Translations under genes and position numbers: made by a program | Notes under the pieces: generated by a model | Seen by the model: only the letters and a program-made list of their open reading frames with translations | Database searches by the model: none | Told to the model about the DNA's origin: nothing | DNA from: Heterodontus francisci | Lineage: Eukaryota | Direction: 5' to 3' | DNA length: 64,000 bases | NCBI RefSeq assembly: GCF_036365525.1 | Contig: NC_090377.1 | Coordinates: forward strand, 37,106,201 to 37,170,200 | Shown here: in pieces, positions 1-64,000 of the stretch | Layout of the letters: each line of letters opens with the position of its first letter | Position numbering within the stretch: position 1 is the first letter of the stretch

Positions 1-1686
1 AAAATCCGAACCTAATTTCTGGCCATCTGTTCCACAAAATTTCTGCAGCCAATGATTTGCTCAACCACAGCCTCACCTCCACCTTTGATTTCCTAGCCCC
101 CAATAAAACCATAACACTCCCTCACTCGAGCCATTCCCCCTGGTATGGCCCTCATCTCCACTCCCTTAAGTCAAAGGGATGCAGACTTGAAAGGAGGTGG
201 CGGACAACTGGTCTAGCCATCCACTGCCAGAACTGGCTGGACCATTTAAAACACTGTCGGGTCCTTTTCTCATCTACTAAGATTGCTCACTGCCAGGACC
301 ATGCTGGAATGCAAAGATAACCCCAGCTTCTTTTCTCTGCTGCAAACTGTCCTCTCCCCAGTCCCTCCAGTAATGAGTGCGAAGTGTCACTAAGATCGAG
401 ACTATCCGATCAACTGCCTCTGCTGCATCCCTCCATACCACTAGACCACCTGGTCAATCTTCCTCTCATCCCCCCCTCCCTCCCCCCCCACTCCCTGTCC
501 TAGACCTGAATTTGCATCTTGCTCCAATTTCTTTCCTATCTCCCTTCATGACCTCTCTGAGCTCATCTTGTCTGTGAGACCAACCTCCTGCTCCCTCGAT
601 CCTATTCCCACTAAACTGCTGATCACCCAACATCCCCTCTGGGTCCCCATGTTAGCCGATATCGTTACTAGTTTGCTCTCATCAGGTGTTGATCCTCTCT
701 CCTTTAAATCTGCCGTCATCATGCCTCTCAAAAATTCAATCCTTGAACCTCCATCCTTGCAAACTACTGTCCCGTTTCTAACGTCCCTTTCCTCTCCAAA
801 ATCCTTGTACGTGTTATCACCTCCCAAATCTGTGCCCATCTCTCCTGGAACTTCATATATGAATCCCTCCAATCAGGTTTCTGACCCTCCTACAGAACCG
901 AAACCACACTTATTATTCCCCATCTACCAACCCCATCCCTTTCCCTGAGATTAAGCCAGTCTATTCACAACCTTGGTGTCACATTTGACCCCAAGATGAA
1001 CTTCTGACCTCATATCTGCGCCATCATTCAGACTGCCTATTTCCACCTCTGTAACATTGCCCTACTTTGCCTCTGTCTCAGCTCATCTGCTGAAACTCTC
1101 ATTCATGCCTTCGTTACCTCTAGACTTGATTATTCCAATGCACTCCTGGCTGGTCTCCGACATTCTACCCTTTGTAAATTTGTGGTCATCCAAAACTGTT
1201 CGCCGCATCTTAATTAGTAACAAGTCCCTTTTACCTATCATCCCTGTGCAGCTGACCGACATTGACTCCTGCCAAGCAATACCTTACTTTTAAAATTCTC
1301 ATTCTTGTTTTCAAATCCTTCCATGGCCTCACTCCACCCTATCTCTGTAAACTCCTTCAGCCCCACAACCCTCCGAGATACCTGCGCTCCGCTAATTCTG
1401 GCCTCCTGAGTATCCAATTTTAATCGCTCCACCATTGGTGGCCGAACGTTCAGTTGCCTCGGCACTAAGCTCTGGAATTCCCTCCCTGCATCTCTCCACC
1501 TCTCTACCTCACTTTCCTCCTTTAAAACACTCCTTAATCCCATCCCTCTGACCAAGCTTTTGGTCATCTGACCTAATATCTCCCTATGTGGCTCAGTGTT
1601 ATATTTTGTTTTATAATGCTCCTGCGCAGCAACTTGGGACATTTTATTATGTTAGAGATGCTACATAAATGTAAGCTGTTGTTGTT
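1..1686 (+). mobile_element. Decayed L2-clade LINE, RT region to 3' tail (5' end outside window or truncated)
   Basis: ORF 568-948 reads PTSCSLDPIPTKLL...LADIVTSLLSSGVDPLSFKSAVIMPL, the L2/CR1-group pre-RT motif; downstream NLGVTFD and LDYSNALL-like remnants; 3' end ...gctacataaatgtaagctgttgttgtt is the L2-type (GTT)n tail; many frameshifts/deletions. Confidence 0.8.
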
Positions 1687-3362
1687 ATGCTAGTTCATCC
1701 AAATAACCATTCTTTATCTGTGACCCAAGCCAATAATTACCATGCAGGAAAAAAATGTAGATTCAATACCAAGCACTCTTGTGTCAGAAAAGCAAGATCT
1801 AAAGTTGGTAACAAAATAGAAATTATAATACAGAACAAAGGAAAGCCTTACCTGGTAAAATGGGAATCCAGAAAGAGGCCAAATAAAAACAAAACTTCAA
1901 TCTGTCCATAATAATAGATGCTGGATTATGCACGTACAGTATGAAAAAGCATGGAAAAAGGGAAGCAAGGCCATGTGGTGTATGGTTTGTTTGAAGAAAT
2001 TCCCTAATGTCTATTTAAAAAAAAAGAATTCTTGAAGTTTCTTTTAAAAAGTAAATGCTTAGAATTTTTTCCCGAATCCTGCCCTGCCATTTTGGGTTTG
2101 CTTTCACCTCAGACAATTTTGATGGCACACCTAGCAATGGCTTCAATTTATTTAGCAGAGGTAAAATATGCAGAGTGGCCAGCTAATCACATGTTTTCCC
2201 ATGGTTGTCTGCCTTAAATTTAGCTCCCAGGCTAATCCAAAGCTGCGACTTCTGTTAAGCAGATTGGAGGTTGTCCACAGCACAGTCTGCTCTCTTTATC
2301 AGTGATGTCATCAGAATAACCTGATCCAAAATGGCTGTTCTTCAACAAGGTAAGAAATTCATGCCTGGGATTTCTACCAAGACTTTTCCCATTCGTGCGC
2401 TGTAGCTTCAGCCAAAGAGTGCCAAAAACTCAGAGAAATGGCATAAATGACCATTTACATTATTTCTGCAAAGTTTCCTTTAATCTTCTGCCAAATTTAC
2501 AGGATGAAATGAGGAAAAGAGCATCAGAAAATCAACCCCACATACAGGGCATAATTTAATGTGGCCGTTTAAAGTGGGAATGGTGCCGTGGGGGGACAGA
2601 GAATCGCATCAGAAGTGTCTGCCCAGAAATCCGGTGTCGTGATGTCGGTTCTGGATTTTGTCAGCGGCGGGAAAGCACCAAGGTGGCATTCCCTCCCTGA
2701 CGTGATGGGAACCAAATTTAAATTGCTGAGTAGTTGATTATAATGCATTAGCATCTAATTCACCTCAATTTAATGGTGGACTTGTGATTAGTAGACGGCG
2801 AGCAGCACTCATATGCCTTTGTGTTCACGACTGTTAAAAGCTGGTGGCACCAAGGCAAGAGGCTTCAGTGCCAAAACGGGTATGTAGCCATGAACAGTGC
2901 TGCATAGGGGAAGAGGGGATGTGCGGAGGCCATTTTTGGACTGTGTTGCTGTGCGCTCGGCAAGGGGTGGGGTTTGGGATCTTGGGGAGGGTCAGGATCT
3001 TGAGGTCTTTGCAAGTGGGTTCAGGGTCTCGGGTCTCTGACAGGGATGGCTCTGCAGGGGCTGGGGGCTTGGGTTTGAGTGGCTGTATTGGATACTGGGT
3101 GACAGGGTCAGCTATCAGAAAGAATGGGCACTGAGGCCCCTTAGGGAGTCTGCTGGGAGAAGTGTCAAAAGCTCAGTTGTCAAGGCAGGGTTTACTCAGC
3201 ATCAACAGGACTCTGTAGGCCCACTGGTCACCTGGCATGGGTCTCATAATCCCTGTCTTTTTAGACCCTCGAGGCATGATGCAGTGCCTCTGATGGAGGG
3301 AGGGCCAGGAGGCAGCTGTGCCCACCTGTGAAGCTCCACAGTGAGATCAACAGCAGCTGAAC

Positions 3363-4339
3363 ATGCCAAGAAGGGCTAATCTACGCCAGAGTGTGTACTG
3401 GACTCAATCAGCTACCTCGAAATGTCCGAATGGCATTATTAGCAAAGTCTACGGCGAAGCCGTCGCCGACTTATGCGCCCTGATGCAGGACAAATTGCGA
3501 CCTATGAGATTTGGGGGTCACCCTATGTCAGTGGCCCTGAAGATCACAGTGGCACTGAACTTTTACACGTCTGGATCTTTTCAAGGATCCACCAGGAATG
3601 TGTGGGGTCTCCCAGGCAGCAACCCACCGCTGCATCAAGGAGGTGACCAATGCCCTGTTTAAGATGGCCGGCGACTGTGTGCGCTACCGGACCATCCCTG
3701 ACAGTCAGGCTGAGAGAGCCACCGCTGGATTTCCCTGGGTGCAAGGTGTGATAGGCTGCATGCATGTGGCCATCAAGGCTACCTCAGATCAGCCAGCTGC
3801 ATTCATCAACAGGAAGTGCTTGCATTCAATCAACATTCAACTGGTCTGCAACCACTGAAAGCGTTTCCTGCAGGTGTGATTCCATTTCCCAAGAAGCAGC
3901 CATGACACCTACATACGTCAACTGTACCAGGTGCCACAGCTTTTCAGGCCCTCGCTCACCTTCAGGGATGGGTTCTCGGGGACATGGAGTATCCATTGAA
4001 GACATGACTACTGATATCTGTGAGGAACCCTTGCACTGCAGCAGAGGTGACACCTGCCACAGCTCCACCCGAGCGACCATCAAGCAGGCCATTGGGCTAC
4101 TGCTAATGAGATTCTGTTGCTTAGATCGATATTGTGAAGCCCTGCAGTATGCCCCAGCGAGGGTTTCGCATATCGTTGTGGTCTGCTGTGCTTTGCAGAA
4201 TCTAGCACTGCAGGGGAGGCATAATGATGAGATGCCTGAGAGTCACTCCTCCACTGACGAAGAGAATGCTGAGGAGGGAAAGGAGAAAGCAGCACTGAAT
4301 GTTGAAGCCCTTGCACTCGAGATGAGGCAAATTGTGTGA
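3363..4339 (+). pseudogene. Harbinger (HARBI1-like, DDE_Tnp_4) transposase, frameshifted
   Basis: Motifs across frames: ALKITVALNFYTSGSFQ; GFPWVQGVIGCMHVAIKA...FINRKCLHSINIQLVCNH; GWVLGDMEYPLK (3966-4001); HSSTRATIKQAIGLL..RF.CLDR...LQYAPARVSHIVVVCCALQNLA. First (GxIDxTH) and third (IE) catalytic residues are substituted. Confidence 0.88.
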
Positions 4340-4668
4340 CATGCCAAGGAACCAAGAGACAATCTCAAAATGACCAGCCTCCAGCCCCTCTGATGTCCAC
4401 TGACAGAGACACCAATAAAGTCTCACCTCAAAGCATGTAGACTGTTGCCTCCTTTCCATTTGTGCTCCATGACCTGCACCCAGCTGCAATCTATGCTAGT
4501 GCCCATGGGAGATCAAATGTTAATGAGGGCTATGATTACATTGGCATTCCACTAAGGGGAAGGGTGAAGTCTGCAGCTCACAATTAAGGCATAATGGAAT
4601 GATTTTTACACAATGATAGTTAATTATATGAACAAAATAACTTTATATGAATCATTACATGTCAAATG

Positions 4669-6358
4669 TCAGACACCCATGAATCTCCATGTGTGGCTAG
4701 GTAGTTTTCCTAATACATCTGCGAGTGGTGTGATCCCAGCAACAGCAGCTGGGCTGGAGGTAGTCTGCTGATCAGGCTGCCCCTTGGCCTGTGATGGCTC
4801 CGGTGGCCATCCTCTGGCTACCTGAGGCCTGGAGGGCCCTGGCTGCCTGAGGCTGACCTGCACTGGTGCAGGACTCGCCTCAGGCATCATGGCTGCTGAA
4901 GCTGGGCTCACTGGTGGAGGGGCTGAGGAGCCGCTGTCCACGTTCTGAGTTCCTTGAGGAGAGCCCCCAGCTGTGGAGGCCTCTCCTTTCTTTCAAGGCT
5001 CACTTGAACCTCTCTGCTCAACAGAGAAGAACGAGGAGCTGGAGACGTCTTCAGGTACTTTGTCACTTCTCTCACTTTTCCACTGCTGCATTGAGCTTAA
5101 GGCCAAGGCGATGGTGTGCAAGTCTGCACGCATTTGTGGGATCTGGCTCTCCATAAGGGTCGCTAACCTCTCGATGGAGGAAGCCAAACGCTCATCTGCC
5201 GGGGACATGGCAGCAGTCATGGCATGCACTCTTGGATGTGTATGGCCTCTGGCATCTCTGCCATATGTTGCCTTACCCTTCTGTGCAACTCCAGTATGTC
5301 CTGTGCTGTGGACACCAGAGGCTCGTCGGGGCTCAGCATGGGCCTGGCCACCCACAGTCCTTCGATTGTCAGGGGCCTCAGCTGTCTCAGCCTCAGCTCA
5401 GGCAGGTGTGCGGAGCTCTCACCAGCTTGTAGCCCTGCTTCTACAGCTGAACGGAAACCCACCAAGGTGAAAGTATCTGTGCTGGTGGAATTGTGCAAGA
5501 GAGTCATAGGATGGTGCATCCTCGATCTCCTGATCCTCCTCTGAGGTGGTATTATGTCCCCCTTATTCTGGAGTCTCCAGTGGACATCAACCTGCATGAG
5601 AGAATTTAAACATATGTGTGTTAGGCAGATCTCGTCATGCCAGCCATGCACGATGGAGGTCTCCACAAGTGAACTGTATGTCGATGGAAGACAATCCTCA
5701 ATCTCTTGTGCAGAGACTCCAATCTCTCCATCCGCTACTGAGCGGCCACCCTGGGTCCCTGCTAGTTCAAGTACCCCCTCCTCAGCCGTGGAGAGAGGCC
5801 TGATGTCTGAGATGCCTCCGCCAGTCCGAGATGTCTGCCTGTTGTCGTGGGCCCTCTTGTCCTGCAAGTGAAAAGAGGGCAATGATCATATTTTGTCGAG
5901 TCATCAACATGACAGTTTTACTAGTGACAGTCCCTCGTCTCTTACTGGGGTTTCCTATATAGCTTATCCTCCTGTCAGTTTGCAGGGCAGCCTGTGGCCG
6001 AGATGCATCTATGCATCTGTCAAGATGAACTGATTGTTAACCCCCTTTGCCAACGCTTTTGTGATGCCTCCCTCCCCATGTCCTGCTTCCTCCTGCCTAG
6101 CCTCATGTGATCGCTAAAATGGAGAGAGGTATCGAGCAATCACCTTGGCGGAAGGAAGAATTAAATCTCTTGTGGCACTGTACCCATGTTTGGGGGGGTA
6201 ACCCCATAGCTGCTGACCTCCTCTGCGATCTCCATCCAAGCTTGCTTGGTCAAGCAGGCAGAACTGTTTTTGCCATCGCTGGCAAAGAGGACCGCCCACC
6301 TCTCCCTTGCAGCATGGAGGAGAATGGCAAGGGAGGCATTGCTAAACCGTGGGGCCAC
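4669..6358 (-). pseudogene. Harbinger Myb/SANT-like (trihelix) DNA-binding accessory protein, spliced, decayed
   Basis: Exon 1 6358-6144 MAPRFSNASLAILLHAARERWAVLF...KQAWMEIAEEVSS ending AAG|GTGA; acceptor ttcacttgcag| at 5861 continuing DKRAHDNRQTSRTGGG (typical K/R-TGGG motif); further acceptor tctcatgcag| near 5591; coiled-coil/low-complexity C-terminus (ERLASSIERLATLMESQ). Confidence 0.8.
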
Positions 6359-7314
6359 CCACTGTCTTCCTTCAGCTGTGGTCGCTGCAGGCTCAGCTTC
6401 AGCTCCTTGCCTATCAGGCAGCAGAAGGGGTCCTGGGGCAGCAGAAGGTGTTCTGAGGCAGAAGAAGCAGCGGAAAGGAGTCCTGGGGCAGCAAACGACA
6501 CTCAGGAAGGCACTCTTTTAAACCAGGTAAGAGTGAATGCAAGACTGGCAAACCTTTAAATATAGCAGCAGCACCTGCTGCAGAGTCATTCAGCGCTATA
6601 ATTGGCATCTCGTCTCCAGCCCCCGCCGCATGATTGAGAGGGGGCCCCATGCCTTCATTATGCAAAATGGTCACCTGCCACTTGATCACGGTGGGGCAAC
6701 CGCCCACGTGACAAAAAGGAACAGCACCCATTTCCGCGACCGGCAGTGGGCTCCCTAAATTCAGCCCACAATGTTTTTTTCCTGAAATATAGTAAGGAAT
6801 ATTTTCATAATTGCATATTTTTTACTTAAGCATTGATGGAAGAAAATTTACACTCCCTACTCATTTCCTTACCTTCAATATTATAGCTCCTCAGCATTAT
6901 TGTTTTATTCCCCAACTCATCAAAGTCCTAACTAAATCAAAGTAGAGTTAGGAAGTGACATACGTAATGAGGCAAATGAGATGAAGTGAAATATGAAAGT
7001 GATAAATGAGAGGTACTATATTGTGTTGGTGTGAGAGATAAGCTCCTACTCTGGAGATGAACACAATGCTATTTATGAAATAATATATAAAATATCTACC
7101 ACAAAACTGAAGTACTGACCTGTGACTCATTGTTCAGTGAAATGGAAAGGTTGCACTACAACTTCTTGTAAAGACTAAATGTAATCCTTGTGACAATAAC
7201 ATGAAGCATTTTTGTAGAATAAAACTGAATTCTGAAAGGACAGACATTTTGAAGAAGCATTGCTCCCTAGTCAGTTATAATTTCTGCAAATACAGTTGTG
7301 TAGTAATAGAGTCA

Positions 7315-7420
7315 CAGAGAGATACAGCATCGAAACAGGCCCTTCGGCCCACCGAGTCCGTGCCGACCATCAACCACCCATTTATACTAATCCTATATTA
7401 ATCCCATTTTTCCCTCGCAC
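7315..7420 (-). mobile_element. 3' fragment of HE1-type V-SINE
   Basis: Matches reverse complement of the 3' part of the SINE copies at 46560-46898 and 28086-28400 (agagatacagc..gaaacaggcccttcggcccaccgagtc). Confidence 0.8.
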
Positions 7421-7659
7421 ATGTGGCAATGCTTAACATTTTGCTTGCTTGATACAAAATTTAACCACAGTCAAGTGCTTTTAATTTAATCAATGACTAC
7501 TGCAAGAGTTCCAGTGTTACAAACATTGAGGCAGTTCTTTGCAAAATGACTCAGGCAACCAAAATGGCAAGTATTCCACAGAATCAGAAAATATCTTTGG
7601 TTGGTGATTAAGAAAAATAAAGAAATTAGATGCATTTAATAGCACAAATGCTTAGAAAT

Positions 7660-8175
7660 GTGTTTAATCATACAGCACAGAAGGAGGTCATTGGGTCCAT
7701 TGTGCATTTGCTGGCTCTTTGAAAGAGCTATCCAATTAGTCACATTACCCAGCTCTTTCTCCATCAGCCTGCATTTTATTTTTCCATTTTCCAAGTATAT
7801 ATCCAATTCTCTTTTCAAAGTTAATATTGAATTTGCTTCCACAGCCCTTCTGGCAGTGTATTCCAAAGTCGAGAATTTGTATTTATAAAACTAGTTCAAT
7901 AGAGTAAAGGTTCATAGGAGTAGAACTTGAAGGGTTGTAGAGATGGAGGAGGCTGCAGAGATGTGGAGGAGTGAAGCCATGGAGGAATTTGAAAACAAAG
8001 ATGGGAGCCAAGATAGGTCAGTGGGCATAAGGGTAAGGGTGAGTGAGATTTAGTACGAGTTAAAATATGGGCAGCACAGTTTTGGATGAGTTCAAGTTTA
8101 TGTAGGTTGTAAAATGGAAGGCCGGTCAAGAGAGCATTGGAATAGTTAGGGCTAGAGGTAACAAAGGCATGGGGC
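7660..8175 (-). mobile_element. CR1 3' tail fragment (7660-7865) followed by L2 fragment (7935-8175)
   Basis: ORF 7636-7866 has AVEANSILTLKRELDIYL (CR1 ORF2 C-terminus); ORF 7896-8129 has LHKLELIQNCAAHILTRTK (L2 C-terminal region). Confidence 0.65.
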
Positions 8176-9639
8176 GGGAATTTCAGCGGTCTTGGTGATG
8201 GAGTGGAGATGTTGGTGGAACCTCATCTCCGGGTTCCAGATCATCATAACTTGCTGCATAAAGATATGTGTCCTCATCTGCCCTCTGTTTCTTTGGCTAA
8301 TTAAATTGTAAAATAGGTCGTTACTCATTAGAAAAAGAAAAGAAACATATAATGGCAACAGATGAAAATTCAATAGAATGGAAGTAATGATTTAAAATAT
8401 GTCTACAATAAAATGAATTAAATGGGATGATTAGAGCATATAAGATTAAACTTGTACCAAGTAAAAATTCTAATATGTAAAATGAGAAAGGACAGAGCAT
8501 CAGACTAATAGACTCAAAAAAATTAGCTGTACATTGAAAAATGGGGATAGATAACTGAACTAAATTAATTGACTGGCACTGGATGCAGAATGCACAGAAG
8601 TAGGTTGGAAGGGTATAAGCAAGGCAAACTTCAGTCTGTGATAAGCAAACTAAAACAAGGAGATAAAAAAGCAATCACTAGGGATAGGACAAACATTTCA
8701 CAAATACACAACTTGAAAACAATAGATAAAAGCTCATTTCAATGGAACAGAAAAAAGATGTTGGGTTAATGAGATTATTTGAAAGTACTAACAAGTATTG
8801 AGCTGTTTTTTCAGGTCACGTTACAATTATCAGGGGTTTAATTTCTCTTTGTCGAGCTTTGTTTAACATTTGCCTATAATTCCTTTTTTCACCATTTTCC
8901 ACAAAAGGTATTTGAAAACAAGAATTAAAAAAAAAATTAGGCAAAGTATATCCTGAAGTTTACAACAGGTGTCGAGATGAAAAGCAGTTAATATGCTAAA
9001 GGGGAGTAGTTTTCTCCAGAGACTAAACATAAGCAGATTGTTAGCTTGTCTAGTTATTGAAGAACATCTCACACTCATTGTGTTGAAAAGTCATTTGACA
9101 TTTGTGGTGTACTTTCTCACTTGTATGGCACATTTCAGAATGTTCACCATGTGCAGTCCTCATATCACATCTTGGCAGCTCAGTTTGAAGTCTTAATGCT
9201 TCATCAATTGTCTCTTAACCCCCCCCCCCCCACCGCACACCCCCCCCCCTCAATTCATATCTCTCAATGCTATCATTATTTTGCACTCTTCCTTCAATTT
9301 TCAGATGAGCTCTGGTGTGACTTTCAGAAAAGGATATGGAAGAATCAGTTGTCAAAACATGAAAGGATAAAATTACATGGGGTTGAAATTACATTTTTAT
9401 AAAGAGAACCAAAAAGAAATTACTTCAAGCATGAATGCCTGGGGTTCTGTACATATTTTCTGAGGCCTCACTGAGTGTCATTGGAAAGTCCATTACAGAC
9501 AGCTCACGGAACATTCGCAAAATTGGAAGACTCCTGGGCTATGCTGGCTCTCCAATCAGGAGCATTAAAACGTTTTGGGATATCATTTTCTGCAGCCAGC
9601 TGGACGTCATCTTGTAGTCAGATTTGCTCTTTGCAGAAT

Positions 9640-11345
9640 GTTAGAGAAATGGGAGTTGTTTGAGGATTGGAAAGTAACTAAACTCCCAACAATTTTTAAA
9701 CAGGGGCATAGGCATGACGCAGAAAACTATTGCCCATTGGGACTAATGTCTATCATAGATAATCTATTAAAGGTTACATGAGGAAAAGGGGACAATTTAA
9801 AAAAAAAACTGAGATAGATATCGTGGTAAAAGAAAGTCAGTGTACATTTATAGGAAAGAGCTCCTATCTAATGTTTTACTGGAGTTATTTGAGGAAATGG
9901 TGGACCTTGTTGATGAAAATTCTGTGCATGTGATATGCTTAGATTTCAGTAAGACTTTTGATCATATAGAATAACAGAATTGTTACAGTGCGGAAGGAGG
10001 CCATTTGGCCTGTCATGTCTGCGCTGGCTCTCCAAAAGAGCAATTTACCAAGTACCACTCCCCTATTTTTGCATTGTTGTTGGGTTTGTATTAGTAATGT
10101 TGTAGGCGTTCTAGAGAAAGTCTTAGACTCTGATAAAGGTTCTCTAACAACTCTTTACTATTTACTGATACTATATACACTCTCAGCAAGCCATCTAAGC
10201 TAGCATCGTTCATGCTGCTATACCTTTTTGTCAAACCTATCATGTGACTGTTACATTATCGCTCGTACTATGGGAGGGGTCTCTCTCTCAGTATTTGTTT
10301 ATAATCTTTTACATCCTTATACTGCACCCACCTTCCCCTCATAGCCCTGCACATTTCTTTTCGGATAACAATCCAATTCCCTCTTGAATGCCTCAATTGA
10401 ACACACTCAGGCAGTGCATTCCAGATCCTAACCACTTGCTGCGTGAAAAAGATTTTCCGTATGTCATTATTGCTTCTTTTGTCAATTATCTTAGATCTGT
10501 GCTCTCTTGTTCTCGATCCTTCCACCAATGCCGACAGTTTTTCCCTATCTACTCTGTCCAGACCCCTTGTGATTTTAAACACCTCTACCAGATCTCTTCT
10601 CAACCTTTTCTTCTCTAAGGAAAACAGTCCCAACTTCTCCAACTTATCCATGTAACTGAAGTTCCTTGCCCCAATGGAACCATTCTCATGAATCTTTTCT
10701 GCAATCTCTCTAATGCCTTCACATCTTTCCTAAAGTGTGGTGCCCAGAACTGGACACAAAACTTCAGTTGAGGCCAAAGCAGTGTTTTATACGTTGAACA
10801 TAACTTCCTTGCTTTTGCACTCTATGTTTGTATTAATGATGCAAGATGCTGTATGCTCTATTAACCATGCTTTCAACCTGCCCTGCCACCTTCAATGATT
10901 TATGTACATATACATCTGTACAAGTAACTTATTCACAAGGCTGAAAGGCATTGAATAGGAAGAAAGTTTTTCTGGTGCATTGAAAATTGGCTAAACCAAT
11001 GAGGCCAAAATGGTGGTCACGAATGGAGCTGTGTTGGCAAGGCAAGGTATCATTTGGGGCTACTGCAGTGATCAGTGCTGAGATTATTGTTACTCAGAGT
11101 AATTGTGGGGAAAGTAATGTTTAAAAACCATAAAAAGACAAATCAAACATCACATGATTTAAATAAATTGGGGTGATGAGCTGATGAGGACAAATAACAT
11201 TTAATGTGAACAGATGGAAATGTGGTGTGAATGGTGAAAGGAAACAGTAAAGTGGGAACACAAACTAAATGACTCCAGGCTATAGGACACAACACAGGAG
11301 AGAGACCTGGGGGTTTGGCTGACAGTTGACTGAAATCTACAGTCT
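9640..11345. mobile_element. Ancient + strand CR1 RT remnants interrupted by a younger - strand CR1 3' segment (10330-10915)
   Basis: EDWKVTKLPTIFKQG..NYCPLGLMSII and LDFSKTFD-like remnant (+); LGLFSLEKKRLRRDLVEVFKI...FFTQQVVRIWNALP (-, 10268-10651). Confidence 0.7.
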
Positions 11346-11987
11346 TACAATTTATTGGTTCTGATTATTTTAAACAGTCCCCTCCTATGCCATCATGGGC
11401 AGATGCCTGCACAGGTGAAGGGTGGTAAGAATTCCCCATGACCATTGAAGTCAATTACAAAAGTGTTCTTTATGAAACATTAAGCATGGGGACTAGTTCA
11501 GGCATGTGAGTTGTGGAAGTTTCTTTCACAATGTTTACAAGTTGTTGCCAGCCATTTTTAATACTATTGAGTTGATTAACTCCATGAAAAAGACACACAA
11601 AATTACTGAATTACTCTTAATATGTTGTTACAGCGAATCAAGCCCACAGGGGCCCCCAGAGAAATAGGGAGAATCAGAGATAAAGACCCTAAGACAATAC
11701 ATGGTTTTGCTATAGTATACATCACTAGTTTAACATAACTTCCTTGCCTTTGTACTCTATGCCTCTATTAATGAAGCCAAGGATGCGTTATAGTTTAAGA
11801 TATAGTTTTAAGATTCACCTCTTATAGTGGGCAGATGGTATTAACAGCAACACACCTCCTATTAGCTGTAGGCGTTATATTTTCATCACTGTGAAAATTT
11901 TGACTTCTTATAGCAAGGGCCCAGACATTTCAATAATTGTTTTTAAACAGCAAAATAACTAAAAGTAGTAAAAGAAAAACAAATATG

Positions 11988-12515
11988 CTATAGCTGAAAA
12001 AAAGACATGCTATCAAAGCTTTTTATCATGCACTCATCAGGACAGACACAAGAATGCCAAATTTCAAAGGGAGCAACAGTTTCTGCTGCATGAGGAAAGG
12101 GTGCTCATTGTTTGGCAAGTCAATTCTGGTCAAGGCATTGCCATGGAGAATCCACCAGGGAACTATTGTCCCCCATGCTTTTGTTTAATTCAAAAAAGGG
12201 TGCGACCCCTGAACATGTTCCTTTTGCCTGCAGATGACAGGTTCCTTAATATTACCTGTCCTCTGCAGGCAAAAGGAATATGTCCCAGCATTGCGCCTTT
12301 TTAAAATTAAACAAAAGTGTGGGGGACAATGATTCTCTGGTGCATTCTCCATGGCAACGCCTTGACCAATCAGCACTCTTTTCTCATGCAGTATAAATTG
12401 TTGCTTGCTTTGAAATTTGGCGTCCTAATGTCTATGCTGATGAGTGAAAGATGAAAAGCTTCAACAGCATGTCTCTTTTTTCAGCAATACTCAAGTTCTG
12501 GACTACCAAGCGACT
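11988..12515. mobile_element. ~500-bp fold-back palindromic element with hammerhead-like motif in each arm (putative Penelope-mobilised non-autonomous element)
   Basis: 11989-12242 and 12254-12489 are imperfect inverted repeats around an 11-nt loop; 26-nt unpaired tail 12490-12515; direct repeat AAATATG at 11981-11987 and 12516-12522. Confidence 0.8.
12432..12467 (+). ncRNA. Minimal type I hammerhead ribozyme motif (degenerate); mirror copy at 12010-12045 on - strand
   Basis: ctatg-CTGATGA-gtgaaagat-GAAA-agct-TC-aacag; mirror copy reads ctgtc-CTGATGA-gtgcatgat-AAAA-agct-TT-gatag; self-complementary stem III AAGCTT as in minimal Penelope-associated hammerheads. Confidence 0.6.
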
Positions 12516-14808
12516 AAATATGATTATCTTTAATATGTTCTTTGACTACTATACAAATAGTTTGACTTCACAAAAAAGTGGATCCTGAATGTCTGTTTGT
12601 CATTAATTTATTGCCTTTAGTGGCAGCAGTGTAGGAGGCCACATATGTTGCATACATTAAGTTGTCCTATTTTGGTCATTAGAACAGATTGTTTGAATGC
12701 TTTCAACCAGTATCTAGTTGGATTTCTGCAGTGGATTGGAATATTCAACATTACTGATTTAATTTTAAAAATGTGTAGTCATTGCCAGAAAATCAACTCA
12801 ATCCAATACACTGAACATTTGGGCCTAGATAAGAAGGCTTTTGATTGTATGAAGTCAAGCACATTTCTATTTTATAAATACCCCAATAGAAATCCTTTTA
12901 CCATTTTTCGTTAACCGAGTCTGAGCTCTGTGCAAACCGTTAAGAAGCATTTAGTAATGGCACCTTTAATATTTTGTCACCAAGCTTGTCACAAGCAGAA
13001 TTTTCCATGTGTTGGCCTCTGACTTATTTATAATAAGAATAACATATTCGGAAACACTCAGTATTACAGAGAAGAATGAGCATCTCATTGTCTTTCTGTA
13101 AACAGTATTTGAGTACTAATGAGCAACACACAAGTCCCCCCCCAAGATTAATTAACAACTACAAGGTCTCTGGATAGCAGATAAAATGGAACGCTGGGGC
13201 CATGCATTTCTCTCAAGTAGATGATTCCATGTAGAAATGAGAGTTTGTTCTTTTAGGTAGACCCCAATGGGCTCCATTGATATAAGATTAGCCTACTTTT
13301 AGCAGCCGATAAAAGAAGAGTGAATAAATATTTACAGCTTTTTAAAGAGAGTAATAAAATGCATTTCAATTATTGTTATGTGATTAGAGGGAGCTTAATA
13401 AAATGAAGATTTCAGTTTTTAATTTTTCAATGGCTGTGACAAACCTGGAGATAATTTTGTAATAATAGGAACATAGGATCAATAATATAAACAGAACTAG
13501 ATGATTAGCATAAATAATTAAGAAGGAATTAGAGGTCAATTTTAAAATGTTCAGGGCCTAGAAATTCATTGAAGATGCATCCATTTTACAAGCATAAAAT
13601 GGAGACCTAAGCAACCAATATGGCACGCAGCATGCATACGTATATTTAGTGGCAGAGGTACTCCACATACCATATTGGTAAAGACTGAAATATAAATGAC
13701 CAAGGCTTGTGCCTGGAACAGTTGCATATGCCAAGAGGGGGCTTAATGCCTGTTTCAGGGCCCCATTCCTGAAACTAAGCCTTAGGCTGGGTAGGTTCAG
13801 GATAATAAAGTCTGCTCATTGCCTAATTATGTGGCCCTTAAAAGGAGAGCTGGAGGCCACCAACAAGTAACACTGCTGCCAGTGACCTAACCATCGTTCA
13901 TAGTTCGCCTATCTAATTTAAGTGAGACCTGGGGCCCTATATCGAATATACCTTGGGCCTATCTGTTTTCAGTGCAGGGATTTTCACAGAAACAGCCTAT
14001 CGGCCCAACAGATCTATGCTGGTGCTCGTGCTCCACATATCCTATTTCTTTCTCTTCATGTGCTTTTCTAGCTTCCCCTTAACTGCATTTATGTTATTCA
14101 CCTCAACTATTCCTTGTGGTGGTGAGTTCCAGATTCTAAACATTCTCTGAGTAAACCTAATGTTTATCCTTTAAAAAAATGTATTCAAATCTTTTCCTTG
14201 CATTGTTGATTTTTTCTCCGGGCCCCTGTCTGTATTGGCGGTGTGAGCATGTTTAGAATAATTGAGTTTTAAATGCATGAAAAACAACTTAAATACTTAA
14301 TGTTCACTCTTCAGCCAGTTGAAAGAACAAATTATTGTTATCATTGAAGCCTAAAGCTTCTCACAGTAAAAATACATTGGTAATTTCATTTTCATTATTT
14401 CTGTTGGTTCATCATACAACGATGCATTCTTCTTGACTGCTTTCAAGTACCTGTCTGTATTTTTGATATGTTAAGAAAATGTGTACCAGTTTCATGGGTA
14501 TAAGTTATTCTTATTATGGTGGGTCAATGGAATTGTGCTTCATGGAGACACAGTGACTGTGTCCTCCCTAAGTTTAATGATGCCTTAGCGAAAAAGTGCC
14601 AACTCCTCACAGTCTTTTAGTTAGGAGGCCACTAGTTTCTCCAATTGACCACCCTCATGAGCAAATAGTGGTAATTTCAAATCACTTATGATTATATATC
14701 TGATGCCTGGCAGTCTAGAGGAACAAATAGTCCATCTGGATTCCCCTACTTCCAGAGGAGGGTGTTCTGCTTCTGTTTTAGCTTTGCTATTCATACATTG
14801 GATTCACT

Positions 14809-15000
14809 GGGGACAATTCTAACCCAAACTGCCTATTGGGAAACTGACAAAATCAGTTGCAGCATGGTTTAACCCCCTTCCCCTCCCCACCCCCAGCCGC
14901 TTTTACCCTCTACTGAAGAATAATATTGGACGTGATGTAAAACCAGCATTCCACCTGATCCCATGGGCTTCCCATCTGGCGAGTTTAGATAAAAACACCC
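14809..15000. mobile_element. Short degenerate palindromic MITE
   Basis: Ends ggggacaattctaacccaaact / agtttagataaaaacaccc are imperfect inverted repeats with further internal inverted similarity. Confidence 0.4.
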
Positions 15001-16279
15001 ACAAAAAATACAAATTTCAGTTCTAAAGTCTCAGTTCTCATTCATAATCAGAAGATTTATCTTAAAAGGAATTATTACAACTAATGTCTCATCATCTGTT
15101 AACAGATAATGATTCATCTTTTCTGTAGGTCCAATTTGTGGAAATCACTGTTTGAATGTAAATGATCATTTAATTTTTAAAGATGGCTTAATGAGAGATT
15201 GAAGCTACAGGTTGTTTGATTTTTTTTTGTAGCTCTGCTGTTCCTTTCCTGATTTGTCCAGATAAACCTGATTTGCTTACTAGAACTTGTGCATTTACCA
15301 CAAAAGATTATCCAATCCTGGCTGCAGAAAGATTGGCAGCAACTTTCAACAGTGGACCACCCGTTTCTAGTCTGAAAAACAGACAGCCTGCAACTGAAAA
15401 TCCCATCGATCATCTGATCTGTTTTTTTTTTGACTGGCCTGTAAATGGTGTGAATGAGTGGAAGGATGCTTAAATACATCAATTAGGGTCCTATGCTGCT
15501 TGTGGGACACCCATTCTAATTTTAAGGTGCAGATGTCGAAGTGTGCACCACCTACTCTCTGCCAATTTGTGCCAGGCATTCAGTGGACCAGTCAGCAGTC
15601 CTTTAAAGATACTGCTCTTAGCCATTCACAGAACAGCCCAGGAAACTAGGAATTATTTTTGGGATGGTTAGCAGTGCAAAAAAACTCCTGTCCGATCAAG
15701 CCCCCATCCCCATCCTGGGGAATGCCCACCCATCAACCCAACCTGCCAGCCAGCTCTTTGGGGAGTCAGCTAATTATCTAGCCTCCAGCAACTGAAAAAC
15801 AGCTTATTTTCTTGCTGGAAAGAGCAGGATGCGGGTAGTGGGGGGAGGGAGAGGGGCACCATTGCTGCTGAGCTGACCTGGTGCCGGTTTTGGACACAAG
15901 ATCACCCCTTAGTCTCCATACTAACCTCCCTTTCTCAAATTCCTTTTCATGGGATTTATTTAATAGGATTCCATTTAGGTGAGAATGGATATATAACTAC
16001 AATGAATAAAATTTTTAAAATGCAGTACAAAATCAATATGGTATCCGTAGTCATACCTGCATTTGCCGAATTAATGCTAACAGAAAAATGGAACATAATG
16101 CACGCAGCAAGAGAAGGTCAATAAGCCTGATTGTTCTGTGAAACCTCTCAAATCTATCCATTTATTTAACATCCAGAGAGAAAGCTGTCCATAAATACTT
16201 CTCATTCCCTAAAAATGATTAAACAAAACATCGGGCCATCGATCCATCTGAAAATCTGTTCAACACTGGTGAGCTACTC

Positions 16280-16615
16280 TCCACACCTTCGAAGGTCCGC
16301 TTCCAACCAGCTTCCACAGCATAACACCTCCCCCTGTCAATCAAGATCAATGGAAAAATGCAGAAAAATATGGACCCTTTTCCATATCTTGAGAGCCTCT
16401 TCTCAGCGAAGGCAGACGTAGAGGATGAGATTCATCATTGTCTCAAATGTGCTAGCACAGTCTTCGGTCAACTGAGGAAGACAGTATTTGAGGATCAGGA
16501 TCTCAAACCCAAGACTAAGATCATGGTTTGCCAGGCAGCAGTGATCTATAAGCTTCTGTATGCTTTGGAGACTTGGACAACCTACAGAAGGGACCTCAAA
16601 GCACTGGAGATCCCA
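16280..16615 (+). mobile_element. RTE-clade (BovB-like) LINE RT C-terminal fragment
   Basis: FPYLESLFSAKADVEDEIHHCLKCASTVFGQLRKTVF...KTKIMVCQAAVIYKLLYALETWTTYRR matches the RTE consensus FxYLGS...DxEIxxRIxKASxAFGRL...TKxxVYxAxVLxxLLYGxETW. Confidence 0.8.
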
Positions 16616-17467
16616 AGGGGCTGCCTAAGAGGAAGACTGTCCACACCCAGCACAGTCGTACTGAAACATTTACTGCCTGACCAAGTGGTGGAGGATTTGT
16701 ATTTGATCCCTAGTAGTTTAGAGAACTCCACTTTCATAATCATTTGAAAACAGATGGTAATATAGATTTGGACTTCTCCACCATCGAGTTGTCCAAATGC
16801 ATATCTTTAATTGTCTTATGAACATAAAGTTGTTCTTTTACATATTTTGTGAGCATGTTAAAAATAAAATTGTCAGAATAAATCCTTAAAATCATTGGTT
16901 GACTTGTAGCTGAAAATTGATTTATACTGTTATGTTCCTGTCAGAAGGTTGAAACTGATCAACTAGAAATATATTTTCTTTTTCCACTTTTAACTTGGAA
17001 TCACTTACTAGAAATTTCAACTTTTTGAAAAGAAAATGCTACTAAGCTGTAAAATAATGAGAATGTGCATGTGGTAAATTCCAAGTGTCTTTTCAAATAA
17101 TTATACTCTTCTAGTACGGTATTCATGAACTGAATTTAGTTTGCTTAAATCTGGAATTCACAGTATGAAACATATGAATTTGCAGCAAAGATGAGCAGGC
17201 AAATAGCAGCTGGCCCATCATGCCTGCCCAATAATCATGGTAGCTATAGCATCATGACAAGACATGACAACCCTCCCACACAGCCGTCATCTCCTGGGAG
17301 AAGTAAAGAAATCCGAATAACAGGGAGAATAAAATTCTGGAGAATTGTTTTCTGACCAGGAGATCAGATTAACCATTTGTACGTAAACTGTTAATGCACT
17401 TAACTTCCATATGATGCAATCCCTCCCCAGCCAGTACCAGCCCAGTTCTCTCTTGATATTATACAGG

Positions 17468-18055
17468 GGGCTGAATTTTCATTTGTGAATCCCGATCCTG
17501 CTGTCAGGAGGAAATGCAAGTCCGAACCCACACGTGCTGGTGTCTGGACCGCCCAATAGGAGGTCCTCCAGCACTGACACATCAGCAGCCCCTCAAAATG
17601 GAGGTGCCCTCTGAAGTCTTTTTAAGAACTTCATAAACAAGAAGTGGCCACAGCTGCGTGACTGCCATTGTGTAGGGGGAACCCATCCACAGTGCAGTCT
17701 GTGGCCACAGTTGCATCCATCTTGGTATGTCAGCTGCCAGGAGGGGGATTTAAAATGATTGTGGAGCGTTGGTCCCCTAGTTTGCTGCTTGGAGGCTGCC
17801 GCCATTCCTTGGTTGGGTGTTGGCTGCTGTGGGGCTCCTGCTGGCCAACTGGGAAATTCTGGTCAGCCTCAGAACATTGGTCCTTTAATTGTCCTAAGAG
17901 GCTACCTGCCATTTGCAGGCAGGTGGCCAAGCCCCCATCAACAGGCTCTTCAAAAATAGCCAGCAAACCTGGACACCAGCTGGTGATGGGAAATTGCAGG
18001 TCCGTCTGCCTCCAGTCTTGCGTCTTGCCTCCGTACCCATTTAAAAATTTGGCAC
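17468..18055. mobile_element. Harbinger-type MITE (decayed)
   Basis: Starts GGGCTGAATTTT (same terminus as the Harbinger at 2547-6767), ends AAAAATTTGGCAC; GC-rich non-coding interior; flanks AGG/AGA. Confidence 0.55.
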
Positions 18056-19635
18056 AGAGAGTCAGCACTTGCCACAAAATGTTTCTTGAAATAGATTAAA
18101 AATCCACATTTATAATTGTTTATTTGGCCTTTTGAAGAGGATTTATGTATAATTGTATGAGTCATGTACAAATCTGGGAGAAATCAAACATTTAGTAAAA
18201 TATTAGTTATACATACATATATGAAGTGCAGCAACTTGTTCTGGAGTCATACTTTCAGTAACCTTGATCAGATGAATGAAAGGAAGACTATTTAATTGTT
18301 GCTAAAAACATAGTATTGTAAGATATTGCGAAGAATGCGACTGTAGAAATGAATGACTTTAAATCACTGATGGATATTAATAGAATGTTGATTACACGTC
18401 TTATTTAAGAAGCAGTTATCTCTAAGACACATTAAATTAATGTAGAAAATGGTTTCTATTTTTAAACTAATACATGCTTCCTAGATTTTATTTAAGTGAA
18501 ACCTACTGTTCCTGTCTGTTAGCTTTTAGTGGGTTCAAGCGCTTCTTGCATATTTAGAGCCAGAAACAAAGACCATCATTTTATTGACATGTTGTTTCAA
18601 GACTCTGAATAATTTTATGCTTTTGGATAATTAACACTTAGAACTTTTAATGTCAAGAGACAAATTGGCTATTATGGTGAATGTACTTGGCATTTTTAAC
18701 ATCCATTCCTTGATTAATTGCAATCATAATGCTTCAGGAATAGCCCTGCTTTTTAATGTCCAAGATTATTTGAAAAAAGGAGTGATGTGCACCGCTTCAA
18801 TATTTATTTATTTTTTGATAATTATATGTTATATATGATGTATATAGTTAAAAGCTGGAATATGCTGTTTGCTTAAATAAATTTTGTACATTTGAGCATG
18901 GGCACCATTTGTACCTACAATATATAACCTGGGTACACAACAGTTCATGCTATATGGTTTAAACAGTTTATGTTTATGTTTATACCTTTTTTCACTGAAA
19001 ATTGGCTCTATATTTTACTGTAAATCTCCGAGCACACATTTTCACTAGTTTTTCAAGACACATGGACAACTGTATATGTGTAGGGCAAGATATCTCATCA
19101 ACTGTGCAACACAGGTCAAATCATTAGGCACAGCACCTGAAGCCCGAAAATTTAACTACAGACTTCAACTCACTGGTTTATATTAGATAATATAAAAGAA
19201 TGTTATTAATTCTCATCATGCTACAAGTGAGTTGTATTTTCCAGGAGATGTCAAATTCCCTTGAAAATCATTGCCCGTAGAAGGAGTGGGCCATGGCTAT
19301 GTTGGTTTAATAATAGGATAATTCATACTATAGTACCTTTGTCAAATTTAACAGATAAAACCACACTAATTGTTGAATGTTATTGTCCATGACCAGCCTG
19401 CTCAATTTTTATGCTTATAGCACTTTGACTTTTTAAAAAAAACAAAACCCAGCTTTTGGAGTTAGTTTTTTTTCCCAAAATATTTCTACCTCCCAAAATG
19501 GTTTGGGTGGGAGAAAGAGGGGACCAGATAATGTCATCCAAAGCAGACTAATTTGCAAAGGATGAATGACCTTTTGTTAAATCTATATTCTTTTGCTATG
19601 CTCAGCTTAGTCTGGTTTGATCCCAGAATGCCTGG

Positions 19636-20705
19636 TGTCAAGAAAACATGCTATACTAAATGAAGATTTTAAATTCATTGGTTGGAAACCTACAATAAAC
19701 TTTTAAAAAGGAGCTGAGATCCTACAGTTAACTTTAAAAAAAAAACTGGCAGCCAAGATGGCCACCACAATTTGCATTGAAATACCTCACATTCCAGGAC
19801 ATCGAATCGGAGATGCATGTCCAATGAGATTGCATCCAGGACAATGCCTCATGAATTTGGAAACAGCTAACAGCTTTGCTTCTATTGGCAAAACATTCAA
19901 AGCCATCTTGGAACATTAACAGTGGAGTGAAACCTCCAGGGGGTGAGCATTGAAACAATGAGGCTCAAGAGAGAGATTGAAAATACCTAGACTCGAATCT
20001 ACTTAACTTGCAAAAGAGGACACTGGATAATCATGTGACTGCCCCCCCCCCCCCCCCCCCCCGCCCCCACCACCAATCTGTGGAAAACTAACAGTCTTTT
20101 ACTAAAGGACAAGCTCCTGCAATTTTGAAGCAGACAAGCTTTGGGTGCTGACCAGACCAAATCTCAGTGGGGCTGTGTGTGTGTCTCTCTCTCCAGAAAA
20201 CATCACAAGTTTAAAACCTGTCTGCGACTGTGGAATCCCCAAGTCTACCATTGCTACAGACAGAAACCCCAGGGAGGAAAGCCACCTACAACTCTGTCTC
20301 CAAGAAAAACTTAAACCAGGTGGGCCAGCCACAAACTGAATTTCAACTAGCCAAAGACTTCAAGATCACAACTTTAGCCAGAAGACTATGGAATTACCTG
20401 ACCCCACAGACTGTATTTTTTAAAACTTTTTCTGGACTCTCATCCAAACCAAACTATTTCTTATCACTCTATACTCTATTTGTGTATGTGATTCTTGTGT
20501 GAGCATAGGTGTAGTGTAGTTTTATTATTTTATTTAGATCTGGTTAAGCTTTTTTTAAATTACAATAAACTCACCTCTTTCTTGTAAACACTCATTGAAG
20601 TGGTAAGCACATTCACTGTTTCAAAAAGGAATAAACCCTGTTGAGGTCAAACAAGGAGAAGGAGAAGAGAGGAGCCTTGTGACCTTTCCTCACCTGATCG
20701 TAACA
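19636..20705 (+). mobile_element. Solo LTR (Gypsy/Gmr1-related)
   Basis: TGTCAAG...CGTAACA termini (TG...CA), 4-bp TSD CTGG at 19632-19635 and 20706-20709, AATAAA at 20564; 3' end ctcacctgatcgtaaca resembles the LTR end ctcacctggtcataaca of the element at 46083-53279. Confidence 0.8.
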
Positions 20706-20894
20706 CTGGGGAAATATCTTTTTCCAAAAGAATCATGACTGTGTGCCCATATTTGTACAGTTATGCATTAATTGAGCTCCAACTTTGAGCTACCTCAGTA
20801 AATGACAGCTCTGTGGATGGATGTTGCAAAACAAATTCCGCATGAGCAGTCAATTTCAGATTGATTTTCATAGTTTAAATCTAGTAGTATTACA

Positions 20895-21440
20895 TAGAAT
20901 TACATAGAATATAGAGCACAGAAACAGGCCTTCAGCCCAGCCAGTCCAGTGCTGGCATTCATGCTTGACTTGAGTCTCCTCCCATCTTTCTATTTCTAGC
21001 TCTATCAGCATAAGCCTCCATTCCTATCTCCCTTGTATCCTTATCCAGCATCTTCTTAAATGCTTCTATGCAATTGAACATCCATTCCCTGTGGTAGCAA
21101 GTTCCACATTCTCACTAATCTCTGGGTGAAGAAGATTCTTCTGAATTCCCTATTTTGTGGTGACTATCTTATATTAATGGCCTCTAGTTTTTCTCTTCCC
21201 CTCAAGTGGAAGCACTCTCTTTGTGTCTATTTTATCAAAACCTTCCGTAGTTTTAAAGACCTTAATTAGGTCACCTCTCTACTTTCTCTTTTCAAGAAAA
21301 AAGAGACCCAGTCAGTTCATCCTTTCCTGAACTGTATAACTTCACATTTCTGGTACATCCTTGTAAATCATTTTTGCACCCTTTTCAGTGCCTTGCAATC
21401 CTTTTTATAAAATACAACCAGAATTGTACAGAGTTGAGTG
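20895..21440 (-). mobile_element. CR1 3' fragment
   Basis: (catagaat)n tail, acagaaacaggcc..cagccc 3'UTR and decayed ORF2 C-terminus on reverse strand. Confidence 0.7.
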
Positions 21441-22907
21441 GAATTGTACACAGTAGTAAATGGGAAAGGCTAGGCATGTCATAGTGAAAAACTGCAACAG
21501 GAGAGGACAGTAACACTCTGACCCTAATAAGTCTAACAAGGTAGCTTGGGGAGGCAACATTTTATAAATTGGGAGCATGCACCATCATAACCACATTTGT
21601 CATGCGGAACGGAAAATGATAATCACTTGGGTTTTTGGCAGTGGGGGGAAGTCTCCAGCTTAACTATGCCTATTCTCTATAAGATCAATAGCTTTCAAGG
21701 GTCTCTGATCGATCAGCAATGTGTAATTATTCATTATAGTTGAAGACCATCTAATTTTGTGAGAACAGAATTGATACATTGAAAGTACATTGAGGACAGG
21801 GAGCTTTAGGGAACAGCATGATCAATCTGCTGTAATGGATATTTAAGTGAATTGGCATCAGCTTGTTCAGTCCCCTTCCAAGCATTCATTGTGTAAACTG
21901 CCTTTTTGAATTTGAGCTGTTCACACAGGGTTACAACACCTAGCAGCTAGCATAATTAACTCATTAATTTCAGAACTGCATCATTCCTGTACACATCTTT
22001 CTTATTCATGTAAACTATTCATTATTTTGCTTATCTGATGGCAGCACTGCAATGGTTAACTTTCTCATACTGTTTTAAATGTAGAAATAGGCCAGGGTGA
22101 GAAGTTTGTCACAGTTGACATTATTTCCTCTCCGGTTATGGCAGGTGCATATCATGCATATTAATACTCAGAACTTAACTTTGTAGATTTCCTAGATCTC
22201 CCATCTTGCAGCTGTATTCCCTAGTCTAGAAGGCTCGTAACACAACATTGACTTCCTTTACAATATTTTGTCATGCCTGATGAACCACACTTCGCTATGT
22301 CTTATAAATGATGTTGCCATGTTCCCTTACTTCCTGAATCACAACCTTAAGTGCTTGGTCATTAAGGCAGCACTTTCTTCTGCCTTATTGCTTCAAAAAA
22401 GTTGCCCCGAAGTTTAACATGCAGTATTTCAATGTCTTAAGTGGCTGCTTTGTACTTACATCAAATACTGGACAGGATTATTGCAACTAATGTTTCTTTA
22501 GGACTCCTGCTGTGTGATTGGTGTAGTGCATATAAACTCACTAATTAGAGAGTAAAACTGTGAGTTCAGGAGTGCACTTTGTAGCATATGGGACTGCATA
22601 GTTAACTATTGATGTTTCATTTTTAGGCTGTGGTGTGTGATATTTTACTGTGCTTTCTGCAAGATACTATGAAATCTGAATGTAATCTCATTATTTGTGG
22701 TAATCAGTCACTTATAAAAATAAAAATCTACTTTCCATACTTCTGTCCATTTGGGATGTAACTACATGTTGATGCAACCATTATAAGCATGACTATAGAT
22801 TATAGCCTCGGTAGCAGATGTACTGCATCTTTAGTCATTGAAAACATCAAACACAGTTCTGTGTTATGGTCTTTTTATAAAAATAGATTTTTGTTCTCCT
22901 CCACTAG

Positions 22908-23045
22908 GTACTGGTCACCTAGAATTTACATGTCCTGTGAATCATTTTGACTGCATTGGGACAAGACGATGTATTCACATGAGCAAACTCTGCAATGGCA
23001 GAAATGACTGTCTGGATGGACTTGATGAAGGATCTCATTGTCGAG
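22908..23045 (+). CDS. LRP1B: Internal exon encoding an LDL-receptor class A repeat; most like exon 3 (second complement-type repeat) of LRP1B
   Basis: Polypyrimidine acceptor ttttgttctcctccactag|, donor GAG|gtaaag; 138 bp, phase 1-1; translation (C)[45 protein letters not shown](E) has six Cys and DxxDE; resembles recalled LRP1B [39 protein letters not shown] more than LRP1; >22 kb and >40 kb exon-free flanks fit LRP1B giant introns (LRP1 not excluded). Confidence 0.82.
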
Positions 23046-23699
23046 GTAAAGCTGCAATAAAATCCTGTTGCATCCTTTGAGACCTAATTTCGTACCTGAC
23101 TGATATAATCAAGCATGTTTAAACGAATGAATTTGTTACTGTGCATTTATTTTACTCAACCCTGTGAACTAAATGTGACAATTTGTCTTATATAAAGTCA
23201 TTTACAATTGAACTTATGAGCATTCTTGGATCTCTCACCAGCTGCTCTTCATATTTGCTTTTGCTAATGCAAATTTCTTCAACTGTAATAATAGGAAACA
23301 CAGGAAGACATTTTTGATGTCAGGGGACCAGTAGAATTTATTCTTCCTGTCCAGATACTGAAAAGGTTTAAGCCCCTGATTTAACCCTGCCTGGAACAGG
23401 ACTGGCAGGTGATATAAAAAAAAGTGGTAGAGCACTTACCGCTATTTTCCCAATGCACTCCCATTAGCCATGCTCTCCCAATGGTTTCAGCAAAGCTGGT
23501 GGAAGCCTGCTGATTTTCATGTTGGGACACTTAAGATGCTCAAGGCTAGTGACATTTAGCTGATTAAGTCTGTTCGGATCCAGGTGTAGGCTGTTATCCC
23601 TTGGCTGCTTCTGGGGCATTGTGCCCCAGCTGATTTACTGACATGTTGGAGGATATTGGTTGCAGGAGTGGTGAAGGAGCAGACATGCTGACATCCTGA

Positions 23700-23992
23700 G
23701 AGGGGAAACAAAGAGAGTGGTTTTAAGCCAGGCATGGAGGGGAGGAAAGAACAAACAGGAAGGTATGTAATAGGGTGGAAGGCAGGACAGATTAAATGAC
23801 AAAAGGGTTGATAGTGATGGCCCTGTCTGGCTTAAAAACTGTTACATCTCTAAACATTCACAGTTCTGACGAAGGGTCTCAGACCTGAAATGTTAACCCT
23901 GTTTCTCTCTCCACAGATGTTGCCAGACCCACTAAGTATTTCTAGAAAGTTCTGTTTTTATTTCAGATTTCCAGCATTCACCGTACTTTGCT
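23700..23992 (+). mobile_element. Penelope-like terminal-repeat remnant with hammerhead-like motif
   Basis: acagtt-CTGACGA-agggtctcagacct-GAAA-tgtt-aaccctgt at ~23860-23903, followed by tttctctctccacagatg...cagatttccagca shared with 27203-27418; short inverted segment gttttaagccag/ctggcttaaaaac upstream. Confidence 0.6.
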
Positions 23993-26633
23993 CATGTGTT
24001 TGCATATTACCTTTCATGTCCTCAGGATATCCCACCGAACTTCACAGTTAGTAAATTATTTTGGAAGTGTATATAGTGCATGGTTATATAGGTAAACATA
24101 GCAGTTAATTTTTCACACAACAAGCTCTCACAAACCACAATGAAATTAATGCCTAGTTAATTTTTTTGGTGGTGTGATTGAAGGAGAACTCACCTGCTTT
24201 TCTTTGAATAGTGCCATGGGGATAATTTTTATACTAGTGCAAATGATCACAGAAACTCGGTTCACACTAAGCATAAATTGTCTTTAAAATTCTGCAATCT
24301 TTTTCACTGATTTAGCCCATTTTGAGTGAATTGTGCTGAAATACCAGCACAACCCACGCTTCTCGCAATAAATTATCTGAACATAGACAAGGTTAGCCTT
24401 TTACAAGTCTTCTTGTAGAAGAGTGAAATTAGATTTACTGATAACAGCAATTGCATACAATGGAGCACACAGAATCAAAGAACATTTTGGAAGTAGAATA
24501 TAGTGAACTTTATAGTATATAATTTTATTCTTTTTGCTGTAACATCTTGACCTATTTGACAGGCTTTGCTTTACTGTGGATTTCCATTTTGTCATCTGTA
24601 AAATAAAAATACTTCTATGTTTTCTTTGGCTGTAATAACAGAAAACTGAGTAGCTTCAAGAGGTTGGTTTATGGGAAGTAATTAAATAGTTCCCTCAGAC
24701 TTGGAAGGTTGCTTTTCTTTGATTTATCTTTTTGTTGTTCTAAACTTTAAGAGTACTCTATGCAACTTTAAGGAAGAAAGTACAATAACCCTTTGAGGTT
24801 GCTCATGATCACATTCTTGTTATTCAGTTTGCTTCCCAATACTCTTTTTGTGCTGCTTACAAAAGTCAGCTTCCTATGAAGCTAATCTTGGCCTTATGCA
24901 TGAAATATATAGGATAACATAAATAGCATGGGATCCTGTCATATACTCTTGATCTCTCCAAATAAGCAGAAAAACACCACACTGATCAGCCATATAGCTA
25001 AGGATGAGCTACAATGCAAATTAATTGTCACAGGTTAAATGTAAGAATAATTCAGCAAGTAAAATTGACAGATGCAATACTCGACAGCAGCTTTTCCTAA
25101 ACAACAAAATACCAAAACCTAGCAGTTCTTTTCATTAACAGTAAGGTCAGAGTCCATGATAGTAAGCTTTACTTGAGAAGTGCTCCTCACAGAAGCTTTA
25201 CTAACTCCCAGCATGGGTAGTAACAGAGCAAATAGGAAATGGACAACAACAGCCTGGTTATATGTCTCTCCTTTGATGCCCAGGCTGGCTGAATGAAAGG
25301 TGGAAAAATATCTTTCACAACTAGTCAGAGCTGTCCTACTGCAGGAACCTGACCAAAAATAAAACAATTAAGCAGCTGCAAAGAATTTCAAGAAATGAAA
25401 TCACACCCAGACAAAATTTCACTTTAATGCATTCCGATCCCAAAAATTGACATTCATTCTACTTCGTCTGCAAGTGTTCAGGCCTAACACAAAGAGAAAA
25501 CTAAACATGGTTTCTTTTTAATATTTCATTGCCTTGACCAAGCTATAAGGTATATCAAAAAAAGAATTAAAATTGGACAGATGCGCATCTTCCTTCATAC
25601 AGTTGTGTAGAATGATCAGCTAGTAAATAACTTCTGAATGTATGGTTCAAGGTTTTCTAGTTGAAATTATAGTTTCAATTGAGATGAAACGCAAACATAT
25701 TTATTTTCTAAATGTCTTGCTATCACTGCCATTCTACTGAGCAATTTAGCAGAGAAATTATAAAACTCACCCATCAAGGTAAATGAGTTTAAGTGACTGG
25801 CAGACTAATAGTTACATGATCATTTGGCTTGGTGTCAAGTATTTAATTACTTGAACTACTGGACGGTGCTGTGTTTTATGTGTTAAAGGTAATGGAATAG
25901 TAAACATTCATGAAAGGTAAGTTACTGAACAATTAGTTTTAAAAAGTCCCTAAACAAGCTGAATAACTACAATAATTTTGGGTTCAGTGTGGTTTTATCT
26001 GGAGATTATCAGAGCTGAGCATTGTGCACTGTCGGTGTTCCAGTTAAATTGTTCTACTTTAAAGTTACATACACAAGAAATTCATTAGGTAACAAAATTA
26101 GACTTAATGTGGTACCCTTAAGGTAGTAGTTGTCCAAGACTATTGTACAGGGGCCCATAAACTATTGCCAGCCACAATAAACTGAATGTGGACCGTGCAC
26201 AAAGAAGCTAAAGTGCAATAAATCTGAAAAGAAAAAAAATATTCCAGTAACTGCTTCGCACTGATAGTATTTATGGCAGGTAATGGAAAGACCTGCTTTG
26301 ATGTAATCATTCATTTCTTTAATGTGCTGAGCCATCTGTACCTTGGGACATTGGAGGAATAGAAGGTGGTATCCTCACTTTCCAAATTTGGTCACCTGCC
26401 AAAATATTTATAGTCTGAGTAATGTAAACTAGTGAATCCTTCCATTATCCTGATTATACTTTCAGATCTACTGACTGTTACCATGTGCAAAATAAGCACT
26501 AGATTTCAGAACATTTTTACAGTATGGATTTCTAGGCTTTTTTGTTGCGGGAGGAATAGTCTGCTACAGTGAACTTTAAAATTTCAGTGGCATGTCATAA
26601 TCAGAACAGTGGCATGTCACAATCACAATCTTC

Positions 26634-27165
26634 AACAACAACAACAATTTGCACATACAGAGCACATTTAACATAGTAAAACATCCCAAGGCATTTCACT
26701 GGAGTGTTATTGGACCAAATTGTGGCACCGAGTTACATAAGGAGATATTTGGATAGGGTGACCAAAAGCTTACTCAAAAAGATACGTTTTAAGGGGCATC
26801 TTGAAGGATGATAAGTGGAAAGGTTTAGGGGAGGGAGTTCCAGAGCTTAGGACCTAAACAGCTGAAGGCATGGCCGCCAATGGTAGGGCAAAAGAAATCA
26901 GGGATACACGAGGGCAGAATTGGAGTAATGCAGAGTTCTCAGATTGCAGAGTTGGAGCAGGATACAGAGATAGGGAGGAATGAGGCTGTGGTGGGATTTC
27001 AACACAAGGATAAAAAAATTTAATTTGAGGCATTGCTGGACTGGGAGCCAAGAAAATCAACAAGCATAGGGGTGATGGTGAACAGGACTTTGTGTGAATT
27101 AGGATTTGGTCAGCTGAGTTTTGGATGAGCTCAAGCTTAGAAGGTGGAAATGGTAGTCCATATAG
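26634..27165 (-). mobile_element. L2 LINE 3' portion
   Basis: (caa)n tail at 26633-26647 and reverse-strand similarity to 1100-1686. Confidence 0.7.
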
Positions 27166-27202
27166 AGAAAGAAGGCAAGCAACTGGTCTCTAAATATGTC
27201 AT

Positions 27203-27418
27203 AAAAGCAAAATACTGCGGATGCTGGAAATCTGAAATAAAAACAAGAAATGCTGGAGCCACTCAGCAGGTCTGGCAGCATCTGTGGAAAGAGAAACAGA
27301 GTTAACGTTTCAGATCAGCTCCGAAGAAGGGTCACTGACCCGAAACGTTAACAATGCTTCTCTTTCCACAGATGCTGCCAGACCTGCTGAGTGGTTCCAG
27401 CATTTCTTGTTTTTATTA
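27203..27418. mobile_element. Short hairpin element with hammerhead-like motif in loop/arm (Penelope-derived)
   Basis: ~78-bp near-perfect inverted arms 27236-27313 / 27340-27417; ct-CCGAAGA-agggtcactgaccc-GAAA-cgtt-aac; perfect 15-bp direct repeat CTCTAAATATGTCAT at 27188-27202 and 27419-27433. Confidence 0.85.
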
Positions 27419-27519
27419 CTCTAAATATGTCATCTGTGAAAGGAAAGAAACAAAAAAAAGAACTTGCACTTGTATAGTAACTTATAATATCCTTAGGCCA
27501 ATGATTTCTAACCAAATGA

Positions 27520-28060
27520 TATATGGAAATATGTACAGGAAACATGCCATTTGGCCTATCAGTCCATGTCATATTTTACCCTTTACGCACCTCCCTTCTG
27601 GTTCTTTTGATAAGTACCTTAAATCTGCTTCCTCGGGTTACTTACTCTCCTGCCAATGGAAACCATTTCTCCCAAATACTCTATTAAAACCCCTCAACAT
27701 TTTGAATACCTCCATTAATTCTCCACTAAAACTTCTCTGCTGTGATGAGAACAATTCCAGCTTCTCTAATCTCATCACATAACTGAAGCCTCTCATCCCT
27801 TATGATAGTCTGGTAAATCTCCTCTGCATTCCAAAACCCTTTCATTTTACCTACTAATTTTCTCTTAAACATTCTCCTTGCCCCTCTTATTTCCTTACTA
27901 ATTTCTCCTCTGCACTTTCTGTATTCTACCTTATTCTTTATTGCATATAAATCTGACAATTATTAAAACCTCGTTTTCCTGTTTCATTTTAATCGCTATA
28001 TCTTTAGTCATCTAGGGCTCTCTGGCTGTGGGCAACTTTCCTTCACCCTCATAGGAATGT
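27520..28060 (-). mobile_element. Rearranged CR1 fragments
   Basis: EYRKCRGEISKEIRGARRMFKRKLVGKMK (ORF2 linker) plus decayed 3' region. Confidence 0.55.
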
Positions 28061-28085
28061 GATGACGTCTGTAATAATAAAAGGT

Positions 28086-28400
28086 GTGGCACAGTGGTTA
28101 GCATCACAGCTCCAGTGACCCGGGTTCGATTCTGGGTACTACCTGTGCGGAGTTTGCAAGTTCTCCCTGTGAACGCGTGGGTTTTCGCTGGGTGCTCCGG
28201 TTTCCTCCGACAGCTAAAGACTTGCAGGTTAATAGGTAAATTGGCCATTGTAAATTGCCCTCAGTGTAGGTAGATCATAGGAGAATAGTGGGGATGTGGT
28301 AGGGAATATGGGATGAGTATAAATGGGTGGTTGTTGGTCAGCACAGGCTCAGTGGGCCAAAGGGCCTGTTTCAGTGCTGTATCTCTAAATAAATAAAAAA
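28086..28400 (+). mobile_element. HE1-type tRNA-derived V-SINE
   Basis: A box tggcacagtggtt, B box gggttcgattc, V-domain (gtgcggagtttgcaagttctccctgtg..gcgtgggttt..gggtgctccggtttcctcc), CR1-like tail gggcc.aagggcctgtttcagtgctgtatctc(taaa)n. Confidence 0.88.
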
Positions 28401-29654
28401 ATGACTCACATTTATGTGTGGGGGTTTTATGACTATATAATGTCACAAAGTGTTTTATGGACAATTAAGTACTTTCAAATTGTCCCGCTGAAATATAGAA
28501 ATTAGCATTTCTTTGCAATACATAGAAGAAGCTACCTAAAATGTTTTTAACTGAATTGCTGGAATTCACCCTTATGGTATTTGTTTGCTGAAGGTTGCAT
28601 GGTTTTTAAATTCTAAATAGTTTTTCACTGTGCACTATTCCAATTACGTGATCTGAAAAATTTACCACTTCGAAGACACAAGTCAAAAATGTAATTTCTA
28701 ACAATTTATTTTCCTAAATTTAAGCCTGGATAATTTAGGATAACAACTTACTAAAGTTTTTAATTATGACATTCTTTTGTTTTAAACTCCATTACTGTCA
28801 TATGATTGCTTGTTTCTTAAAACTCATGCACATAGTTTATTTTAAAAAGCCTCTTCTTTCCAAAAGCAAACACATGGGAAAGCTTTCGAAAACAAATTAA
28901 AACCAATCCTCAGGCATATGTGGGGGATAAAGAGAGAACAATGTGAATTGTAAAACTGTTCCTATTGTAAAACTATCCCATCACCACAGATTGATGGTAT
29001 GACAATCTCCTTTGTTTGCCTGCTAACAGGGGTACAAGTGACATGAGTTTGGACAGTTCCTACTGAATAAAAATTCACAAAAAAAAAGTATTCATTTATG
29101 CCAAATTTTGAGCAATCAGAAGTCTCATTTGGACAGGTTGGTGTGGGAAATTTTAAAAAAATACATCTTGCTACAGTAGCCAGCAGTGTTCTTTCGTGGC
29201 AGGATTATAGCAAATTTGTTAGAGCAATATAGAGAGAAACTTTACGCTGTATCTAGCTGTTTAATACCTAACATAGTGTTTTACCAAAAATATTAGTGTT
29301 TCATTCTTCTCTACTGACATTCATCAGCTTGATATGTATAAAAATACTTCAAATTTTAAAAAAATTAAAAATGTCAATAATTAAGTCAAATAATAGCTAA
29401 ATTCGAGTTACAATAATATAATTTAAATGAATGTTGAAATCATAACCCATTAACAGGTTGGAAAGTGAGGGTTGTTTTTGATAGAGCAGGAACCAGTCAA
29501 GAAACTTTTAAATTAGTTCCGTCAGTCCAAAGTAATTTATTGAAGGACATAATACGCAGGTTGAAGGGTTAGCTGACGCTGAGTCTGACTCCAATGTTTA
29601 GGGCGAAGGTGTTTTTTAGTTTTTCTCAGGATTTGGGAGATGATGACAAGGTTA

Positions 29655-30360
29655 GAACATAAGAACATAAGAAATAGGAGCAGGAGTAGGCCATTCAGCC
29701 CCTCAAGCCTGCCCCGCCATTCAATAAGATCATGGCTGATCTGTCCCAGGCCTCAACTCCTCTTTTAGACCTGCTCCGCCTAACCCTCGACTCCCCGAGA
29801 TTTCAAAAATATAAGGTTGCCTCCCCTGTTGCCCTGTGAAGGTGGGTCTTCTGTTTGAACAACTGCAATCCTTCTGGTGCTGACCCACCCATGATGGTGC
29901 TAGGAAGGGACTTCCAGCAGCTATGAAGGAATGGCAACATGTATCCAAATCAGGATGGTTTGAATACTGTGCAGTCATCAATGAACAAAATGAAGCTCCT
30001 GAAGATGGTTGTGCCAAGGGTGCTACCCTAAAGAATTACTGCAGCAATACCCTGGGGCTACGATGATTGATCTCTGAATATTACAGCCCTCTCCCTTTAT
30101 GTTATGATGCCAGGCACTATAATCTTTTCCTCTTGACCCCCATTGATTTTACTTTTGGTAAGGCTCTTTGGTGCTTTACTCAGCCAGAAGATGCCTTGAT
30201 TTATGATGAATTTTCAACATATTTATGCTACTACTGGTGGTGGCAACCAGGTAGGATGCTCAGAATTATGGGTGGAGATCACGCTCATTGAATCTCCATC
30301 CATTCAGTGCAGCCTGACAGTTTTGAGCCAGGAGAGAATGACTGCCAATAATATTGGGAG
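29655..30360 (-). mobile_element. CR1 3' tail (29655-29810) and decayed fragments of the LINE family also at 38440-39430
   Basis: (agaacata)n tail + aggagcaggagtaggccattcagccc; downstream degenerate LINE-like blocks. Confidence 0.5.
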
Positions 30361-31889
30361 TAACCCAGGGAATAAGGGTAAATAAAAAAGATTGTTACTA
30401 AAACGTAAAACTGCAAGAGGCATATTGGACTGAAACAATTAAAGAAAAACAAAGCAAAGGAGATCAAAAACTAGCCAGAAAGTCTGAAATACAAAATGAG
30501 TTTAAAGTAGCATAGAATTTTTTTTTAAAAGTCAAGTGCAAATATATATTCACAGCAAACATGTGAAAAATTAAATACTGGAGTTTTTGAAAGATTCCCA
30601 AAGATGCCATAATATCAAAAAAGCAAGGGACAGTAAATATAGGCTCAGATTTTGTGCTAAGAATAACAATGAGGCTGTCAGCACTCACTATTCTTAAGGG
30701 GTAAATCAGACAGCAATTGCTAGCATCCAGACATGCACAGTTAAACACAGAAATCAGGAAATTGCTGTCCCAAGATCCCCTAATCCTCTGCAGGCTTCAC
30801 TGTAACATTATCTCATGAGGGATTCAGCATTCAAATACATGAAGGGCGTGCAGTTGCTGTGTCTACCTGCTAAACATGCCAGAAAAAGTTAGGCCCTGCC
30901 AATTCAAATGCAGGTGAATTTTTAATGATATGTTAAGTCTGAATTACTGCTAAAAAACCTCTCTGGGACTGAAAATTAACTTTTACAAGTGAAGTTTCAT
31001 TCCTTCAGACTTTAATTATTGTTGGAGTTTTTTTTAACTTTCTATCTCTTTTATCTCTCTCAATCTATCTTTCTCTCCCTCTCTATTATGCTTTCTTTAC
31101 ATGATTTTACATTGAATTACATATTCTAATATTCATTTCATGGTTTAGAATCTGTGTGCCTCAGTAAGAATTCTTCGACCTGATTGGTTGAAGAGACACT
31201 CTGTTACTTCCCCTGTTCAGACAGGTCCCAGATCCCCTGTACAAAGCGTGTGCTATATCTAACTCCCGATGACCGTAAGTTGCTGCTCAAAAGCCCACAA
31301 AAATCTGCGGGCAGCTGTAAACATAATGAACAGACAGCGATGCCTGTTCGTCACTGAGCCCAGAATCCATACCAAATCAATTATTCTCTTTGTTTGGAAA
31401 TCTGTGGACAATTATATTAGCATAGAAATTAACTTTTCAGGAAATAATAAACAAAATAGAAATATTAGCTAAGGCTGTCACTGAAAGGCAGTGAATATGA
31501 AAGCAAAATCAAGGTACCAGAGGCCCATGATACTGTAGAATTGGTATTGGTTTTCTTTCAGGGAAACAACAAAACATTTTTTGTCACATCCTTGGCCTGT
31601 TCATGGCTTCAAACTCCTTCAATCCAAACATTAGGTTGCCACTCTGATCTTCTGCCAGGAATTCAGCTGGGCACCTGTCCAACAATTCCAGTAACAGATG
31701 CAGGGATCCCAGATCTTACATTTTGAGCAGTTGTGAATTTTTATTACTAACTGTTCATCCTTTCCTATTTTGAATTTGGTGTTATCATCTGGTTAAAATT
31801 TTTTTTGATATTATCTGAGCATGATTAATGAAACCATTGATGAGGTAACTATCTTAATGTTCTCTAAATGAAACCTGAAATTAGTTAAT

Positions 31890-32495
31890 TGGCTATTCCA
31901 CTCACAAAAACAACCCTTGACCATTACCCTCTGCCTCCTGCCACTAAGCCAACTTTGGATCCAATTTGCCAAATTGCCCTGGATCCCATGGGCTCTTACC
32001 TTCTTAACCAATCTTCCTTGCGGGACTTTATCAAAAGCCTTACTGAAGTCCATGTAGACTGCATCAACTGCTTTACCCTCATCTACACATCTAGTCACCG
32101 CCTCGAAAAATTCAATGAAGTTAGTTAGACATGATCTCCACCTGACAAAGCCATGCTGGCTATTCTTGATTGACCCCTGCCTCTTCAGGTGGAGATTAAT
32201 CCTGTCCCTCAGAATTTTTTACACTAGTTTCCCAACTACTGATGTTAGACTCACCAGCCTGTAATTACCTGGTTTATCCCTGCTACCCTTCTTGAATAAT
32301 GGCACTACATTCGCTGTCCTCCAGTCCTCTGGTGGCTCTCCTGTGGCCAGAGAGGATTTGAAAACTTGTGTCAGACCCCCTGCTATCTCCTCCCTAGCCT
32401 CACATAACAGCCTGGGATACATCTCATTTGGGCCTGGGGATTTATCCACTTTTAAGCCCGCTAAAACAGCTAAGACTTCCTCCCTTTCAATGCTT
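31890..32495 (-). mobile_element. CR1 ORF2 RT fragment
   Basis: MDKSPGPNEMYPRLL..EDWRTANVVPLFKKG..PGNYRLVSLTSVVGK and [12 protein letters not shown]; same family as 43380-43930. Confidence 0.85.
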
Positions 32496-32499
32496 TCAG

Positions 32500-32985
32500 T
32501 GCTTCAATTCTTAACTCACAACAAGTCCCGTTCACCCATTGCCGCTGTGCTCACTGACGTACATTGGCTCCTGGTCCTGCAATGCCTCTTATTTAAAATT
32601 CTTACCCATGTTTTCGAATCCCTCCATGGCCTCACCCTCCCTATCTCTGTGATGACCCCCAGCTGTACAACCTTCCAAGAACACTCCATTTCTCCAATTT
32701 TTGCCTCCTGTGCATCTTCGATTTACTTCACCTTACCAGTGGCGGCTATGCCTTCAACTAAAAAGGCCTGAAGTTCTGGAATGCCTTCCCTAAACATTTC
32801 CGTCTCTCTACCTCTTTCCCTGCTCTTTTATTACCCTCTTGCCGCTTTGACCAAAGTTTTGATCACCTGTCCTAATATCTCCTGATGCAGCTTAGTGTCA
32901 AGTTTTCTTTGTTCATGCTCTTGTGATGTGCCTTGGGTAATTTTAATACATAAAAGGGTCGATATAAATGTAAGTTGTTGTTGTC
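32500..32985 (+). mobile_element. L2 LINE 3' fragment
   Basis: SRSPIAAVLTDVHWL..FKIL..VFESLHGL; ends atataaatgtaagttgttgttgt. Confidence 0.75.
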
Positions 32986-33828
32986 GGGACCAACATTCAG
33001 TTGTGCTGATGATAGAAATCTGCAGATGCATGTTCAAATGCACATGCAGAGATCCACTCCTGCAGTCATTAATTACTTATGTAAGGCGTGAACCAGTGGG
33101 AGGATTCACATCATGCTAGAAGTTAAATGGACTATCTATGCAGTATAAAATGATATTTTGCTTTGGACTGGACTAATATTTCACACCGTGTGAGCTGACA
33201 TCTTGAAGCATTCAGTTTTAGGGTGTTTTTATACTGTAACTACTGGCCTGAGACGAGTTGCTGCACAATCTGTTCCAATATGCCTTTCCTCCTTTATATT
33301 GCTTGACTCCCAGTTGAATTCTAGCAGCCAGGAGCGAGCTTTTTGCCTGTGTACATATGTGAGTGCACACAGCTCAACTTCCAGAGGTTATTTTTTAAAT
33401 GTTTAGACAGCACAAATGGGAGTTCCTACTTTCTCACAGCATTCTGTATAAGCAACTCTGTATAAGTTTAGAAAGTTAACAAAAGATCCAAAGGATCTCG
33501 GAACACCTGTTAACTGTGATTTGACTGTAGACTGGGCTTGTACTCCTTGCAATGTCAAAACCAAGTAGTGTGGGTCTGCCTTGTGAAGTTGACTCAGACA
33601 CCAATCCCCTCTGGAGAGTAGACATATTGGTTTTTGGTTCAGAAAATTTCAAAATCTGCAACAGTAAATAGGGCCACCAATCAACATGGCGGATAACGTT
33701 TTGCATCCAGTGCAATCTGTCATACTTGAAACACCACACATAGAAAGCAAACTCAGTAAAGCAGAAATGCCAACCTACTTCCTCTGACCTCAAACGTGAA
33801 AGTTACAAGCAATTTACTGATCTCCAAT

Positions 33829-35117
33829 TGACACAAAACTGGGTGGGAGGGTGAGTTGTGAGGCAGATGCAGAGAGGCTTCAGGGTGCCTTGGACAAGTT
33901 GAGTGAGTGGGCTAATGCATGGCAGATTATTTTCATTAGAAAGACGGAGGTTGAGGGGGGACCTGATTGAGGTGTACAAAATCATGAGAGGTATAGACAG
34001 GGTGGATAGCAAGAAGCTTTTTCCCAGAGTGGGGGATTCAATTACTAGGGGTCACGAGTTCAAAGTGAGAGGGGAAAAGTTTCGGGGGGTTATGCGTGGA
34101 AAGTTCTTTACGCAGAGGGTGGTGGGTGCCTGGAACGCGTTGCCAGCGGAGGTGGTAGACGCGGGCACGATAGCGTCTTTTAAGATGTATCTAGACAGAT
34201 ACATGAATGGGCAGGAAGCAAAGAGATACAGACCCTTAGAAAATAGGCGACATGTTTAGATAGAGGATCTGGATCGGCGCAGGCTTGGAGGGCCGAAGGG
34301 CTTGTTCCTGTGCTGTAATTTTCTTTGTTCTTTGTTCAGATGCAGTATAATGTGGATAAATGTGAGGTTATCCATTTTGGTAGCAAAAGCAGGAAGGCAG
34401 ATTATTATCTGAACAGCTGTAAACTGAGAGAGGGGAATATGCAGTGAGACCTGGGTGTTCTCGGATACCAGTCGCTGAAGGTAAGCATGCAGGTCCAACA
34501 AGCGGTAAAAAAGGCAAATGTTATGTTGGCCTTCATCGCGAGAGGATTCAAGTACAGGAGCAGGGATGTCTTGCTGCAGTTATACAGGGCCTTGGTGAGG
34601 CCACACCTGGAATATTATGTGCAGTTTTGGTCTCCTTATCTGAGGAAGGATGTTCTTGCTATAGAGGGAGTGCAGCGAAGGTTATCCAGACTGATTCTTG
34701 GGATGGCGGGACTGACGTATGAGGAGAGATTGAGTCAGTTCGGATTATATTCGCTGGAGTTCAGAAGAATGATGGGGGGGATCTCATAGAAACCTATAAA
34801 ATTCTAACAGGACTTGACAGGGTAAGGGGTCATAGTCTAAGGATATAGGGTAAACCTTTCAGGACTGAAATGAGGAGACATTTCTTCACCCAGAGAGTGG
34901 TGAGCCTGTGGAATATGCTACCACAGAAAGCAGTTGAGGCCAAAACATTGTATGTTTTCAAAAAGGAGTTAGATATAGCTCTTGGGTCTAAAGGGATCAA
35001 AAGGTATGGGGCGAAAGCGGGAACAGGCTACTGAGTTGGATGATCAGCCATGATCATAATGAACGGCGCAGCAAGCCTGAAGGGCCGAATGGCCTACTCC
35101 TCCTATTTTCTATGTTA
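33829..35117 (+). mobile_element. 5'-truncated CR1 containing a nested CR1 (33928-34336)
   Basis: Starts at DTKLGG codons; [39 protein letters not shown]; nested insert flanked by CAGAT/CAGAT (33923-33927, 34337-34341) and ending in (ttctttg)n tail. Confidence 0.88.
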
Positions 35118-35269
35118 ATCAGGAATTTAAAAGGAGCTACAATTACCAAAGGGGGTACTGTTTTTTTTTAAATTCATTCAAGGGATGTAGCCATTGCTGG
35201 CAAGGCCAGCATTTATTCCTCATTCGCTCAAAGGAACAGGCCAGGCAAAGAAGCTAAGCATGACACAAA

Positions 35270-35423
35270 CACAAAAATGCTGTGGATACTGGAGATCTGA
35301 AATAAAAACAGAAAATGCTGGAAATACTCAGCAGGTTATTGACCTGAAACATTAATTCTGTTTCTCTCTCCACAGATGCTGCCTGACTTGCTTGATATTT
35401 TCAGCATTTAATGTTTTTATTTT
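35270..35423. mobile_element. Internally deleted copy of the 27203-27418 hairpin family
   Basis: ctgaaataaaaacagaaaatgctggaaatactcagcagg ... gacctgaaacattaattctgtttctctctccacagatgctgcctgac...tgtttttatt. Confidence 0.7.
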
Positions 35424-36094
35424 AGCAATGCGTGACAACCTGCTTCAGGCATCAGCTAACCTGTTAGCATATGTAAATGAAGTATCACTTCTGTATTCAG
35501 TGCACTAATTGGTTTCAGAACCAGGGTTAAGAGTATGTTTGAAACTGTCCTGAACTATTTTTTTGCACAGCTGCTTTGCAGAGTTGATAGGTAAAGAAAA
35601 ACAATAGCTACTTTGTGATTTTTGGTTTGTTGTTCAGTTGCAAGTGCAAAACACTATAATATTGTCAAGGATAACCTGAGGTCAACAAGTAAACCGAGGG
35701 AATGTTAGTATTAAATAACAATTACTTAAAATGGAAAGCAAAAGATTGGTTAATATAACCATATTCTGCAATAAGGAAATAAATATTAAATCAATTTAAT
35801 ATCATACTTGATTAAATATGTTAATGTGGTCCAATATGTCAAACGTAGTACGGGAAGCAAGAATATTTTTATGCAGCGAGTTATTATGATATGGAATGCA
35901 CTGTCTGAAAGGTTGGGAGAGGAAGATTTAGTAGTAACTTTCAAAAGAGAATTGGGCTTGGGAAAAGAACAGGGCAGTGGGAGTAATTGGATAGCTCTTT
36001 CAAAGAGCTGGCAGAGGTATGATGGGCTGAATGGCCTCCTTCTAAGCTGTATCCTTTTATGATTCTATGAAGGTGACCTAATATAACCCCAGGA

Positions 36095-38290
36095 GATTAT
36101 GCACCTTAAGCCTGATCCACCATTCAATGAGATCATGGTTGATCTGTGACCTAACTCCATATACCCTCCTTTACCCTTCATACATAATATCTTTGATTGA
36201 CAAAAATCTAACAATCTCAGTTTTAAAATTAAAAATTGATCTTGCGTCAACAGCTATGAGCAAAAGAGAGTTTCAAACTTCAACCACCCTTTGGGCTGGA
36301 TCTTGTTCTCCCCCGGGTATTGGGTTCTGAAGCGGGGGTTGGGGGGGCAGCCTGAAAATGGCTCCGGGTGAGGCCTGCCATGGACCTCAACGCCATGAGT
36401 GCCCAGCCCGATCATCCCAGTGGCGGCGAGGCTCCGTGGAGGCTCTCCTGCTGCTGGGCGATGAGACCACGATTAAAATATTCAAATCAATAAAATGAAT
36501 GAATTAATATACACTCCCACGCCTTCAAATCCCTGTCCGGGGAAAGGCGGTGCCACACTGGTGGGGAGGGGGGAGGAGGTAAGATTTTCAATGTGGGGTT
36601 GGGAGTGGGGGGGAAGGGGTCAAACAAATGTAATGTGTGTAGGGGATGGTGAGAAGGGTTAAACTGCAACCTTTGTGCAGTTTGTGGGGGGGGGAGGGTA
36701 AAGGTCAGATGTTAAAGGTAAGTGTTTTGGGGAGGAAGGATAAATAGTTAATGTAATTGTTATTGGGGGGTGGGGGGGGAAGGGGCATAAGAAATTTATT
36801 TATTTAATTTTGGAGGGTCTGTCATTAAAAATTTAAATTAGGCACCTGCACATAGACAGGATACCATTGACAACCTGCCCTCCTCCATGAGATTGGGGGG
36901 AGCGTGCCACCCTATTTAAATGATCCACCATGCTTAAGATCGTGGCAGCTCTTTGGTGTGTGGCCCACATGGGTGAGCTGCCATTTTTTGAACTCGTCAC
37001 CGAGATCAGCGGTGGGCTCTTAAAATCCAGGCCCTTGCTAGTAGAGATATTTCCTAACTTCACTCCTGAAAGGCCCAGTTATAATTTTTAGACTATGCCC
37101 TCTGTCCTAGATTCCCCAAACAGCAGAAGTATTTTCTCTTTACCTACCCGATCTGTCCCCCTTAATATCTTGAAAATTTTGATAAAATCACCCCTTAATC
37201 TTCTAAATTCCAGGGTATGCAACACTAGTTTCTGTAATCTCTCCTCAAAATTTAATCCTTGGAGTCTAGGTATCATTCTGGTAAATCTACGTTGCACTTT
37301 GTCAAAAGCCAATATCCCCTTGCTCAGGTGCAGTACCCAGAACTGCTCATAGTACTCCAGGTGTAGTCTAACAAGGGCCTTCTATAGCTACAGAATGACT
37401 TTGAACCTCTTATATTCTAGTCCTGTAGATATAAAGGTTAGCATTCAGTTAACCTTTTGACTAGCTTTTTTTACTGTCTGTCACTTTTTAATGATCTGTG
37501 CACCTAGACTCCTAAGTCTCATTGGACCTGCATTTGTGACATGTGCAATTTTCCAATCTAAAGGAATGGTTCTTGGATTGAGAGAACTTTGGAACATTAT
37601 AGTTTGGGTGTCTGCATTGTTCTCACCTACTTCTTTTAAATCCCTGGGGATTTGTCACCCTTTAATGCTATAATTTTCTTCATTGCTGTTAATTTCCTTA
37701 TGTAAATTTTGGTGAACCCTCATCCCTTGGGACATTTGGCATGCTATTCTCTTCCCCTACTGCAAATATTGATGCAAAACAATTATTTAATATGCCTGCC
37801 ATTTCCTTATTTTTATTTATAACATTACCATTGTCAGTTTTATAAGGGGCCCGCACTGCTCTCAACCACCCTCTTTTTCTAACATAATTGTCAAGGTTTT
37901 TAGTGTTGATTTTGATATCCTTTGCAATTTTTTTTCATACTTCCTTTTATAGCTCATTATGTTTTGTCACCCTTTCTTGTTCTTTGTATCTCTCTCATTC
38001 ACTAGGATCTGTGCAGGCTTTTCAATTTTTGTGTGATTTTTCTTTCAATTTGATGTTATCCCTTACCTCTTTAAGTTGTCCACTTTGGGTATAAATTGTT
38101 TCTGTATCGCATTAAATTCTTTTTCCAACATCTCCCACTGATCTTCCGTGTTTTACTCATTAACAGATGTGCCCTAGTTACATGGATTATCTCCATCACA
38201 TCTCATCGATGTTGGCCTTACCTAAATCTTAGTAGCTGTTTTATGCTTCTCCCTTTCAATCACCACATTGAATTCCATCATATTATGGTC
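36095..38290 (-). mobile_element. Fragmented CR1 interrupted by a Harbinger MITE
   Basis: KVQRRFTRMIPRLQGLNFEERLQKL..TLEFRRLRGDFIKIFKIL (37088-37312); 3'UTR at 36095-36290; further decayed ORF2 blocks to ~38290. Confidence 0.7.
36294..37034. mobile_element. Harbinger-type MITE
   Basis: Ends (G)GGCTGGATCTT / AAAATCCAGGCCC, 3-bp TSD TTG (36291-36293, 37035-37037), G-run-rich non-coding interior, cleanly splits a CR1. Confidence 0.7.
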
Positions 38291-38439
38291 ATTTCTGCTG
38301 ATTTGGAAGATATGCTTTTTCAGACAACAGGGTTATAATGCTGTTGGAATACCACAGGGAGAACTGAATAAGCCAAAAAAACATTGTTCTAAGGTGTTTG
38401 GAGAATCTTGTGGATTGAACTCTATTATTCCATGAAAAC

Positions 38440-39420
38440 TATAGAGCCTCCTTCTCCAGTTAGTTATTTAATTCTCCACTGCCATTCACGACTGAATGTG
38501 ACAGGACTGCAAAGTTCTGATCTGATCAGTTGGCTGTGGGATCACTTTGCTCTGTTTCATTGCATGATGCTTTTGCTGTTTAGCATGCATGCAGTCCTGT
38601 GTTGCAGCTTCACCAGGTTGACCTCTCATTTTGATGTGTGCCTGGTGCCGCTCCTGGCATGCCCTCCTACTCTTCATTGAACCAGGGTTGGTCCCCTGGC
38701 TTGATGGTAATGATAGAGTGGGGGATATGGTGGCCAGGAGGTTACAGATTGTGGTTGAATAAAATTCTGCTGCTGCTGATGGCCCTCAGCCCCACATGGA
38801 TACCCAGTTTTGAATTGCTAGATCTGTTCGAAATCTATCCCATTTAGCATGCTGGTAGTGCCATACAACTCGATGGTGGGTATCCTCAATGTGAAGATGG
38901 AACTTCGCCTCCACAAGGACTGTGAAATAGTCACTCCTACCAATACTGCCATGGACAGATGCATCTGCGACAGGCAGATTGGTGAGCATGAGGTCAAGTA
39001 GGTTATTCCCTCTTGTTGGTTCCCTCACCACCTGCTGCAGACCCAGTCCAGCAGCTATCTCCTTTAGGACTCAGGCAGCTCAGTCAGTAGTGGTGCGACT
39101 GAGCCATTCTTGGTGATGAACATTGAAGTCCCCCAGCCAGAGTACATTCTGTGTTCTTGCTACCCTCAGTGCTTCTTTCAATTGATGTTCAACATGGAGA
39201 AGCACTGATTCATCAGCCGAGGGGGCAGTGGGTGGTAATCAGCAGGAGGTTTCCTTGCCCTTTAGACCTGATGCCATGAGACCTCATGGGGCCAGCAATC
39301 AATGTTGAGGACTCCCAGGAAAACTCCCACCTCACTGTATACCACTATGCTGCCACCTAAGATGGGTCTCTCCTGCAGGTGGGACAGGACATACCCAAGG
39401 ATGGTGATGGTGGTGATGGC
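38440..39420 (-). mobile_element. CR1/L2-group LINE ORF2 endonuclease-region fragment
   Basis: MVREPTRGNNLLDLMLTN....SIGRSDY..V (APE motifs PTR/LDL/SDH) and GDFNVH-like sequence upstream. Confidence 0.75.
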
Positions 39421-41649
39421 ATCCAGTGCTCTCTGACATACTTGAAACACCACAAATGGAAAGCAATCTCAGAAATGTAGACGTGTCAGTCTAGTTCCTT
39501 CTGACCCAGAGCATGAAATTTACAATTTACTGATCTCCAATTGACATCAGGAATTGAAAAACAGCTACAATTACCAAAGGGGTACTGTTTTTTAATTAAT
39601 TCAAGGGATGTAGGCAAGGCCAGCATTTATTACTCATTCCTTAAGCAAGTGATCTTAAAGGAACGGGCTGGGCAAAGGAGCTAAACATGACACAAATGCA
39701 AAAATGCTGTGGATACTGATCGGAAATACAAACAGAAATGGCTTCTGAGAGTGGCTGAGGCTTCCAAATAAATACATAGTGCAGGAACTCTGACACAAAC
39801 CATCATTTTAAATGTTTAATTATGTTCTAGAATATGTAACTTTTCAATATTTTAGCAAGCTTACTTTGAACCCATAATGAGCAGGCCAAGAGGGGAAAAA
39901 ATGCAGGAGGGAAATAATCGAATAGTTCTTCGGTTATTTGTATTCACATTTCCATATTTTAGCATTTACCCATTTTTGATAGGAAGTGTTTTTTTAAATT
40001 TTGAACTGGTACTTACTGCTGACTGTTTGATGTGTTGTGCATCTGCTCAGTTTGGAATTGTCACTTGAGATTTAATCCAATCAGTTAAATTGTAATACTT
40101 GAATCAATGAGGTGTGATGCCAAAATGTGTCAAAGAAAAGGCAGTTTGGCAACCAAAATGTGACAGACAGAAAATGTGGGAGTCTTGGTTAATACAATGG
40201 ATAGCTGACTCCCATGAGTTTGTTCAGAGAAAGCAAAATTGCTTTGGAGTACTTTGATGCATTGGTTAATCACAAGGCTCAAAAAAAAGAAACACTTGAG
40301 TTTACCAAATCCCTTGGAAAAATCACAGAGCACTTTAGAATGAACTACCTTTAAGTACAGGAGTGACTATAATTACATAGGCAAAAATAGTTATTTTTCA
40401 CAAAGCACGGCCTCGCCTGCAGCACAGGATGAAGGATCAGTTGATGCTTTTGGCAAGATCTGTTAAGGTCGCACACTGAAAAAATACCACTGAATTCTTA
40501 CTCTCCATGTGAACAGGGAAAGTGGGGGTCATAGTTCAACATCTGAAGTGAAGAACGGTACCTGTAACAATTCAGCACTTCCTCACTATTACTACCACCC
40601 AGCCAGGTTGATGCACATGAAAAAGGACATGAACAATGACACTGTATACACTCGAATATAAAGAGATAGTTAAATGCTATTGAGTGATCAAGGAAAATGA
40701 GAAACAGTTACCAAAGAAATAGTCACATTGCTAACTGAGACTGATCAACAGTTATCATAGAAAGAGTCATTTGCTTACTTGAGACCAATAAGAAGCTCAT
40801 AATACACATAATTGACAGGTGAGATTCAGTGGCTACACTGCTGCCATGAGTTAATCATTCAAAAAGATAAATCCAAAAACATTAAAGAAGTTTAAATGTA
40901 AATAGACTGATGAGATGCCAAATAATCAGAGATAATCAATGAGCAGCAACTATGACTGATGCAATTTTTCAGCACATCGATCCAGTGAACCAACTGACTC
41001 AGTGAACGATTCTCTTGGAAGATACTCACTTTTTATACTTTCATTGACAGAAAGATGAGCTGGATCATGCTTCACTACTTCTGAATGAAATGAATGTTAT
41101 TCTGAACATTTCATTAAACAAACCTTGTATGAAAGAAAACAGTTTGATAATATTAGAAAATGTTTATTTTCAGATGTTCTCTGAATATAGTGGGCTGCAT
41201 CCAGCATAGCATCCAGTTTGGAAGCAAGACAACATTAGGGAATACTGGTGACAGAGCAGCAGGCTAACATCAGGAATGGGTGTGGGAGGGGAGTTGCAGA
41301 GCATTGAGGAAGAGAGGGGTGGCACAGCTTCGAGGAATTGTGTGAGAGATGAGTAGCACATCATGGAAGAGGATGAGTCAGGTGTGGTATAATTGAGGAA
41401 TCTTTGTTAATTCTGCATTGGTTGGGCATGTTTAGTGTCCAGCAAGTGGAGCGATACGATGTCAAAGAACCTATAGTGTGTTGTTGCATGCCATTGTCAA
41501 GCATTTTAAATCCAAAAGGAATGGAAGAGAGATAAAGTTCTTGTAATTCACCTTCAATCTCAAAGCGATTGAGACCTTGTAGTTTGAGAGATGCTGTAGA
41601 ATCCACATACAAGGTAGCAGATTAAAAAGCAGAACCTGAAAGGTTCTAA

Positions 41650-44600
41650 TCTCTGGATTAATCGTGGTGCCACGTGCTAGTGAGAATAGGAGGATAGAGC
41701 CAATGAATGCGTGGCTGAAGAGATGGGTGTAGGAGGGAGGGGTGTAGTTTCCTGGATCGCTGGGTCTGTTTCTGGCAAAGGTGGGACCTGTACAAGTCAG
41801 ACAGGTTGCACCTGAACTGGAATGGGACCAACATCCTTGCAGGGAGGTTTGCTAGTGCTGTTGGGGGTGGGGAGGGGAGGGGGGGTGGGGGGAGGGGCGG
41901 GTGTAAACTATTTTGGGGGGGGTGCGGGTGGGTTTAGACAAATTTGGTAGGGGGATGGGATACAGAGTGGAAGTACAGTAGTGGGTGATGCACAGCCAAA
42001 TATAGAAATGAAACTAGGTCCATCTGGAAGGCAGAGCAAACATTGTTAAGGCACAAGCGAATACTGCAAGGCTGGATTGCATCTATTTTAACGCAAGGAG
42101 TCTTACAAGTAAGGCAGATGAGTTGAGGGTGTTGATTAACACATGGGAATGTGATATTATTGCTATCACAGAGACATGGTTGAGGGAAGGGCAGGACTGG
42201 CAGCTCAGTATTCCAGGGTATAGAATCTTCAGGCGTGCCAGGGTGGGGGGGCAGTGTAAAAGAGAAGGTGGCGTTGCACTATTGATCAAGGAGTCAATTA
42301 CAACAGTAAAGAGGGATGATATCTTAGAAGGTTCCTCAAATGAGGCCATATGGGTAGAACTTAAAAACAAAAAGGGGGATATCACTTTTCTGGGAGTGTA
42401 CTACGGGCCTCGAAACAATCAGGGAGAGATAGAGGAGCAGATATGGAGGCAAATCTCAGAAGGGTGTAAAGGTAATAGGGTAATAATAGTCAGGGATTTT
42501 AACTTCCCCAATATTAACTGGGATAGTCTTAGTGCAAAAGGCTTAAAGGGGGCAGAATTCTTAAAGTGCATCCAGGAGAGCTTTTAGAGCTAGCACGTAG
42601 AAAGTCCAACAAGAGAAGGGGCGGTAATGACCTAATCTTAGGGAATGAAGCCAGACAAATGGTAGAAGTGTCAGTAGGGGAGCATTTCGGGGATACTGAC
42701 CTTGACTCTAAGATCTAAACTATTTATGGAAAAGGATAAAGATGGACCAGAAATAAAGGTACTGAATTGGGAGAAGGCCGATTTCAATATGATAAAACAG
42801 GATCTGGCCAAAGTAGACTGGGAGCAGCTACTTGTAGGAAAGTCTACATCCGACCAGTGGGAGTCATTCAAAAAGGAAATAGTGAGAGTTCAGGGCCAAC
42901 ATGTTCCCGTAAAGGTGAAGGGTAGGACCAACAAGTCCAGGGAACCCTGGATGTCAGGGAATATAGAGGATTGGATAAGGAGAAAAAAAAGGAGGCTTAA
43001 GGCAGATTCAGAGGGCTGAAAACCAAGGAGGCCCGAGAGGAGTACAGAAAGTGTAGGGGGGGTACTTAAAAAAGCGATTAGGAGAGCGACTAGGGGACAT
43101 GAAAAAACACTGGTGGACAAGATAAAGGAAAATCCCAAGACATTTCATAAATATATTAAGGGCAAGAGGATAACCATGGAAAGAGTAGGGCCCATTAGGG
43201 ACCAAAGTGGCAATCTGTGTGTGGAGCCGGAGGACGTAGGTAAAGTTTGGAATGATTACTTTTCATCTGTGTTCACTATGGAGTAGGAAGATGTAGATGT
43301 AGAGATCAGGGAGGGGGATTGTGATATACTTGAACAAATTAGCATTGAAAGGGAGGAGGTATTAGCTGTTTTAGCAGACTTAAAAATGGATAAATCCCCA
43401 GGCCCAGATGAGATGTATCCCAGGCTGCTATGTGAGGCAAGGGAGGAGATTACAGGGGCTCTGACACAAATTGTCAAATCCTTTCTGGCCACAGGAGAGG
43501 TGTCGGAGGACTGGAGGACAGCAAATGTGATACCATTATTTAAGAAGGGTAGTAGGGATAAACCAGGTAATTGCAGGCCAGTGGGTCTAACATCAGTGGT
43601 TGGGAAATTATTGGAAAAAATTCTGAGGGGCATGATTAATCTCCATTTGGAGAGGCAGGAATTAATCAGGGATAGTCAGCATGGCTTTGTCAGGGGGTGA
43701 TCGTGTCTATAAATTTGATTGAATGTTTTGAGGAGGTGACTCGATGTGTAAATGAAGGTAAAGCAGCTGATGTAGTCTACATGGATTTCAGTAAGGCTTT
43801 TGATAAGGTCCCGCATGGGATATTGGTCAAGAAGGTTCGAGCCCATGTGATCCAGGGCAATTTGGCAATTTTTTCCCAAAATTGGCTAAGTTGCAGGATG
43901 CAGAGGGTGATGGTTGAGGGTAGTTTTTGCGAGTGGAAGCCTGTGACCAGTGGTGTACCGCAGGGATCAGTGCTGGGACCCTTGCTGTTTGTAGTGTACA
44001 TTAATGATTTAGACGTGAATATAGGAGGTATGATAAGTAAGTTCGCAGATGACACAAAAATTGATGGTGTCGTAAATAGTGAGGAGGAAAGCCTTAGATT
44101 ACAGGACGATATAGATGGACTGGTAAGATAGGCAGAGCAGTGGCAGATGGAATTTCATCCTGAGAAGTGTGAGGTGATGCATTCTGGAAGGACTAACCAG
44201 GCAAGAGAATATACAATGGATGGTAAGACCCTAGGAAGTATAGAGGGTCAGAGGGAGCTTGGTGTTCTTGTCCATAGATCACTGAAGGCAGCAGCACAGG
44301 TAGATAAGGTGGTTAGGAAGGCATATGGGATACTTGCCTTTGTTAGCCGAAGCATAGAATATAAGAGCAGGGAGGTTATAAAATGCTAATTAAGCCACAG
44401 CTGGAGTACTGTGTACAGTTCTGGTCGCCACACTGTAGGAAGGATGTGATTGCACTGGAGAGGGTGCAGAGGAGATTTACCAGGATGTTGCCTGGGCTGG
44501 AGCATTTCAGCTATGACGAGAGGCTGGATAGGCTAAGGTTGTTTTCCTTAGAGCAGAGAAGGCTGAGGGGTGACCTGATAGAGGTATACAAAATTATGAA

Positions 44601-45048
44601 GGGCATAGATGGGGTAGAAAGGAAGAAACTTTTTCCCTTAGTGGAGGTGTCAATAACCAGGAGGCATAGATTTAAGGTAAGTGGCAGGGGGTTTAGAGGG
44701 GATTTGAGGAAAACATTTTTCACCCCGAGGGTGGTTGGTATCTGGAACACACTGCCTGAAGAGGTGGTAGAGGCAGGTACCCTCACAACATTTAAGAAGT
44801 ATTTAGATAAGCACTTGAAACACCATAGCATACAAGGCTACCGGCCAAGTGCTGGAAAATGGGATTCCTTAGAAAATAGGCAACATGTTTAGATAAAGGA
44901 TCTGGATTGGCGCAGGCTTGGAGGGCCGAAGGGCCTGTTCCTGTGCTGTAATTTTCTTCTTTGTTCTAGGTGCTTCATGGCCGGCACAGATACGATGGGC
45001 CGAAGGGCCTGTTTCTCTGCTGTAGATCTCTATTACTCTATGACTCTA
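41650..45048 (+). mobile_element. Near full-length CR1 LINE (3' part of ORF1 esterase + whole ORF2 APE-RT), decayed
   Basis: ORF1 tail MNAWL..W..RWDLYKSDRLHLNWNGTNILAGR; APE YFNARSL..DIIAITETWL..DFNFPNINW; [44 protein letters not shown]; C-term PQLEYCVQFWSP; 3' tail ctctatgactcta; scattered stops/frameshifts. Confidence 0.92.
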
Positions 45049-46258
45049 TAAGCTGTGAAACAAACTGGAGAAATTTGAAACTACTTTCCAGTGTAATTGA
45101 TAAATGCTTATGCCTGAGCTTGTTGAAAATCTTAATCTTATTCAAAAACAATAGAGCCAAAGTTGTTCATAGCACAGGAGGAGGCAAGTTGACCTGTTGT
45201 GCCTGTGCTGGTTTCTTGTTACAGGCATCTAAAACTCATCGTATTTGCTTCCGGTGACTGCCCCTCTTATCTGCTCAGAGGAGCAGGTTAAGATTGCAGG
45301 AAGACAGCAGGATTGGTGCAAGTACATCCCACAGTTATCCTATCCCATTCCCTTTTCACATATTTTGTACTATGCCACACTCTTTACCCTGCAGTTAATT
45401 ATAGAAACCTAAAGTATAGCAGCCTTGCCCTGAATGTTAAACTGATCACTGACTCTACTGAATCTACTTAGGAACAGTGCATTATGCAGGTTTGCAGATA
45501 AACACACCATGATATGCAACTGGTGCAATTGGGATATTATTCAATCCTCTTATGTGAATATATTGACGTATCAGTTCACATACTGGGAGATGCAACATAC
45601 CCAACATATTACTGGCTTCTGTAACCATTCACCAACAATAGCTGTCTTAGATCGAACAGCAATAATACATTGACAGGTTACTGAGCACACAAATGTTCAA
45701 TGAACAAACTTGCAGGAGGCTGAAACTGTGCTATAAATATCTTTTGTAGCATAATGATACCATTTGTGTCCACAATGATTACAATGCATTGCATTCTGCA
45801 TGATGTGTGTTTCTGCTTGATTGATTTGAAAAAATGACAGAGAAAAATGCCTCACAGTCTGTGACAGCACATACATCCAATATAATGGCAGAGGGCTCAT
45901 CGTAGAATATATGAAATACATGAACTTCTATCTGAACACTTTTGAAGGGAGCTTATAATATTGGGGTAATTTGCAACCCTTGACATAGCAATAAATAATC
46001 ATGTAACCACTTTGTTAACTGCTTCGGATGTACCACACAATAAAATGATTCTGTGGCATGTTTCCAGTTTATCTAAGTATGTTGTTGCGAACAGGTGAGA
46101 AAGGTTTCTTGGGGTCGTTTTCTGTCTTCAGCTGGTCTTATTGTAATAGGGTTTAATTTTAAACACACTGTGTTTTGAGCTCCCCCTTTGGCGAATCCAT
46201 TTTCACCACTTACTATTTATAAGGCAAAGAAATAAGCATGAACATGCTTTCTTAGGTT

Positions 46259-47478
46259 TGTTATGACCGACCGCTCCAGTCAAAGCCCCCAATCAAAATA
46301 TATGATTCTGATTGTGGTGGGAGAAATGCACTGTTAATACAATCCCATCCCTCCACAGATCGCCTAACATCATTTTAAACTTTCCAAATTAAAGAAAGAC
46401 CCAACCAGTTGAACTATCTATTAACCCCTGAATGAGGCTAACCAAAGCAGGTGTCTTTAAATCAACACATTAACTGTTTAATTAGAAAAACTAAATTCTG
46501 AAACACTATTAAAATATAAACAACATTTAAAGTAGAAAAATTAAAGTCCTTGCATATTTGGGCAGCATAGTGGCGCAGTGGTTAGCACTGCAGCCTCACA
46601 GCTCCAGCGACCTGGGTTCAGTTCTGGGTACTGCCTGTGCGGAGTTTGCAAGTTCTCCCTGTGTCTGCGTGGGTTTCGGCCGGGTGCTCCAGTTTCCTCC
46701 CACAGCCAAAGACTTGCAGGTTGATAGGTAAATTGGCCATTGTAAATTGTCCCTAGTGTAGGTAGGTGGTAGGAAAATGGTGGGGATGTGGTAGGAATAT
46801 GGGGTTAATGTTGGATTAGTATAAATGGGTGGTTGTTGGTCGGCACAGGCTCGGTGGGCCGAAGGGCCTGTTTCAGTGCTGTATCTCTAAATAAATAAAT
46901 ATTGCGCTCCTGCTGGATGTGGAACAGTGCAAGGTTGCTTGAAGTCCTCACCAGCCGTCTGATGGGGAGGGAAAAGGTTCTTCAACAATACAACGGTCCG
47001 TCGTCTAATTTCAGAAGTTGAAATTGATGTTTTCCTTCTCCGCGATGAATTTCAACAATTAACAACTTGAAAGCATTTCTTAATGAATCAATTTGGCTTT
47101 AGAATTTTTGAGGGATCAAAGATTGTCACAGTCTAACTTCCCTTCCTTCAGTTTAAATGGTCTGAGAGTTCTCGTTTCAGGTGCTAACACACAGCTGTCT
47201 GTCTGTTTCTCTGAGATAGAACAGTCTGTTTCTGCTATAAGCCAGTTCAAAATGAAATTGTAACACTGTATCTATTGATCTCTGGTCCTGAATGGATGTA
47301 TCCCAGGCAATAAAAATGCACAGTTTGATGCTCAGTCTCTGAATGGCTGTATCCTGGGGCAACAAGAATGCATTATTTTACTCAGTTTTAGATCTTGCTG
47401 CCTTAAAGAAGCACTGCTGCCTTTCCAGCCTGAAAGTTACACTGCATTCTTCCCAAAAAAAACTACAGGATCACAACA
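46259..47478 (-). mobile_element. Solo LTR of a different family nested in the 3' LTR
   Basis: Termini TGTTATGACC / GGATCACAACA; absent from the other LTR, whose sequence ggtttaaag shows the empty site; GTT(T) duplicated at both junctions. Confidence 0.8.
46560..46898 (+). mobile_element. Full-length HE1-type V-SINE
   Basis: gggcagcatagtggcgcagtggttagc (A box), gggttcagttc (B box), V-domain, CR1-like tail, (taaa)n end. Confidence 0.9.
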
Positions 47479-48885
47479 GTTTAAAGAAGAAAAGTTAAAT
47501 TTATTAAATCTTAAACTTAAACTCGAGTACGGTTAATGCCTACAGATATACGACATGCCCACACTAGCATTCACCCGCGATACACACATGCAAATAGGGA
47601 CAGAAAATAGCAGAAGAAAAATAAAATGGAGAGGTTTGAGGCAATCTCTGAAGAGTTTCTTGTTTACTGTGCTTCAAGTTCACTCTAGTCCTTTTGTAAG
47701 TAGTCTTGCTTTTCGTTGGGGCCCAGTATTCTTCTTAAACCTTGTTTACTGTAGGAGACTTTCCTTTCTTGGGGTTCATGTGTCTTCAATAGTTTCCGAC
47801 GCTGCAGAGAGCGAAATGAGTGCAGACAGGAGAGAAGTGTTTTCAGTCCAGGAGAAAACAACTTTGAGTTCAAAATCCCTGTTGGCAGCTCAAATGAAAA
47901 AAAAACGGCAACAGTCAGCCAGTCATGTGACCAAACTGGTCCGACCACGTCTGTTTATGTATTCAGCCATCTTAGCAGTTAACTTGGAATGCTAGCCTTT
48001 CCACCTTCAATGTCTGGTAATCAAAAGTACATTGTGGATTAAATTGGAGCAGGGAATAGCTCCTTTGTCCTTTGAAGTACTTGTCTGTTGATATGCTAAT
48101 GTCTCTCTCCAGCCAAAGTCTCCAATTGATTTGAAGCAAGTTCTTTCTTCAACCATAGTTTAAAATCAATGTTCATGTGGCAAAATTAATTTTCCTCATT
48201 CTTGGCAGGTGGGGGACTTGCCTGACACCTCCACACTCAGGGGAATGAAATGCACTTTGATGAAAAATGGGGCGTTTTCCAGGGTTTGGAAGAAATATAA
48301 GATACAGAAAGAAAAAATATGCATTTCTCTGTCTTTTTCATTCATTCATCAATCTTAAAGCTGATTAAAATGGTATTTTCTGGGTGCCAAGGTTGCTTTA
48401 ATTTTCCCTTTCTTGTGAGGAGAGTTAATTGTGGACAGGTCTATCCTGAACTCTCTGAGTCATGCAAAGACTTTTGACTTCAGGAGATGGGTGTTTTTCT
48501 TTTCCTATGACTGTGCAGGAGAATTCTTTGTCACTCTCCCCTTTGTTCTCTGGGACACTCCTACCTGCAGCTATGTGTTCAGACTTAACTGCACTCTCGT
48601 GGCACTTCGACTAGATACGGCATCACCTATTAGGTTTCTCTGCCCCCGAGAGGTCTCTTTTTGTCTCTGCATGTTCCTGTGAATGCTGTTAGCAACTCTG
48701 GTGGGGTGCCTCTAGAGTCTGCATTTACATTGGAGAATGTGGCGTCTACCTTTTTACATTTTACAGAGTTGGTTGACCGGACAGTAGGGTTATCATCCGG
48801 GGTTCTTCCCTGACTTCCTTTAACCTACGCTCTTGGTCACTTTTTTCCCCTTCTCTTTCTAAACCTTTTCCAGCCATGTGCTTGC

Positions 48886-50410
48886 TTATCCCCCTTTTGT
48901 TCTCGGCGTGGGTCCCTTACAGTTCACCTGCCCTCTGCTGGAGGGTCCTCCTAACACCTGAAAAGGACTTAGGGGTGCAGGTTTCACTGTAGGTTGTGGT
49001 TTCCCCTCAACCTGGCACATGTAGCAACTCCTGCAGTATTCCACCACATATTTGTGGAGTTTTGGCCAGTCGAACTGCTGTCTTATGTGGGCTTTGGTCT
49101 TTCGTGTACCGGCATGTACAGCCACTGTAGTCTCATGGGCCCTTCTTAATATTGCTCCCTGGTACCTCTGTGGCACCACTGTGGTGAACTACTGTCCATT
49201 CCTTTCCCTCAGGTCTGTGAGAAGAACTCCATTTTCTCATCTGTACCTTATTCTCTAAATAGTAGCAATCAGGGACTCCCTCTGCTTCACTTTCAGACTG
49301 GGCAGTCTTTGCTAACTGCAATACTGGGTCGGCTCACTGAGCCTCAGCTCGGTAAAATCCATTTAATTCATTCCTTGGATCTCCTAACTTTCCAAGGAAA
49401 GTCTAGGACAGGAAGACCTCATGGTCATCTGCCTGCAGTGCCAATGCAGTCTCCTCTGGCGGAGCTGGTTTGATCATGGCCTGACCCACTACACATGCAG
49501 GGACTCTGCAGGGGGCTGTCTCCTACCACTTCCCTGTCTCTGTGACCTCCTCCAGTCCTTCTTTCACTATTGGGGGGGCTACCACCTTCACCCCCACCAG
49601 ATCATTACCTAAGAGCAGGTCAACCCTGTTCACAAGCAAACTAGGGACAATCCCTATGGTCATCGGTCCCGAAACTAGATCATACAGGGACAGGCATACA
49701 CTGCCCTCCAATACCAATCACCACCATTCTGGTGTTCATTGCACTCTCTGAGGGAAAGAACAAAGAACAGTACAGCACAGGAACAGGCCATTCGGCCCTC
49801 CAAGCCTGCGCCGATCTTGATGCCTGCCTAACTAACACCTTCTGCACTTCCAGGGCCCATATCCCTCTATTCCCTTTCTATTCATGTATTTGTCAAGATG
49901 TCTGTTAAATGTCACTATCGTATCTGCTTCCATCACCTCCCCTGGCAGCAGGTTCCAGGCACTCACCACTCTCTGTGTAAAACACTTGCCTCGCACATCC
50001 CTTCCAAACTTTGCCCCTTGCACCTTAAACCTATGTCCTCTAGTAACTGACTCTTCCACCCTGGGAAAAAGCTTCTGACTATCCGCTCTGTCCATGCCGC
50101 TCATAACTTTGTAAACCTCTATCATGTCGCCCCTCCACCTCCGTCGTTCCAGTGAAAACAATCCGAGTTGATCCAACCTCTCCTCATAGCTAATGCCCTC
50201 CAGACCAGGCAACATCCTGGTAAACCTCCTCTGTACCCTCTCCAAAGCCTCCACCTCCTTCTGGTAATGTGGCAACCAGAATTGCACGCAATATTCTAAG
50301 TGTGGCCTAACTAAGGTTCTGTACAGGCCTTTTCCCAGTAAAAGGGATCTAGTGGCCCCTGTGTCCCTGAGAATTACTATGGGCTTGCTTGCCCCACTCG
50401 AGGGATATGG
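48886..50410 (-). pseudogene. Gypsy pol remnant: aspartic protease followed directly by integrase HHCC zinc-binding domain
   Basis: GASKPIVILRDTGATRSLLL (~50335-50396); GIVPSLLVNRVDLLLGNDL; AHE..AVHAG.RKT..IRQQFDWPKL..VVEYCRSCYMCQ..KP..PAPLSP (48886-49179); interrupted by CR1 at 49757-50326. Confidence 0.85.
49757..50326 (-). mobile_element. 5'-truncated CR1 inserted in the Gypsy protease region
   Basis: QFWLPHYQKEVEALERVQRRFTRMLPGL...FTQRVVSAWNLLP; tail ctgtactgttctttgttc. Confidence 0.88.
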
Positions 50411-50422
50411 GATTACTTTCCC

Positions 50423-51861
50423 TTAAAACACATAACCTTGATAACCTTCAGGAATCCTATCAACCTTTCCTGCACTGGCCGTAGCAAGCTTCCTGGGTTG
50501 CACTCTTACTGCAGTTAAAGCCACAGCTTGTTCTGTGTTTTCCATCAAGGTCCCGTCTTCACTGAGCGGGTGTGCCCTGATTAACCCTACTAATTTTCCC
50601 TTTAGTTTCCAGCAGTCAGCTTTGAAATTCTCTGCCTTAGTACAATGGAAGCACACAGGTCTCCGGGTCTCACTCTTGCTTACATCACCTTCCTTTTTAT
50701 CTGGAGGAGGGCCTCCTGTGTCTCCTGCTTTCCTTTCTCTTCCAGGACTGCCTGGGCAGATATCACCTTCCCACCCTTTGTCCTTTTCGGATTTGTGGGA
50801 GTGATTAGGAAAGGTTCTCCCCTGGGAAACCGACTTATAAATTAAAGCAAACTCATCGGCCAGAACGGCCACTTGCCAGGCTCCCTGAACCCGCTGCTCC
50901 TCTACATGGGTCTTTATTGAGAATGGGAGAGAGTTTATAAATTCCTCTAACAGGATTACTTCTCTGAGAGTTTCGTAGCTGAGCTGTATTTTTAAAGCCC
51001 TCAGCCACTGGTCAAAAGCCAGCTGCTTACTTCTTTCAAACTCCAGATAAGTTTGATTGGCTTGCTTCTTGAGGGTTCTAAACTTTTGGCGATAGACTTC
51101 GGGTACTAGTTCATATGCCTCGAGGATAGCATTGTTGGTCAGTTCATAATTTGATGAACTCTCATCTGGCAACAGGGAATAAACCTCATGGGCTTTTCCG
51201 GTTAGTTTGCTTTGCATTAAAAGAGACCAGGTCTCAGCTGGTCATTTTAGCTGCCTTGCCAGTTTCTCAAAAGACACAATAAAAGCTTCCACATCTTTCT
51301 TATTGAATTTTGGAATTAATTGAGTGAGTTTTAGCAATCTTGTACCCAGCCGTGAATTCTGCTCCTTCATATTGGCCATGCTTTTACTGGGGATACTCTA
51401 TCGCCCCCGAGTTAACTCAAGCCGCTTCAACTCTCTTTCTACACAGTTTTTTCGGAATAATCTTTCTCTCTCTCTCTCTCTCTCCTTTCTTTCTCTCTGT
51501 CCTGCCTTTCATTTTCTTCATGTTCCTTTTGGAAGGCTCTCTCTTTCTCCCTCTCCTGCCTCTCTCTCTTCTTTTCTCCTTCCTCGAATTCAAGTTTCCA
51601 TTGTTCCAATTGTATCTTTGCAAACAGTACCCTGTCGGATTCTGCTTCTAACACTGCGTCTGCCTCTTCAGATTCAAGGGAAAAATGGTGGGCCAATAGC
51701 CTTAGGAGTTCAGACTTCCTACCCTTGCCACGTACAGTGATCCCACACTGCTCAGCCACTTTTCTCAACTCCTCCATAGACAGTGCTTTTAACTTATCCC
51801 AAGTTACTTCACCCTGGCTTGGAGAGCTACTAGCTTCAGTTGCAGACATGCTGATTTTCAA
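50423..51861 (-). pseudogene. Gypsy gag with SCAN-like capsid C-terminal domain and zinc knuckle, frameshifted
   Basis: N-term LKALSMEELRKVAEQCGI..KGRKSELL; E/R/K coiled coil; LTGKAHEVYSLL..YE..AIL.AYELVPEVYRQKFR..LREVILLEEFINSLP; CFHCTKAENFKADC (CX2CX4HX4C with H altered). Confidence 0.85.
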
Positions 51862-52078
51862 TCACGCACAACCACAAGAAAATCTATTTTAATCTTGCTC
51901 TTTTTTTGATTGGGGACAATATGGCTTCCCACTTCCAATTTCTCTCATTCATCTGTGGGTAAAATTCTGGACGCTAGCTCCTAAATTTCTGTTATGACCA
52001 GGTGAGAAAGGTGTCTAGGGGTCTTTTTCTGTCTTCACCTGGTTTTATTGTAACAGGTTTCAATTTTCAACACACTGT

Positions 52079-52433
52079 TTGATTTTTTAGATTTAGAGAT
52101 ACAGCACTGAAACAGGCCCTTCGGCCCACCGAGTCTGTGACGACCATTAACCACCCATTTATACTAATCCTACACTAATCCCATATTCCTACCACATCCT
52201 CACCTGTCCCTATATTCCCCTACCACCTACCTATACTAGGGGCAATTTATAATGGCCAATTTACCTATCAACCTGCAAGTCTTTTGGCTGTGGGAGGAAA
52301 CCAGAGCAACCGGAGGAAACCCACGCAGACACAGGGAGAACTTGCAAACTCCACACAGGCAGTACCCAGAATTGAACCCGGGTCACTGGAGCTGTGAGGC
52401 TGTGGTGCTAACCACTGCGCCACTGTGCCGCTC
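52079..52433 (-). mobile_element. Full-length HE1-type V-SINE nested in the 5' LTR
   Basis: Reverse complement of the 46560 SINE; TSD AACACACTGT at 52069-52078 and 52436-52445; absent from the other LTR. Confidence 0.9.
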
Positions 52434-53731
52434 TAAACACACTGTGTTTTGAATTCTCCCTTTGGTGAATCTTTTTTCACCCCTTTCCAATGATAAGGCA
52501 AAGAAATGAGCATAAACAGGCTTTCTTGGGTTTAAAGTAGAAAAGTGAAATTTATTAAACCTTAAACATAAATGCTAATATGGTTAATGCCTACGGATAT
52601 ATGACGCGCCCATGCTAGCATGCACATGCGATACACACATGCAAATAGGGACAGAAAAAAGCAGAAGAAAAGTAAAATGGAGAGGTTTGAGGCAATCTCT
52701 GAAGAGTTTCTTTTTAACTGTGTTACAAGCTCACGGTAGTCTTTCTGTAAGTAGTCTTGCTTTTCTTTGGGGCCCAGTATTCTTCTTAAACCTCGTTCAC
52801 TGTAGGAGACTTTCCTGTCTTGGGGTTCATATGTCTTCAATGGTTTCCGACGCTGCTGAGAGCGAGATGAGAGCAGACAGGAGAGAGGTGTTCTCAGTCC
52901 AGGAGAAAACAAGTTTGAGTTCAAAATGCCTGTTGGCAGTTCAAATTCAAAAAAACGGCAACAGTCAACCAGTCATGTGACCAAATTGGTCCAACTGCGT
53001 CTGATTGTGTATTTGGCCATCTTAGCAGTTAACCTGGAATGCTAGCCTTTCTACCTTCAACGTCTAGTAATCAAAAGTCCATTGTGGATTAAATTGGAGC
53101 AGGGAATATCTCCTTTGCCCTTTGAAGTACTTCTCTGTTAATATCCTAATGTCTCTCTCCGGTCAAAGTCTCCAATTGTTTTTTGAAGCAGGTTCTTTCT
53201 TCAACGATAGTTTAAAATCAGTGTTCATGTGGAAAAATTCCTTTTTCTCATTCTTGGCAGGTGGGGGACTTGCCTGACAATGTGAATACTTTCAGTTTGT
53301 TTGCAATAGTACATTAGCAAATGTAGTTAGCAAATTAGCAAATAGCAGTTGGCAATATTACCAATGAGTGCTACACACGTTTGTTTGGTGTTCCATTTTC
53401 TGCTATTTTAATATAAGCCTTAACATGCTTACTTTAAATGGGGTAGCTGAATTTTTTTGGCTGGGATTTGTTACTGTTTGTCATGATTTAATATCATTAG
53501 ATCAATACTTACTGTACTTAGCCTGAAGTTCAGCTAATGTTTGAAAGCATTCTGTATATAATTGTAATTTATTCACATTAAAGTTGAGTTAATTTTTTTC
53601 AAATACTTGTGGTTTTCTGTTTGTTTCAAGAGTAGTGTTGCCAACTCTGGTTGCACCATTTCCTGGAGGTTTGATCACTTGATCATGCAAATTTGAGTGT
53701 CCCCGCAAATGGTTCCTGATGGCTCCAGTGC

Positions 53732-55300
53732 AGGTGTACTCTCTGATTCCCCCACCAACTCATGCAGGCATATTCTCTGATTCCCTCAGTACCTCATCGA
53801 GCTGTGTTCTCTGAACCCCACCACCTCATGGATGTGTGTTCTCTGATCCCACACCATCTCATGGAGGTGTGTTCTCTGATCCCCCACCATCTCATGGAGG
53901 TGTGTTCTCTGATCCCCCCACCATCTCATGGAGGTGCAGAGGAACAAGAAGTAGGAGCAGGAGTAGACCATATGGCCCGTTGAGCCTTCTCTGCTGTTCA
54001 ATATGATTGTGGCTGACCTTCGGCTTCAACTCCACGCCCACCCGCTCGCCATATCCCTATATTCCCTGAAAGACCAAAAATCTGTCTATTCCAGCCTTAA
54101 ATGTATTCAACGATGGAGCATCCACAACCCTCAGGGGTAGAGAATTCCAAAGATTCATAACGCTTTGAATGAAGTAATTTCTCGTCATCTCAGTCCTAAA
54201 TGATCGACCCCTTATCCTGAGACTGTGTCCCCATGTTTTAGATTCCTCGACCAGCGGAAACAATCTCTGAGCATCGAGAGTCATAGTCATTTACAACACA
54301 GAAGGAGGCCATTCAGGCCATCGAGTCCATGTCGGCTCCACACAGAGCTATCAAGTCAGTCCCACTCCCCCACTCAATCCCCATCGCCCTGCAAGTTTAT
54401 TTCCTTCAAATGGCCACCCTATCTAGCCTCTTCAAGTATTTATTCAATTCTCTTTTGGATGTTTCTATTGAATATGCTTCCACCACCCATTCAGGCAGTG
54501 AATTCCAGATCATCATAATTCACTGCATAAAACTATTTGTCTCCTCATCTTGACTCAGGTTCTTTTGCCAATGTGTGCTCTTGTTACCACTGCTTCTGGC
54601 ACTGGAAACACTTCCTCATTATCAAAAACCTTTAAGATTTTGAGCACCTATTATATCTCCATTTAACCTCTGTTCTAAGGAGAACAACCCCAGCTTCTCC
54701 AGTTTTTCCACATAACTGAAGTTCCTCATCCCTAGCACCATTTTAGTAAATCTCTGCTGCACCCTCTCTGAGGCCTCAACATCTTTCCTAAGCAAGGTGT
54801 CCAGAATTGTACAAATTACTCCATCTGAGGTCTAACCAGTGATTAATAAAGGTTTAATCTAAATCCCTTTTGTAAAATCATAGCTAGTGCCTTCATTATC
54901 TCTGCAGTTATCTCTTTTAGAACCCTAGGTTATCAGCCATGACATCCTTGGGATTTGTCGGATTTTCTTCCCTTCAGTTTCTCCAATACTTTTTCTCTGA
55001 TGATATTAATTTTCCTTAATTTCCTCACTCTTTTTAGCCCCTAGGTTACTGTCTGTTTCTGGGATGAAACTTGTGTCTTCTACTGTGAAGACAACACAAA
55101 ATATTTGTTCAATGCCTCTGTGTTCGTTGATCTCTCACTACCTCATGCAGGTGCATTTTCTGATCCCCCATAATCTCATGGAGATGTGTTTTCTGATATG
55201 CCATCACCTCAATGAAGTGAATTTTCTGAACCCCCATTACCTCATGCAGGTGCGTTCTCTGATTCCCCCATCACCTCAGCAAGGTATATTCTCTGATCCG
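53732..55300. repeat. 33-bp minisatellite (consensus ~CTCATGGAGGTGTGTTCTCTGATCCCCCACCAT) in two blocks, 53732-53937 and 55118-55300, separated by CR1 insertions
   Basis: About six units in each block; periodic peptides (SLIPHHLMEVC)n in ORFs 53762-53983 and 55064-55339. Confidence 0.85.
53938..55117 (-). mobile_element. Stack of CR1 fragments
   Basis: Two CR1 3' tails (53938, 54278) and LFPLVEESKTWGHSLRIRG..WNSLP; internal ORF2 piece 54875-55117. Confidence 0.75.
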
Positions 55301-56077
55301 CCACCACCCTTGTCACCTCTGAGAAATCAAAGGTGGTAAATTTTGTGTAATTTGATACAAAAACAAAACATTCTGGAAGCACTCTGAATCCTGCAGCACA
55401 TCCAAGCCACTGGGGTTGGCAAACCTGCCGCACGCAAGCATTTATCCCGAATGGTTACTGCTGCAACCAAAATGCAAATAGCTGTTAATGCCTCAGCATA
55501 GCCTAATCTGCCAATGGAAACCTTCCCCTGGCCCCATGCCTATTGGCTTGCACACCTGCCTGTCAAAGCCCTGCCTCCTCTCTCTGGTGTTCTGGCTAAC
55601 AGCTCTGCTTCTGAATTTCTCCTGGGAGATCAGTCCTCAATTCTGGGATAATTGAGGACAACTGAGAGGTTTGACAATTATGTGCAAGTCTGTGATAATG
55701 CAAACTACTGAAATTTTTTTTTAGCTTTTGGTACTGTTTTGTTTCCTAGAAGAGCAAGTAGGCAGCGTATTCCATGCATGTGTGGGAAGTGCCACTAACA
55801 CAGCTTTGTAAGTTGACATACATGACAGAATGCAGATATTTTGGGTAAGGGGAGGAAGAAGAGTGCTTTGATTCATTTTGATGCCAGTTGAAGACAAAGT
55901 AGAGTCAGACACAGACTGCAAATCATGGCAATTACTGGTTTTGCACTTGCTGCATGAGCATGATGACCATGTGTCGTTTAACAAAATAGGCCTGCAAGCT
56001 CTGTGGTCCTGGTTGGTAATATTGATAAACTCGCCATTCCACACAACTGCTTCATCTTGTTTGCTTACCAAAGATAA

Positions 56078-56278
56078 TTTTTTTTATTTCCAAAATATAC
56101 TTTATTTGTAAAAAATATATTACAAAACAGTTCAAAAACAGCACCAAGTCAACAATACAAAGAGTGCAAAGGAGATCAGTTTCCTTCAATACAGGAGTGA
56201 GTTGCCTCACAACCCTTCCATTTCATTTTACCTGCCATGTACCTTTTGCAGCAAACATTTTCCGGATACAGCCCGAGT
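56078..56278 (-). mobile_element. Short poly(A)-tailed 3' end of an L1/Tx1-like LINE
   Basis: Reverse strand ends aataaagtatattttggaaataaaaaaaa (poly(A) signal + A tail). Confidence 0.45.
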
Positions 56279-56899
56279 TCACATTGGTGGGGTAATCATG
56301 TGCTTAGGCATGGGCATTATGAAAGTTTCCTCATGTTGCACAAAAGTAATGTGCTCCTGTCCTTGCTGCATTGCCACTTTAAGGACCACATGTTCATCAA
56401 CAGGCTGAACCTTTTTGTAAAACGACCTTCGCATATTCCTAAAATGAGTTGGTGATTGCTGCAGTATTTGTACCAGTTTATAAGCGCTCCAGTAATGTAA
56501 ATAGATGTCTTTGCTTCCTCCACACTGCACCATCACCTCTTGTGTAAACTATATTGTGGAGACTGCGTGTTTAAGTACATAACAATGAACTTTTATGATC
56601 CTGAAAAAGATTGTTGTGGCTAAACCTCATACATATGACAGGATGTATTTAGTACTCTAATGGACAGGTGCTGTGCCTTCAGGCATGATCTCTCTTGGGA
56701 CTCTGGCTGTGATTGTGAACTGATGGTAGATGGTGATAATAGTGCTGCATTGAATCACAATTTAGTAGTCTCTGTGGAAATTTACAACAGTTCCCTTTGG
56801 CAAAATGTAACTTACTGATACAAGTAGCTTCTTCTGATGGTTGCTAATAGTCCGAAGTGAAAACTATATGTGGAAGAGTACTTATTCCACAGTTGTAGA

Positions 56900-59800
56900 T
56901 TTAGAAACATAGAAAAATCGAAACAGGATTAGGCCATTTGGCCCTTTGAGCCTACAACGCCATTCAATACAATCATGGCTGATCATCCAAACTCAGTACC
57001 CTGTTCCCACTTTCTTCCCGTATCCCTTGATCCCTTTAGCTCTAAGAACTATATCTAACTCCTTGTTGAATATATTTAATGATTTGGCCTCAACTGCTTG
57101 CTGTGGTAGAGAATTCCACAGGTTCACCACTCTCTGGGTGAAGAAATCCCTCCTCATCTCAGTCCTAAATGTCACATTATCCTTAGACTGTGACCACTGG
57201 TCCTGGACTCCCCCGCCATCAGGAACATCCATCCTGCATCTAATCTGTCCAGTCCTGTTAGAATTTTGGAGGTTTCTATGTGATCCCCTCTCATTCTTCG
57301 AAACTCTAGCGAATACAAGCCTAAATCGACCCAATCTCTCTTTATACGTCAGTCCTGCCATCCTCGGAATCAGTCTGGTGAACCTTCGCTGCACTCCCTC
57401 CATAGCAAGAACATCCTTCCTCAGATAAGGAGACCAAAACTGCACACAATACTCCAGATGTGGTCTCACCAAGGCCTTGTATAATTGCAGCAGGACATCC
57501 TCTCGCTATGAAGGCCAACATACCATTTGCCTTCTTAACTGCCTGCTGCACCTGCATGCTTACTTTCAGTGACTGGTGCAGAAGGACACCCAGGTCTCGT
57601 TGCACCTCCCCCTTTCCCAATCTATCGCCATTCAGATAATCTGCCTTTCTTTTTTTGCCACCAAAGTGGATAACCTCACATTTATCCACATTATACTGCA
57701 TTTGCCATGTATTTGCACACTGACACAACCTGTCGAAATCACACTGGAGTTTCCCTGCATCCTCCTCACAGCTCACACTCAACCCAGCTTTGTGTCATCT
57801 GAAAACTTGTATATATTACATTTAATTCCCTCATCTATATCATTAATAAATATTGTAAATAGCTGGGGTCCGAGCACTGATCCCTGTGGTACCCCACTAG
57901 TCACTGCCTGCCGCTTGGAAAAAGACCAGTTTATTCCTACTCTGTTTCCTGTCTGCCAACCAGTTCTCTATCCATATCAACACCTTACCCACAATCCCAT
58001 GTGCTTTAATTTTGCATGCTATTCTCTTATGTGGAACCTTATCGAAAGCCTTCTGAAAGTCCAAATATGCCACATCCACTAGTTCTCCCTTATCTATTCT
58101 ACTGGTTACATCCTCAAAAAATTCCAGTAGATTTGTCAAGCATGATTTCCCTTTCGCAAATCCATGTTGGCTTTGTCCGATCCTGTCATTGTTTTCCAAG
58201 TGCTCTGCTATTACATTTTTTATAATGGACTCTAGCATTTTCCCCACTACTGAAGTCAGGCTAACCAGTCTATAATTTCTTGTTTTCGCTCTACCTCCTT
58301 TTTTAAATACTGGGGTTACAGTAGCTACCCTCAAATCCATTGGAACTGTTCCAGAGTCTATAGAATTTTGAAAAATGACCAGCAATGCATCTACTATTTC
58401 TAGGGCCACTTCCTTAATACTCTGGGATGTAGATATCAGGCCCTGGGGATTTATCGGCCTTCAATCCCATCAATTTCCCTAAAACGAATTCCCTACAAAT
58501 ACTGATTTCATACAGTTCCTTCTTCTCACTCGACCCTATGTTCCCCAACATTTCTGGGAGGTAATCTGTGTCCTCTTTTGTGAAGACAGAACCAAAGTAT
58601 GCATTTAATTGGTCTGCCATTTCTTTGTTTCCCATGATAAATTCCCCTGTTTCTGTAAGGGACCCACATTTGTCTTCACTAATCTTTTTCTCTTCACATA
58701 TCTATAGAAACTTTGACAGTCAGTTTTTATGTTCTCTGCAAGCTTACTCTCATACTCCATTTTCCCCTTCTTAATCAATCCCTTTGTCCTCCTTTGCTGA
58801 ATTCTGAACTGCTCCCAATCCTCAGGCTTGCTGCTTGTTCTAGACATTTTATATTTCTCCTCTTTGGATCTAATACTATCGCTAATTTTTTTTGTAAGCC
58901 ATGGTTAAACCACCCTTCCTGTTTTATTATTGCGCCAGACAGGAATGAACAATTGTTGTAATTCATCCATGCGCTCTTTAAATGCTAGCCATTGCCTATC
59001 CACTGTCAACCCTTTAAGTAACGTTGCCCAATCTATCATAGCCAATTCGTGCCTCATACCTTCATAGTTTCCTTTATTTAGAATCAGGACCCTCGTCTTG
59101 GAATCAACTCTCTCGCTCTCCATCTTAATGAAGAATTCTATCACGTTACGTTCACTTTTCCCCAAGGGACCCTGCACAACAAGATTGTTAACTAATCCTT
59201 TCTCATTACACAATACCCAGTCTAGGATGGCCTGTTCTCTAGTTGGTTCCTCAACATATTGGTCCAAAAAACCATCACGTACGCGCTCCAGAATTCCTCC
59301 TCTACAGTTTTATTGCTAATTTGGTTTGCCCAATCTATATGTAGATTAAAGTTACCCATAATTGCAGTTGCACCCTTATTGCCTGTATCTCTAATTTCCT
59401 GTTTAATGCCATCCTGTACGTCACCACTGCTGTTTGGGGGTCTATATTACAGCCCCCACCAACGTTTTCTGCCCCTTGGTATTTCTTAGCTCCACCCATA
59501 CAGATTCCACATCATGATTCTTTGAGCTAATATCCTTCCTCAAGGGTATTGATTTTCTCATTTACTAACAACGCTACTCCACCTCCTTTCCCTTTTTGCC
59601 TGTCTTTCCTAAATATTGAATAACCCTGGATGTTCAGTTCCCATCCTTCGTCACCCTGCAGCCATGTCTCCGTAATTGCAACTATATTGTATCCATTTAC
59701 ATCCATTTGCCCGGTTAATTTGCCTATCTTATTGTGAAAACTCTGCGAATTGAGACACAATGCCTTTAGGCTTGGCTTTTTAATGTTCTTAGCATTATTT

Positions 59801-61350
59801 CGCACTGTAGCCCTATTTGTTTCTTGCCCTTGATTTCTATGCCTTCCACTTTTGCCTTTTTGTTTCCTGTCTTTCGTTTCTACCCTTGTTTCCTCCTCCT
59901 CAGTCTCCCCACTCAGGTTTCCATCCCCCTGCCATTCTAGTTAAAATCCTCCCCAACAGCACTAGCAAACGCCCCTGTGAGGACATCGGTTCCAGTCCTT
60001 CGTCCTGCTTGTACAGGTCCCACCTTCCCCAGAACCGGTCGTGATGTCCGAGGAATCTAAATCCCTCCCTCCTGCACCATTTCTCCAACCACACATTCAT
60101 CTGGTTTATTCTCCTGTTCCTATACTCACTAATATGTGGCACAGGAAGTAATCCTGAGATTACTACCTATGAGGTCCTGCTTTTTAATTTAGCTCCTGAC
60201 ACCTTAAATTCATCTTGCAGGACCTGATCCCTTTTTCTACCTATGTCGTTGGTATCGACATGTACCATGACCACTGGCTGTTCACCCTCCCCCTTCAGAA
60301 TGTCCTGCAGCTACTCCGAGACATCCTTGACCCTAGCACCAGGGAGGCAACATAGCATCCTGGAGTCTCGTTTACAGCCACAGAAACGCCTGTCTGTTCC
60401 CCTTACAATTGAATCTCTCATCACTATGGCTCTCCCCCATTACCCGCCACCCCCTTCCCTGCTGTGTAGCAGAGCCATCCGTGGTGCCACGAACTTGGCT
60501 GTTGCTGCTTTCCCCTGGGAGGTCACCCCCCCACAACAGTATTCAAAGTGATATATCTTTTTGAGAGGGGGATGGCCACAGGGGACTCCTGCACTGCCTG
60601 CGCTACTACTCCGCCTGGTGGTCACCCATTCCTTTTCTGTCTGTGCAACCATTACCTGCGGTGTGACCACCTCGCTAAATGTGCTATCCACGACATCCTC
60701 AGCATCGCGGATGCTCCACAGTGAATCCACCTGCAGCTCCAGCTCCATAATGCGGGTAGCCAGTAGCTGTAGATGGATACACTTCCTGCATGCATGGTCA
60801 TCAGGGACACTTCCTGTGTCCCTGATTTCCCATATAGTGCAGGAGGAGCATATCACGGGTGCGAGCTCTCATGCCATGACTTACCTTTAGATTACTTAGT
60901 TATTCCCTATAAAAAATACTAATTACAGTAGAGGCCTTGTTTTACTCCAAACACTACCCACTACAATCTGAAGTCCTTAATAAATTGCACAAATTTAAAA
61001 AGAAACACTTTAGTAGTACTCACTTTATCACTTCTACAGTCGGTTTTGAGTTTATTTTCAAAAAAAAATTCCCCTTATATTTTTAAGCCATTTAAATGCA
61101 CTCGCAGCTGTTACTTACCCAACCAATCAGCTTACAGATTTCCTGTGATGTCACTGGAAGTCTTTTTTTCCTCTTTTGAATCGCAGCGTGCGCCGGCACA
61201 GAGAGAGAGCCTGCCGCTGCTCCGGTCTCCAGGTAAGTAAGGGCCCTGAGCTCCGCTCTTTCCTTTTCAGGTCCCATTCAGGATGCGATTCCTCCCAGGT
61301 CAACATGCTGCCGCTCCGGTCCTCAGGTCTGTGCTCTTCGATTTTTTTCT
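56900..61350 (-). mobile_element. Near full-length CR1 LINE with 5'UTR, ORF1 (zinc finger/leucine zipper + SGNH esterase) and ORF2 (APE-RT), decayed
   Basis: ORF1 CSSCTIWE..DDHACRKC..LATRIMELELQV; RINQMNVWLEKWCRREGFRFL..WDLYK; APE NIVAITETWL, PTREQAILDWVL; [25 protein letters not shown]; [15 protein letters not shown]; (ctatgtttc)n tail at ~56900-56915. Confidence 0.92.
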
Positions 61351-62089
61351 GTAAACTATAACTCACACACTCATAGTGACTGTAGTATTTTGCACTTCAA
61401 ATTTGAAGAAATCTGCCATGTTATATATTTCCGCAGTTCATTCTATCCTCCTTGCAGAGTACACACAACAGTTGAGATAATCAGGAATACAGAAAACAAA
61501 TGGTTTTATTTTTATAATTTTAAGGTAATTATTTTGTTCTTACTTATTTTTTTTTTGAGAACCTGTAGATAATGGCCTGGCGTTTTGGCTTGATTGCACT
61601 CTTTTGGTGCAATTCCCTTGATATTGGCATGACAAATGCAAATGATTGTGGAATTTGAAGTGCAAATTGCATTCGATGCAACTGGCTCTGCCCCCAGAGT
61701 GAATTAATCATCATTGGGAGTTTCCACTAATTCAGTTCATTTGCAGGCCTTTGAGGAGACTTCAACAATTAAACTGGAAATTTTGGGCACAAGGACACTA
61801 AAAGGGATGTTTTGAAAGGTTTTCAATTAATTTTTTTAAACTTTTAAGGAATTGACTGCTATAACCCAATCTAACTAGAAAACTATTAATTTTTTGGTCA
61901 TTTTCAGTAAGTTAAGATTAGGTTACTCACAAGTGATGGATTGATTTAAAATGTTTATTTTTTGTGATAAACCTATTTGCAGTTATATTCATCAAACTTG
62001 ACCAAGTTAACACACTTAAATACATCCAAGAAGCAAATTTTTTCTTTAAAAATTCCTTTTTAAAACACTGCCTGAGTTGTGGAATGTGA

Positions 62090-62862
62090 GGTTCTCCACT
62101 TTGGTCGGAAAAATTGAAATACAGAGCATTTCTTAAATGCTGAGAGGCTGGGAAGTGTTAAACTTCAAAGGGACTTGGATCTCCTTGTCCATGAGTCAGT
62201 GAAAGCTAACATGCAGGTACAGCAAGCAATTAAGAAGGCAAATGGGATGTGGGCCTTGGATTTGAGTATAGAAGTAAAGATGTATCACTGCAATTATATA
62301 GAGCCTTGGTGAGACCACACCTGGAGTATTGTGTGCATTTTTGGTCTCCTTGCCTAAGGAAAGATATACTTGCCATAGAAGGAGTGCAATGAAGGTTCAC
62401 CAAACTAATTCCTGGGATGGAGGGATTGTCCTATGAGGAGAGATTAAATAGACTAGGTCTTTATTCTCCGGAGCCCAGAAGAATGAGAGGTGATCTCATT
62501 CAAACATACAAAATTCTTACAGGGCTCGACAGGATAGATTCAGGAAGGATGTTTCTTTAGCTAGGGAGTCTAGAACCAGGGCACATAGTCTCAGAATAAG
62601 GGGCAGGCCATTTAGGACTGAGATGTGGAGGAATTTCTTCATTCAGAGGGTGGTGAATCTTTGGAATTCTCTGCCTCAGAGGGCTGTGGAATCGCAGTCG
62701 TTGAGCATGTTCAAGACTGAGATAGATAGATTTCTACAGATTAAGAACATCAAGGAACACAGGGATAGTGCAGGAAAATGATGTTGAAGTAAAAGATCCT
62801 GAATGGTGGAGCAGGCTCAAGGTGCTGAATGGCCTACTCCTGCCCTTATTTCATATGTTCTT
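62090..62862 (+). mobile_element. 5'-truncated CR1
   Basis: Encodes [30 protein letters not shown]; 3'UTR gaatggcctactcctg..ttcatatgttcttatg. Confidence 0.85.
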
Positions 62863-63619
62863 ATGTGGCAGAGTTTGCATTCGGTATTATGCAAATGTAT
62901 TGGAACAGGAGCTCGAGGAGAAAAAAACATGTTTCAAAACGGGTGCAATTTCTGCTGGAATCATCAATTGCACCCAAAATGGAAACTCCTCCCACTGTGT
63001 AATTAATCACAAATCTACTGTAAAATTCATAATCCTAACAGAATTAATTTCAGCCTTTGTGGACTAAATGTAATCTTTCCACTAATTGATTTAGATACAG
63101 ATAAAGGTGAAGTGTTTTTATCAGCAGTAAACGTATGTGGTTTTTACTGAAAATGTCGTGACAGGACCTCAAATTGATTATGGGAAAACTTGTACTTTAT
63201 TACAGAGGTCAATAGTTACCATGTACAGCCTGTTATGATTGGACTAGTGTTACTTTGAACAAAATCATGTTAATTACATGGTAAATCATTTCAGAAGAAG
63301 TTTTTAAAATAAATTTGTTTCACTCCAGTGAAAATGTAATTTCATTCCCCTACTTTATTCTCATGGAACGCATTTTGATGAGGGTACATATACAGGATAG
63401 ATTCTCAAACGTTATGGGGTGATTATTGGATCACAAATTGTGTAATAGCCGAAAGGCACTGGTTCTTTTTATTAGTTTAATTGCTAAATAGAAATCAGTT
63501 TATGAGTGAGGAACCTTGAGGCTCCTTGATTTATTTTGTCAGCCTAACTATTTTCCAAGCACGCTCTGTTGGCCTATGATTAAAAACCTGTGACCTATGC
63601 GAGTCAGTATTCGGTTTTA

Positions 63620-64000
63620 CATAGAAACATAGAAAATAGGAGCAGGAGTAGGCCATTCGGCCCTTCGGGCCTGCTCCGCCATTCATTATGATCATGGCTG
63701 ATCATCCAACTCAGTAACATGTTCCCGCTTTCTCCCCATATCCTTTGATCCCTTTCGCCCCAAGAGCTATATCTAACTCCTTCTTGAAAACATACAATGT
63801 TTTAGCCCCAACAGCTTTCTGTGGTAGTGAATTCCACAGACTCACCACTGACTGGGTGAAGTAATTTTTCCTCATTTCAGTCCTGAAAGGTTTACCCCGT
63901 ATCCTTAGACTATGACCCCTGGTTCTGGACTCCTGCACCATCGGGAACATCCTTCCTGCATCTACCCTGTCAAGTCCTGTTAGAATTTTATAGGTTTATA
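63620..64000 (-). mobile_element. CR1 3' end (continues beyond window)
   Basis: (catagaaa)n tail; SRTRGHSLRIRGKPFRTEMRKNYFTQSVVSLWNSLPQ; same family as 33829-35117. Confidence 0.88.

What the first reader, a model, noticed from the sequence alone, without database searches (positions are those of the whole stretch)
11988..12515. 500-bp fold-back element with a hammerhead ribozyme motif at each end, inserted as one unit
Seen: 11989-12489 is a long imperfect palindrome (arms ~240-250 bp, loop 12243-12253) plus a 26-nt tail, flanked by AAATATG/AAATATG. Each arm has stemI-CTGATGA-9nt-(G/A)AAA-AGCT-T(C/T)-stemI (12432-12467 on +, 12010-12045 on -); differences such as TTCAACAG vs TTTGATAG are what CpG decay of an ancestral TTCGACAG would give. 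Known: Penelope-like retroelements carry minimal hammerheads with tiny stem II and palindromic stem III that cleave as dimers, and often leave inverted terminal pieces; hammerhead-bearing non-autonomous retrozymes exist in animals. Inference: a non-coding, rod-like, ribozyme-bearing retroelement family in which either strand gives the same long dsRNA hairpin; it lies in a transcribed intron, so it could yield dsRNA/editing substrate or self-cleave.
Basis: partly seen in the sequence, partly recalled or inferred. Interest (0 to 1): 0.7.

Follow-up and report, generated by a model that had tools for sequence, protein, structure and literature searches.

The report
Head-to-head Penelope retrotransposon stump pair
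This 528-base mirror-image stretch is two decayed end fragments of a Penelope-type jumping gene joined head to head, likely laid down in one insertion; the layout is already known, and both of its ribozyme motifs are predicted to be broken.

Summary
The palindrome, the two minimal hammerhead motifs, the one-sided 26-nt tail and the AAATATG flanks are all there. It is not a separate non-coding family. Each arm is the junction region of an autonomous Penelope-like element (RT plus C-terminal GIY-YIG, Penelope/Poseidon-type): the last 16 codons of its ORF, a CCAAT/TATA region, the hammerhead, then the first 7 (left) or 16 (right) codons of the same ORF. The tail is ORF codons ~8-16. The genome search returned about 4,000 first-look candidates, mostly single 5'-truncated stumps. 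35 of 114 copies not chosen for symmetry are head-to-head pairs, with unequal arms, different joints and AT-rich 8-14-bp duplications. Of 47 pairs, 39 join one tailed and one untailed arm and none was called tailed at both ends (one looks so by eye). This fits priming from both cut DNA strands at two RNA start sites. Here the left ribozyme has lost core G12, the right has a broken stem I, and in a read-through RNA each would be zipped into the rod. A host gene or intron was not confirmed. Ordinary fossil of a known insertion type; interest low.

The parts
11981..11987 (+). Left copy of the likely 7-bp target-site duplication (AAATATG); base 11988 is unassigned
   Evidence: Sequence; p=0.06 alone, family-wide TSD test positive in 15 of 25
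11989..12246 (-). Left arm: 5'-truncated 3' end of the Penelope-like element, short (untailed) end stopping at about ORF codon 7; holds the 18-nt segment that the right arm lacks; CCAAT and TATA motifs degraded
   Evidence: 87% to family consensus, positions 1716-1975; alignment
12010..12045 (-). Left minimal type I hammerhead motif; core GAAA reads AAAA (G12 lost), predicted inactive
12247..12253 (.). 7-nt filler (TAATATT) at the head-to-head joint; origin unresolved
12254..12516 (+). Right arm: 5'-truncated 3' end of the same element, long (tailed) end stopping at ORF codon 16
   Evidence: family consensus 1720-2002
12255..12302 (+). Last 16 codons of the RT/GIY-YIG ORF (PVLCRQKEYVPALRLF); the family's stop codon is mutated here
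   Evidence: same C-terminus in longer copies and in database protein P0002
12366..12397 (+). CCAAT (12366-12370) and TATAAA (12392-12397) motifs, putative pLTR promoter; activity untested
   Evidence: sequence, conserved across copies; role inferred from PMC3846280 and PMC8557442
12432..12467 (+). Right minimal type I hammerhead motif: core, GAAA, palindromic AAGCUU and UC intact; only 3 of 5 stem I pairs left, closing pair broken, G10.1-C11.1 now G-U; predicted inactive or very weak
12469..12516 (+). First 16 codons of the ORF (MSLFSAILKFWTTKRL); 12490-12515 is the 'tail'
   Evidence: continues in frame into the ORF in full-length copies L125 and L127; 44-69% identical to the N-termini of 6 database homologues
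12516..12522 (+). Right copy of the likely target-site duplication (first A shared with the element end)

Best explanation
The palindrome is two 5'-truncated copies of the end of a Penelope-like retrotransposon joined head to head, likely made in one old insertion when the element's enzyme primed reverse transcription from both cut strands of an AT-rich target, and it is now probably inert. Shown: each arm is ORF end + pLTR (promoter motifs, hammerhead) + ORF start; an autonomous but decayed parent family exists in the genome; such pairs are common, have individual joints and variable duplications, and nearly always pair a tailed with an untailed end. Inferred: the GIY-YIG domain made a staggered cut (7 bp here); one 3'-OH primed at the distal RNA start (ORF codon 16), the other at the proximal start (codon ~5-10); both cDNAs stopped after ~260 nt and were joined with a 7-nt filler; the arms then decayed independently. 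The hammerhead belongs to the parent's pLTR and would have worked, if at all, as a dimer or with protein help on tandem transcripts.
For: Copies extend upstream into GIY-YIG and RT coding sequence. RT piece L063 hits 295 proteins at E<=1e-20 among 1,176 candidates; the 120 listed nearly all carry RVT_1. Full-length homologues have RT then GIY-YIG; a 125-aa endonuclease piece is 46% identical to P0002 up to its last residue. P0007 gives 61 matches in the genome; the best cover residues 199-836 or 82-838 with many stops. Tail = ORF start. End positions are bimodal: 60 of 175 at codon 16, 87 at codons 5-10. Head-to-head in 35 of 114 loci not picked for symmetry; 39 long/short, 8 short/short, 0 long/long of 47 pairs, p=2.8e-6 against 50%. 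TSDs of 8-14 bp, 75% AT. The untailed arm reaches further 5' in 16 of 36 pairs, the tailed arm in 16, so neither is simply a copy of the other. Published: inverted 5'-truncated copy, one-sided tail and 8-10-bp TSD (PMC8557442, PMC3846280); both strands cut and extended, two internal RT starts bounding the tail (PMC11167929).
Against: The 7-bp duplication at this locus is borderline alone (p=0.06) and no empty site was available. Twin priming is inferred from fossil ends. The in vitro study saw no difference in start site between strands, which does not by itself predict the long/short pairing. 8 of 47 pairs are short/short, and L114 looks long/long by eye. Some joints are perfect hairpins (L102), as fold-back priming would give. 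Pfam scores of the family's own pieces are below the curated cut-offs (RVT_1 E=0.006, GIY-YIG E=0.001). No intact parent copy was found among the 54 candidates scored.
Confidence: 0.88

Rival explanations
1. Fold-back (self-priming): one cDNA was made from the tailed start, its 3' end snapped back and copied itself to give the second arm, stopping short of the tail.
For: Explains why two tails are almost never seen. Palindromic joints occur (L102, L104, L119). Proposed for Adineta elements, on an antisense template (PMC3846280 passage). Arms share more derived changes than random copies: 37 against 14.6 expected over 16 pairs.
Against: A copy of the tailed arm cannot hold sequence that arm lacks, yet the untailed arm reaches >=10 nt further 5' in 16 of 36 pairs and >=100 nt in 10. 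At this locus the untailed arm has 18 nt that the tailed arm lacks and reaches 4 nt further, and the arms share 0 derived changes. Later deletions could mimic part of this.
Confidence: 0.12
2. One reading: a non-autonomous, rod-shaped, ribozyme-bearing retroelement family that is transcribed and moved as a ~500-nt palindrome (retrozyme-like).
For: Six near-equal ~500-bp palindromes are the top places when the palindrome is the query; strong rod.
Against: That ranking is a query bias. The six have different joints; arm lengths across pairs form a continuum from ~35 nt to ~1.9 kb; the arms carry ORF remnants and grade into RT-coding copies; most copies are single; no head-to-tail arrays were seen in the loci mapped; a ribozyme in the rod is sequestered.
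Confidence: 0.03
3. Two separate insertions side by side, or a later local inversion/duplication, made the palindrome.
For: The arms are as far apart as unrelated copies (13.8% against 12.1% non-CpG), share no derived change, and differ by an 18-nt indel.
Against: One duplication flanks the whole unit here and in most sister pairs; 31% of unselected copies are such pairs and follow the long/short rule; a local duplication could not add the tail.
Confidence: 0.04
4. A MITE of a DNA transposon with long terminal inverted repeats.
For: Inverted ends and a short duplication.
Against: Duplications vary in length and sequence; ends are asymmetric; the sequence is RT/GIY-YIG-linked.
Confidence: 0.01

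Closest known systems
EN+ Penelope-like element insertions with inverted pLTR, one-sided tail and TSD (Pen2a_Av of Adineta vaga, PMC3846280; general scheme in PMC8557442 Fig. 2 legend)
   Same: Head-to-head inverted 5'-truncated copy; tail on one end only; variable short TSD; TATA in the pLTR; pLTR and tail hold the first codons of the ORF (12 and 22 aa in Pen2a_Av; ~7 and 16 here); ~840-aa RT + GIY-YIG parent.
   Different: Here both halves are truncated to ~260 nt, so no ORF body lies between them; tail ~26 nt rather than 30-40; different host and family.
Poseidon of Anolis carolinensis, PAc (PMC11167929)
   Same: Hammerhead at the pLTR/ORF start; two preferred 3' ends inside the ORF's 5' end bounding the tail; AT-rich targets.
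   Different: PAc's ORF starts within the ribozyme and one RT start lies at +111-118; here the ATG is just downstream of stem I and the ends are at about +15-30 and +48. The parts of that paper read do not treat head-to-head pairs (0 hits for 'head-to-head' or 'palindrom').
Minimal type I hammerheads of metazoan PLEs (PMC4209133)
   Same: Core CUGAUGA/GAAA/UH, 5-bp stem I, G10.1-C11.1, short palindrome in place of stem III; that paper also notes pairs 100-700 bp apart on opposite strands.
   Different: Stem II here is 2 bp; both copies at this locus are damaged; no cleavage test and no covariation here.
Animal non-LTR retrozymes (bioRxiv 10.64898/2026.07.22.740005; PMC7229834, listing only)
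   Same: Short, type I hammerhead-bearing, PLE-derived sequence.
   Different: Retrozymes are head-to-tail tandem repeats with a ribozyme in each unit; this is head-to-head, carries ORF remnants and is not propagated as a unit.

Membership tests
EN+ Penelope-like element | Single ORF with PLE-type RT followed by C-terminal GIY-YIG endonuclease | tested here: met
   In longer copies of the family; homologues with RVT_1 then GIY-YIG. The family's own pieces score below Pfam cut-offs.
EN+ Penelope-like element | DKG motif and CCHH motif with two Cys inside the GIY-YIG core | tested here: met
   PDKG and VYEFQCxCDARYVG, with downstream His residues, in family translations; definitions from PMC8557442
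EN+ Penelope-like element | pLTR joining ORF end to ORF start, with hammerhead motif | tested here: met
EN+ Penelope-like element | 5' truncation, inverted 5' copy, tail at one end, variable TSD | tested here: met
Penelope/Poseidon clade | No CX2-5CxxC zinc finger in the RT-EN linker | tested here: met
   None seen by eye in the linker translations
Penelope/Poseidon clade | RT phylogeny groups with named Poseidon/Penelope references | not testable with these tools
   Hits carry no clade names; no Repbase or Dfam set on hand
Minimal type I hammerhead ribozyme | Conserved core, NUH site, stem I, G10.1-C11.1, palindromic stem III (family level) | tested here: met
   Majority state of 96 copies once CpG decay is allowed; 47 exact intact copies, control 0
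Minimal type I hammerhead ribozyme | The same features intact at this locus | tested here: not met
   Left lacks G12; right has 3 of 5 stem I pairs and G-U at 10.1/11.1
Minimal type I hammerhead ribozyme | Compensatory changes in the stems | tested here: inconclusive
   0 two-sided changes in 10 rows, 7 of them chosen on the intact motif; only stray ones in 96 copies; the 88 loose-pattern hits were mostly point variants of the same family
Minimal type I hammerhead ribozyme | Self-cleavage | not testable with these tools
   Needs an in vitro assay
Non-LTR retrozyme | Head-to-tail tandem units, each with an intact hammerhead, no coding remnant | tested here: not met
   Head-to-head, ORF-derived ends, damaged motifs
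MITE (class II) | Fixed TSD, symmetric ends, same-boundary copies | tested here: not met

The most novel reading that the evidence does not exclude
The two reverse-transcription start sites of Penelope elements are used in a coupled way: in a two-ended insertion one cut strand is primed at ORF codon 16 and the other ~26 nt upstream, as a protein dimer sitting astride the tail of one RNA (or two RNAs of one source) would do. The one-sided tail and the inverted 5' copy would then be one phenomenon, readable from thousands of fossil stumps like this one.
Probability: 0.5. Interest if true: 0.45.

Novelty: new member of a known kind. Interest (0 to 1): 0.2.

Why it matters
The locus itself matters little: it is one decayed stump pair among thousands of copies, in a layout described since at least 2013. 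Its use is as data. How Penelope elements build inverted ends and one-sided tails is described as unresolved in PMC8557442, and the end statistics here (39 of 47 long/short, none called long/long; either arm may be the longer) make a twin-priming model directly testable with the existing in vitro PAc system.

Tried and rejected
Rfam: no hammerhead family matched the locus or three loci with the intact motif; only hairpin-driven miRNA matches below the gathering scores. Expression: no RNA holder listed for 9000-16000; three coded runs guessed to be RNA, contigs only, laid on 2000-21999 covered mainly repeats and gave no usable splice joints. This is no evidence for or against transcription. The rest of the window was not covered with reads. 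PDB sequence search with P0007 gave three weak RT matches only. Covariation: one search used a mis-registered structure string and is disregarded; one search is the corrected run and is uninformative. A 22-aa pairwise comparison found no alignment; one search was the wrong frame. Short inverted stubs at the 5' end of single copies: none passed the score threshold among 51. Selection on the ribozyme core: 4.1% (37 of 893) substitutions against 5.7% (188 of 3299) in flanks, too close to claim. The sigma-70 promoter scan does not apply to a eukaryote. Arm homogenisation by gene conversion at this locus: not seen. A paper search for Penelope + shark + retrotransposon + elasmobranch listed 3 papers, none opened; whether this family is already in Repbase or Dfam could not be checked.

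Full report
1. Observation. The described features are in the sequence. Three inverted segments of 114, 73 and 49 nt at 80-88% complementarity, plus a 14-nt outer pair, span 11989-12489. The RNA folds as one rod, -317.6 kcal/mol, z = -29. Hammerhead motifs lie at 12432-12467 (+) and 12010-12045 (-). AAATATG flanks the unit at 11981-11987 and 12516-12522. The bare core pattern is at chance level in the window (2 matches, 1.47 expected), and Rfam finds no ribozyme, so the motif rests on the family evidence below.

2. It is a repeat, mostly single. A search with the element gave 3,969 first-look candidates, 40 scored. Six of the top places were palindromes like this one; the others matched one arm, some with a further piece nearby. 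Aligned copies agree over ~260-280 nt and many continue upstream, by amounts up to ~500 nt in the first set and ~1.3 kb in the second.

3. The parent is a Penelope-like element. The upstream sequence translates into a GIY-YIG-type domain with two Cys inside the core, preceded by a linker and an RT with the QxDGVAMGSPLGP, YVDD and DKG motifs. A stop-free 246-aa RT piece (L063) hit 295 proteins at E<=1e-20 among 1,176 candidates, up to 60% identical, nearly all of the 120 listed with RVT_1. Four of five homologues scanned have RT then GIY-YIG. A 125-aa endonuclease piece matches P0002 at 46% to its last residue. The family's own pieces score under Pfam's cut-offs. P0007 (841 aa) gives 61 matches in this genome; the long ones all hold stops, and copies average 13% from consensus, so the family looks extinct. 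C-terminal endonuclease, CCHH and no CX2-5CxxC linker point to Penelope/Poseidon by the criteria in PMC8557442 (passages); no tree with named references could be made.

4. Anatomy of an arm. The right arm starts with the ORF's last 16 codons (12255-12302), passes CCAAT and TATA motifs and the hammerhead, and ends with the ORF's first 16 codons (12469-12516, MSLFSAILKFWTTKRL). In full-length copies L125 and L127 that peptide runs on into the ORF, and it is 44-69% identical to the N-termini of six homologues. So the 26-nt tail is coding sequence, as in Pen2a_Av, where pLTR and tail hold the first 12 and 22 residues (PMC3846280, passages). The left arm is the same unit ending at about codon 7. 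Across 175 ends, 60 fall at codon 16 and 87 at codons 5-10.

5. Head-to-head pairs are a by-product of insertion. In four sets picked by ORF sequence or ribozyme pattern, not by symmetry, 35 of 114 loci are head-to-head (5/29, 8/27, 14/30, 8/28; pairs whose partner lies beyond the fetched flank are missed; 2 loci without a family match, 3 re-fetched loci and 1 duplicate were left out). Joints and arm lengths differ from locus to locus. 15 of 25 pairs have flanking direct repeats above the 95th percentile of 600 mismatched pairings, 8-14 bp, 75% AT; this locus's 7 bp is borderline, p=0.06. With an automated tail call, 39 of 47 pairs are long/short, 8 short/short, 0 long/long (27, 8, 0 of 35 without the palindrome-picked set). 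Single copies are long in 31 of 87, which by my arithmetic predicts about 22 long/short and 6 long/long. By eye L097 and L119 are long/short and L114 long/long.

6. Mechanism. Two published facts fit: PLE insertions often carry an inverted 5'-truncated copy and a tail at one end only (PMC8557442, passages), and purified Anolis Poseidon protein cuts and extends both strands at AT-rich DNA, starting at two internal RNA sites that bound the tail (PMC11167929, parts 1-2 of 4). I infer priming from both target ends, one at each site, with the two short cDNAs joined. Fold-back priming, proposed in PMC3846280, also explains the rarity of two tails, but it requires the tailed arm to contain the untailed one. 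The untailed arm reaches >=10 nt further 5' in 16 of 36 pairs, the tailed arm in 16, and 4 are level (some are complicated by nested inversions). Here the untailed arm has 18 nt that the tailed arm lacks. That indel, between short direct repeats, is discordant in 9 of 22 pairs and never deleted in both (my count), while arms share 37 derived changes against 14.6 expected over 16 pairs. So arms tend to come from one source lineage but are copied separately; one RNA or two cannot be told. At this locus the arms share none and are as divergent as unrelated copies.

7. The ribozymes. The family majority is a minimal type I hammerhead: 5-bp stem I, core, 2-bp stem II, palindromic AAGCUU, UC site, matching the description in PMC4209133 (parts 1-2 of 4), which reports low dimer-dependent cleavage and also opposite-strand pairs 100-700 bp apart. 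47 places in the genome keep the intact 35-nt form, control 0, but only 2 of 96 copies not chosen on it pass all criteria. Here the left has lost G12 and the right has 3 of 5 stem I pairs. In a read-through RNA of either strand the sense ribozyme comes second, after its antisense partner; freeing it costs 49 or 52 kcal/mol. No covariation could be shown. A long dsRNA hairpin would form if the locus is transcribed through, but that is untested.

8. Comparison and novelty. It works like, and meets the tested criteria of, an EN+ PLE inverted insertion. It fails the retrozyme definition (tandem units; bioRxiv 10.64898/2026.07.22.740005, part 1 of 5 and passages) and the MITE definition. No supplements were opened; they may hold this family or such end counts. 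Three answered searches on these features listed no paper whose title is about long/short pairing, but most listed papers were not read. This scan already holds 158 notes with these keywords in at least 16 genomes; the 8 shown reach the same reading. They are AI notes, not support; my reading and the long/short test came before I saw them. They do show the finding is commonplace.

9. Verdict. Real, explained, ordinary: a fossil head-to-head stump pair of a Penelope-like element. Interest 0.2. The one lead worth keeping is the coupled use of two start sites.

Noticed in passing
L060:1-918 (-): Open 306-aa RT frame of a second, distant Penelope-like family (30% to P0007; RVT_1 E=5e-6), beside a copy of the family studied; possibly younger.
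   Followed up: partly
L096-L099, L113, L114, L121-L140: A second subfamily with a promoter region about 50 bp longer (family positions ~1802-1850 appear twice); most near-full-length copies belong to it.
   Followed up: no
L102 ~1396-1419; L104; L119: Head-to-head joints that are perfect or near-perfect hairpins, the best cases for fold-back priming.
   Followed up: partly
L125, L122, L134, L139: Long copies with a short inverted pLTR at the 5' side; by eye they also pair a tailed with an untailed end.
   Followed up: partly
L013, L015, L048, L060, L079, L085, L092: Internal inversions with non-overlapping pieces, resembling LINE-1-type twin priming (resemblance recalled), within copies of this family.
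   Followed up: no
window 12247-12253: The joint filler TAATATT shares AATAT with both the target duplication and the element sequence just upstream of the truncation point; origin unresolved.
   Followed up: no
window ~3300-6600: Broken frames that look by eye like a PIF/Harbinger transposase and its partner gene (identification recalled, not tested).
   Followed up: no
window ~47500-53000: Two similar ~400-bp segments flanking gag/pol-like broken frames, likely a decayed LTR retroelement with a LINE piece inside (recalled, not tested).
   Followed up: no
window, many places (e.g. 42000-44900, 56900-59950): Many broken CR1-like LINE frames; about half of the window is masked as repeat.
   Followed up: no
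L064 and L065: 99.9% identical over 3.4 kb, one on a small contig: an assembly duplicate or allele; L064 was dropped from counts.
   Followed up: partly
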